A stretch of DNA of 64,000 bases from Macrostomum hystrix. Taxonomy: Eukaryota; Animalia; Platyhelminthes. The stretch's first letter is position 1. Every line of letters begins with the position of its first letter. The notes beneath the pieces are model-generated. The model did no database searches. It was not told the DNA's origin and saw only the letters and a program-made list of their open reading frames with translations. Of this stretch, positions 1 through 64,000 are shown one piece after another. Location of the stretch: positions 18,848,001-18,912,000 of the forward strand of contig CATNEN010000038.1 of the NCBI GenBank assembly GCA_950097015.1, written 5' to 3'. Made by a program: the position numbers and the translations under genes.

Positions 1-499
1 TGTACGAGAAAATTTAGTTTATACAAGGATCTCTTTCTTGCAAAGCGTTTAAATGTAACGGTGACTGCAGTCGCCCTTAATGGCTCGTTCACACAGCCAT
101 CAAATACTTAGTACAATGCGTACTTTAGTTTTACATGTGAAATCATGTGTTTCGGTCTCGTTTGATGGCAGTGGGAACATTTTGATAGCGGGAGCTACAA
201 CAGCCATGGAACAATGTTTTGGTGACAGTCGATCCGGATTAAAAAAGGAGGCAGTTCTGCTCATTCCTGACCCTTGAGCATACACGCACACAAACACGTG
301 GAAGGCAGAAACCTAGACAGGTGGTGTACTGCATCTGACATGACATTCTCTGCAGATCTGTAGCTAGGCAGTGTACACTCCCGTTGTGCATTAGGGTTTA
401 GCCCTTGTGGGCTAAAACTGCGCGAGCCACCAAGCCACAAAACGCGGGAGATTTCTTAAATAATATTTAAACTCGCGCCAACTTTAGTTCAACTTGCAG

Positions 500-1300
500 T
501 TGATCACAATCGAGCGCTACCTGGCCATCGTGAGGCCCATGGTTCGTCGCCAGCTGTGGAAGGTGAAGCTAGCCTGCGCCCTGATGTGGCTGCTTGGCCT
601 AGCTCACCAGTGGAAGATCTACATGGACGTCGGTCGCGGTGGACCCGAAGGAAGCTGCTGCGTCCTGACGGGCTTCGTCTCTGCATCAGTAGCCTTAGCC
701 TACGGCGTGCTCAACTACAGCCTGAAGTTCGCCCTGCCGCTTGTGAACATGTGCTTCTGCTACGGCCGCATGATCTTAGTACTGCGGCGTCGAAGCAGGT
801 TCTGCCTGCCGTCGGATGCTCAGTCGAAGAAGCTGGCAGCTTCGCGAGTTCTGATCAAGACTTTCATGATCGCCGGAGCGGCCTACGTTCTGTGCTTCGT
901 GACGAACCAGACCAACTACATACTCATCTCATTCAATGTGATCGCCAACAATTATCAGTCATTCTTCTACAATGTCACATTGTTCCTAGTGAACGTGAAC
1001 GCCCTGGTGAATCCGATTATCTACGTTGTGTTTATGCCCCGTCTACGAGTTGCCTTCCGGGTGGAATGTGCAAGACTGGTCTGCTGCCTCTGCCTGCTGT
1101 CTAGACGACAGACTCGGTCAGGCAGCGGCATCGACGACAATCCGATGCTCAATAAGCGGCGAAATCCGCAAATGGATTCGGAGGACTCCGCAATGTACGC
1201 AAACCAGCACGTGCCGTTAAGACGTATGAGGCGGGTGCCGAATGACGACTCAAATCAAGGCGAGGCAAGCAATGCGAACAGCGTCGCGACCAGACTTTGA
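500..1300 (+). CDS. Rhodopsin-family (class A) GPCR, terminal coding exon (end of TM3 to C-tail); probable peptide or orphan receptor
   Basis: After the ttgcag acceptor (499): ITIERYLAIVRP (DRY-like ERY), hydrophobic TM4-6, NALVNPIIY (NPxxY), CC palmitoylation-like site. Upstream exons are not identified in the window. Confidence 0.88.
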   Translation: MITIERYLAIVRPMVRRQLWKVKLACALMWLLGLAHQWKIYMDVGRGGPEGSCCVLTGFVSASVALAYGVLNYSLKFALPLVNMCFCYGRMILVLRRRSRFCLPSDAQSKKLAASRVLIKTFMIAGAAYVLCFVTNQTNYILISFNVIANNYQSFFYNVTLFLVNVNALVNPIIYVVFMPRLRVAFRVECARLVCCLCLLSRRQTRSGSGIDDNPMLNKRRNPQMDSEDSAMYANQHVPLRRMRRVPNDDSNQGEASNANSVATRL

Positions 1301-1941
1301 TTCTTAATCGGAGCGGTGGAAAGCAATTTGTTTAAAAAAGGATCTGAAGATGCTTCTTAGAGACTGTGTACATTTGTTCAGTCCATGGACTAGGAGGGCA
1401 GCGGCCAATTTTTTTACAGCTTTGTGAATGTAAATAATATGGAATTAACTGTTTCGTTTAAGGCACCTGGGATGAGATTCGAACTCATGACCTTCCGGAA
1501 AAAGTAATGTTTGCATAAATATTTGAGCATTGTCCCAGATTTATTACTTCGATTTGTACAGCTCCTACAGAAAAAATTTACTCTGAAACAAATGAGAGAA
1601 TTGTAAACTATTTTACATAATTCTACTACATTAGCAGTCTCAACTAAAACTCTTCAGAACTTGAAATATTAAAAATGAAAAAGAGCATTCAAACATCATT
1701 TTTATTGCGTCTTTGAAAAAAAGTAACAAATTAGCAAGTTAAAACCGGAGCAACGTGTATTTTTTTGATTTTTGTTTTAATTTGAAACAGACATGAACAG
1801 ATCGGCGCATTGGTAGTCAGGTCAATAGCAAGATTAATTCGCGAGTAGATAACTACACGAGAAATTGCCGGGATAGTGAATTACGAGTGGGAACTGAATC
1901 AAGAAGGTCAACTTTAAGTGATTGATTTGACATCAAATTAT

Positions 1942-4900
1942 TTACTTCTTAAACCATTTTGGCACCATATTTGCAGCTCGTTTAGCATCTGGTCCTGAAG
2001 CTGCAGTGGAGCCACTTGATGGCGGCTGCTGCTGCTGCTGCTGTTTAGCATAGATTGGTGCGACTGCGGATTTCATGCTGAAATGGAAATCGATCAAGGC
2101 CGATATCATTACATATTGAGTCGTGTGAATTAGTTGTAACTTGTATGTGGTTGTACTTTAAGTATACAACTGTACTAATACTAAGAAAAAAATCTTCTGC
2201 AAGTAGACTGCCAAGAAAATTTAAACAAAAACAATTGAGCCGCTTACCATGCCAGTGCAACTTTGTCGCACTCGTCTCGACTGCTAACTAGGTTTAGAAT
2301 TTCCGGCTTTAATAACGACACGTCTAAAGAAGAAGGACGAACAATATGTCACACAGATTATAACACAAAATATGGTTTCTAAAATATAGGAAAATAATAT
2401 TACCATCTGGCAAGTGCTTCCGAAATCCGACGTGCACAATTGGCATGGGAACTAAATCAGCCTGGGTGAAGAAATTCAAAAGGCGAGGAATTAAGAAAAA
2501 TAACAGCACGATACCCGACGACTCATAGACACTTACATGAATGAGAAACTGGGCCATGTCCGTGATCTCCTTTTTTGGCGGAGTTGTGTCTGAAAATGAC
2601 AGTATTTTCCATTATAGAATACCCATTGGATGCAGTACGGGACAACGCATAATTACTAAAAATGACTTTTTTGATACTGTAGATCGCTAGTTTCAGAATC
2701 CCAATAGATTAGCCTAAGAAACACGATAGATTAGTGTGAGGATTCGGATGAATTAGTCCGTGGGATTCCAATGGATTAGTCCATGGGACTCTGATGGATT
2801 CATCTGTGGGATTAGTGTAAGGAATCCGATGGACTAGTGTGAGGATTACGATGGACTAGTGTGAGGACTACGATGGACCAGTGTGAGGATTCCGATGGAT
2901 TAGTGTGGGGATTCCGATGGATTAGTGTGAGGATTCCGATGGACCAGTGTGATGATTCCGATGGACCAGTGTGATGATTCCGATGGACTAGTGTGAGGAT
3001 TCCGATGGACCAGTGTGAGGATTCGATGGACTAGTGTGAGGATTCCGATGGATTAGTGTGAGGATTCCGATGGACTAGTGTGAGGATTCCGATGGACTAG
3101 TGTGGGGAAACCGATAGGCAATAGATAAGTGTGAGGATCCAGATAGATTAGTGTGAGATGTCAATAATTCATTAGCAAGAGTAAACTCACACAGGTAGAA
3201 GTCGCTAACAGCAAGGACCCGGTCATCAATCAGCTGCTCGCGCACAAACTTGTATAATGCGTGAACAGTTTCTCGAGGCCTAAACGCCGATTGAACAACC
3301 CGACGGTCTGGGAAGAACAGTCGGATGACTGTATGCTCGTAGCACGAGTAGAGATCTTCGCGCTGCTGCTCACGCTGCTGGCGAGTGAGCAGCTGCTCGT
3401 TAGTCTGCTCTTCGCTGCATTGTTATAATGCGCGTCATAAATGTGTGAGATTTCATCATGCGTAGTAAAAATACAGAAATACAAGTAGAATTTCAGAAAT
3501 GAGAATAGTTCAACTTACACTTTTCGCTTTAAATCGGCAGCCATTTTGCGCAAATCTGACTCCGTCACATTGAAGAAGCTGTCATCCGGCTCCTCTGAAG
3601 GGAGTGACAAGCAAAATAGTAAATTATTCTGCACTGACACTGTCACCCCGGCTATGATTACAATTGTCTCCTGTATTAACAGTAGAACTACCAAGGGGGG
3701 GGGATTTCCCCCCCCCTGACAAATTTTTTTGCTGCACCCGAACGGAACAATGCAAGCACACGAAACTCAAGAACAAGGGCCAACTTTTTGTTGCGCATCT
3801 TCTGAAACAAGAAACAAGTCGCCAGCTCTTCAGACCGTCGAGATATTCTATGTTTCTGGCCGAAGGTCCGATTTTTCCCATAAGAGCTAGTGTATTTCAT
3901 ACACCCCTATACACGAATTTGCACTGCGCCTCAGTGCGGCCTTTCCAGACCTTCAAACTTTATCAGCATGTCACCCGAATGTGCTTGCATCATCTCCGAC
4001 TTCGGCGGTCACCGACCTTTATCTAGATCTATCTCTCTTATCTATCTAGACCTTCAAGAGCTACAACAGGTGGAACTAGGCCACTATGGACACCCTGACG
4101 TGAATTTCTCCGATTTCACTGTTTAAGCCTAACTATTAGGCGCAGCTCAACCACAGGACACCCTCGACTAGTCTGTCAACCAATCAGTCACCCCCCAACC
4201 ACAGGACACCCTCGACTAGTCTGTCAACCAATCAGTCACCCCCAAAGCATTCAGGCGCTGGCAAAAACATTTTCAGGGGGGGGGGAATTCCCCCTTCCTG
4301 GGTATAAAAACGGGCGGCAAAATGGCTTGGTAGTCCTACTGTTAATATGTGTAATACACTGTAAACAGGTTACATGTTTCTCCTACCAGGCTTAAAATCC
4401 TCTCTACCCCGATAGCAATTTCGTTTACTAGATTACAATCCCCTCTACCAAGATTACAATCCCGTCTACCAAGATTACAATCCCGTCTACCAAGATTACC
4501 ATTTCGTCTACCAAGATTACGATCCCGTCTACCAAGATTACAATCCCGTCTACCAGATTACAATCCCGTCTACCAAATTACAATTTCGTCTACCCAGATT
4601 ACAATCCCATCTATTCAGATAGCAATATCCCCTCAACCAGATCCCCTACCTAGGTCCATAGCAGTTGCGCCACCTTCAGCATCAGACTGCCTTGAAGCTG
4701 TTCCAGTAGAACCGGCCAGGTAGGCGCACAGACGCCTGTCGCAGGCGGCAAATTCAGCAGGTCGAACTTCGGCCAGCTCGTTGCGATACAAATCCTGGCC
4801 GGCTGTCTCCTCGGGAAATTTGAATGGTCGGTCTGGACCGTATTGGGCTACGGCTGTAACAGACGAGGCCGCTTCGTTAAGCCCTCTGGACGGGCCAGCT

Positions 4901-7900
4901 CTAGTACCGGAGATTGTATCAAAATCCGGCAGGTTTAAGGCTTCGGCTAGAGTTCTGGGCTGCAATGTAGATAAGGGGTTGAAGAAGAAAGTTACTGGGA
5001 TTAGCAGATTAACGCTTCCAAATTATCCAACCCAGTACACTTATTACTTCATTACATATTCCCAAAAAAGACTGGCTACTCCTAAACAACCCCAGCTACT
5101 CCTAAACAACCCCAGCTACTCCATAACAACCCCAGCTACTCCATAACAACCCCAGCTACTCCAAAAACCCCCCGGCTACTCCTAAACAATCCCAGCTACT
5201 CCTAAACAATCCCAGCTACTCCTGAACAACCCCAGCTACTCCTAAACAATCCCAGCTACTCCTGAACAACCCCAGCTACTCCTAAACAATCCCAGCTACT
5301 CCTAAACAATCCCAGCTACTCCTGAACAACCCCAGCTACTCCTAAACAACCCCAGCTACTCCTGAACAACCCCAGCTACTCCTAAACAATCCCAGCTACT
5401 CCTAAACAATCCCAGCTACTCCTGAACAACCCCAGCTACTCCTAAACAATCCCAGCTACTCCTTAACAACCCCAGCTACTCCTAAACAATCCCAGCTACT
5501 CCTAAACAATCCCAGCTACTCCTAAACAACCCCAGCTACTCCTAAACAACCCCAGCTACTCCTAAACAATCCCAGATACTCCTGAACAACCCCGGCTACT
5601 CCTAAACAATCCCAGCTACTCCTGAACAACCCCAGCTACTCCTAAACAATCCCAGCTACTCCTAAACAATCCCAGCTACTCCTGAACAACCCCAGCTACT
5701 CCTAAACAATCCCAGCTACTCCTGAACAACCCCAGCTACTCCTAAACAATCCCAGCTACTCCTGAACAACCCCAGCTACTCCTAAACAACCCCAGCTACT
5801 CCTGAACAACCCCAGCTACTCCTAAACAATCCCAGCTACTCCTAAACAATCCCAGCTACTCCTGAACAACCCCAGCTACTCCTAAACAATCCCAGCTACT
5901 CCTTAACAACCCCAGCTACTCCTAAACAATCCCAGCTACTCCTAAACAATCCCAGCTACTCCTAAACAATCCCAGCTACTCCTAAACAACCCCAGCTACT
6001 CCTAAACAACCCCAGCTACTCCTAAACAATCCCAGATACTCCTGAACAACCCCGGCTACTCCTAAACAATCCCAGATACTCCTGAACAACCCAGTCTACT
6101 ACTAGACGACCACATTTGACAAGTCTGTCTTCAAAGCTAAACAAACCTCTTTAACAGCCTGCTGTTTATTTTGCTCTGCTCCGGTCGACTCAGTCCAAGC
6201 GGGAACCTGACGAAACGGGCTGAACAGATTGGCATTTGATTCGTCGATGCCAGCCGGGCCACTACTACTACTATGAGTAGCATTGTCAGCAGCGGCCGTT
6301 ATAGGAGCCGAAGTAGACGCCGATGAAACCTGAGAAGTATAATTTTCAGTCGATGCGTCAATCTTGTCAGGCTGAGAGGCCGGCTTAACGGCCGAAGCTT
6401 TTTCGCGCGATTCGGCCAACTGGCTGGCGGCGGCCAGTTTCTCAGGCGGCACGGGTCTGTAGAGCAGGCGCAGCAGGGCCGGCGCTCCTCCTGGCGCAAG
6501 GCCAATCTGGCGCGGGCTGGTATGGCGCAGAGCGACAGCGCCAGGGACCTCGTGGCGAGTGTAGACCAGGACAGGGTGCTGGTCTGGAGCTGGCGGCTCA
6601 TCTGGGATCCATCTGGGTGAGTAGGGATTCGAATTGTGTATAAATAATTAGAAGGCAGCAAACTCAAAGGATCAGAGAGCAGCACTGCTCAAAGGTCAAA
6701 ATATAAATAAGCGGCACTGCTCAAAGGTCAGAAGATCAGGAAGCGGCACTGCTCAAAGGTCAGAAGATCAGGAAGCGGCACTGCTCAAAGGTCAGAATAT
6801 CAGGAAGTGGCACTGCTTAAACGTCAGAAGGTCAGGAAGTGGCACTGCTCAAAGGTCAGAATATCAGGAAGCGGTACTGCTTAAAGGTCAGAATATCAGA
6901 AAGCGGTACTGCTTAAAGGTCAGAAGGTCAGGAAGCGGCACTGCTCAAAGGTCAGAATATCAGGAAGCGGTACTGCTTAAAGGTCAGAATATCAGAAAGC
7001 GGTACTGCTTAAAGGTCAGAAGGTCAGGAAGCGGCACTGCTCAAAGGTCAGAATATCAGGAAGCGGTACTGCTTAAAGGTCAGAATATCAGAAAGCGGTA
7101 CTGCTTAAAGGTCAGAAGGTCAGGAAGCGGCACTGCTCAAAGGTCAGAATATCAGGAAGCGGTACTGCTTAAAGGTCAGAATATCAGAAAGCGGTACTGC
7201 TTAAAGGTCAGAAGTCAGAAAGCGGTACTGCTTAAAGGTCAAAGACCGGGAAGCAGCATTGATAAAAGGTCAAGCGGCACTGATAAAAAAGGTCAAACAA
7301 TCAGTGAGCCGCATTGCTCAAATGTGAAAGGATCAGGGAGTGGCACTGCTCAAAGGTCAGACGACTAGGAAGTGGCAGTTCTCAAAGGTCAGAAGACTAG
7401 GAAGCAGTACTACTCAAAGGTCAAAAGATCTATAAGCGGCACTGCTCAAAGGTCAAAGGATCAGGGAGTGGCACTGCTCAAAGGTCAAAGGATCAAGGAG
7501 TGGCATTGCTTAAAGGTCAAAGATCAATAAGTGGCACTGCACAAAGGTCAAAAGATCAGAAAGTGGCACTGCTCAAAGGATCAGTAAATGACACTGATTT
7601 AAAAATCAATGGATAAGGAAATGGCACTTAGGAATGCAAAACAGTCAAGATTATAGAAGAATAGGAAGCATTTAAAGATCAATATCTTAATAAAAATAAA
7701 CCAACTTACCCAGGGTGCTTTTCAGAAAAATGGCTGATAATATCCCATAGGCTGGTATCACAAGACACAGCTTCAATGTGTCGCTGTGGGCCATATTGCA
7801 GACCAATGCTCACTGCATCACTGCCAGATTTCTTTGCTGGCACTTCATCTGCTGGGACCAGCTCCAACTCAACTAGATTAGACAGATTAAGTATGCCAAC

Positions 7901-8584
7901 AGGTGTACTAAGGTCTGGATATGCCTTGTTATATCTAAAAAAATTGTTCACAAAAATTTTTTTTATAACTCAAAGGTGCACAACATGCTATTATGGATTA
8001 AAAATCTTACCTGAAGGCATAGTTATATGCTGGCACATATCCTTTTTCTAGACAGACCTGTTCTAGACCCTAAAAAGTAAAATAAATAATGCAATTTATG
8101 GTACATGAACATTTAAATAGGCCTAATGCAATAATTTGTAATAGACTAAACAAACCTAAACTTAAGTAAAGGTCAGCTTTTTAAACAAAAAATATATATT
8201 TAGAATTACTTTGTTATTGCTAGGCCTAGCTAGTGCTGCTTGCAGATAAGGTAAAGAAATGAGTGATTCCAAAGCACCTAGGGCCTAGTCTGACAGATGA
8301 TTAGGCATGCAGCTATCTCAAGTCAAGACAGTATCTGGTGAATATTATAAACTAATATTATAATATAATATAATATAATATTCTAAAATATTATAAACTG
8401 TGGATAAGGATGAAATCATTAGGCCCTACAGAGAAAAAATAGGTCTAGAAATGAGCGAGAATTTTGGCCTAAAATAGGCCTAACTTTGAAATTGATAGCC
8501 TACCTGGTACAAAGGAGTGGACTTTGATATCTCCAGTCGATATCTCTGTTTGTTTGGTAAGAACACAGTGAAGATCTGTGACAT
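1942..8584 (-). CDS. ASPSCR1: ASPSCR1/TUG/UBXN9, UBX-domain p97 adaptor. Exons 8504-8584, 8011-8069, 7710-7934, 6147-6612, 4650-4959, 3519-3594, 3191-3414, 2537-2589, 2404-2461, 2248-2323, 1942-~2077
   Basis: Manual GT-AG splicing gives MSQIFTVFLPNKQRYRLEISKSTPLYQGLEQVC...LNLSNLVELELVP (UBL1), HPVLVYTRHEVPG..LRHTS (UBL2), EEPDDSFFNVTESDLR, VIRLFFPDRRVVQSAFRPRETV..FYLYTTPPK..ADLVP (UBX) and C-terminal VPKWFKK*, all matching TUG motifs. The donor at 6147 is the least certain. Confidence 0.9.
2730..3160. repeat. 22-bp minisatellite (gtgtgaggattccgatggacta) in an ASPSCR1 intron
   Basis: Tandem copies visible directly. Confidence 0.95.
3680..4341. mobile_element. TTAA-flanked non-autonomous TIR element (piggyBac-like MITE), copy 1
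   Basis: ttaa|cagtagaactaccaag ... cttggtagtcctactg|ttaa; homologous copy at 28557-29140. Confidence 0.8.
4430..4620. repeat. 21-bp minisatellite (ccaagattacaatcccgtcta)
   Basis: Tandem copies visible directly. Confidence 0.9.
5075..6095. repeat. 20-bp minisatellite (cccagctactcctaaacaay), about 50 copies
   Basis: Tandem copies filling the intron. Confidence 0.97.
6700..7580. repeat. 32-bp minisatellite (gcggcactgctcaaaggtcagaagatcaggaa), degenerating to the right
   Basis: Tandem copies visible directly. Confidence 0.95.
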
Positions 8585-9699
8585 TTCGTTGCTCTCAATT
8601 TGTGACAAGGAAAACTTGGTAACGGAAGGAGGCGAAGGAGGACACTTTCTTTGTTATTGGTTGGTGACTTTTGTTCCTGGATTAAACGCCATACACTTAC
8701 TTCACAAACCTGTGGTTACATGCATTTCAAGAAACGATTGAGCCAAAATAAAACGAGAACGGTAACATTTTACTTTTTGTCGTACTGATTTTCGTAATTT
8801 TAATTACAGAAAAATCTACGCCATGAGGTTTCTTGAATTGTTTTAGTTACGAATTTCATTATGCTGCTTTTCAGTGTTCGTTTTACTGAGTTGAAGCTGT
8901 TATTATTTAGATCAACTTAAAAAGTGACGTCTTTAATTTTTTTAGATTGTCCTCCATCCAATTAATGATACAATCTAGCAAAAACTCACAACGACAACAA
9001 CCTACTTACTTAAATAAAAATAAACACTATGCTAAATCTCCTCGATTTGTTTGACCGGTATTTCAGTCTGCAGCTAGCCTGAATGCCTGAACCATTTTTT
9101 TTCTAACTAGATTTATTTGATCGGAAATTCTCGAGACATTGTATAGATCTCTGCTTTAAAAAGTTCAAATGGGAAAATGATGAAATATTTGAAATATGCC
9201 TTTTGCTGCTATTTTGAAAGGTCAAACTTTGTCATCCTTTAGGTGGGCAAAGGACTTCGGGCAGGAGCTGGCGTACGTAACCACGGCGAACAAGTTGGAT
9301 TCTCAGTTTCGAGTTTCGAGTTTCGAGTCTCTGGGCTTCGAGAAGCTCAGAAGGCTGCATGTCCAGGAATATTTCGATGAGGTCACGGGAACTCGACCGT
9401 TTGAGAAGCAGGACCCGGCGGAGCTAAAAGATCTAGTGCTGCACGCAGGCTGCTATATATGACATTGCTGTAATTGTCTCGTACAACTTTCCTGGAACCT
9501 GATAAAGCAAACATGATGCTTTGGAAATACATTTTGAAGTTATCTACCAGCATGCTAGCTTTTAAAAGGTCTGAATTGAAAACTGTGTTTGTGCTTGGAC
9601 TTAACCGCAGGTACATGCAGGCCCTCGCTGGCAATGGGAGTTTCCCTAGGCATCGCTTCCCTCTGGCAAAATCCGCCGTAACCCATTCTGCTTAAGGGC

Positions 9700-10030
9700 G
9701 TAAGGGCCATAATGCCATAAGGGCGGGCCTCGACTACAGCTGACGCCGGACCAGCTGACGCCGGATCCGCCGGTGCGTCGATCGATCCGCATCCACAGGC
9801 CCCTGTTAGCAACGCACGGTTGATGGCAACATATGCTGGGCAACGCTAAGCGACATCAACAGAGCTGTGAGTTAATTTGTCTGGGTCCCGGCGCACTCCG
9901 ACATCCCGCCGGGAAACGGCCGACCGCCGCGACAATCGCGCACGCCTGAAACGACAGCAGGACAGGCCCATCATCTCTCTCCAGGCTGCTAAGGCGGCCC
10001 TTCGCCGTGCGAGAGCTGCCCTTGACCTCA
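9700..10030 (+). pseudogene. Degraded RNase H domain of a non-LTR retrotransposon
   Basis: Across frameshifts reads AIRAGLDY...ICWATLSDI...WVPAHSDIP / ETADR..RA..Q.D.PIISLQAAKAALRR, the WVP(A/G)HxxIxGNExAD RNase H motif; several stops. Confidence 0.65.
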
Positions 10031-10299
10031 AGGTGTTTGTGGCCATGCAGAGGAGTCGATGTGCTGAAATGCGCTGAATTATGAGAGAAGGAATGGGGTG
10101 TATTGTGCTGTGCCTAAGTACTGAATAAACCATTTTCTAATGACAGACACAGTAACAGTACATATGTGAAACAATGAAAAGTACTTAAATATACCAATAA
10201 GAACCACAGACAAGATTTAAACCGAACAATTTGAAACATTTTGGTGAGCAATTGAAAAAAGTTCGAACAATTCGAAAATGGTCATTTGCTGAGTTGCTA

Positions 10300-11274
10300 A
10301 GAATTTGCTGAGAATTGCGGGCAGCACGGTGTTATCAGCGAATCGGCGCAGCTCGTCAAACCTAAATTGCACGAGAGTTCTTCCGGCGCGGGCCTCTGCG
10401 GTCGGGTTGATGAAACTATCCGCATTGGCAGCGATCTCTTGCTTGATTGCCGCCTTCCAGCTCCGATCGCGCTCTCAACCGGCGAAATTCAATTGCGCCA
10501 ACAGATTCCTGCAGTTCGGCGTCATTATAATGACTGGATACATTATCGAAAATTATGTAGGCTGGATGCTGGATCTGAGCATGCTCCAGGTTTCCCATGG
10601 TTATCTGCAGGAACTCAGCAAAATGCTCCTTCGTCATGCCCCTGTTGTAGCATTGGTAATACACGACGCCGATTTGCGGCGACATTGCCATGCACACCAC
10701 CGTCAGTCGGGGTCCTCGCTGGCCTTCTATCACGGGATAAGCACGAACTCCACGCTGCGCTCTCCCTTGTGATCGCCGATTCCACGTGTCGAAACCGAAC
10801 TCATCGATAAATATCTTCGGCTGGTTGACGACGTCTGCAGAGCACCACCATGTGGCGTAGGCAAAGCGTTCCTCGATGACTTCAGTAGAATTGCGGGCAG
10901 CAGGACAGTAGTCGCGTACCAATTTGACTGGGTACAGCATTACATCAAGGTGTCGGCTCAGCGTGGATTCATCTACCAGCGGCTTGTCCGGAAAGCGAGC
11001 TCGAATGCGTTGATTGATTTCATTCAGTGTTAGAAGTGAGTTCAGGTCAAGCACTTCACGGCAGAAATCTTCCATTTTCTCGTCAAACTTCTTGACTCGT
11101 CGGCCTCCCCTGTGGACGCTTCTCACCACGCCCAGACTGCACGATGGAGTACGCCGTCGATCTTGATATCCCTAGCTGTCTTGCCAGAGTCTGGTAGTCC
11201 TCACCTGTCTGATGAGCTGCAAGCCGGCGATGCCTGTCATCATTCGAGATTCGCTTATAGTTTTGGACTGCCAT
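10300..11274 (-). pseudogene. Tc1/IS630-family DDE transposase, frameshifted and internally deleted
   Basis: N-terminal HTH (LARQLGISRSTAYSIV), frameshift near 11110, second HTH (LTLNEI..VDESTLSRHL), IFIDE and IIFDNVSSH motifs. The expected YSPxLNPIE motif is missing, with a frame change before SWKAAIKQEI. Confidence 0.85.
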
Positions 11275-11824
11275 GATTGAGCTGGTGTTGCATGGAGTAA
11301 GGAAAAGGGGGTGTTTTTACGAGATTAACTCGTAACTTCCCTTTCCCGCGGTGTCCTTTCAGTGGCTGCTGATTGCCATAGACAAAAAGATTATAAATGA
11401 GAATCTAAATGCCCTACTCTCCTTGCATGGATAAATCATGGATGAAGCATCCATGATGCCATGTATGGATCATACCTGAACATGTATGGAGCCATACCTG
11501 ATCATACATGGTTCCACGTAAACTTCATCCATGGTTACTTTCCATCCATGTACATTGATGTATGATTTTAAATATAATTTTCCTTACTACACTACTGTTA
11601 GTAGAACGCAATGTTTGCGTAGGTTCATTTTAAAGCTGAAATTTTCTAAACAAATTCGGCAGCATCTTTAGTGCTGCTGAGAAATATGTTTCCATTCCCT
11701 TATAAATCACTTTCAAAACAAAAAAGTATCAGAACAAATACTTATGCAATTAAATGTAGAAGTAATTGAAAACTCGTATGATGACCATTTCGAGACTTAT
11801 ATTATTAATGATAATTAGGCATAA

Positions 11825-12302
11825 TTCATTTCAAAGTACTGTAAGAAAAAATAAGACAGCTCAGTCTCAGAGAGCTTTAAAATACAGAATGGACAGAATT
11901 TGACGCATTTCAAGGTACTGTAAGAAAAAATAAGACAGCTCAGAGAGCTTTAAAATACAGAATAGACAGAATTTGACGCATTTCAAGGTACTGTAAGAAA
12001 AAATAAAACAGCTCAGAGAGCTTTAAAATACAGAATAGACAGAATTTGACGCATTTCAAGGTACTGTAAGAAAAAATAAAACAGCTCAGAGAGCTTTAAA
12101 ATACAGAATAGACAGAATTTGACGCATTTCAAGGTACTGTAAGAAAAATAAAACAGCTCAGAGAGCTTTAAGATACAGAATAGACAGAATTTGACGCATT
12201 TCAAGGTACTGTAAGAAAAAATAAAACAGCTCAGAGAGCTTTAAGATACAGAATAGACAGAATTTGACGCATTTCAAGGTACTGTAAGAAAAAATAAAAC
12301 AG
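11825..12302. repeat. 72-73-bp tandem repeat (about 6.5 copies) in the 3' subterminal region of the CMC element
   Basis: gacagaatttgacgcatttcaaggtactgtaag... recurs at 11892, 11965, 12038 and onward. Confidence 0.93.
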
Positions 12303-12631
12303 TAAATTTTACTGAACAGTCAATAAATAGAATTAGCCGAATTCGGTACGCATTAAGGGCAAGGGCCGACTAATCCTTTACGAAACGAAGTTAATGCTGC
12401 ATTAGTCAATTATTTGCGCACAGAAACTTGGAGATTTTGAATATGGAGAGATCGGACAAAGAGAGGTAACGGTGGGAGTCTGAGAGGGAGGAAGTTGGGC
12501 ATCTGGAAAGTTATTCTGATTCCCTGATGGTTTTATCTTGGTCATGGAGCATAATTTTATTTTCTGCCAGACTTTGCAGCATTAATAATAAAATAATCGG
12601 ATCTAAGGTACGGACACATACTCGTACCTTT

Positions 12632-14932
12632 TTAATCATGTTCAAACTCTTTGAACAATGGCACAGCGCAATAACAGTCTTTGCTGAACGATTCTACTGG
12701 AACAGCGATGCAGGGTCGATCGACCTCTGAAAAATTAACTATACGTTCGCGTCTGGCCGATCTGGGCGCATTAGACAGGGATATCAATACAAAATTGAAT
12801 GTCGAAGACTTTTTGAACATGGATTCCAGCAATGCTTTCCAATTAAGTAAATCGATGGGGAAAGTTGCTGCTGGTACTCGTAAAACAAAATCAAACAGCG
12901 AACCAATGGGATCCAAAATTTGCACTCGAATAGTATTAGGCTCGAGGAACTCTGCAATAGTGCAGATTTCGCCGGACTTCAATTGGCAAAGATGGTTAGA
13001 ATTTTTCGACGCACAAGCTGAGCTTGTCGAGAAAAAATGTCCATTAAAATAAGCAAGTGAGTTTCGAAGAATACCATGTGGCCTGGATGGCTCTAAAGAT
13101 ATAGAGTTAACTGCATCCACTACAATAGAGTCCTTAACACAAGAAAAGTAGTGATGTAGCAACTTTTGAAACAAAAACTTGCGAACAAGCTGTGGGCCAA
13201 ATGACACAGTTCCGCATAAGAACTTTTTGAACATGCCAATGGAGCTCTCAAATGCGAACATAGAATAATTAAATACAGGTCCGTACAATTCGTACTGTTC
13301 AGCCATATGCAAAAGCAGGTGGAAATTAAGGCGGAGTACTTTCGGTCCGAATATTTGCTGAGCATTGGAGATAAAAGCTTTGCATAGCTTTTCGATATCA
13401 GTCTTATTTGATTGGGGGCTATACAACATGTGATAAATAAGAACTAAATTAGTTAACAGCAGTTTCAATGGAAAATGCGAAATTCTCTGCAAAAACGTAG
13501 GAAGAAGAAAGTATAGCGCAAAGTTTTTAAAATGCTTTGCTTTCCAATCTGAAAAGCCTTTAAAATTTGTGTTGATTGTGATGCTAGAAGGAGTTATAGA
13601 TTGACGAATACAATTAGATATGAAATCCATGCAATTAGCTGAGCAAAAATACAACTCGCGCCTGTTTGCAGGTAATGACAGCTCTTCTAGTAGATACTTG
13701 GTGTGGCCTTCGAAAAAGCAGTGTAAACTGTCAATAGGATTGCAGCTGGGAAACGGAACATAGTCTAACAAGCAACTGCGCATCTTTACGCCAAAAACAG
13801 GCCGATTTCGAATTTGTGCGAGCCGACAGTGTTCAAGATGGGAAGATGGGTTTCTCAAAGGAAACAAGTAGCCTTCACCATAGCGGAAGATCCAGTTTTT
13901 ACCTTTCTCGGATACTTTAAAGCTCTCACCTGGGTGCAAGCACCTAGGACAGCTAAACGCACCATTGTACTGGTGAATGCAGAAGAGCTTAGCAAGAGCG
14001 GGCAAGTCACAAACAAAGAGTGTGTAATGGACATGAACGGTGTATTCCGAGAATATAAACTGTTTTGGCAAATTGTTCATAATTTCAGACAGAAAAGACT
14101 GGAAATGCGGGACTGCCTTCGATGAAACAAGAGCAATTAGAATTAAATTTGCAAAGCGTTGACGGATGTAAACAGGAAGGTTTAGAAGTTGAGCCTGAAA
14201 TGGCCAAAAGCTACTCTGAACAGATTCAAAAAAATTGGCGCCATCAGCTGAGATTAGAAGATGCAAGTGAAGCGACTTGCCAGAAGATAGGCTTAAGCCT
14301 TGTTCTTTAACTATTTTGGAATTCAAAACGTCTGTGTTTTTATCCTTTTGCAATTCTTGCTCATACTGCAGAATAGTTGAAGTGTGGCTGCTTAAGATAG
14401 TCCGCAGCTGTGGAACAATATTGAGCTGTGTCACAGCAACCTTTGACTTTGGGGAATGAACCTGACACTGGCTTTTGCATTCTGGGCAAAAGCCAAATTC
14501 AGACACGTCACTATCATCAAGAGGGCAAGTATCTTGAATCAATGATTTGAGCAACTTGACGCTATTTGGAAGAGCTAGAGAATCTCTACTAAAAATAGAA
14601 AGTAGCTTCAGGAGTCTATCAAGAGCAGCCTCTGAAACTCCGGAAGTAATTGCCCACTGAAAAATCAGAGCCGCCTGCACACTGGGATCTGAGATGGAAG
14701 CCAAATTCGCTAAGCTATCTGAACTCTCCTCAAGCACAGGCACAGCATTGTTTTCACCAATAAAAGTTTCCACAGCGTCAGGACAGCTGTGCGAGTGCGT
14801 TACACCGGCTTCGCTTGAAATTGAACTCCTATTACTTGTAGAAAAACTATTTGAGGGAGAAGAAATCGCCTGACAAGAGTAGGCTGAGTAATTAGTAGAA
14901 AGAGAGTGCTCAGATTCTGATTTACTAGACAT
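12632..14932 (-). CDS. EnSpm/CACTA-type transposase, 766 aa, intronless and uninterrupted
   Basis: CPEC; ISADG..F..SFWP; CDLPA; CPRC; PIDSLHCFFEG; WKAKHFKNF; NFHLLLH...GP...SMFAFES, all typical EnSpm-family motifs. Confidence 0.9.
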   Translation of the reverse strand: MSSKSESEHSLSTNYSAYSCQAISSPSNSFSTSNRSSISSEAGVTHSHSCPDAVETFIGENNAVPVLEESSDSLANLASISDPSVQAALIFQWAITSGVSEAALDRLLKLLSIFSRDSLALPNSVKLLKSLIQDTCPLDDSDVSEFGFCPECKSQCQVHSPKSKVAVTQLNIVPQLRTILSSHTSTILQYEQELQKDKNTDVLNSKIVKEQGLSLSSGKSLHLHLLISADGANFFESVQSSFWPFQAQLLNLPVYIRQRFANLILIALVSSKAVPHFQSFLSEIMNNLPKQFIFSEYTVHVHYTLFVCDLPALAKLFCIHQYNGAFSCPRCLHPGESFKVSEKGKNWIFRYGEGYLFPLRNPSSHLEHCRLAQIRNRPVFGVKMRSCLLDYVPFPSCNPIDSLHCFFEGHTKYLLEELSLPANRRELYFCSANCMDFISNCIRQSITPSSITINTNFKGFSDWKAKHFKNFALYFLLPTFLQRISHFPLKLLLTNLVLIYHMLYSPQSNKTDIEKLCKAFISNAQQIFGPKVLRLNFHLLLHMAEQYELYGPVFNYSMFAFESSIGMFKKFLCGTVSFGPQLVRKFLFQKLLHHYFSCVKDSIVVDAVNSISLEPSRPHGILRNSLAYFNGHFFSTSSACASKNSNHLCQLKSGEICTIAEFLEPNTIRVQILDPIGSLFDFVLRVPAATFPIDLLNWKALLESMFKKSSTFNFVLISLSNAPRSARRERIVNFSEVDRPCIAVPVESFSKDCYCAVPLFKEFEHD

Positions 14933-14981
14933 AAAAATAGCAATTCAAATATTCAAAAGTTACTAGAATTTTTTCCGCAAT

Positions 14982-16932
14982 TCACGGTCCCATTCGCCTT
15001 GAGCGGGAAATGGAATCCCCTGACTCGGGTCCAGAAGCAGCAGTTGAAGTTCGCTTTCTCGCCCGTGTCTCCTCCCTGGCCAGCTGATTGAGATGGTCTC
15101 GTACAGACTTCCAGATTTCGTGGAAGTCGTAGCCAGATGTTCGATAGCACAATTGAAGCAAACCTGAAAATTCACGAGTATAGTAAAATATTTTTACAAT
15201 AGACATTGTGTACTGTGTTTATAGTAGAAATAGGCTAAATTTAAAAGGAAGTTGATTTATGATGCTAATCATTAAATAGGTCAATGGGATGTATTGAACT
15301 TTAGAACTATTTTTCCTCAATTTCTTTTATCTCAGACCTAAATGTGTTTTTTTAGAAAATATCCCAAGTATTGGATTCAGATCATTTAGCATTAATTAGC
15401 CTAAATTGCTTTATAATAAAAAAATTGCACAAAACTGTGAAAAAATTATATATATATATTTACGTTGAAACTCTGTCACATGCTCAGATGGAGCAGGCCT
15501 TCGGGAACTGCGAGCACCACAGGATGAATCGATTATATGCTCAAGCAAGTAGCCTTCGCCAAATCGCAGCTTGATATACCTTCGGAGGAACACCTTAGGA
15601 TCGTTGCAAAGAATTGAAGACAGCTCAGCTAGGGAACCATCAATGCACCTAAATTCCTAAAAAATTTTATTATATAGTAGAACTTTTATACTACAGACGT
15701 GATGCTGCTGATGCTAAGAAAAAACTGACATACCTCATTTTGGTATTCTTTAATTGTTAGCATTCCACCAAAGTTGTCATCCTTTTTTAAAAGTCGGCAT
15801 ATCCTTGCAGCAAGACGCTTCTCAAGAGAAAGCAACTCGGATTGAATGAACAGTTTTAGATCTAGAGTAAGATATATGCTCATATATAAAAATATGGTGA
15901 TTTTGATTTTTAATAATGTGATTGTATCATATTAAAAAAATAAAATTATACCTTTCATTGTTGCATCCGATTCACTGTTTACTATCTGTACCCCTCGGAG
16001 GGGTTGCACTTCTTGAATTGCACCTAGTGATAAAAAAGGCTTATTGCTACAAAAATATTGACTCATTTGGTATTTGGTTTTCAATTAGGTGTAATAGAAT
16101 ATACAAACTTGATTCCAAGAGGCCTGTGGCACGAGCTTGCTCATTTTCAACCAAAGATGCCTCTCTCTCAAATGCAGAAATGGCTTTTTCTAAAAAATAA
16201 TAATTAATCAAATAATACAACAAAAAAAACAAATTGCAAACAATTAATAGTTCATATATATTGCAGTTTTACCCATTGATTGAGTAGCTGGTATCGCCAA
16301 ATTTGGTTCGCCACTTTCACTATCCACTTCATAAAGCTCGTCAAGTAGTCCATGCTGATGACAACTAGAACTTGAAGCAACCTGCTTTGAACTAGATGAC
16401 CTTATTGTCCTTACATTTGCAATGCCAGCTTGGGGATCTTTCATTGCAAAAAGCTCAATAGCTTGGCTAATCAATGAATCAGTATTTTCAGCCTCACTAA
16501 CCAAGTTGGAAAGTTGGTTCATAGTTGAAGCCATTTGCCTTTCACTACCTTTTGCCACAAGTGTAGCAGAAAATAGTTTGCCATACATGCGTAAAAAGAC
16601 TTTAGTCCCCTAAAATATAATTTAATAAAGTAATATTACATTTGTAGTTGGAATAATTTGTTTTAGAAACCATGTACTCAATAACAAAATATTATGCATA
16701 TAAATCCAACTTAAAATCTTACTTGTGCAAGTTCCAACTTTTCATCATTAGTTATTGTACTTGGCCAATAGGGAGACCCAAATGCAATGGTCACATATTG
16801 CTCATCATGGCCAACATTGTGAAGAATAAAGCAGAAAAACAATGCTGAATTGTCATTTCCAAATTTAGAAGTACTTTTTGTCTGCTTTCGAAGAGGCCTA
16901 GAATTAGATGCACTTAATCCAATATCATCCAT
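14982..16932 (-). CDS. Spliced accessory gene of the CMC element with a C-terminal BEN-like helical domain. Approximate exons 16723-16932, 16273-16609, 16110-16189, 15734-15861, 15464-15656, 14982-15164
   Basis: Consecutive GT-AG exons join in frame to ...GTKVFLRMYGKLFSATLVAKG...coiled coil...DPKVFLRRYIKLRFGEGYLLEH...RRPAPSEHVTEFQRLLQLCY...IWKSVRDHLNQLAREETRARKR. A possible extra exon at about 15952-16023 could not be phased. The BEN call is by pattern only. Confidence 0.6.
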
Positions 16933-18071
16933 AACAATTTCTTCTGAAAAAGTTTCACAAGGAGATAAGGTTTGAAGAATCAATCAAGAGGCCAATGACA
17001 AACCAATTAGAATTGTATATAAAAAAAATTTAATGTAGGGACCCTAGGCCCCTATGATTTTAAATAAAAATTATAATATAAGGCCTAGGCCCTATATATA
17101 GGCCTATAATTATAAAGTTGTGCCATTGTGGATTTTCTGATACAAAGTAGACAATATTAGGCCTAATTGGGCCTAGTCTAGTCTAGTTTTGATTATAGAC
17201 TGTATATTAGATACAAAGGACATGAAAGGTCTCGAAATTAAGTACCAATTACCATAATATACTATTATTTTTTATTATTTTGAAACTGTCAGCCTACCAT
17301 GTGATTTTTATCATTAGGCTATGGCCTAGGTCTAGGATGCCACTTTAGACTAGGCCTTTGGCTTTGGTTAGGCCAACCTATCATTATAAAAATGCAGCAA
17401 AATATCATTCAAAAATATACATCTAACCCCTATAGGTTATCTTTGCATCCCAAATATAATATATAATAGGGTTTCTATTTTCTAATATATCTACAAATAC
17501 AATTTTCACTGAAGGAGTGAAGATCAAAATTAGCATGTCAAAAAACCTTACAAGCCACCGAATTTTAAAACTAGCTACCAAAAGTGGAACTGGAAGTATA
17601 TAGCTAAGAAAAAACATAAACATAAACATAGCACATAGTGACACATAATGAAATGATGACAACATGCAAGAGTGACAGAGTCCTCTTAGAAAGGAAAAAT
17701 AGGCCTAGTAATTTATGTTTATGGGAAGTTAAGTCCGTAATTAACTAAACCGAAACAAAATGGCCAACAAAATTGCTGGTAATATATTCAAAGCAATTTG
17801 TAGGTGAAGCTTTTAACAAATTTATTAAACTATTTTTTGTATTTACAATTTCGCTTTTATTAAATATATTTAAAACTTTATTAGATATACATAAAATAGC
17901 CTGAAATTTTTTATAAGCTTAGTTATTTATTTTCCCGTATGAACTCCCTGACATGGATGATTTTACCATGGAAAGTTTTAAAAATCCATGCATGAAAATA
18001 CCATGAACATGCATGATTTATCAATGGATCATGGATCATAGATGATTTATCCATGATAAGAGAGTAGGGTG

Positions 18072-18478
18072 TCTAGGGTAAAACTTTTCTCGGGTAAAAA
18101 CAAGCTTAGCCATATTTATAGCAACTCCACCCCATTCCTTCTCCCATACTTCTGCTGCCGAGTTTGCTTGCAGTTTGGTGAATTTGAATGCAGTTGGATC
18201 AATATGATGGGCTTGTGCCATAGATATTTTTGTATCTGGTTGAGCTGGTGCCGAATTTGAATGGAGTTTGCCGAATTTTAATTTAGATTGCATTTTGCCT
18301 AATTTGAATGCATTTTGCCGAACTTGAATGCTGTTTGCTGAACTTGAATGCAGTTTGCCGAAATTGCTTGCAGTTCACAAGTATAGCCATTTAAATAGAT
18401 CGAGTTTGTCCGAATATGAATGCAGTTTTATTGAACTTGATTGCAGAAATGACGAATTTAAGTGCAAAAAAAGTGTAG
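18072..18478. mobile_element. Probable 5' subterminal region and end of the Tc1/IS630 element, displaced by the CMC insertion
   Basis: Degenerate ttgccgaatttgaatgcag repeats ending at aaaaaaagtgta; contiguous with the transposase leader once the CMC element is removed. The matching far end was not found. Confidence 0.45.
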
Positions 18479-19916
18479 TGTAAGTCCCTATGTCAGCTAA
18501 ATTTATAATGATTTATAGCGATGCATTTTTACTTTTAAAGCCAGGAATTGCGTCGTAAAATTGGCTAATAACAACTCGAAACTAACTTAGATATATAGGC
18601 AGATGACATCCAGATGTGTGCAGTGGCATTCAAAATCGCGCTTGCAGATAAGACACGTTTTTACTACCAAAATCATTGAGACTTCATGAATGTGCAAATG
18701 AATGAAAAGAAACGAATTTATCGCTAAGTAGGAAACATCTAGACGATTTCAGGGACATGCGACTTGACGCTCAAAATCACTACAGAAGGTGTGGTACAAT
18801 ACCAGATAAGGACTCAAATTGGACATGTCGAAAATGTAATTTTTGCATTTCATCAAACGTTTCTTAATGCATATCGGAAATTTCGATATTCAACGATATT
18901 ACCTAATAACATTGTTTAGTCGATTGTAACAAAAAGTACACAGATTTAAACAAAGATGAAATTTGACGCAATTCGTCATTCGAAAACAGATTTCTTTTTA
19001 GTGAAATGCATTTTCTCTAGCTGTACAAACTTCCTGTCTGTTAATTGCGCACACTGCACACTGCAGAACTTTAAACACAGTAAAATATTGTTCCTAGAAT
19101 TTTTTATTAAAAAAATCGTCCTTTTTAATTGTTTCTTTTATGAGGCATCACTTGACTTGCTGCCTTGTCTCAGCCCTCTCAACTGCACAGTAGATAATGT
19201 GACCAGGTTTTTACTCATTTTTCCTAGTCCTAACATAACAGGGTAGCTAACTAAGTTGACGAGGTACTAGACCAACTCTTAGGGTCTCCCAGTTATTGGC
19301 TAGGCCTACAATAATTGAATAGAAATCTGTTCTAGACTTCTAGTACTAGGCCTAGTATAATAGGCCCTATATCAAGTAGAATCGTCACTAAAACCCGAGT
19401 TGACGAAATGGCAATTGATGAAATGACTAGGTTCCATTTTTATAGCTAGCTGGGCCTACAATAAGATTATCACCAATTTCTTGGACTGGGATGAAGCAGT
19501 AGGCCTTAGCCTTATCTTAGACTTAAGCCTGTGCCGAGTGCTGTGACCTGTGACTAATATTTGGACATTAAAAGGCCTTTTCATTGCTTAGGTCTCTATT
19601 TATGCAAAAACTGTTCCAATTTGAAACATTACCTTATTCTGTTCCATTTGGGATTGCACTTAAACTTTAGCAATATAGTAAGTTTTAGGGCCTAGTCATT
19701 CTAGGCCTAGGCCTACTTCAAGCTAAATTTAAGTTTATAGCCTGTCAAAATTGATTTCAGGGCAAAGCTTACATCTGCTTCCAATTTCAGATAAACATTT
19801 AAAGTTTTTTTAACTTTATAAGCTAATATGTGTATAAATATAAAATATATATTGATAAATATAGGCCTATGATTATTAGGCAATGTTTATGTCATATTTA
19901 TTTTGCCTATTTTTTA

Positions 19917-20383
19917 TGGCAGTTGTTATTTGTCCAGCTAACCAGACAAATAGCCATTCAATTATTCATCCGGTTAACTGAGTTAGGCCCTATAACTTAT
20001 AACTAAGTTATAAGGGGTTGTAGCGCTACCATAAGAACCTCTATCATTTGTAAGATGAAATAATTAACAAGCTGCAAAAGGACAGTCATTCAGATTTGAA
20101 GTTTGTGCCTCAAATTATTTTTGCTTATCAGCTAATTAAAAAAATTAAAAACTTTTCCAGAAATTCTGTTGTTTCAGGGACTAACTTAGTTCAAGGGTAT
20201 TGTTTGGTCTTTGTGAGGTCAAGACTCAAGATGGCTCTCAGCAGGGCAAGAGTGGTCTTTGGGAGGATCATTGTACCTGCTCGTTGAAAGGGGAGAAATT
20301 AAGTCCTTGGGTGGTTAACCTGTTAACCGGATGAATAATCAAATGGCTATTTGTCTGGTTAACTGGACAAATAACAACTACCA
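19917..20383. mobile_element. MITE with about 62-bp terminal inverted repeats
   Basis: tggcagttgttatttgtccagctaaccagacaaatagccatt...ccggttaac inverted at 20322-20383; ttttta on both flanks (possible TSD). Confidence 0.8.
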
Positions 20384-21909
20384 TTTTTATACTGAAGAAG
20401 TATCAATTATGAACAAAGAAAACAATAACAGTAGGCATTCTATGCAGTTATTGCCTTAGTTACAGCACAAAATTTGTTTACAGAAGATATGAGTGAGTAA
20501 TCTAGTAAAGAATTTCATAAACACATTGTAAGGGTACAGCCTTTCAAGCTCTTCTACACGACTTTCTATGTTTGTTGTGTAGTGTTAAAAGTAAAGCTGT
20601 AAGAGAGGCAAATATGAGCCAGCTCTCATGTCAAACAATTTTCCTTGGTTTTTTTCCCATAGAAAAGTGTAGTGTAACTACTTGGCTCAAATTTAAACTT
20701 GGTTCAAACATGAGCAGTTTATCCTTCTAAGGCACTGGTATCTTAATTTTCCAGTCTTCACTGGACATTTATCCAGGATTAGAGGGTCACAACCTTAATC
20801 TATGCTTTTCTCTATACAATGAGCACAAGCTCTTTCTCACAATGACCAACAGAACAATTTTGCTATTTAATGCTTGTCCTCAGTTTTTGCCTATATTTTT
20901 TAGGCTCATTGGCAAGTTGTATTTTATTATAAAATGAACTCTCCTTTTATTCTGTTTGTGAGTTTACATTGGTTTTAATAGAAGTAATTTCATAGTATAT
21001 TCTATGCTTAATGCTTAAAGTAAATAGAATCATGTTATAAATCTAAATTTGTAGCATAGCAAGTGCTAAAACTTTGTCAAATTGAAAATTGCTTGGCCCC
21101 AATCTAGTCAAATCTGTGGGGCTAATTAGGAAGTTTTAGACATTGTAGTATTGAACTTTTTACAAGGCCTAAGGGAGGCTAAGGCTTAAGTAAAGTCTTA
21201 TATGTAATCTAATGTCTTAGTAAAGCCTGGTACTTTGTAGCCTTGCTAAGGTTTTACTTTTATTTATTGGTAATCAAATCATATATGATGTACACACCTG
21301 TGTTAGTATACGCCTATATATAGTATCTATAGAGTCAAGCAGCATAGCCTCCTCATTGGCTGAGTCTACTGTCACCAAGGGTGTGCCAGTGCCCCCAACC
21401 CTGCTAATAGGCCTAGTAATAAATTCCATTGATGATGTGCTTATAATAATTTATTTTTAATTGAGGTAGACTAGAAAGATGGCTTGGCTTACTAGCAATA
21501 CAGGGTATGTTTTCTATGCTCTTTAATCTAACTGTGCTTGCAGCTTTTAATTTGGCACAAGTCAATATTTGTTATATAAGTTATATAAGTCATTTTTTAG
21601 TTTAGTAAGTTTAGTAGCTATCCAGTCTATCCTGGTTCCAAGCTTTCCAGTCTTTCTTTGCCTAATATAAGTTTTTCGAGCTTTTTATGTTTTTTGGTTC
21701 TAGCAATAATTCCTTAATAAATCGTGTCCATTATCTGTACTTTTTTTCAGTATCCAAAACTCAGGCTGTCTTCCTAGTACTATTGTCTAATTTACTTAGC
21801 AGTGTTGTGTAAGTTTTAGGCCACTGTATTGTAGCCGAAGCTTCGTCCACCTTAGTCTTCATTTTCTTAACAAAAAAGTTATAATAAAAATAAGTATTTA
21901 ACAAATCTA

Positions 21910-24279
21910 ATGGCTCGCAAAAAGAACATTTCGGACGAAGCATCCGAGCAAAATCATCAGCAGCAATCCCCGCCTAATCAGCATCAGCAGTCGAGGCATC
22001 ATCATAGATCATCTAATAAGCATAGTCACAATAATCGTCGCAGCAACAATAACTCATACTTGGAAGACGATGATAATTATCCATCATTTCTAATGCAATT
22101 AGAACAACTGGGTTTGGAAATTCGCGATATTCCAGGTTAGTGCAGACGCTTTTCAAACTTTCAAATGGTGCTTTTAGCCTTAATTCCATAGTGCTTCAAT
22201 TCGGCCAGTTGCAAAATAATTACCAGCATTAGCTGAAGTAGAGATTTGGTCTGACCTTTCTATTTACCAACTATAGAGTCTGGCTCTCCTAACATACTTT
22301 TATCACCCCAATAATGCTATCCTCGTTAGGCGATGGCAACTGTTTATTTCGCGCACTCGGCGATCAACTAGAAGGCAGCGACGCCTTGCACATGCAGCAT
22401 CGGGCCAATGTCTGCACCTACATGCTAGAACACAAAGAAGACTTTGCGCCATTTGTTGACGATTCAACTAGCTTTGAAGACTATGTTAGGGAACTAGCTA
22501 GACCCGGCACTTATGCCGGCAATGACGCCATTGTAGCATTTGCTCGCCTGCACAAACTTAACATTGTTATTCATCAATTGAATTCGCCGCCTTGGCAAAT
22601 CGGCGGCGGCGGCACCAATACCGATAGCGTTGTCATGACAACCGGAGGACCTAATAGCTTGCAATTGCACCTGGCCTATCACAACGGTGAACATTATTCC
22701 AGTATTCGACGATTGGGCGATAGATCGGCTACGCCTGCGAAAGTGTCTATTAAATTCGATCAGGCCGCGGCTACGCCTATTGTTGGTGGTAAATCGCCTA
22801 AGTCTTTGAATTCGGTAGCATCGGCGGCGGCAATATCTGTGGCAACTGGACACGGTGGCAGGGTTGGCGCGGAGCCTTCATCCAGTGAAATCAATAGCCT
22901 AGTGGCTGATGTAGCCAGCCGTACAGGCTGCGATGATGTAGATCTAATTGTCGAATCGCTCAGAGATTTACAATTCGATCCAGATGAAACTGCCGCCTAC
23001 GTGTTCCAGGTAAAGGTATAAAGTGCCTGTTTGTACTTTAATATGAGGTTATAAAGTTCGAATCGCTGCTTGAGATACGAGTATTTTAGTACTTTAATGC
23101 TATTTTTTATTTGTGGTTCGTCAGAAAAAAGCGACTTAGCTACTTTACTACATTAAAAGCAATCTTAGCTACTTCAAAAGCAATCTTAGCTACTTCAAAA
23201 GCTACTTGTCTACGTCAAAAGCTACTTGTCAACGTCAAATGCTACTTGTCTACGTCAAAAGCTACTTGTCAACGTCAAATGCTACTTGTCTACGTCAAAA
23301 GCTACTTGTCTACGTCAAAAGCTACTTGTCTACGTCAAAAGCTACTTGTCTACGTCAAAAGCTACTTGTCTACGTCAAAAGCTACTTAGCTACTTTACTA
23401 CATTAAAAGCTTTCTAAGCTACTTCAAAAGCTACTTGTCTACGTCAAAGGCCAACTTAGTGGCAGAGCGGTTAACGCGCTTGCCTCTCGCGTCCCTAAGT
23501 TCGATTCCACGGCGAGGCCACATTTATTTGGGGCGAAGCCGCGGAGAGAAGGCTTGGGGGCTTGTCGTGTAATTTACGCCCTTGAGGGCCAACGTCCAAG
23601 GCACAGTGAGAGTGTACACTGCCTGACGATAAGTCAGGGCAGATGTACTCGTACGCACCTGTGAATGTATGCCTGCGCACGGTATCTGTATGCGTGTGTG
23701 CTCAGGAGTCAGCGAAATGGACAGAATTGCCTCCTCGCTGGCTGCGGGTCTAATGTCACTAAATTATGTGCCACTGCCCGCAGCCCTCCTGCAATTATTA
23801 TTATTATTATTAAGGCTAACTTAGTTGCATCAAAAGCTAAAACGCACTCGTAGCTGCTTCAAAAGCTAGCTTAGCGAAGCTAAAACTTATTTATGTCAAT
23901 AGCTACTTTATAACTACTCTCGTACAGTTAGATACAATCACGCGACGTTTAAGTCTCAATTAAAACGTGGAGCAATAATTGAATTGAATCACAATCGCAG
24001 GTGCTAGAGTCTCGAGTTGACGATCTAGTTGGCGTCGATTCCATTGAACCGGTCGTATTGTCGCAGCATCAGCAGCAGAAACAGCAGCAGCAAATGAAAA
24101 GGCGCGAGATGAAACAAATAAAAAAGGATCGCGCCACAGAGCGGCATCGTAGGTCGCATCTGCAGCAAAGGTCACCTGACGATCACAATGTCAGTGCTAA
24201 TCCAAATAAGACTAACAGCGGCCAATCAGAATCGTCGGCATCGTTGATTCAAGCCGCCTCGCAACTGCTGCAGCTGTGA
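21910..24279 (+). CDS. OTUD3: OTU-domain deubiquitinase OTUD3-like. Exons 21910-22135, 22330-23009, 24001-24279
   Basis: IRDIPG|DGNCLFRALGDQLEG (catalytic Cys), FAPFVDD, PGTYAGNDAIVAFAR, IHQLNSPPWQI, LAYHNGEHYSS (His), UBA-like helical region, basic C-tail. Confidence 0.92.
23150..23450. repeat. 20-bp minisatellite (gctacttgtctacgtcaaaa)
   Basis: Tandem copies in OTUD3 intron 2. Confidence 0.93.
23456..23812 (+). mobile_element. tRNA-derived SINE family A; near-complete copy with (att)n tail
   Basis: A-box tggcagagcgg, B-box gttcgattcc, shared body, ttattatta tail. Other copies near 270-430(-), 27915-28228(-), 33750-34050(+), 50045-50370(+), 50395-50588(-), 52355-52642(+), 57230-57347(-). 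Confidence 0.8.
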
Positions 24280-24959
24280 TTGACGTGCAAAGCAAAGTAA
24301 AGAAGGCTAACGTTTTTTATTGATATTGAAATAATAATAATCAGTTTATTTAGTTATTTACTTTTTTAAATAAGAAAGCTGCAACGCCATGAATCAGGTC
24401 GGGAGTTCGAATCCCAGCCTAAATAGGAAGACACACGATACCATAGCGAATTCTCAATTCGTCCTGCTGGTTAGAAATGGTATCAGCATTTGCTGGGCGG
24501 TATACGTTTGTTTCCATGTGAGTTATCTTCTGAAAGGGCTCGGTGGATAATTTGTTGAAATACTGCCAACTTCCTTGGAACAACTGTTACAGACTTTGAT
24601 TCTGTTTCATTGCAGCTTTTTTATGCCAGACCGAAAGCTTAAATTAATAAACTAGGTGGCTATACGGCTGTTCATCCAAGTCTCAATTTGGTTTATTGAA
24701 AATCAATTTTTCATTCTAAATTGCACATTTTTTTATTAACTGCGTCGGTTGCATCATCAGTATCAGTAATAACTTTGTCTTATTTTTATTAAGCTGTCCG
24801 CGAATAGATTCTTATTTGGTTTCTCGACTGAGACATCCCCCGCAATAAGTTTATTTAAAACTTATATTATTTAAGATTCATTTTATTTTTTTTTTGCTTT
24901 ACCTTGACCTGCGTAAAGCTGCTTTCTATATCATTGATCATAGAATGTGGGAGATGCTA

Positions 24960-26075
24960 TTAGTATTGTCAATGTCAATCTAAGGGTATTGTCAATGTCA
25001 ATCTAGGGATATTGTCAATGTCAATCTAGGGATATTGTCAATGTCAATCTAGGGGTATTGTCAATGTCAATCTAGGGATATTGTCAATGTCAATCTAGGG
25101 ATATTGTCAATGTCAATCTAGGGATATTGTCAATGTCAATCTAGGGGTATTGTCAATGTCAATCTAGGGATATTGTCAATGTCAATCTAGGGATATTGTC
25201 AATGTCAATCTAAGGGTATTGTCAATGTCAATCTAGGGGTATTGTCAATGTCAATCTAGGGGTATTGTCAATGTCAATCTAGGGATATTGTCAATGTCAA
25301 TCTAGGGGTATTGTCAATGTCAATCTAGGGGTATTGTCAATGTCAATCTAGGGGTATTGTCAATGTCAATCTAGGGATATTGTCAATGTCAATCTAGGGA
25401 TATTGTCAATGTCAATCTAGGGATATTGTCAATGTCAATCTAGGGATATTGTCAATGTCAATCTAGGGATATTGTCAATGTCAATCTAGGGGTATTGTCA
25501 ATGTCAATCTAGGGATATTGTCAATGTCAATCTAGGGGTATTGTAAATGTCAATCTAGGGATATTGTCAATGTCAATCTAGGGATATTGTCAATGTCAAT
25601 CTAGGGATATTGTCAATGTCAATCTAGGGATATTGTCAATGTCAATCTAGGGGTATTGTCAATGTCAATCTAGGGATATTGTCAATGTCAATCTAGGGAT
25701 ATTGTCAATGTCAATCTAGGGGTATTGTCAATGTCAATCTAGGGATATTGTCAATGTCAATCTAGGGATATTGTCAATGTCAATCTAGGGATATTGTCAA
25801 TGTCAATCTAGGGATATTGTCAATGTCAATCTAGGGGTATTGTAAATGTCAATCTAGGGATATTGTCAATGTCAATCTAGGGATATTGTCAATGTCAATC
25901 TAGGGATATTGTCAATGTCAATCTAGGGGTATTGTAAATGTCAATCTAGGGATATTGTCAATGTCAATCTAGGGGTATTGTCAATGTCTATCTAGGGGTA
26001 TTGTCAATGTCAATCTAGGGGTATTGTCAATGTCAATCTAGGGGTATTTTCAATGTCTATCTAGTGGTATTGTCA
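24960..26075. repeat. 23-bp minisatellite (gggatattgtcaatgtcaatcta), about 48 copies
   Basis: Tandem copies visible directly. Confidence 0.97.
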
Positions 26076-26774
26076 TTGTAAATGACAAAAGGGATTGTCA
26101 TGGGATTGTCAATGTTGTCAATTGTCACTACTGTTAGATTGCATTAAGTTTTAAATTTTGCTGATTATAAGGCTTGTACGCTGGTAGTATTGTTAGTTGT
26201 TTCCATTTTCGCGCATTGTATAAATAGCTTCTAGGTTTGCTTAAGAGTAAAGATATATTTATTACAATTTACCTGCTTAGTTTATAATTTTCTATACGAT
26301 AAATTGCTTAGAAAAGAACATTTCTCAAAGCTGATAAAAAAGCTACAAATAAATCTAGGTAAATGGTTTTTCTGTACTTTGCCTCAGTTTTTCTTCGTAT
26401 TCTCTTAAGTTTTTTCAGAGATTTTTTTACTAATTGTCATCCTTTGTTTGCGTTTTAAAACAAAACTGTCAGTATGGAGCACAGACTCAATGGTACTAAA
26501 TCTATCCAGTTGACAGTGAGTTTAAATTTGATGTCAAGTCCAAAACTAATGTTAACTAACGACTTAGAAAACTGCTTTCAGTTATAGAAAACTGCACTTT
26601 GGTCTGTTTTGCTGCTTTTGTAAAAAATGCCTGTATTTTATATATCTATGCATACGAGTATATTGCTATTATTTTGTCTCGCAACAGAATATCAAATCGA
26701 TTTGATATTTTATTTATATCCATGAACACTCGTCTATTGTGTGTTTTTTATTAAACATTTATGAAAGTTTTCAA

Positions 26775-27130
26775 CGGGATTTAGATCCAAATCGAAGGCT
26801 TATTAGGGGATTAGATCCAAATCGAAGGCTTATTAGAGGATTAGATCCAAATCGAAGGCTTATTAGAGGATTAGATCCAAATCGAAGGCTTATTAAGGGA
26901 TTAGACTCAAATCGAGGTCTCATTATGGGATTATATTCAAATTGAAGGCTTATTTGGGGATTATAGTCAAATCGAATGCTTATTAGGGGATTAGACTACA
27001 ATCGAAGGCTTATTAGAGGATTAGACTCAAATCGAATGCTGATTAGGGGATTTGGTACCAATTAGACGCAAATCGGAGTTTTTTTTGTAAATTTACTTAA
27101 CTCAGAGTGATATTAGGGGATTAGAGTCAG
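26775..27130. repeat. 30-bp minisatellite (ttagatccaaatcgaaggcttattagagga)
   Basis: Tandem copies visible directly. Confidence 0.92.
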
Positions 27131-27411
27131 GAATAAAAGGCTTAAGTTGGTAGTTTTTTGCTAAGTATTCGAAGAATGTGGCAGATTCCTGGTATTCTTT
27201 TCACTGAGTAGTTCGTATAAGTTCATTTCTGAAGATTAGTAGCAGTGATTTACCTCAGATTTAAAACCTATTAGCTGGCTGTAATGTCGATGTTTCATAT
27301 TATGTTTCATATCGATGAAACGACCATTAAAAATGTCTCATTTCAGTTCAACCACAGCGTCATATCTTAGTTAGTAAATAGCCTAGAGGCACCCCGACAC
27401 TGATTATAAGC

Positions 27412-30400
27412 ATGTCCTCAACTGAATCTGTAGCCGCCCAGCAGTCGGCCACCTGCACGGCGCTGACTGGGCCAACTTCGCCACCACCCGACGCTGAAAA
27501 GTTCAAAAGCGAAGCCAATACGGCCTTCAATCAGGGTCACTACGATCAGGCGATTGCTTTGTACAATAAAGCCATAGACTTGTACGACAAATCAGCCATC
27601 TATTATGCTAATAGAAGCTTCGCCTATCTGCGCACTGAATGCTTTGGCTATGCCCTGTTGGATGCTAGTCGGGCCATTGCCCTGGATCCATCCTATATTA
27701 AGGCATATTATAGGCGCGCCTCAGCTAATATGGCGCTTGGCAAATTTAAACTGGCCCTAACCGACTTTGAACAGGTGCATCGGCGAAGGCCCAGCGATTC
27801 AGATGCCAAAGCTAAGTATAGCGAGTGCAAGAAGATTGTACAGCAGAAGGCTTTTGAGAAGGCTATCGCCTATGAGGAAAAGAGAGTGAGTTTAATACCC
27901 GTTTTGCATAATATTAATAATAATAATACTTGCAAGAGGGGTGTGGGCACTGGCACATCTTTTGGTGACACCAGACTCGCAGCCAGCGAGGAGGCGACAG
28001 AGCACACAGGCACACGCTCACACAGGTGTGTATATCTGCCCTGCCATCCCCATCGTCAGGTAGTGTGCACTCTCACTGTGCCTTGGAGTTGGGCCCTCAG
28101 TGGTGAAAATGGCGTGACATGCCACCAAGCCTTCTCCCCGCGGGTGCTCCTTAAATTAAGGTGGCCTAGTCACGGTATCGACCTTGGTGCGAGAGGCAAA
28201 CGCGTTAGACCGCTCTGCTACTCACCCCCAGAGTGCCACTACTAACAGTAGGATATGCAATAAGCTGAGATGTGCCAACTTAGATATATCTGTTTCTTCC
28301 AATATTTTAGGTGAGCCCGTGCGACGAGATTAGCCAATCCCTGCAGTCGATGTCTATCGAAGACAATTACGACGGTCCAAGACTGTCAGACGATCCCGAT
28401 GGCCCCAAGGTGACGCGAGATTTCGTTACGCAACTACTGGACTATTATAGAAATTCCAAGGTGTTACATAGGCGCTACGCCTACCAGATTCTTGTTGATA
28501 TGAAGGTGAGAAGTTTGCTTACTCAGTTTTTAACCTGTCGCTGTAAATGAAATTAACAGTAGTACTACCAAGGGGGGTGACTATTTTCTGTGCTGCACCC
28601 GAACGGAGCAACGCAAGCTCACGAAACTCAAGAGCACGGGCCAACCTTTTGTTGCGCATCTTCTGAAACAATAATCAAGTCGCCAGCTCTTCGATATTTT
28701 CAACAGTTCTGTCCGAAGGTCGGATTTTTCGCATAAGCGCTAGTGTATTTCATACACCCCTATACACGAATTAGCACTGCACCCTCAGTGCGGCCTTGCC
28801 AGGCCTTCGAAATTTATCAGCATTTCACCCGAATGTGCCTGCATCATCTCCGTCTTCGGTGGTCACCTACCTTTATCTAGATGGCTTTGCTGGATCTTCA
28901 AGGGCTACAACAGGTGGAAATAGGCCACTATGAACACACTTATGAACGCAAATTTCTCCGATTTCACTGATCAAGCGTAAATATTAGGCGCAGCTCAACC
29001 ACAGGACACAATGGCCTAGTTTGTCAACCAATCAGTCACCACCGAATAGCGTTTTGGCGCTGCCAAAATAAATTTCATGGGGAATTCCCCCCCCCCCATG
29101 GTATAAAAACGGGCGGCAAAACGGCTAGGTAGTCCTACTGTTAATGCAAGCATGAAATTGATTTATCTGTAAATAAATCAATTGTTTAGTATATGAAGAC
29201 TAGCAAAACTGCACCCCCTAATTGTAACCATAATCTGTAGGCCTTCTTATCGGCCGAGGCCACACTAGTCGACATCCCGGTGCCCGAAGGCACAAAATTC
29301 ACCATCTGCGGCGATGTTCACGGGCAGTTCTTCGATCTGCTAAACATTTTCGAGCTCAACGGCCTGCCATCGGAGTCGAATCCCTATCTATTCAATGGCG
29401 ACTTTGTTGACCGCGGCAGCTTCTCGGTGGAATGCATCTTCACTCTGTTCTCATTGAAGCTACTGTATCCGAAGTCATTCTTTCTGGCCAGAGGCAATCA
29501 CGAGTCCGAGTACATGAACAAGATCTACGGCTTCGAGGGCGAAGTGAAGGCCAAGTACACGGAAAAGATGGTTAGCCTGTTTCGCGAAGTCTTCAACCTG
29601 CTGCCATTGGCTCATTTAATTGACGGCCGAATTCTTGTCATGCACGGCGGACTGTTCTCATGTGAGTAGCAGCGCATTTTGCTATTTCCCTTTTAATCCC
29701 TTATAATTTAGCCTAAAATTTCTCCCATCGATTAACTTCAGCTGACGACGTTACTCTGGATGATATTAGAAAAATCAATCGCAACATGGACATCCCGGAC
29801 TCCGGCCCAATGTCCGAACTTCTCTGGTCGGATCCGCAGGATCTGCCCGGTCGGGCGCCGTCCAAACGCGGCGTCGCAGTTCAGTTTGGCCCGGATGTTA
29901 CAGAGAGATTCTGCAAGGTCAGAGCTGTTTATTGGTTAAATTCTTACGTTTAACGTGTGAGCTACATTATAAGGTTGGGATTTTACAATCCCAGATACTA
30001 AAATATCAGTGTTTGATTCAATCCTCCTTGATCCAAAACTTAGTATTATACCCTCCTTTATCCTCTAGATTTGGATTACATTCCCTCAGATTCCACATAT
30101 TTTTATTACGCTGTCCCAGATCCCACAGCTTGGGATTCTATTCGCAAAGATCCCACAGCTTGGGATTTCATTCGCAAAGATCCCACAGCTCGGGATTCCA
30201 TTCGCAAAGATCCCACAGTTCGGGATTTCATCCTCATAGATCCCACAGCTTGGGATTTCATCCTCACAGATCCCACAGCTTGGGATTCTATCACCACAGA
30301 TCTCACAGCTTGGGATTTCATCCTCGCAGATCTCACAGCTCGGGATTTCATCCTCACAGATCCCACAGCTTGGGATTTCATCCTCACTGATCCCACAGCT

Positions 30401-30878
30401 TGAGATTTCATCCTCCCAGATCTCACAGCTTAGGATTTCATCCTCTCTGATGCAATAAATTATTATTCCGTGATTTCTAATAGTGCTCAGGGTAAGTATT
30501 CTAACCTTTGATAACTTTTAGGTTAGGATTCTCCTTTCTAATATTCTCTTGTTTGGGATTCTACTCTTTTGGTCCCCAATTCTTCCATACTTAAAAAACC
30601 GATTCCGAAACAAAACCTGCCCACAGAAAAACGGCCTCGATTACATTGTGCGCAGCCACGAAGTGAAGGAGAAAGGCTACGAAGTGGCCCACTCCGGTCG
30701 TTGCATCACTGTATTCTCTGCCCCTAACTATTGCGACACAATGGGCAACAAAGGCGCCTTCATCACCATCACTGGCGGCAAGGATCTGTCGCCAAAGTTC
30801 ACCAGCTTCGACTGCGTTCCTCATCCGACTGTGCGGGCAATGGCCTACAGCAGCTCCCTGATGCAGCTCTTCTCCTAG
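27412..30878 (+). CDS. PPP5C: Serine/threonine protein phosphatase 5. Exons 27412-27885, 28311-28505, 29241-29661, 29742-29917, 30627-30878
   Basis: Three TPRs ([37 protein letters not shown]) followed by PPP motifs GDVHGQ, GDFVDRG, RGNHE, HGGL, LLWSDP, SKRG, RSHE, FSAPNYC; exon phases are consistent. Confidence 0.97.
27915..28228 (-). mobile_element. SINE family A copy in PPP5C intron 1
   Basis: Reverse complement of the family A body; aataataat tail at left, A-box at right. Confidence 0.75.
28557..29140. mobile_element. TTAA-flanked MITE, copy 2 (PPP5C intron 2)
   Basis: ttaa|cagtagtactacc ... ggtagtcctactg|ttaa; body homologous to 3680-4341. Confidence 0.8.
30117..30450. repeat. 30-bp minisatellite (tcccacagcttgggatttcatcctcacaga)
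   Basis: Tandem copies in PPP5C intron 4. Confidence 0.93.
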
Positions 30879-31459
30879 GGGGGGGGTGTTGTCCCCTGGA
30901 GTTAATTTAGGGGAATATTGCTGATGCTGCTGCCTCCTTGCGCTTGCTGTTAAAAACCGTAGTTTATTGTCCTTCTCTAGCATCTATATTTTTTTAGATC
31001 TAATAATAATTGAACTATTGATACTATAGGCTAAACATAAGCTAGGTAATGTTGTCTTAAATGTGTTCGCCGCATTCAACAATTATTTTTTATTCACGGG
31101 CTTATTAAATGTATTAAATTAAATTATTTTAAAGGAGTATATTTCAGCAGGATTTTTAGTTTTTTCAAAATAAATAATTGATTGCTGTGTGACATACATG
31201 TGTCGTTCACTGTATGAACGATGCGTGTGAACGAGGTTAAATTTCACTTTCAAGTGCAATTTAGTGCACTGTACTTCCTTACCTTAGTCACAATTTAGGT
31301 AGTTGTTTTTTAACACGTCTCTCATAATTAACAGATTTAATGCCTATTTTTGTTTGCCAATTTAAATTTATCTTATTTAAACATTCAGTCAGGCAAGCAT
31401 GTGTTTAAGTTTTCCTTCCATTATAAACTTATAAAACTTATAATTCACTGTTACCGACT

Positions 31460-31930
31460 CTAAACAAACCCCACCACCTCAAATGTACACTGCCTAGCCA
31501 TAAACAAACCCCACCACCACAAATGTACACAGCCTAGCCATAAACAAACCCCACCACCTCTAATGTACACTGCCTAATGATAAACAAACCCCACCACCAC
31601 AAATGTACACTGCCTAGCCATAAACAAACCCAACCACCTCTAATGTACACTGCCTAATGATAAACAAACCCCACCATCACAAATGTACACTGCCTAGCTA
31701 TAAACAAACCCCACCACCTCAAATGTACACTGCCTAGCCATAAACAAACCCCACCACCACAAATGTACACTGCCTAGCTATAAACAAACCCCACCACCTC
31801 AAATGTACACTGCCTAGCCATAAACAAACCCCACCACCACAAATGTACACTGCCTAGCTATAAACAAACCCCACCACCTCAAATGTACACTGCCTAGCCA
31901 TAAACAAACCCCACCACCTCAAATGTAGAC
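31460..31930. repeat. 40-bp minisatellite (taaacaaaccccaccacctcaaatgtacactgcctagcca)
   Basis: Tandem copies visible directly. Confidence 0.95.
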
Positions 31931-33072
31931 TTGCAAAAACATTTCCCCTTTTGTCAATATTAAGCAAAATTCTATGAATTTCCCTAATTTAGTTATAATC
32001 CCTCTCAAAACAATGGCATGATCGCTGCTTTTCTAGCCAGTTAACCGGTGTTTTGTTAGTGCTCATCAATTTATGGTTTTCCATCTGTATTGGTCTATTT
32101 TCAGTATGAATTGGTGTGACCTTATCTAGATAACTTCTACATGTTTTAGTCAGTAGGTTTCTAATTTTAAAAATTAGAAAATTACTTTTCACTTGGGGAT
32201 TTTTTTTGATTTACCGTGGTTTCTTAGAAAGCTTTATATCAGCATCAATATATTATACAGTGATCACTCTGTTTTTTAGTTTGTTTATTTTTGTTAGAAT
32301 TTGTTAGAAAATTAATCTTACTTTTGCAATATATGTCTAAAAATGATCGACAACTGACAAAAGTGCTCACACTCCACCTTATTTATGATACTTATAACGT
32401 AATATAGTTAGCGGATATATCTTGGTTACTTTATGTATGCGTCTGGAGTACACGTTCTACCTGTATGCGCCTATCTAAACCTATTTATCTTATTAGCTAT
32501 TTGAGCAGTTTCTATTCTGTCTAAACCCCTTAGCTGTCTCTATGTAATGTGCCTGCCGCATTGTGCCCTCTTTCTGGAATGTTAGACATATAATTAGTTG
32601 ATTTAATTGTATCTTAATATAGTCGGCAATCAATTCCAACTTGGGATAGAAAAAATACACTTTCCTGAAAAAATAACTTTTTTTACCGCTGATTCAACTA
32701 CGAGTTATATTCCGTTTTTATTGATTTACTCTCAACTTCTACTTGGATAGTTCGGTTATAAATCTAAGTAAGAAGTTGGTGAGCCGGGTAGGTGGTTCCT
32801 TCTAATTTATCCATCTCCCCTGTCTTATCTTTCACGGTGTTCCCATTGTCTCATCTCTACCTCTCATCTCATCTCTGACCTGTCTCATTCTTCCCCTAAT
32901 CGAATCTCTCCTCTGTCAGTTCGGTCTTCTCACGGATTGTTTCTGTTGCAGGCGAGACATTTAAGCAAACAAAAACCAGTATTAAAATATTTAGTTTTAA
33001 ATGATTTTGTTCATTTTTGCAGAGAAGCATTTCGGACTATATTATTGGTAATAATTTGCACCCGGAAAAGCA

Positions 33073-36000
33073 ATGTCTTCCAACAGCTGCAGCCAATCAG
33101 CATCGCCCTACACTGGCCACTTCGCCGAGAATTTCTATTGGGGCAACACTCTAGGCGAGGGCGGCAATTCCATTGTTAAATTGGTCTATAATCCTCAGAC
33201 TGAGCAGAGAATGGCTTGCAAAATTTTCGACTCAAAAGAGCCGCCTAATAACAATGGCTACGAAGCTAATAGGCAGGATAGGCTGAGACAGGTGCGCAAA
33301 GAGTACATGATGCTCAAACTGGTTGAGTCCAGTCCGCACGAAAACGTTTGCAAATTCCTCGGCGTTAGACAGGCCGACGACACTTATTTTATGTTCTTCG
33401 AATTATTAACTGGCGGCGAACTGTTTAACCACATTGTGCCGGATGTTGGCATTCCGGCCAGCCTGGCCAAGATGTACTTTGTGCAGATTTGTCGAGCCAT
33501 CGGCCATCTGCAGAGTCTGGGCATGGCCCATCGGGACATCAAATGCGAGAACTGTCTGCTAACCGGAGATCTGCGAACTCTGAAGGTCACGGATTTCGGC
33601 TGGGCTACAATCTACCGGAGTCAGGTGAGAGTGCTAAAGTTATTTTATCAAGATTGTTTATCTTAATTAATGGGGTTGCTGTTTTATTGAAGAATTATGT
33701 ACATTGAAATGGCATGTTTTATAATACCGATGTAGCTACTTTGGGGTGGATAGTGGGCGGTCCCTAAGTTCGATTCCACGGCGAGGCCACATTTATTTGG
33801 GGCGCAGCCGCGGAAAGAAGGCTTGGGGGCTTGTCGTGTAATTTGCGCCCTTTAAGGGACCAACCTCCAAGGCTCAGTGAGAGTGTACACTGCCTGACGA
33901 TGAAAAAGTCAGAGCAGATTTACACACCTGTGTGAGTGTGTGCTCAGGAGTCAGCGGAATGGGCAGAATTGCCACCTCGCTGGCTGCGGGTCTAGTGTCA
34001 CCAAATGGTGTGCCAGTGCCCGCAGCCCTCCTGCAATTATTATTATTAATACCATGCAATTCTAATCAGTCCATGTATTCTAATTGCCGCCATCGTACAG
34101 GGCGTTGTCCGCACCCTGGTTGGCGTGGCCGGCACCGAGCCGTACATGTGCCCGGAGATGCACGCCCCGGACAGGCCCTACAGAGCCGAGCCGGTGGACT
34201 ATTGGTCGGCCGGTGTTGTTCTAATCGCTATGCTAACTGGCGAGATGCCCTGGGATCGGGCGCACTCATCGGAGCCTCACTTTGTAGCCTGGGTGCAGGG
34301 CAACAATCACCTGATGCCGTTTGATAGGCTCACAGCCGAGCAGCTCACCTTCCTCCGCCGGCTGCTGTGCCTGCGGCCTAGTAAACGGCTTTACGGCGAA
34401 GCCGTGCTGCAGCATCCCTGGATTCGATCTCGCGACCTACCCGAACCTACCAGGGCTAGGGGTGTGACGCCACAAGCTAGCAGTTCCCAGGTGAGTCCCA
34501 GGTGATTTGATTCCCAGAGAAATTACGATTAAGTATCTAGCAATATTGACTCTAATATTGCTATTGCTAATCCTCTAATGGAATTGGCTATAGCAGGTAA
34601 TCCTCAAATGGGATTGACTCTAACTGTTAATCCTCTAATGGGATTGACTCTAACAGTTAATCCTCTAATGGGATTGACTCAATGAGTTGATCCTCAATCT
34701 TGGATTGACTCTGACTGTTAATCCTTTAATGGGATTGACTCTAACTGTTAATCCTCTAATGGGATTGACTCTAACAGTTGATTCTCATTCAGGTATTAAG
34801 TCTAGATAGTTAAATCCAAAATCAGGGATTAATTCGGACAGGTTATTTTCTAATAGGATTTACTAGTTTAAGTAGTTCTCTATCAGAGAATAGAACAGGT
34901 AATCCTGAACAATTATAATGGCACCAAGCTCAAACGGACTCAAATAGACATTCCTCAAACACATAAACTTGCAGTCCGTGGCCTCTTCATTCAACCTGGC
35001 CAGATCGGATCCCTACTCAGGCCCGGCCCTGCTCAGCCCGAGCGTGTTCGCCGCCCCAATCGAGTCGCCAGAAGAGGAGGCCGCAGCCGCGGCCGCCGCG
35101 GCGGCAGCGAAGAATCCGCCCCAGATGACCGGTGGCTTCACCCAGCCGGCCAGGTTGCAGGCTGTTGCTCCGCTTGGCTGCGCCACCCAGGCCGCTTTGG
35201 CAGCCGCCCACAGTCCGGCTATCACAGCATCGCAGCTGGATTCGGATGAGATGCAGCCCATTGGCCTGCACCGGATGGCGCTTCGACTAACCAGATTCTT
35301 TACAACCACGGACGCAGCCGCCACCCAGGAGGAGCTGTTGAAGGCTCTCGGCATGGTGTCTGAACTGCGAGTCACCCAACAGGACAGGGGAGCGATTCAC
35401 GTGAGTCGATCAAACTTTCAGCCTGCTTGAGTCATACTTCACCCACTTGAGTCATACTTCACCCACTTGAGTCATACTTCACCCACTTGAGTCATACTTC
35501 ACCCACTTGAGTCATACTTCACCCAATTGAGTCATACTTCACCCAATTGAGTCATACTTCACCCACTTGAGTCATACTTCACCCAATTGAGTCATACTTC
35601 ACCCAATTGAGTCATACTTCACCCATTTAAATCATGCCTTACCTACTTGAGTCATACTTTACACGATTGAGTCATACTTCACTCACTTAAGTCATGCTTC
35701 ACATCACACGATTGAGTCATACTTGACACGATTGAGTCATACTTCGCATGATTGAGTCATACTTCGCACGATTGAGTCATGTCTCACCACTTAAGTCATA
35801 CTTCGCACGATTGAGTCATTACTTCCCTGATGGAGTCACTACTCTCTGATAGAGTCATTACCTCATTGATTGAGTCATTACTCTCTAATTTAAGTAAGTG
35901 ATTACTTGTCTGATTGAGCTATACGAAACCTAATTGAATCGTTTAAATCCTTTTCAAGCTTCAAGCGCCATTAAGATGACCTAATCAGCTAAAAATATCC

Positions 36001-36373
36001 CTCATTGGCACAGGTGACTACCACCCTACCCGGCACTTATCCGGTGTCCTTCAAAATCTGTCTCTACCTGGTTCGCTCGTCAAATATTCTGGTTGAATTT
36101 CGACGCACCGCCGGCAGCGGCCTGCGTTTCAACCAGCTCTACCAGCGTCTGCACTCGCTGCTGAAGCACATCATCAGTCAGGATGTTGAACTCTGCGGCC
36201 TTCTCCAAGCGGCCGCGGCGAAGACGGCCGCAGCAGCCGCGGCAGCCACCGCCGCCGATCCTTCGAATCCGGCTTCCTCTGCCGCCGCCGATGGCAACGC
36301 CAGTTTTATGGACTGCACCGAAGATACGGACACACCTATGGGAGCCAACTCTATGGACGATGTTGTCATGTAG
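33073..36373 (+). CDS. CHEK1: Checkpoint kinase 1. Exons 33073-33624, 34101-34490, 34975-35400, 36014-36373
   Basis: Kinase domain with GGELFNHIVPDVGIP, HRDIK, DFG, GTEPYMCPE, YRAEPVDYWS, GEMPWD; C-terminal FTQP (CM1), RLTRFF (CM2) and KA1-like ILVEFRRTAGSGLRF. Confidence 0.9.
33750..34050 (+). mobile_element. SINE family A copy in CHEK1 intron 1
   Basis: B-box gttcgattcc, family body, ttattatta tail. Confidence 0.78.
34570..34790. repeat. 30-bp minisatellite (ggattgactctaactgttaatcctctaatg)
   Basis: Tandem copies visible directly. Confidence 0.88.
35428..35880. repeat. 20-bp minisatellite (gtcatacttcacccacttga)
   Basis: Tandem copies in CHEK1 intron 3. Confidence 0.93.
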
Positions 36374-36469
36374 GTGTCCGCTGACACCCTCTCATGCAGA
36401 TAAGTAGACGCCTTGCTAATGCAAGACTAACCTAGGTTCTACTGGACAGTGGACACCTCGAGACTAACC

Positions 36470-36975
36470 TTGGCACTAGTGGACACCCCTTGACACCTAA
36501 GACACTAGTGGACACCCCTTGACACCTAAGATACTAGTGGACACCCCATGACACCTAAGACACTAGTGGACACCCCTTGACACCTAAGATACTAGTGGAC
36601 ACCCCTTGACACCTAAGACACTAGTGGACACCCCTTGACACCTAAGACACTAGTGGACACCCCTTGACACCTAAGATACTAGTGGACACCCCTTGACACC
36701 TAAGACACTAGTGGACACCCCTTGACACCTAAGATACTAGTGGACACCCCTTGACACCTAAGACACTAGTGGACACCCCTTGACACCTAAGACACTAGTG
36801 GACACCCCTTGACACCTAAGACACTAGTGGACACCCCTTGACACCTAAGATACTAGTGGACACCCCTTGACACCTAAGACACTAGTGGACACCCCTTGAC
36901 ACCTAAGATACTAGTGGACACCCCTTGACACCTAAGACACTAGTGGACACCCCTTGACACCTAAGACACTAGTCG
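36470..36975. repeat. 29-bp minisatellite (cactagtggacaccccttgacacctaaga) just after the CHEK1 stop
   Basis: Tandem copies visible directly. Confidence 0.95.
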
Positions 36976-37714
36976 TCACCCATAGACACCATAGACACAA
37001 AATCGAAGTGCAACTTACTTGCAGTTCTAAATTCAACATCCACTATCTTTTATTCAGAAGCATTACTTTGAATTGACTTTTTTTCGTTCTGGCGAGGCAT
37101 TTGTGTTGCAAATCACTTTTAATACCGTCTCTGCTATTTAGTTTACAAATCATTTTTATGATCTACTTTACGATGTCAATTTTTACTCACAGTCTCAACT
37201 AAAGCATTTCGCCTTGCTCTCATTTTTTTACTTCTATACTCACAGTAACTATCGTTAGTTATGCGTCATTTAATCCCTTTCCTGGTGACCATCTAACTTC
37301 ACCCAGTGAATATCATTTTAATATCTAGTTGCTTATCATGTTACTTGCTAGTAGGCTACTTCGATTCGATATCAATTGTGTGCTAATATTTGTATGCATT
37401 TCTTATCCTTATCTCTATCGGTGCTGTCTGCACGGTGTGCTGAAGCTAATTTTTGCTGATATTTTTAATTGATATTTAAATCTATAGTTGAGTTTTATTA
37501 TTTGCTATTAAAGTTTCTAACAATAGTAAAACGAAAGTAACATTCTGGCTTATAAAATTTGTGCTAGACGACGACACACGAACATTGTTATCAATCAGTC
37601 TGAATGTGCTATATTTGTACGCCTTCTATTAATTTATACATAATAAGGCGAGTAGAGGGGAGTGATGAGGTCAAAGAGAGAGGAGAGGCTGACGGATCGG
37701 AAGGGGTGAGAAAG

Positions 37715-38490
37715 GAGGAGAGGCTGATGGGAGAGTAGAGGCTGGGGGGATAGTAAAGGCTGAGGGGAGAGTAGAGGCTGGGGGAAGAGGAGAGGCTGAG
37801 GGGAGAGTAGAGGCTGGGGGGAGAGGAGAGGCTGAGGGGAGAGTAGAGGCTGAGGGGAGAGTAGAGGCTGAGGGGAGAGGAGAGGCTGGGGGGAGAGTAG
37901 AGGCTGGGGGGAGAGTAGAGGCTGAGGGGAGAGGAGAGGCTGTGGGGAGAGTAGAGGCTGAGGGGAGAGTAGAGGCTGAGTGGAGAGTAGAGGCTGGGGG
38001 GAGAGGATAGGCTGAGGGGAGAGTAGAGGCTGAGGGGAGAGTAGAGGCTGGGGGGAAAGTAGAGGCTGAGGGGAGAGGAGAGGCTGAGGGGAGAGTAGAG
38101 GCTGAGGGGAGAGTAGAGGCTGAGGGGAGAGGAGAGGCTGAGGGGAGAGTAGAGGCTGGGGGGAGAGTAGAGGCTGAGGGGAGAGTAGAGGCTGAGGGGA
38201 GAGTAGAGGCTGAGTGGAGAGTAGAGGCTGGGGGGAGAGTAGAGGCTGGGGAGAGAGTAGAGGCTGGGGGGAGAGGAGAGGCTGAGGGGAGAGTAGAGGC
38301 TGGGGGGATAGTAAAGGCTGAGGGGAGAGTAGAGGCTGGGGGGAGAGGAGAGGCTGAGGGGAGAGTAGAGGCTGAGGGGAGAGTAGAGGCTGAGGGGAGA
38401 GTAGAGGCTGGGGGGATAGTAAAGGCTGAGGGGAGAGGAGAGGCTGAGGGGAGAGTAGAGGCTGGGGGGACAGTACAGGCTGAGGGGAGA
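37715..38490. repeat. 18-bp purine-rich minisatellite (ggctgaggggagagtaga)
   Basis: Tandem copies; explains the SPQPLL ORF. Confidence 0.95.
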
Positions 38491-39069
38491 TGGGAGGTTG
38501 CTTAATAACTTGCAATCAACTAGTTCGTTACATTATAATTATCGCTCGCTTTATCGATCGAATCTTTCTCACAAACAGGCAAGCATAGAACGGTTCTCCA
38601 TGAACTGATAACAGGAGCCAAGAATTTTATGTGCAATTTGTGAATTGGTTTATCAATTATTTAATTGAGCCATGTATGATTCAGAGCAAAAAAACTGGAA
38701 GCAGAAGAAAAGCTACCATTCGTACGAGTTGCAATCGTCAGGTTTGTCGTGACTTCGTCTTAGAGGGGAAGTGGAGTGGGAGACAGTGAGGCAAAGATTT
38801 GAACGCTCAATTGAAGGAAGCGTATGTGAAGTTAATAAAGTAATAAAACAGCAAATAAATAAAAATATATCATAATTGTTAGCTTTTCTGAATGCAGCTT
38901 GTATCCATGCCATCATGCTGTTCGGGTTTATTTTAATTCGTTAAGGCGGAGTAGTTTAGAACTTTTTTAGATTCTGCTTATCGCGCCGATTTTTGTCTTT
39001 AATAGTCAAGTCGATTTCAAGTTATTTTCTGATGCATCGATCAGAAATATTTATTGATCTTTTGTTCGA

Positions 39070-42000
39070 CTAGTTTGATTGATCAGTTCTTTGGTGTGCG
39101 CTCCGCTTCCTTCGGCCGCTGAAAGGAGAAAATGCGTTTTCGGATATTCCTTTTTTGCTGTGGTAGAAGAAATAAAATATTAGAGGAAGGGGTAGAAGGA
39201 TTGAGGGTTGGAGAAAAGGGTCTAGAAAGTTGTAGAAGGCTTGAGGAAGGGGTAGACGAATGGGAAGAGTGGAAGGATGGGAGAATGGGTAGAAGGACGT
39301 ACGAGAGAATGGAGTAGAAAGATGGCAGAAAGCGGTCAAAGGATTTTAGAAGGGGTAGAAAGATGGTAGAAGGGGTAGAAAGATGGTAGAAGGGGTAGAA
39401 AGATGGTAGAAGGGGTAGAAAGATGGTAGAAGGGGTAGAAAGATGGTAGAAGGGGTAGAAATATGGTAGAAGGGGTAGAAAGATGGTAGGATGGTAGAAA
39501 GGGCAGAATTGGTAGAAGGGGTAGAAAGATAGTAGAAAGGGTAGAAAGATGGTAGAAGTATGATTTAGATTGATGGATGTTAGAAGAGGTAGAAGGGGTA
39601 GAAGGATGATAGAAAGCGGTAGAAGGATGGTAGAATCGGTAGAAGGATGGTAGAATCGGTAGAAGGATGGTAGGAAGGGTAGAAGGGGTAGAAAGATGGT
39701 AGAAGGATGGCAGAATCGGTAGAAGGATGGCAGAACCGGTAGAAGGATGGCAGAATCGGTAGAAGGATGGCAGAATCGGTAGAAGGATGGCAGAATCGGT
39801 AGAAGGATGGCAGAATCGGTAGAAGGATGGCAGAATCGGTAGAAGGATGGCAGAATCGGTAGAAGGATGGCAGAATCGGTAGAAGGATGGTAGAATCGGT
39901 AGAAGGATGGTAGGAAGGGTAGAAGGGGTAGAAAGATGGCAGAATCGGTAGAAGGATGGCAGAATCGGTAGAAGGATGGCAGAATCGGTAGAAGGATGGT
40001 AGAATCGGTAGAAGGATGGCAGAATCGGTAGAAGGATAGCAGAATCGGTAGAAGGATGGTAGAATCGGTAGAAGGATGGCAGAATCGGTAGAAGGATGGT
40101 AGAATCGGTAGAAGGATGGCAGAATCGGTAGAAGGATAGCAGAATCGGTAGAAGGATAGCAGAATCGGTAGAAGGATGGTAGAATCGGTAGAAAGGATGG
40201 TAGAATCGGTAAAAGGATGGCAGAATCGGTAAAAGGATGGTAGGAAGGGTAGAAGGGGTAGAAAGATGATACAAATAGTAGAAGGGGGTAGAAAGGTGGT
40301 AGAAGAGTTAGAGGCATGGTAGAAAGGATAGAAGGGCCAGTGAAGGATGAGGGAAGCGAAGGATAGGGGAAGGCAGGCTCAGTTGCGAATCCCTTTCGAG
40401 CTGAATGTTGGAGAAAAAGTATATTTTTCAACTAACTAATGAAGCGACCGGGCTGGGCGACGGGGTTACACACTCAAGTTGATCGCTAACAATTATTAAT
40501 TCATGAGCCTTGGCCCAGGGCTGTAGCTTATATCGCTGTGATATCGTACATCACAGAACCAGGCTCTGAACTATAACAACGACTCTAACCGCACGGGTTG
40601 TCTGCATAATTTTTATACCCTTACGGAAATAAGAAGCAAGAGAAAGGAAATAGGAAATCTTTCTGTATAAGATTCAGCGTGATTTAGCATCGAGTCGCGG
40701 CATTTTTGAATTACTTTGAACCTGAATGCAAATCTCTAAGAATATAAGAAACAGTTGTTAAGAGAAACCATTCTAGCTGTGGAAACTTTAGCAATAATCT
40801 AGAAAATCTTGCAATAAGTCTTCTAATTTTGAAAACTTTGATAATCCAGGAATCTTCAACGATAATACAGAAATCTTGGTTGATAATCCAGGAATCTAGG
40901 ACGATAATCAAGACTTTTAGGACGATTATTAAGACTTATAGGTTGGTAGTCTAGAAATCTTGGACGATAATCTAGATATCTACTCGTAGGTTTATAATTC
41001 AGAAATCTTAGACGGAAATCTAAACCAGAAATCTAAGAAGACAATCCAGAAATCTAGGAAGACAATAAAAAACAAATCTGAAACCCACCTAGCACTCAGG
41101 TCGATGCCGTATTGTCCAGATGAAGAAGGGCTCCCCATCTTGTTGATCGCCGACAGCAGATCCGCCAGGCGGAGATCCGAGCTGAGGCGCTTTTCGGCTG
41201 GCCTGAAATGAAACGGCCTTATTAGGTATTGATATACCCACCTGCCTAGCTCCATTTCAAGCTACCTTCCTAGCTACCTTTCTAACTAATTTTATTTCTA
41301 CCATCCAATCTGTATCTAACACCCTACCCACTCATTCTGTATCTAACACCCTCCCCATTCATTCTGTATCTAACACCCTCCCTATTCATTCTGTATCTAA
41401 CACCCTCCCCATTCATTCTGTATCTAACACCCTCCCCATTCATTCCATATCTAACACCCTCCCTATTCATTCTCTAACACCCTCCCTATTCATTCTGTAT
41501 CTAACACCCTCCCCATTCATTCTGTATCTAACACCCTCCCCATTCATTCTGTATCTAACACCCTCCCCAGTCATTCCATATCTAACACCCTCACTATTCA
41601 TTCTCTAACACCCTCCCTATTCATTCTGTATCTAACACCCTCCCCATTCATTCTGTATCTAACACCCTCCCTATTCATTCTGTATCTAACACCCTCCCTA
41701 TTCATTCAGTATCTAACACTCTCCCCATTCATTCAGTATCTAACACTCTCCCCATTCATTCAGTATCTAACACCCTCCCCATTCATTCTGTATCTAACAC
41801 TCTCCCCATTCATTCAGTATCTAACACCCTCCCCATTCATTCTGTATCTAACACCCTCCCCATTCATTCCATATCTAACACCCTCCCTATTCATTCTCTA
41901 ACACCCTCCCTATTCATTCTGTATCTAACACCCTCCCCATTCATTCTGTATCTAATACCCTCCCTATTCATTCTGTATCTAACACCCTCCCCATTCACTC

Positions 42001-45000
42001 TGTATCTAACACCCTCCCCATTCACTCTGTATCTAACACCCTACCCATTCATTCTGTATCTAACACCCTCCCCATTCATTCCGTATCTTACACCCTCCCC
42101 ATTCATTTCGTATCTTACACCCTCCCCATTCATTTCGTATCTTACACCCTCCCCATTCATTCCGCATCTAACACCCTCCCCATTCATTCCGCATCTAACA
42201 CCCTCCCCATTCATTTCGTATCTTACACCCTCCCCATTCATTTCGTATCTTACACCCTCCCCATTCATTTCGTATCTAACACTCTCCCCATTCATTTCGT
42301 ATCTTACACCCTCCCCATTCATTCTGTATCTAACACCCTCCCCATTCATTCTGTATCTAACACCCTCCCCATTCATTCTGTATCTAACACCCTCCCCATT
42401 CATTCTGTATCTAACACCCTCCCAATTCATTTCGTATCTTACACCCTCCCCATTCATTCTGTATCTAACACCCTCCCCATTCATTCTGTATCTAACACCC
42501 TCCCCATTCATTCTGTATCTAACACCCTCCCCATTCATTCTGTATCTAACACCCTCCCAATTCATTTCGTATCTTACACCCTCCCCATTCATTTCGTATC
42601 TTACACCCTCCCCATTCATTTCGTATCTTACACCCTCCCCATTCATTTCGTATCTTACACCCTCCCCATTCATTTCGTATCTAACACCCTCCCCATTCAT
42701 TCCGCATCTAACACCCTCCCCATTCATTTCGTATCTTACACCCTCCCCATTCATTTCGTATCTTACACCCTCCCCATTCATTTCGTATCTAACACTCTCC
42801 CCATTCATTTCGTATCTTACACCCTCCCCATTCATTCTGTATCTAACACCCTCCCCATTCATTCTGTATCTAACACCCTCCCCATTCATTCTGTATCTAA
42901 CACCCTCCCCATTCATTCTGTATCTAACACCCTCCCAATTCATTTCGTATCTTACACCCTCCCCATTCATTTCGTATCTTACACCCTCCCCATTCATTTC
43001 GTATCTTACACCCTCCCCATTCATTTCGTATGTAACACATTTTCCCTTTAAGTTTGTCTTTATATCAATCGGTTATCGATAAAAGTGCTTCACCCAGACA
43101 ATTCGTTTGGTTTCAGACACACTGGACAGGCATGATAATAATGATCGAGAACATTAATTCAGCTAGTCTGCATGTTAATGAAACGCCAAAGCTCTCTATG
43201 ACTGATCTCTATTTCCAATTAGCTACCTTCGCTATATTCGACTAATTAAATAGTCTATAAATAATTCACACCCATTTGACGTGTCACAAAATGTCTGCAG
43301 TTGACAGTCAGCAGCATACACTGGCGCAGAAATTATTGGAGAAAAAACATAATTTTTTTCTGGAATCTTCTGTTTCTCCCAGTCCACACTTCTTGAAAGC
43401 GAGTTTGCAGAAGCAATAGTTTTAACCGCAGCCACTGCCAGCGAATAACAAGTGGCCCCAATTCAACAGTCAAGATGTGCCCTGTTACAGGTGAATGAGG
43501 TTAGTATTTTTCAGCTAGCAAACAAGCACCCTGCCAGATCCACAACTGGGATGCTTCCTCGTGTTTGACCAAAAAATTGGCGAACTGATAAGCAGGAGCT
43601 GATGGTAAAATCTTTGAGATCAATAACACAATGCCTTGTCGCTGTTTAATTAGTAAGGCCAAAAAATTGTCTGTTTCAATTCGAAGAAATAGCTGACTAC
43701 TTGTTCTTGATCAACACAACTTGTGATTCCCCTTGTCTTCCCGTTTTGTACATGTCTACTCTGCCTCATTGTATAATCTGCCTCCCTTGTCTACTCTGCC
43801 TCCCTTGTCTACTCTGCCTCCCTTGTCTACTCTGCCTCCCTTGTCTACTCTGCCTCCCTTGTCTACTCTGCCTCCCTTGTCTACTCTGCCTCCCTTGTCT
43901 ACTCTGCCTCCCTTGTCTACTCTGCCTCCCTTGTCTACTCTGCCTCCCTTGTCTACTCTGCCTCCCTTGTCTACTCTGCCTCCCTTGTCTACTCTGCCTC
44001 CCTTGTCTACACTGCCTCCCTTGTCTACTCTGCCTCCCTTGTCTACTCTGCTTCCCTTGTCTACTCTGCTTCCCTTGTCTACTCTGCCTCCCTTGTCTAC
44101 TCTGCCTCCCTTGTCTACTCTGCCTCCCTTGTCTACTCTGCCTCCCTTGTATACTCTGCCTCCCTTTTCTACTCTGCCTCCCTTGTCTACTCTGCTTCCC
44201 TTGTCTACTCTGCCTCCCTTGTCTACTCTGCCTCCCTTGTCTACTCTGCCTCCCTTGTCTACTCTGCCTCCCTTGTATACTCTGCCTCCCTTTTCTACTC
44301 TGCCTCCCTTGTCTACTCTGCCTTCCTTGTCTACTCTGCCTTCCTTGTCTACTCTGCTTCCCTTGTCTACTCTGCTTCCCTTGTCTACTCTGCCTCCCTT
44401 GTCTACTCTGCCTCCCTTGTCTACTCTGCCTCCCTTGTCTACTCTGCCTCATTGTATAATCTGCCTGCCTTGTCTACTCTGCCTCCCTTGTCTACTCTGC
44501 CTCCCTTGTCTACTCTGCTTCCCTTGTCTACTCTGCCTCCCTTGTCTACTCTGCCTCCCTTGTCTACTCTGCCTCCCTTGTCTACTCTGCCTCCCTTGTC
44601 TACTCTGCTTCCCTTGTCTACTCTGCCTCCCTTGTCTACTCTGCCTCCCTTGTCTACTCTGCCTCCCTTGTCTACTCTGCCTCCCTTGTCTACTCTGCTT
44701 CCCTTGTCTACTCTGCTTCCCTTGTCTACTCTGCCTCCCTTGTCTACTCTGCCTCCCTTGTCTACTCTGCTTCCCTTGTCTACTCTGCTTCCCTTGTCTA
44801 CTCTGCTTCCCTTGTCTACTCTGCCTCCCTTGTCTACTCTGCCTCCCTTGTCTACTCTGCTTCCCTTGTCTACTCTGCTTCCCTTGTCTACTCTGCCTCC
44901 CTTGTCTACTCTGCCTCCCTTGTCTACTCTGCTTCCCTTGTCTACTCTGCCTCCCTTGTCTACTCTGCCTCCCTTGTCTACTCTGCCTCCCTTGTCTACT

Positions 45001-45868
45001 CTGCCTCCCTTGTCTACTCTGCCTCCCTTGTCTACTCTGCCTCCCTTGTCTACTCTGCCTCATTGTATAATCTGCCTGCCTTGTCTACTCTGCCTCCCTT
45101 GTCTACTCTGCCTCCCTTGTCTACTCTGCCTCCCTTGTCTACTCTGCCTCCCTTGTCTACTCTGCCTCCCTTGTCTACTCTGCCTCCCTTGTCTACTCTG
45201 CCTCATTGTATAATCTGCCTGCCTTGTCTACTCTGCCTCCCTTGTCTACTCTGCCTCCCTTGTCTACTCTGCCTCCCTTGTCTACTCTGCCTCCCTTGTC
45301 TACTCTGCCTCCCTTGTCTACTCTGCCTCCCTTGTCTACTCTGCCTCCCTTGTCTACTCTGCCTCCCTTGTCTACTCTGCCTCCCTTGTCTACACTGCCT
45401 CCCTTGTCTACTCTGCCTCCCTTGTCTACTCTGCTTCCCTTGTCTACTCTGCTTCCCTTGTCTACTCTGCCTCCCTTGTCTACTCTGCCTCCCTTGTCTA
45501 CTCTGCCTCCCTTGTCTACTCTGCCTCCCTTGTCTACTCTGCCTCCCTTGTATACTCTGCCTCCCTTTTCTACTCTGCCTCCCTTGTCTACTCTGCTTCC
45601 CTTGTCTACTCTGCCTCCCTTGTCTACTCTGCCTCCCTTGTCTACTCTGCCTCCCTTGTCTTCTCTGCCTCCCTTGTATACTCTGCCTCCCTTGTCTACT
45701 CTGCCTCCCTTGTCCACCAAATTAAGACACTCGTTCAAAAGTTACTTACCGAATTCGCTCCGCCGATTCCGTGTCTTCCATCGGTTCATTGCGCGAGTTG
45801 CTTGGCAAGCAGCAGACCAGATTGACCAGAATCAAGGCAACGGCCACAATTGTTACGAAGAGCTTCAT
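39070..45868 (-). CDS. Neuropeptide precursor A (PTH-like/PXXXamide-like). Exons 45750-45868, 41089-41202, 39070-39118
   Basis: Spliced product MKLFVTIVAVALILVNLVCCLPSNSRNEPMEDTESAERIRPAEKR-LSSDLRLADLLSAINKMGSPSSSGQYGIDLSAS-GRRKRSAHQRTDQSN*: signal peptide, dibasic site, Gly amidation donor plus polybasic site; two phase-2 GT-AG introns. Confidence 0.8.
39345..40275. repeat. 20-bp purine-rich minisatellite (agaaggatggcagaatcggt and variants) in precursor A intron 2
   Basis: Tandem copies visible directly. Confidence 0.95.
41310..43035. repeat. 27-bp minisatellite (taacaccctccccattcattctgtatc)
   Basis: Tandem copies; the reverse-complement array lies at 46000-46525. Confidence 0.97.
43753..45718. 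repeat. 18-bp minisatellite (ctctgcctcccttgtcta) with higher-order blocks separated by cattgtataat
   Basis: Tandem copies; separators near 43767, 44450, 45061, 45204. Confidence 0.97.
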
Positions 45869-45999
45869 TAAAGCGATGTACTTGACGATGACTAAGCGAA
45901 ATTTCAGGAGATATAAATTTTGACTCCGAGATTTTGTTATCATAACATTTTTTAAATTCATAATTAAGTTTTTGAAGCAGTGGGGCAATGAAGATATGT

Positions 46000-46525
46000 T
46001 AGGTACAGAATGAATGGCGAAGGTGTTAGATACAGAATGAATGGGGAGGGTGTTAGATACAGAATGAATGGGGAGGGTGTTAGATACAGAATGAATGGGG
46101 AGGGTGTTAGATACAGAATGAATGGGGAGGGTGTTAGATACAGAATGAATGGGGAGGGTGTTAGATACAGAATGAATAGGGAGGGTGTTAGATACAGAAT
46201 GAATAGGGAGGGTGTTAGATACAGAATGAATGGGGAGGGTGTTAGATACAGAATGAATGGGGAGGGTGTTAGATACAGAATGAATGGGGAGGGTGTTAGA
46301 TAGAGAATGAATGGGGAGGGTGTTAGATACAGAATGAATGGGGAGGGTGTTAGATACAGAATGAATGGGGAGGGTGTTAGATAGAGAATGAATAGGGAGT
46401 GTGTTAGATACAGAATGAATGGGGAGGGTGTTAGATAGAGAATGAATGGGGAGGGTGTTAGATACAGAATGAATGGGGAGGGTGTTAGATACGGAATGAA
46501 TAGGGAGGGTGTTAGATATGAAATC
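46000..46525. repeat. 27-bp minisatellite, inverted relative to 41310-43035
   Basis: gatacagaatgaatggggagggtgtta tandem copies. Confidence 0.96.
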
Positions 46526-47829
46526 AATATGGAGGGTGTTTGATAAGGAATAAATATGGAGGATGTTAGGTAATCTGAGAAAATCTAAAAGGTAATTTTG
46601 TGAGACAGAAAGAATAGGAAGGGATTTTTGTGCTTATGAGGCTTAAGCCGTTGTTTTTTGGTGAATTGTTGATAGCGAGGGTGTCATATTGAACAAAGTC
46701 TGGTCCCTCCTTTATATGGTTTTTTAATGACGTTCAATCGTTTGATTTGTCATTTATTGAGATTTCCAGTCATTTGGCAAGGATAGACAAAATGCAATTA
46801 CAGGTGAGTAATTATTTTGATGCAACTCCGTATGACGTCATTTCTATTGAAGAGAAATTTAATTACTGTTTTTCCGCTTCCGGAAGAGGGAGACTTTATT
46901 CGGATTTAGCAAAAATCACCATTATCTATTGAGTCTTCAATTATAAGAGAAGTTTGAGAAGTACACTTTCGGATTTGAATGACGGTTTGCTAAGAATCGA
47001 ATTTATTAAGGACATAATTTGAATTTCGTAAAGTGGTCAGGCTACTAGACATAAATATATGCAATCAATCTAGAATCTTTAGACTTTTTTTCAGGCAACT
47101 GTCAGAATTTTTTAACAGCGGGACACTTGGTGTCTTGGAAAATTTATCAAAGGCAGATTTTCACGGAAAATGCACTAGCGAGATAGGAAGTTTTCACGTT
47201 TTTTAAGGAAGTCGCATTTGTAAGTCCGAACTTGAAAAGGAATGCAATAGAAAAAATTAATATCTGATAAAAATGTGAAAAATGTAAGTTCAGGTGTAAA
47301 TTTATAACACTAGGTCAGGATATTCTTGAGTAGCAGTCAGCGAGTCAATTAAATTATTAAAAAATGATTGTGACAAGTGCGAAAATTAGTTTTATAAAAT
47401 TATCCCACACCGGTTGGTTAATAAATGATTCAAATTGGGCTAATAGCGTAGCGAAACTCACCTCGAAATGCTCAAAAGATGCTCAAAGGTCCGAGCCTAA
47501 AATGAAACAATTTGTTGGATTTTTTGCTTCAAATCGAATTCGACTCGAGTGACTTCTTGGCTGCTCTTCGAACCAAATTTATAGGCCCTGTTGGCCGTGT
47601 CACTGTTGTCGGCTGGGGCAGCCTACTAGCCAATCGGAATTAAGGAGGCCTATTGGTTGAATTGTTCAATTAGCTATTCCGAAACCTTACATTGACATTC
47701 TATCTAACCCTTAAAATGCCCTCTTTCTAACCCCTTCTACCATTCCATCTAGCCCTCAAAATTTCATCTATCTGCTACTCCGAGTGTCATCTTTCGAGCC
47801 CTCTTAATACCTTCTTAATAGCCTCTAAT

Positions 47830-48420
47830 TACCCCTCTAACTGGCCTCCTTCTGCCCCTCTAACTGGCCTCCTTCTACCCCTCTAACTGGCCTCCTTCTA
47901 CCCCTCTAACTGGCCTCCTTCTACCCCTCTAACTGGCCTCCTTCTACCCCTCTAACTGGCCTCCTTCTACCCCTCTAACTGGCCTCCTTCTACCCCTCTA
48001 ACTGGCCTCCTTCTACCCCTCTAACTGGCCTCCTTCTACCCCTCTAACTGGCCTCCTTCTGCCCCTCTAACTGGCCTCCTTCTGCCCCTCTAACTGGCTT
48101 CCTTCTACCCCTCTAACTGGCCTCCTTCTGCCCCTCTAACTGGCCTCCTTCTGCCCCTCTAACTGGCTTCCTTCTACCCCTCTAACTGGCCTCCTTCTAC
48201 CCCTCTAACTGGCCTCCTTCTACCCCTCTAACTGGCCTCCTTCTACCCCTCTAACTGGCTTCCTTCTACCCCTCTAACTGGCTTCCTTCTACCCCTCTAA
48301 CTGGCTTCCTTCTACCCCTCTAACTGGCTTCCTTCTACCCCTCTAACAGGCCTCCTTCTACCCCTCTAACTGGCTTCCTTCTACCCCTCTAACTGGCTTC
48401 CTTCTACCCCTCTAACAGGC
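47830..48420. repeat. 23-bp minisatellite (cccctctaactggcctccttcta)
   Basis: Tandem copies visible directly. Confidence 0.96.
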
Positions 48421-48671
48421 ATTCTAATCTTTCACACCCTTCTGCTCTCATTTCTCTGAATCGCATTGGTTCTCTTTGTTGGGTCTCACTGATTGGGCGT
48501 TCTTCTCAAAGTTCTAGGTCTTTTGTCTGCCAGTTAATCTGTCCAGTACTTTTTCTCTCAATCAGAACTTTTCATTTTCTTTAGGCCTCATTTTCCACTT
48601 GCCCGGTTAAATTCTGCGGTGAAACATCCAAAGAATTCTCTCTAAGGTCGATTCCCTGGAGTCCTGCTGAG

Positions 48672-50805
48672 ACGAAATTATCTTCATTATCCACATTATC
48701 TACGATCGTATAGTATCTTTTATTATCGCATTATTGGCCGTGCCAATATAGTGACTGCGACTATACATTATTTTGTAGTCCAACCATGCTACTCTCATTC
48801 GTCGTAGTACAAGTAGTATGTTAATCAATTTTTGGTATGCGTACTCAAAACAGGTGATGATTTTTCTAGGAAAACAATTTCGAGAAAAAAATATCGTCGG
48901 TAATGACGCAGCTTTTTTCCATATTGACTTTTTATTGCTTTATTGCTTTGGTGCAATTTTATTTGACCAGATTATATTTTTATTGCTTTATGCTGAAATC
49001 GAAATTGTGCGCAAATTTTTAAGCTTTTACGTTTGCCAGGCAAACGTAATTTGCCAGTGACAAAGTACAATTTAGCGCTCATTCCAATAAAATTCTGGAT
49101 ATGAATGAAAAGAGATTGCCAGCACAAATTTTTATGTAGATTGGCTGCTATACTCAAAGAAACAATTAATCGACACTTCGGAGATTATCTACCTAACTCC
49201 GCCCACCACCACAATCCGCCAAAAACCACACTCGACCAACAACCTCACTCCGCTATACACCTCACTCTGCCAACCATCGCACTCCACTCTGGGTGCACAC
49301 CAACCCACTCCGCAAACAAACCCACTCCGCCCGCGACACCACTTCGCCAACCACCCCACTCCGCTAACCACCCTCCCCAACCACCTCGCTCCACCAATCA
49401 CTAGGCTTGCAGCCAATATTAGAGATTAATATACACCCTTTCAAAGTTTAGAGTTCAGTTCATTCGAAGGGTTCGAATAGGGTGTACAGGCGCGTTGTAG
49501 GTCCGTTTTTAAAGCTCACAGAACTTTTTAGTCAACGTCCAAGCAATTCAATCGATTTAAGATCAATTGATTTCCAATCCGTCAGTCACAGCCGGCTATA
49601 AAGTCCACCACACTGCAGCTCTCAAGCTCGACTGCCGCTGCTGCGACGTCGACGACGACCTCTGAAAATTAAAAAAGGATTCCAGTCGGTTTCTGACATA
49701 AGACAGCGGTCCTATAATGATCGATGTTTGACAAACATGGCTTCGAGATCCAGGCCGTACTGCCCGTTGCTGTCTAGGCGTGGAGCACCGACGCCGCTGA
49801 TCTGGGCGGACTGAGCTTCGCGAAAGTCCTCGAGTAGGTCGGCTATGCGATGATCCGAGCTGAGTCGCTTATGGCGGGCCAGTGGGCTGAAATGTGAGAC
49901 GGGACTGAATACCCAATGAGCAGAAATTTCTGTGGACTGGTGAGGCCGCGAAAACAATAAGTTATATGCTGTTTTGATTCCGACTAAGAATTGCTCTAAC
50001 ATAGGGCTATACATTAATGAGTTGCGGGAGGGGGCTGCAGGAGGGGGTGAGTGGCAGAGCGGTTAACGCGTCTGCCTCTCGCACTAATGTCCCTGAGCTC
50101 GATTACGCGGTGAGGCCACATTTATTTGGCGGGCTTATCGTGCAAAATCACGCCCTTAAGCGCCAACCTAAAAGGCACAGTGAGAGTGTACACTGCCTGA
50201 CGATGAGAAAGTCAGGGCAGATGTACAAACCTGTGAGAGCGTATGCCTGAGTACAGTATCTGTGTGCGTGTGTGCTCAGGAGTCAGCGAATAGGAAGAAT
50301 TGCCATCCTCGCCGGTTGCAGGTCTAGTGTCACCAAATGATGTGCCATTGCCGACAGCCCTCCTGCTTATTAAGTGGCTTTGGGCACTGGAACATCATTT
50401 GGTTACACTGGACCCTCAGCCGACGAGGAGACAATTTCGCTGACTCCTGAGCACACACTCGCAGGTGTGTACATCTGCCCTGTGAGTTTCTCATCGTCAG
50501 GTCGGTCCATGAGGGTGTAAATTGAACAAGACCCCAAAGCATTCTCCCCACGGCTGCGCCCCGAATAAATGTGTTGCCTCGCCGCGGCTAGACTTATTCA
50601 AAGCCTTCAATTAACATACCCATCGTGAGCCGAGCTTTTGGCCTGCTCTCCGGCGTCGTCGTACGGATCGCCGCATCTGGCACCGGCAGCCAGGAGAAGC
50701 AACAGACAGATCGCTACAGTCGGTTTCATAGATAACGCAGGAATGCTGACAACTGTTTTTGCACGCTTCAAAATTCAGGCTCTAGGTAAAGTCTGAAACA
50801 ATTTT
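48672..50805. repeat. Segmental duplication unit carrying precursor B; paralogous to 55963-57564 and partly to 50979-52869
   Basis: cgaaattatcttcattatccac... onward is near-identical at about 48673 and 55963. Confidence 0.92.
49622..50729 (-). CDS. Neuropeptide precursor B. Exons 50620-50729, 49737-49886, 49622-49661
   Basis: [99 protein letters not shown]; same intron phases as A. Confidence 0.82.
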
Positions 50806-51048
50806 GTCTCGCTCGCAATCACTCTCTTCATTGAAATTGCAATAGGACAAATCCGTCCGCCCCTCGGTATTCTATGGTAAAAAACCGTCTATTTATATGC
50901 ATTCAAATGGGACTTTCTTATTGAAGCCGTTCTTTCATGCTTTTCAATGGGACAAAGCCGTTCTTTAATGTAAGGATCATACAACCTTCTAAAGTTTAGA
51001 GTTCAGTTCATTCGAAGGGTTCGAATAGGGTATTCAGGTGCGTTGTAA

Positions 51049-51799
51049 TGTAGCAGACCTCTCAGCTCTCTCTCTATTTGTTTGATTTAGGATTGGTGAG
51101 CTGAGTATTAGGGGGGATGGTAGCGTAAGTTATGAGGGTGAGAATAGGTATTTTCCACGCTGTTCGGGTTATACCTAAGGTAGGTCCGTGGGGCGTATCA
51201 GGATGGATCAAAGTTGGCTGGTGAGTCCTTCGCACTGTCACTTACTTTCCTCTATGGGGTCCAGAATTAGTACAGTTTCATTAGGGGGATAAAGGCGGAG
51301 TTTTGGGACTTCAGGGGGGTATAGTATTTAAGGAGCCTTAGGTGGACTTCGGGTAGACTTTAGGTGGACTTTTAGGTGGGATTCAGGGCGGTATATTGGG
51401 ATTTCAAGGGGTCATATAATTGGGTGGTTTTGAGTGACGAAGGACGATGAAAGATCTTTTTAGGAGAGGATTGGGAAGGTATAGGGGTCCAACTGTTTAC
51501 TGCTATTAGGAAAATAAATAAGGAAGTCCGTTTATTTAATTGCGAAACAGGGAAAGAGGTAGGAGGTGGAATTGCTTACATTTCGTACAGGTTGCATCGA
51601 ATGTAGAGCAAAACGTTGAGAACGTATAAAACGTAAAGAACACATAATATTCTTCTCTGTATATATACACCAAAATTGGGTGCTTGTCATGCTTAAGTGC
51701 GCATACAACAAACAACGTGTGGTTACGACAAATAGTTAGCGCGTTAGAAAAGTGGCGGGAATTCAAAATGAGAAAACGTCACAATTTTTCACTGCCTCA
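51049..51799. mobile_element. Solo LTR (751 bp)
   Basis: TGTAGCAG...CTGCCTCA termini; 4-bp TSD gtaa (51045-48, 51800-03); empty site gcgttgtaagtccg in the paralog at about 56755. Confidence 0.85.
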
Positions 51800-51924
51800 G
51801 TAAGTCCGTTTTTAAAGCTCATAGAACTTTTTAGTCAACTTCCAAGCAATTCAATCGATTTAAGATCAATTGATTTCCAATCCGTCAGTCACAGTCGGCT
51901 ATAAAGTCCACCACGCAGCAGCTC

Positions 51925-52792
51925 TCAAGCTCGACTGTCGCTGCTGCGACGTCGACGACGACCTCTGAAAATTAAAAAATGGATTCCAGTCGGTTTCTGA
52001 CATAAGACAGCGGTCCTATAATGATCGATGTTTGACAAACATGGCTTTGAGATCGAGGCCGTACTGCCCGTTGCTGTCTAGGCGTGGAGCACCGACGCCG
52101 CCGCCTCCGATCTGGGCGGCCTCAGCTTCGCGAATGGACTCGAGTAGGTCGGCTATGCGATGATCCGTGCTGAGTCGCTTATGGCGGGCCAGTGGGCTGA
52201 AATGTGAGACGGTACTGAGTACCCAATGAGCAGAAATTTCTGTGGAATGGTGAGGCCGCGAAAACAATAAGTTATATGCTGTTTTGATTCCGACTAAGAA
52301 TTGCTCTAACATAGGGCTATACATTAATGAGTTGCGGGAGGGGGCTGCAGGAGGGGGTGAGTGGCAGAGCGGTCAACGCGTCTGCCTCTCGCACTAATGT
52401 CCCTGAGCTCGATTACGCGGTGAGGCCACATTTATTTGGCGGGCTTATCGTGCAAAATCACGCCCTTAAGCGCCAACCTAAAAGGCACAGTGAAAGTGTA
52501 CACTGCCTGACGATGAGAAAGTCAGGGCAGATGTACAAACCTGTGAGAGCGTATGCCTGAGTACAGTATCTGTGTGCGTGTGTGCTCAGGAGTCAGCGAA
52601 TAGGAAGAATTGCCATCCTCGCCGGTTGCAGGTCTAGTGTCACTAGACTTATTCAAAGCCTTCAATTAACATACCCATCGTGAGCCGAGCTTTTAGCCTG
52701 CTCTCCGGCGTCGTCGTACGGATCGCCGCATCTGGCACCGGCTGCCAGGAGAAGCAACAGACAGATCGCTACGCTCGTACAGTCGGTTTCAT
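51925..52792 (-). pseudogene. Neuropeptide precursor C, frameshifted in exon 1. Exons 52675-52792, 52041-52196, 51925-51964
   Basis: An 8-bp insertion after codon 5 gives MKPTVRA*; downstream exons remain open ([51 protein letters not shown]). Confidence 0.8.
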
Positions 52793-53325
52793 AGATAACG
52801 CAGGAATGCTGACAACTGTTTTTGCACCCTTCAAAATTCAGGCTCTAGGTAAAGTCTGAAACAATTTTGTCTCGCTCGCACTCACTCTCTTTATTGAAAT
52901 TGCAATAGGACAAATCCGTCCGCCCTCGGTATTCTATGGTAAAAAACCGTCTATTTATATGCATTCAAATAGGACTTTCTTTTTGAAGCCGTTCTTTCAT
53001 GCTTTTCAATGGGACAAAGCCGTTCTTTAATGTAAGGATCATCGTAGTGCCCGAGGTCATAGACATTGATGTCCGAAATAGCCGGTATATATTTTCATTG
53101 AGCAACGCTGTGATTCCCACCGGTTCTGTTTTGCACCATAGACATTCCACAGGGGGTTTAATGTCGTCCATAAAACCCTGCGGTATTTAATGGCGGGAAT
53201 CCCAGCGTTGCTCAGTAAAGATACAAACTTAACGTTTGAAATACAAGGATTCCCTGCGCGAATTCCCCATCTATAGACATGTTTAACTATGTTCATTAAA
53301 ACCCTTGCTCAGCGTTGTTCAATGG

Positions 53326-55180
53326 TAGATTAAGTCTATGGTTTCAGACTTGGATAATGATCACAGTCACGAGTGTGCGAAGCCACGAGTGATTGCTGAT
53401 GATTATTTACTTGTAATTATGAAGCCATTGACATAAGCGCATTATCATATAGACTAGCGTTTTCGGTTGATCATTATGTACTCGTAACGCCATTAAGCCA
53501 CGCCATTAAGTAACGCTGCAGCGTCTTCGAGCCATAGATATTGGCTCGGCAGTGAGCAGGGTCAAGGGTCTAATCGGACCATAGACAATTTTTTTTAATA
53601 CAGTTCTCTAAAAGAAAAGCTCGACCATGAAGTCTGTTAGGAAGTTAAGAACTAGAAGCAAGAAGCGAGAGAAATCGAATTAAAAGTGCCTCTTATCAAC
53701 TGGAAAAATCTACCGGTCGACAGTTTAGATGGCGTCTCGTCTACTGAACTAGATTTTCTGAGTGAACTGAGCGCCGTGAACCACAGTTCCGATGAAATTC
53801 TTGGAGATTTTATCGACTACCTGTCTAAAATCGAGACGGCTGATGAGGCCGCTGCGGTTTCTAGTGTCGAGCTTCCAGAACTATCTGATTTACCCAGTGC
53901 GATGGATGTTGTCGAACTGGAATCACTGCCGAGCACTACACGAGAACACATGTTTCTGTATGGCAAAATGTTCGTGGAGTTTTAGAAGAACCATGGTGCT
54001 GTGGATGTGAGCGTGATCAGTGACAGTCGCTTGGCCGAATTTCTAAGGTTCTTTTACTTCCGTCTAAAAAGATCTGACGGCAGTTGCTATTCGCCAGCTA
54101 CGTTGGTCTGCATTCGTGCTGGAGTGCAGAGGTACTTGACTCTCGCGCTGAAGCGTCGAACAAATATTGTTTCCAGTGACGAGTTCGCCACTGCCAACCG
54201 GATGCACTGTCAATCAGCACGAGCCAATAGAAGAAGGTGATTTACAGAAAACGGGTGCTTATTTTGACCGTTCTACAGCTGAACGGTTGCAAGATGAAGT
54301 ACTATTTACGCTGCTGTATGTCCTGGGCGAGAGAGGTCAAGAACACCTGTCAAGTCTAAGGCAAGTTGGCACGCTCCAAGAAGAAGTCGACGCTGATGAG
54401 AATCCATATCTTGCGTTGCCGCCGTTAAAGACAAAAAACCAGAGTAGCGATCCAACAAAATGCAAGGGAAATCAGAGCAAACAGAGTCGGATCTACGGCG
54501 CTCAGCGGGAGTTGATCCTGCATTATCAGAGTTTGATTAACAATTCGGGAGGACAAATTCGCTTCTCTGATACGCAAGTGCGCAGTTTCAATTGGTTGGC
54601 TGCATTCATGAAGCACGTGAGTAGTGGGTGCAACCTCTCCAAGCAGTATACGAATCACTGCATACGCGTCTCGCGTATTGCGGATCTTTTCGACAAAGGA
54701 ATGCCTATGGGTGAGATAATGGCGGTAACGGGACAACAATCTGAGTCCACTGTTCGACGTTATCTCACACGCAAGCGTGACAGAACCCTCAGGAAGGTTG
54801 CTACCGCTGTTAGTGACAATTTGGCCCCAACAACCAAGGCGACTATACGAGTGCAACCACTAGTGCAACAGTCATGCAGCAAGCTCAAGTTGACATGCGA
54901 AGTGTGCAACAGCCGATGTTTGCCAACTGCCTCTTCGATGGGTGCACGTTCAACTTCTAACAAAGAATATATAGCTCGTACTTATAAGTCTTAAATGTCG
55001 AAAATTAAATACTTTGGTATTCGTTTGCTTTGCTATATCCTCGATCTGTTTCCTGTTAAAGTTCTTGTTGCTTAAATTAATAAAAACAGTGAATTTCTCG
55101 CTCATAATCTTTGCCAATTTATCGTGACTTAACAGCTTCATTAAAAAATGCATTAAAAACGATAGTCTATATGATAATGC
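53326..55180 (+). mobile_element. Crypton-like tyrosine recombinase DNA element (degraded)
   Basis: Flanked by the 10-bp direct repeat tgttcaatgg (53316-25, 55181-90); internal inverted copies of both ends; YR ORF inside. Confidence 0.72.
53686..54994 (+). pseudogene. DUF3504/Crypton-type tyrosine recombinase with an in-frame stop (53983) and a frameshift (about 54200)
   Basis: LAEFLRFFYFRLKRSDGSCYSPATLVCIRAGVQRYL (DUF3504-like N-terminal part); LGERGQE (R), KTKNQ (K), YTNHCIR (HxxR), TGQQS (conserved H replaced by Q), VRRY (Y). Confidence 0.85.
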
Positions 55181-55789
55181 TGTTCAATGGGACAGAGCCG
55201 TTCTTTAATGCTTCTCAATGCAAAAAACATTTACTACTATCAGTAATTACTATTGACTGACTGACTGACTCACTAGTGACTAAACGACTTACTTGATACA
55301 TTTGGATTAAGCAATTGATAATCCAGTGTGCATTTTTTACTCTAACTGACTGGCTGCATGGCTGCATCGATGACGGCGGCACGAAATGTCAAATACTATT
55401 TATTATTGCATCGCCTAAATTAGATGAGCTGTTAATTCGAAACTCATTGTTTTGTTTTTTGGGATGCCTTATGTTATTATAGTTACAAGTTAAGTACTAT
55501 TGGGACTCATCATATTACTCAGCGTGATCACCGAATACCCAGGCGAGGTCGCTGCCATCCAGGCGACACCTGGTGTATCGATTGTGGCGATGCAAGAAGG
55601 CGCCGACTATGTATTGCAGGGCCCGCCAACGCAGCAGCGTGTACGGGACCTGCTGGCAGCTCAAAATATCGAGCTGCAAGTCGGGCGCATTAAGTGGTGG
55701 CGGATGGCAGGTCGGGAATCAGGATATGCCAGCGCGGCATCAGCCTCAGATTCGTCTGATTCGGATTAGATGATTAGATCCCGAAAACT

Positions 55790-55953
55790 CTAAATTCCCT
55801 AATTATAAATCCCTGCTTCAAAATCCCTAATTCCTCATCTCTAATCCCTAATTCCTAATCCCTAATCCCTAATCTCTAATCCATAATCCCTAACCCCAAA
55901 GCTCTAATCCCTAATCCCTAATCCCTAATCTCTAATCCATAATCCCTAATCCC
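55790..55953. repeat. Degenerate (CCCTAAT)n telomere-like microsatellite
   Basis: ccctaat heptamer and variants. Confidence 0.85.
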
Positions 55954-56884
55954 GTGGATACTCCGAAATTATCTTCATTATCCACATTATCTACGATCGT
56001 ATAGTATCTTTTATTATCGCATTATTGGCCGTGCCAATATAGTGACTGCGACTATAGATTATTTTGTAGTCCAACCTTGCTACTCTCTTTCGTCGTAGTA
56101 CAAGTAGTATGGTAATCAATTTTTTGGTGTGCGTACTCAAAAAAGGTGATGATTTTTCTAGGAAAACAATTTCGAGAAAAAAATTATCGTCGGTAATGAC
56201 GCAGTTTTTTCCATATAGATTTTTTTGCTTTATTGCTTTGGCGCAATTTTATTTGACCAGATTATATTTTTATTGCTTTAATGCTGAAATCGAAATTGTG
56301 CGCAAATTTTTTAAGCTTATACGTTTGCCAGGCAGGGCGCCAGTGACAAAGTACAATTTAGCGCTCATTCCAATAAAATTCTGGATATGAATGAAAAGAG
56401 ATTGCCAGCACAAATTTTTATGTAGATTGGCTGCTATACTCAAAGAAACAATTAATCGACACTTCGGAGCTTATCTACCTAACTCCGCCCACCATCCCAC
56501 TCCGCCAAAAACCACACTCGACCAACAACCTCACTCCGCTATCCACCTCACTCTGCCAACTATCGCACTCCACTCCGGGTGCACACCACCCCACTCCGCA
56601 AACTAACCCACTCCGCCACTCACTCCGACACCACCCTCCCCAACCACCTCGCTCCACCAATCACTAGGCTTGCAGCCAATATCAGAGATTAATATACAAC
56701 CTTCTAACGTTTAGAGTTCAGTTCATTCGAAGGGTTCGAATAGGGTATACAGGCGCGTTGTAAGTCCGTTTTTAAAGCTCATAGAACTTTTTAGTCAGCG
56801 TCCAAGCAATTCAATCGATTTAATATCAATTGATTTCCAATCCGTCAGTCACAGCCGGCTATAAAGTCCACCACACAGCAGCTC

Positions 56885-57487
56885 TCAAGCTCGACTGCCG
56901 CTGCTGCGACGTCGACGACGACCGCTGAAAATAAAAAAGGATTCCAGTTTGTTTCCTACATCAGACATCGGTCCTGATGATCGATGCTCGACTAACCTGG
57001 CTTTAAGATCGATGCCGTACTGCCCGTCGCTGTCTAGGCGTGGAGCACCGACGCCGCCGAAGCCGCCGCCGCCTCCGATCTGGGCGGCCTCAGCTTTGCG
57101 AATGGACTCGAGTAGGTCGGCTATGCGATGATCCGAGCTGAGTCGCTTATGGGCCAGTGGGCTGAAATGTGAGACGGGACTGAGTACCCAATGAGCAGAC
57201 ATTTCTGTGGACTGGTGAGGCCGCGATAACATCGGCCCTGTGAGTTTCTCATCGTCAGGTCGGTCCATGATGGTGTAAATTAAACAAGACCCCAAAGCAC
57301 TCTCCCCACGGCTGCGCCCCGAATAAATGTGTTGCCTCGCCGCGGCTAGACTTATTCAAAGCCTTCAATTAACATACCCATCGTGAGCCGAGCTTTTGGC
57401 CTGCTCTCCGGCGTCGTCGTACGGATCGCCGCATCTGGCACCGGCAGCCAGGAGAAGCAACAGACAGATCGCTACAGTCGGTTTCAT
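56885..57487 (-). CDS. Neuropeptide precursor D. Exons 57378-57487, 56997-57161, 56885-56924
   Basis: [104 protein letters not shown]. Confidence 0.83.
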
Positions 57488-57994
57488 AGATAACGCAGGA
57501 ATGCTGACAACTGTTTTTGCACGCTTCAAAATTCAGGCTCTAGGAAAAGTCTGAAACAATTTTGAAATCCGAAAATTCCTAAGCATTATACAGCAGAAAC
57601 AAGCAGGATATTGTACTCAGCTTTACCTTCTGCCTCAGTTGAGAAGTGCCGACTGTGACCCGAGAGTTTTTTAAAGACGAAGCGGAGAAACTCAGCAAAT
57701 TTTACACTCATTTAATAAGGATTTTCACTAGCCAATCGGAAATCATTTTAACAGAAAATGTTTCTATTGAAAGGAAATTTAAATAGGTATCAATAGCTAT
57801 CAATATTATTTTCGCATTGCTTCCTGTTGATTAAGGTTTTGTCATATGTTTTTCTCTGCGTTTAAACGAACTCGCTAATGAGCATCGATAGTAGTTTCCA
57901 AGGTTTTGCCCTGGTTAATTGTCTGCATTAGCTGACAGAACCACACTCCTGAACTGATGGATTAAGACAAGAACTGCTATACGAGCTACTAACA

Positions 57995-58330
57995 TGCCTC
58001 CCTTGCCTACTCTGCCTCCTTAGTCTACTCTGCCTCCTTAGTCTACTCTGCCTCCTTAGTCTACTCTGCCTCCTTAGTCTACTCTGCCTCCTTAGTCTAC
58101 TCTGCCTCCTTAGTCTACTCTGCCTCCTTAGTCTACTCTGCCTCCTTAGTCTACTCTGCCTCCTTAGTCTACTCTACATTTCTTGTCTACTCTGCCTCCC
58201 TTGTCTACTCTACATTTCTTGTCTACTCTGCCTCCCTTGTCTACTCTACATTTCTTGTCTACTCTGCCTCCATTGTCTACTCTGCCTCCCTGTCTACTCT
58301 GCCTCCCTTGTCTAATCTGCCTTCCTTGTA
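57995..58330. repeat. 18-bp minisatellite of the same family as 43753-45718
   Basis: ctctgcctccttagtcta / ctctgcctcccttgtcta tandem copies. Confidence 0.93.
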
Positions 58331-58642
58331 TTCTCTACCTTCTTTACCTACTCAGCTTTTTTGTCTACTCTGCTGCCTTGTCTATCCAACCTGCAGTCGT
58401 TTAGTTATCCCATTAACGGAAGTGTTCACAGTTTTAGCCTAGAATCATTAGCTTAATAGACACAGGCTCAGTTCCTACTTGTAGTTATTACATTTGAAAT
58501 TCGCAACTACAGATATAATAGTTCCATAACTGAATGAGATTTTTAAAGCAAAATCCGGAGCACTTCTAGAGCAATGACTACCATTAGATTTCTGATTGAT
58601 TTCTGACTATTAAACAATACGTAAGTAGCCTTTGGCTGTAGA

Positions 58643-58950
58643 CGGGGTTGTAGCCCAGTGGTTAGAACGTCGGACTCACGACTTAAAGGTCGGGGGTTCG
58701 ATTCCCGACTCAACTCGAACAACTTGTGTCCTTTAGCAATGCACTTAATTATGCACTGCATCACTTTACCCAGCTGTTAAATGGGCACCAGCATTAGCTG
58801 GGGAAATTGAGGGTGGGTGTGGCGTCCCCTTTAGTCCATGGACTGAATAGTCGTACACAGCCTGATGTTGATAGGTCCTGTTGAGACATAATGCGTCAGT
58901 CCACCGGACAGAAGGCAGGCAAAAGGCTCTAACTATACGCTCTTGACTTA
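58643..58950 (+). mobile_element. tRNA(Val-CAC)-derived SINE family B; partial second copy at 60030-60200
   Basis: A-box tagcccagtgg, loop ctcacga, B-box ggttcgattccc, then cttgtgtcctttagcaatgcacttaa and cagctgttaaatgggcaccagc, which recurs at about 60032. Confidence 0.7.
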
Positions 58951-60417
58951 AGCAATTGCGTCACAGAAATCCTAGAGTGACAGGCTAACACAAATCCCAC
59001 TTTAATCCTTGGTCAGGATTTTAAAAAGAAAAACAATCGTAAAAGCCAAGCAAAGGGTAGATTTTGAGCAGCCAGTGTCAAGCAATTTCTGATTTCACAT
59101 TTCATTTCTTTCCTAAAATCTCGATTTATCTCTTAGCCGCTTAAACTCAACTAAATTTAAATGGACGCGCTAATTGCCACTGCAGCTGCAAAAACACAGA
59201 GAGATTAACAAATCCGCGATGCAGACAGTCGCCGTCTCGTGTTCGACCGGCTCAAATGCATGGGATTTTTTATCCTTCAAATTTATCCGACGTCATATTT
59301 TCACATAGTTAAAATAAAAGGTGAAGCATTAGTTTTTTACAGCAAAAAATGCTTTTGCTAGCACTGATTGACTATCAAGACAATACGCTCGTAATTACAA
59401 CAAGTAATATATTGCAAATGCTTAGATTTTCGCTTTACTACATATATTGCTTACATGCGTTTACGGAAAAACGCAAAAAAACAAAAAGCTGAACAAAAAA
59501 GTGCAAAAACATTGCAGCAAAAATTGCAATTAATTATGATTCTAATTACACAGTGATGTTACATGTTACTACGAGTACGTAATACTAGTGGTAGCAAAGA
59601 GACTATTAAAGGCTCATATAAGGATTATTAACATTAAAATTAGATAAACTGACTGATCGTTTTTTACTTTTTGTGCGACTAGAACCTGAAGGTACGTATT
59701 TTAAATATTTGAAGAACCCTGCAAGGTTTAAAACAGTAAAGGACTGATGAAACACTATTTTCGGTCAAATTTAGCGCTTTCCAAATCAGTTAACAGTAAA
59801 AGAAACACGCGATTTTCCGGGTATTTCAAATTCCCAACGCCTACTCACGATGGCTCCCAAACCGAATGACCGATTTTCGTAAAAGTCCACCATCTGAATC
59901 TAAATTTTCCGCCCTTTACGATGAAATAAACTTCAAAGTCGTTCGAGTTCGAGTGAAATACCCGGCCATGGTCTAAATGACTGCTAAAACACTTTTCTTC
60001 GGTAAAATTTAACGTTTTGCAAATTAGTTAAGCTGTTAAATGGGTACCAGCATCAGCTGTGGTGATTGAGGTTGGGTTTGGCGTCCCCCCAGTCCATGGA
60101 CTGGACAGCCGTACGCAGCCTTCAAATGCGCCGAGCAATAGCTGTGCTGCCTGCTTCACATGTGGCCCACTTTGGGCAGGTGTGTTTAATTATTATTATT
60201 AGTTTTAGCCAAGTTTATTCAAGTAAGCGCCTGTCTTTGGTTTTCACAGTCAACGCAATATTCGCCGCTCTGATAAATGTAATGAGATAAGAAGCTAATT
60301 ATTCAATTATGTAATTAGAGATCAGCGGATAAAAACCCGAGAGACAATAAAGATAATTAGAGACAGCGAGATAATAATCAGATAATAAGCAATCTGATTT
60401 CATTCATATAAAAGAAC

Positions 60418-61013
60418 AGCCATTTAATAAGCTGTCTATAGTTAGAATGCCCTCGGCCACACTCGGCCATCCCTCGCTTGGCTGACGGCGCCAAAGTCTG
60501 TAGTCTATGGTAAAAAACTGGCCGGCCAGATAAATGAATCTTGCTTTCCTATTGGCGGAGCCATTTATTTGGCCCGGCCCAATTGGGGGATAAGTATAAG
60601 TTATCACCCACTTGTTTGACTTATCTATGGCCGGGAACGGCTGAGGACTCGTTTATTGGCCGAGGCACAAATTTGTCAATGATTGACCACATTTGCAATA
60701 GCACAAAATTTGTATACCTATTGTATTCAGAATTTCTAGACACCAATTGAATCTAAAAGAAAATGAAAGCCTCGGCCAATAAACGAGTCCTCAGCCGTTC
60801 CCGGCCATAGATAAGTCAAACAAGTGGGTGATAATGTATTTATTCCACAGTTGAAGCCAGATAATTGTCACCGGACCAGATAAATGTTTATCTGTCCCGG
60901 CCAGATAAATTTCAACGGCCAAATAAATATATTTATCTGGTCTATGGGCCAATCCAACTGGGGAATAAATGCAGCCTCGGACATTCTAACCACAGAATGC
61001 TTATTAAATGGCT
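60418..61013. mobile_element. Palindromic non-autonomous element with nested inverted repeats
   Basis: Outer IR agccatttaataagc / gcttattaaatggct; inner 66-bp IR at 60601-60666 and 60769-60834. Confidence 0.7.
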
Positions 61014-61394
61014 ATTATCATACACTTAATGGGCTTATTCTGTGCCGTGAATCATTAGTCTATGGTCTAAAGAGACTCAGATTTGAAGCCCACTAAATGG
61101 TTTAATGGTCCGTGAATTAAACTGCGTGTATTATATACATAACCTCGTTTGACGTCAAATATAAATAATATGTAATATAGCCAACCGGTTTAACCATAGA
61201 CAGTTCTTTGGAGAGACATTTCACTCCAATGAAATAAGCAGTTAAAATATAACAGAAGAATACAATCGAAATAGTAACTTTGAGCTTTCGATTTCAACCA
61301 GCAACTATGCCCACGTTGGGAGCTTAAACATTGAATGAAAAAATCTGTGAAATTACGAAAGTTTTTCAGTCTGTCAAACAATGCTACCATTCCG

Positions 61395-61592
61395 ATAAAT
61401 CATACTACCCCTCTGTAATTCATGCTTCTCCCTCGATTTATTACACCCCTCGATAATTTATGCTACTCACTGCCACCGAGGCATAAATAAAGCATGTTAC
61501 CCCTTCGATAAGTCATGCTACCCTTTCGATAAATCATGCTACCCCTTCGATAACTTCTGCTACACTTTCGATAAGTCATGCTACCCTTTCGA
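61395..61592. repeat. Short degenerate tandem repeat of about 21 bp (catgctaccccttcgataagt)
   Basis: Tandem copies visible directly. Confidence 0.75.
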
Positions 61593-61599
61593 AAACGCA

Positions 61600-62433
61600 T
61601 TGGTCACGCAGCATCGCTATCGACTGACGCCCCACAGCTCGCAGCAAGTAGTCCATCGGGAAAGGCGCATTGCTGGCGTTTGCATAAGCCCGACGCGGAA
61701 TTTCGTGCAGCAGAACCCGCCTGTCAACAAACGGGGCACCCATCCCATTGTCAGTTTCACCATGCTAAGATCCACAGACAAAATTACGATGGATTGAGGT
61801 CTTTGGACTCCCCAGTCGATTCGCCAGCTCTCTTGTAGTCAGACACGATTTTTCCTTCACCCTTTGAATCAGTGCGATTGTTGATTGAGAGATCGGACGG
61901 CCACGATTGGCTGTGCCATCAGCAACGACTGTTCGTCCATGATTGAACTCTTCAAGCCAGCGACAGACAGCACTCTTCGAGATGGCACTCACTCCGTGGA
62001 TTTCTGTCAGCAGGCTTACGATTTCATTAACGAGATCCCCAATTTCCACTGAAAGCACACGAACTGGCGTTTATTTTTTTTTGACGAAAAGCCAAACATT
62101 AAACGATCGCACAAGGTAAAATGATAAACTCCAAACTCAACAGCGGCATCTTGTCGAGGCGTACACAATGTCCATATTCACGATGCCCCGTGCTTCTTTT
62201 AATTCTGGTGCTCACGCTTCTCTGTTTGTCAGTTTTTTTCTGCTTCTGTTTTCTGAAGCTTCTGTACCTTTTCTTGTTGCAAAATTTTAGTCTAAGGACA
62301 TATGCACTTGATTCAAAAAGCTTTAGAACTGCTGAATGTGTATTTATCAGTGACGTGAGTTTCAATAAATTTTTTTCAACTAGTTAGCCTGTGCATCGAG
62401 TTTTCCCACTATTTTTGGGGGGGACACTCCTCG
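61600..62433 (-). mobile_element. Mariner element, 5' part only, with a frameshifted transposase N-terminus
   Basis: TA|cgaggagtgtcccc end at 62433; HTH IHGVSAISKSAVCRWLEEFNHGR..GRP..LTTRELANRLG; GWVPRLLT motif near 61720-61745; catalytic domain absent. Confidence 0.8.
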
Positions 62434-64000
62434 TATTTACATATTTTTTTCTATATTTTCCTGCTAACGCTTGCAGCTATGCTCAAGAAATATTTTCATA
62501 GTTTTGTATCGAATAACACTTGCTGCTGCACTCGAAAAAAACTTATCTTATTTTCTCACAGCGAGAAGGGTGATAAAAAATTAAACATATATTTTCTTTG
62601 ACAGTAGCTAATCGAAAGCGCTTACCATTTATTCTCGAACCCAAAAAAAGCCTATAAAAATACATTTTAAAAAGTTACTTATTTATTTAACTGTTGGTGA
62701 TTCTAGAGCAGAAGAAAAAAGAAGCAGTAATGCTGAAATTGGCCTGCATTCTGAAAAATAAGAAAAGTACTTTTCTTCGGAGCTAGATGAAAAGAAAGCG
62801 GCACACAATGATCGAAGTCGAGACAAGGTTTGACAATGACAAGTTTGACAAGGAGGAGTGGTCTCGCTAGCATTGTGCATCATAAAAGCCCAATCATTGA
62901 AATCTGCTATGTACGTTTCACTGATTCACATCAAATCACACAATCAGTCAAGAGACAAATTTATAAACGCACGTACGGGTCGAAAAGCAGTGACGTAATC
63001 CTATTCAATTGACAGTGTCTGGCCCTATTCTAAAGATAAAAAAATTACCTTAAAATTATTGCAGAAAAGGACTGCTTTTTCGAATATTTAATGCCTTTAG
63101 AATGAAGCAAATGCTTAGAAAATTAACGTGTACCATCTCATTTAGATAGCGAATCTAATTAACGGACAACACGTTTGCTAGAACAACGACAAGACCACTT
63201 TTTTACATTGAGTGAATTACCACACATATAGTTTTCATTATTAGTATAATTTTTGTTGATATTGATGAATTGCTCTACTCTAAGTAGGCATGTTAGGGCT
63301 TGTAAAAATGAGTATATTTATATATTTATATAATTTATAAATATAGCTTGATGGTACATGTACACGTTACAAATAAACAAAAATATGAGACATTAAATTA
63401 TCCTACAAAAGGTGAATATGTAGTGCATCTTAAAAAGGGCAAACTAAATATAAAAGGCAGATATGATATCAAAATCTCCCTGGGGAAGCTAATATGTTCT
63501 GCCAGCCCTTTCAAATGTTAGAATAAAACTAAAACCAATAACGTACACAAAACAATATTAATATTAATTGTAAACTAATGCTTTGAGAACCCAACAGTTT
63601 TAAAGTTAGATCAGTGCAATTCTAAAAGGGAGATAGAAAACTTTGAAAATTTTTATGAAAAAAAAACTAGAAAAGCGAAAAGATTGCGCGTACCTTGTGT
63701 CAGCTCGTGCTTGAAAAGAAATAAAAGAAATCAAATTCATTTCTTTTTTTTGTGTTTTTTTTTCAAAAAGAATTTCGTTCCATTGACGGGAAAACAAAAG
63801 GATTGCTTAGGCTGCTCCCGTTGGCGCAACGAAGATAGCGAAGGAATTGCAAAAAAATTGCGGATTTATCGAAGCAACTACCGTCACCACAAACGGCCTT
63901 TCGGAGTGGAAGGGCAAATTTAGCTTGACGCGTGTGAAGATTTTGACACCCGCGCACCTACAGACACTTTTAGGTGTACATTCTGGAAGCGAAATTTATG

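Follow-up and report, generated by a model that had tools for sequence, protein, structure and literature searches.

The Macrostomum hystrix window analysed here, that is the whole stretch of 64,000 nucleotides, carries a tandem array of four genes on its minus strand, between positions 39070 and 57487. Our analysis supports these genes, named A to D, as encoding secreted, spliced precursors with one long peptide each, which would be released by cleavage and amidated at its C-terminus. Judging from motifs and gene structure, the family probably represents the protostome iPTH/PXXXamide (QSGamide) peptides in flatworms. It would thus belong to a kind already known, iPTH-type peptide genes that are multi-copy elsewhere, of which the flatworm family is a probable new member.

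Four genes with a common three-exon plan

The array, as read from the sequence, extends from the ATG of gene D (57487) to the final base of the stop codon of gene A (39070). All four genes lie where the original prediction had placed them on the minus strand and follow one plan: a first exon with the predicted signal peptide, a second with K-R and the peptide, and a short third that brings Gly and RRKR or RRRRR (Table 1). The exon coordinates also bear out two phase-2 introns per gene, all of them GT..AG. Translation reproduces the predicted mature amides of 33, 43, 45 and 49 amino acids for A, B, C and D, respectively, and gives precursors of 93 (A), 99 (B) and 104 (D) amino acids. In A, B and D the frames and processing sites are intact, the splice sites are canonical and K-R immediately precedes L-S-S-D. 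Their N-termini are hydrophobic (Kyte-Doolittle about 3.6, with frames checked by script), in line with the predicted signal peptides.

Table 1. Features of the tandem array, by position in the window.
Feature	Position	Strand	Description
Gene D exon 1, coding part	57378..57487	-	Transcript contig extends to 57552, 0 mismatches
Gene D exon 2	56997..57161	-	H-K-R and 48 of 49 peptide residues; donor AG/GTTAGT
Gene D exon 3, coding part	56885..56924	-	Ser codon completed, Gly-RRRRR, tail, stop
DIRS-like tyrosine-recombinase mobile element	53316..55190	+	Inserted between C and D, outside the gene models
Gene C exon 1, disrupted	52675..52792	-	8-nt insertion after codon 4, stop at codon 8
Gene C exon 2	52041..52196	-	H-K-R and 44 of 45 peptide residues
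Gene C exon 3	51925..51964	-	Ile codon completed, Gly-RRRRR, tail, stop
Gene B exon 1	50620..50729	-	ATG, predicted signal peptide, spacer; ends GG/GTATGT, phase 2
Gene B exon 2	49737..49886	-	H-K-R and 42 of 43 peptide residues; donor AT/GTTTGT; own-genome profile match E=4.6e-30
Gene B exon 3	49622..49661	-	Ile codon completed, Gly-RRRRR, 6-aa tail, stop
Gene A exon 1	45750..45868	-	ATG, predicted signal peptide, spacer; ends CG/GTAAGT, phase 2; Kyte-Doolittle core 3.6; weak tblastn match to M. lignano P0012 N-terminus
Gene A exon 2	41089..41202	-	E-K-R putative cleavage site and 32 of 33 peptide residues; acceptor tttcag/G, donor AG/GTGGGT; own-genome profile match E=3.4e-14
Gene A exon 3	39070..39118	-	Ser codon completed, Gly-RRKR, 10-aa tail, stop

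Transcript support and the state of gene C

All three exons of gene D are matched by a 1084-nt transcript contig of run X10, with 0 mismatches (100% identity). The contig joins 57552-57378, 57161-56997 and 56924-56209, continuing past the stop codon as 3' UTR. Both joints, 57161/57378 and 56924/56997, are GT..AG on the minus strand, and the junctions predicted for this gene, including 56996/56925, are confirmed exactly.

In gene C, alignment with the exon 1 copies of B and D, followed by translation, revealed an insertion of 8 nt, GTACGAGC, with which the frame ends after 7 codons as assembled. No contig in four transcript runs covers this exon (bins 52618-52809, depth 0). Its exon 2 is present with 0 mismatches in a 480-nt contig of run X6 (52196-52041), spliced at both ends. 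A reading of that contig as exon 1 of D spliced to exon 2 of C was set aside as undecidable: the copies of exons 1 and 3 are almost the same from gene to gene, and contigs do not allow them to be phased. Recent pseudogenisation, or a defect of the assembly or the allele, probably accounts for the state of gene C. The four predicted genes are all present, but one of them has a broken first exon as assembled, and the genome holds six in total.

For genes A and B, outside the one stretch compared with transcript data, the sequence supports the junctions as predicted. Exons 2 and 3 of gene A would be joined across an intron of 1970 nt; the donor and acceptor types at exon 3 of gene B are those of gene C, which are seen in use in a transcript contig.

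Peptide shape and proposed processing

The predicted arrangement of conserved ends around a variable linker is found across the paralogs. The N-terminal block reads L-S-[ST]-D-[HL]-R-[IL]-A-D-[LIM]-L and the C-terminal block G-Q-Y-G-[IL]-[DN]-L-x-A-[SIN], with a predicted amide at its end; between them lies a stretch of Gly, Ser and Ala, variable in length and reaching 20 residues. AlphaFold places a low-confidence helix across the N-terminal block (mean pLDDT 60).

Following the standard peptide-hormone pathway, the signal peptide would be taken off and a prohormone convertase would cleave both after the K-R that precedes L-S-S-D and at the RRKR or RRRRR run. Once the basic residues were trimmed away, the exposed Gly, which comes into frame solely through splicing of the last exon, would be converted to the C-terminal amide, leaving a single amide of 33-49 amino acids per gene. 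The signal for this last step, G-RRKR or G-RRRRR after splicing in each of the genome's six genes, is kept in all nine sequences compared (the six genes and three M. lignano proteins). An amidating enzyme is represented in the genome by a PHM exon at C38:18814748 (1.8e-31 to PAM).

Protein-language-model neighbours (ESM Atlas) are generic peptide-hormone precursors, the nearest clusters mixing DH31, PDF, NPF and gastrin. One arthropod cluster turned up in both ESM Atlas queries.

The family in Macrostomum

A profile search of the genome itself returned, besides the four genes of the array, two more on contig C6. In all six, both introns are in phase 2 at homologous positions and the signal peptide has a separate exon. 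The local expansion that had been proposed holds for the tandem genes; it is not purely local, because of the two members on C6. The accompanying view that the gene is usually single-copy is wrong: published iPTH sets count seven genes in Limulus, three in a spider, and two each in scorpions, a springtail, Sepia, Lottia and Crassostrea (PMC7224569 S1 Table).

M. lignano has three orthologue types, each ending in Gly and basic residues (G-RRKR, G-RKKR and G-RRR), and one of them corresponds to gene A alone. The genes had been described as hidden. This is true of the open-reading-frame track, but in M. lignano the orthologues already figure among the predicted proteins, labelled 'hypothetical' or 'secreted protein'.

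Between the older paralogs, pS in the two conserved blocks is 0.55-0.86 and pN 0.02-0.14; the two ends are therefore under purifying selection, and their conservation is not a chance resemblance. Genes B, C and D differ from one another by a pS of only 0.06-0.09.

We searched for relatives with the exon 2 region of the gene D read-through open reading frame, with a four-exon profile against 1.8 billion representatives and with a nine-sequence profile. Across 5.8 and 1.8 billion proteins, the matches were from Macrostomum only, accompanied by Gly/Ala-rich low-complexity noise; these protein-database searches returned no relative from other flatworms, and Pfam no match to the family. Accepted iPTH members did not appear at E<=10 (word-indexed search) or at E<=0.001 (HMMER, 1.8 billion), thresholds at which peptides this short are rarely significant.

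Comparison with iPTH/PXXXamide peptides

The original prediction identified the family as iPTH/PXXXamide. Its motifs, their register and the exon plan all fit, but no sequence search links the family to iPTH, which leaves short motifs and gene structure as the basis of the proposed homology.

The N-terminal signature of iPTH is a dibasic site followed by x-S-D-Q-R-[LIVM]-A-E-[LI] (Xie et al. 2020, PMC7224569 S1 Table). All six genes and all three M. lignano proteins have S-[ST]-D-[HL]-R-[IL]-A-D-[LIM], a match judged by eye and by pattern after the fact, with E to D as the one deviation from A-E-[LI]. Locusta iPTH likewise has His at the Gln position (S-D-H-R-V-A-E-L), and a Phoronis transcript reads D-V-R-L-A-D-M-L-A-S-I-N (PMC7224569 S1 Table), to be compared with D-L-R-L-A-D-L-L-S-A-I-N in gene A.

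At the other end, the published consensus is [YFH]-G-x-[LIVF]-[DN]-P-x-x-x-G-basic (PMC7224569 S1 Table). The sequence Y-G-[IL]-[DN]-L-x-x-x-amide of our family lies in register with D-P-x-x-x-amide: every member has Asp or Asn at -5 and, at -4, Leu where the namesake Pro would stand. This replacement, which had been predicted, is borne out and has precedents in gene 2 of a scorpion and in a stick insect. Published iPTHs show D-L (Centruroides, Mesobuthus gene 2) and N-L (Clitarchus stick insect) at these positions, as well as D-V and D-F (PMC7224569 S1 Table); in iPTH the Pro is 'mildly conserved' and not taken as a strict mark of the family, the C-terminal Gly and basic signal 'strictly conserved' (Xie et al. 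2020, PMC7224569).

Gene structure adds to the likeness. In six of six genes, a phase-2 intron falls one base before the amidation Gly codon and the terminal exon holds everything from that Gly onward. Alternative transcripts of spiralians have everything from the amidation Gly onward in common (PMC7224569; oyster gene structure, PMC8398477). The two boundaries match, the spiralian one being inferred from transcripts and the description of the oyster gene.

Taken with Sepia PXXXamide and Tribolium iPTH, the resemblance covers the small size of the precursor, its signal peptide and dibasic site, and its single peptide of about 30-45 residues. That peptide starts with x-S-D-x-R-[LIVM]-A-[ED]-[LIM] and ends with an aromatic residue, G and then [DN]-[P/L]-x-x-x-Gly-basic, giving a C-terminal amide (predicted in our case). 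Multi-gene expansion in some lineages and the presence of receptor genes in the same genome are also alike. In contrast, the Macrostomum peptides have Asp for the near-invariant Glu of A-E-L, His or Leu for Gln, and Leu for Pro at -4, rare elsewhere; they are one residue short between Y-G and the hydrophobic position, carry a Gly-rich linker of <=20 residues and lack significant database similarity.

The QSGamide or QSamide-PXXXamide genes of annelids, molluscs, brachiopods and phoronids (PMC8557429, PMC8398477) also keep the peptide exon apart from a last exon that starts with Gly. The Phoronis peptide of this type, with R-L-A-D-M-L-A-S-I-N and G-L-N-L-x-x-x-G, comes near gene A and one M. 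lignano member. However, those animals have one gene with mutually exclusive peptide exons between common first and last exons, whereas each Macrostomum peptide exon has its own signal-peptide and terminal exon, which makes them separate genes. The Macrostomum family lacks the two Cys found in peptides of the QSGamide type.

If the iPTH assignment holds, vertebrate PTH, PTHrP and TIP39 would share with these peptides the presumed receptor clade, a linear helical ligand of class B type and a similar length. There is no sequence similarity to them, and vertebrate PTH is not amidated; even insect iPTH and human PTH are less than 12% identical (PMC7224569).

Our literature search found no iPTH/PXXXamide-type ligand reported for Platyhelminthes. 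A genome-wide scan with S-D-x-R-[LIVMF]-A-[DE]-[LIMF] gave no further gene in which a dibasic site precedes the motif and an amidation signal closes the peptide. We also looked for a second canonical iPTH gene and for alternative peptide exons that might lie hidden, by genome-wide patterns and a six-frame regular expression in the window, and rejected both: these scans returned the family itself, S-D-S-R-L-A-E-F and chance matches in long open reading frames. S-D-S-R-L-A-E-F is a mobile-element motif in the genome-wide scan. A C-terminal-like motif at 28171-28203 was discarded, as it lies within an intron read-through of a TPR gene.

Candidate receptors

The genome data support the presence of PTHR-like class B1 receptors, judged from predicted exons. 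At two HRM loci with adjoining 7tm_2 exons, PTH1R/PTH2R are the clear best solved relatives: PTH1R leads at C25:3362307 (4.5e-14 against 1e-9 for the next family) and at C38:11728631 (7e-10 against 1.6e-7), a classing made on single exons of 59-69 amino acids rather than by phylogeny. A third HRM exon, C25:5042993, is ambiguous between CLR and PTH1R, and a fourth, C1:24369260, gave nothing at E<=1e-5. TM3 exons classify the receptors poorly. Most 7tm_2 matches were set aside as adhesion GPCRs, having a GPS motif.

We infer both neuronal expression of the family and its pairing with these receptors. The targets of the peptides would be the PTH-receptor-like class B1 GPCRs of the same genome, bound in the manner usual for class B1 ligands: the extracellular domain would hold the C-terminal block, and the N-terminus would switch on the membrane core. 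An orphan receptor of PTHR-like type was described from Schistosoma in 2011 (PMC3261222).

Alternative readings

A somewhat unlikely alternative is an amidated hormone family restricted to Macrostomum, without iPTH descent and with a receptor of any class, whose resemblances to iPTH arose by chance or by convergence, for example between generic amphipathic-helix ligands. Homologues confined to M. lignano, the silence of Pfam and the two signature residues that deviate, E to D and P to L, all suit it, as do the unspecific language-model clusters and the many lineage-specific prohormones for which flatworms are noted. It would have to explain, however, why two motifs stand where the cleavage and amidation sites would lead one to expect them, in the same register and with a precedent for each deviating residue (PMC7224569). 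The terminal-exon boundary at Gly, common with spiralian iPTH/QSGamide genes, speaks against it too; moreover, PTHR-like receptors of the genome would otherwise be left without a ligand, and the genome-wide scan offered no other iPTH-like gene to fill that place.

The peptides might instead be secreted for non-hormonal ends, as gland, seminal-fluid, adhesive or defensive products in which the dibasic and Gly-basic sites merely serve maturation. Secreted reproductive proteins that evolve fast are numerous in Macrostomum, and tandem duplication with a variable low-complexity linker recalls some secretory products. We nonetheless hold this to be very improbable: both ends are strongly conserved despite saturated synonymous divergence, each precursor yields one peptide of a length typical of class B ligands, the amidation signal is kept in all nine sequences compared and the language-model neighbours are hormone precursors. 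Least credible is a decaying array in which D alone functions and the rest are pseudogenes or assembly duplicates. The frameshift and stop in exon 1 of gene C, an exon 2 of that gene covered by no X10 contig and the slight divergence among B, C and D would fit such decay; against it stand the intact frames, splice sites and processing sites of A, B and D, the splicing of a C-type exon 2 in run X6 and the separate M. lignano orthologue type of gene A. Descent from iPTH is the reading that we favour.

Implications for PTH-type signalling

The chances are about even that the orphan PTHR-like GPCRs of flatworms have their missing ligands in these peptides, and that the ancestral single gene of spiralians, with its alternative exons, was 'unpacked' here into six genes alongside several PTHR-like loci. 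If true, PTH-type signalling persisted in Platyhelminthes, with a small ligand-receptor radiation in Macrostomum. The iPTH/PTHR system was de-orphanised as late as 2020, in a beetle (Tribolium; PMC7224569), and the spiralian pairing of iPTH with PTHR is still an assumption. In a genus as tractable in the laboratory as this one, with RNAi and transgenesis established for M. lignano, such a ligand family would open the system to direct tests in Platyhelminthes. It could also serve as a template in the search for the more diverged counterpart in parasites, whose class B GPCRs are candidate drug targets. Finally, these genes show that amidation sites created solely by splicing evade annotation based on open reading frames.

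The mobile element between genes C and D

The DIRS-like element that separates genes C and D contains an open reading frame at 54167-54994, and transcribed copies about 95% identical to it occur in runs X1 and X3. One motif of this element recurs genome-wide.

Gene models and their transcripts

The original prediction placed four genes (A-D) for PTH-like amidated-peptide precursors on the minus strand, at 39070-57487 of the window. On re-reading that strand, its coordinates and junctions proved exact, with one plan common to all four genes. Exon 1 runs from the ATG through a hydrophobic leader, then a short acidic spacer, and ends in a codon split after two bases. Exon 2 completes that codon and goes on with a few residues, K-R and the peptide, which opens with L-S-[ST]-D-[HL]-R-[IL]-A-D-L-L and closes with G-Q-Y-G-[IL]-D-L-x-A. 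This exon likewise breaks off after two bases of a codon, completed by exon 3 as Ser (A and D) or Ile (B and C); then come Gly-RRKR or Gly-RRRRR, a tail of 6-10 residues and the stop. All eight introns have GT..AG ends and range from 72 nt to 4547 nt; the long introns of gene A are packed with minisatellites. Joining the exons with a local script returned open frames of 93, 99 and 104 aa and mature peptides of 33, 43 and 49 aa for A, B and D, respectively; gene C would yield 45 aa.

Transcript contigs were compared over one stretch, 51850-57600, comprising genes C and D. A 1084-nt contig of run X10 aligns with 0 mismatches to 57552-57378, 57161-56997 and 56924-56209. Its gaps of 216 and 72 nt have GT..AG ends on the minus strand and match the predicted splicing of gene D exactly. 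The 72-nt intron is thus absent from the transcript; the ORF list reads through it because it is in frame without a stop. The contig reaches 56209, past the stop codon, and carries a 3' UTR of about 0.7 kb. The sequence lying downstream of gene B shares this long UTR (56209-56924) at 96-98%.

In run X6, labelled as another organism, a 480-nt contig contains gene C exon 2 (52196-52041, 0 mismatches) with exon 1 and exon 3 sequence on either side. It confirms that the weak donor common to B and C, AT|GTTTGT, is used; the copies of exons 1 and 3 are near-identical, therefore the contig is silent on which of them were joined. The junctions of genes A and B are predicted from sequence.

Aligned with the B and D copies, exon 1 of gene C has 8 extra bases (GTACGAGC) after codon 4, at 52770-52790. 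With this insertion, overlooked in the original prediction, the frame ends after seven codons. Gene C may be a young pseudogene, an allele or an assembly error; this exon is matched by none of the contigs from the four runs.

Family members, predicted processing and amidation

A profile built from the exon 2 translations of genes A-D matched, in the 220-Mb assembly of the window, these four genes and two further genes on another contig, C6, 5.5 kb apart. The latter two each possess a separate signal-peptide exon, share the two phase-2 introns and end in S-G-RRKR. The sole relatives in public protein libraries are three Macrostomum lignano clusters named 'hypothetical' or 'secreted protein', which correspond, respectively, to the B/C/D type, gene A and a C6 gene. 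The source of the window is therefore a Macrostomum species other than M. lignano. Across the two conserved blocks, the older paralogs show pS of 0.55-0.86, nearly saturated, versus pN of 0.02-0.14. The copies B, C and D are recent (pS 0.06-0.09), with flanks of mosaic identity (96-99%).

With a leader, a dibasic site, a single peptide and Gly plus a basic run, the genes have the organisation of peptide-hormone precursors. We are highly confident that the family encodes precursors of amidated, secreted peptides, which would be cleaved, trimmed and amidated by the standard pathway. The neighbours of the M. lignano orthologues in a protein language model are precursors of DH31, PDF, NPF and gastrin, a generic signal only; the N-terminal block is a helix in the AlphaFold model, at low confidence.

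The same genome does encode the amidating enzyme: an exon at C38:18814748-18815134 matches peptidylglycine alpha-hydroxylating monooxygenase (PHM) at 1.8e-31, versus 1.6e-5 for dopamine beta-hydroxylase. The PHM exon precedes the window by about 33 kb and lies 72 kb from the peptide-gene cluster, a closeness that is probably coincidental.

Probable relation to iPTH/PXXXamide peptides

The iPTH family, equated with the spiralian QSGamides by Thiel et al. 2021 (PMC8557429), is defined by four features (Xie et al. 2020, PMC7224569): a signal peptide with a dibasic site; close to the N-terminus, a conserved S-D that forms part of x-S-D-Q-R-[LIVM]-A-E-[LI]; at -4, a Pro that is 'mildly conserved'; and a strictly conserved Gly-basic end. 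The Macrostomum peptides share the first, second and fourth. They differ in that Glu is replaced by Asp, Gln by His or Leu, and Pro by Leu. Precedents occur in S1 Table of the same study (PMC7224569): Locusta has His, Phoronis has R-L-A-D and, at the Pro site, two scorpions have D-L and a stick insect has N-L. Counted from the amide, D/N at -5 and P/L at -4 keep the register.

The alternative transcripts of annelids, molluscs, brachiopods and phoronids are identical from the amidation Gly onward (PMC7224569; oyster gene, PMC8398477), therefore the peptide exon ends at the same point as in Macrostomum. The spiralian QSGamide variants are alternative exons, whereas those of Macrostomum are separate genes.

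Neither exon-based searches of public protein libraries nor Pfam gave a match tying the family to iPTH. The case for homology therefore consists of short motifs and where they lie, the exon boundary and receptor presence. When the whole genome was scanned for the N-terminal pattern, no further gene combined it with a dibasic site and an amidation end. On this basis we favour, with moderate confidence, a family homologous to iPTH. The predicted iPTH identity stands in part: three of the four features, the register and the exon boundary speak for it, the missing search match and the Leu in place of Pro against it.

As for receptors, several loci of the assembly have a hormone-receptor domain (HRM) adjoining 7tm_2 exons. 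At two of them, the class B1 extracellular-domain exon is clearly nearest to PTH receptors (PTH1R, PTH2R) among solved structures; the remaining loci are ambiguous or calcitonin-like. Two HRM matches lie a few kb apart at several loci. An orphan PTHR-like receptor has been described in Schistosoma (Zamanian et al. 2011, PMC3261222).

We found no paper that connects iPTH with Platyhelminthes, and the supplements of Xie et al. (PMC7224569) include no flatworm. The Macrostomum family probably represents the first iPTH-type peptides of flatworms, and renders a PTH-type system testable there; invertebrate PTH-like ligands are as such an established idea.

Repeats and other features of the window

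Positions of features in the window and elsewhere in its assembly (contigs C6, C25 and C38)
Feature	Position	Strand	Remarks
TPR N-terminus exon (protein phosphatase 5-like)	27412-28245	+	reads on into intron; unrelated to peptide genes
Minisatellite	38000-38490		period 18 nt
Minisatellite	39272-40263		period 20/40 nt
Minisatellite	41301-43038		period 27 nt
Minisatellite	43753-45714		period 18 nt
Minisatellite	45997-46569		period 27 nt
Minisatellite	47830-48420		period 23 nt
DIRS-like tyrosine-recombinase element	53316-55190	+	between genes C and D
Minisatellite	57995-58384		period 18 nt
Family member	C6:281004-281105	-	assembly profile search
Family member	C6:286534-286629	-	assembly profile search
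PTHR-like extracellular-domain exon	C25:3362307-3362513		4.5e-14 vs 1e-9 for next family
PTHR-like extracellular-domain exon	C38:11728631-11728807		7e-10 vs 1.6e-7 for next family

Dense minisatellites occupy the introns of gene A and the spacers. The second 27-nt array is the reverse complement of the first, so that the pair flanks the first exon and intron of gene A. Copies of the DIRS-like element, about 95% identical, are transcribed in two runs (X1 and X3), and one of its motifs recurs on many contigs. Intron 1 of gene C contains a very high-copy repeat (about 52426-52617; summed contig depth about 7500 in X10), presumably present also in a matching part of intron 1 of gene B; the latter, at 733 nt, is similarly long, and that of gene D is short (216 nt).
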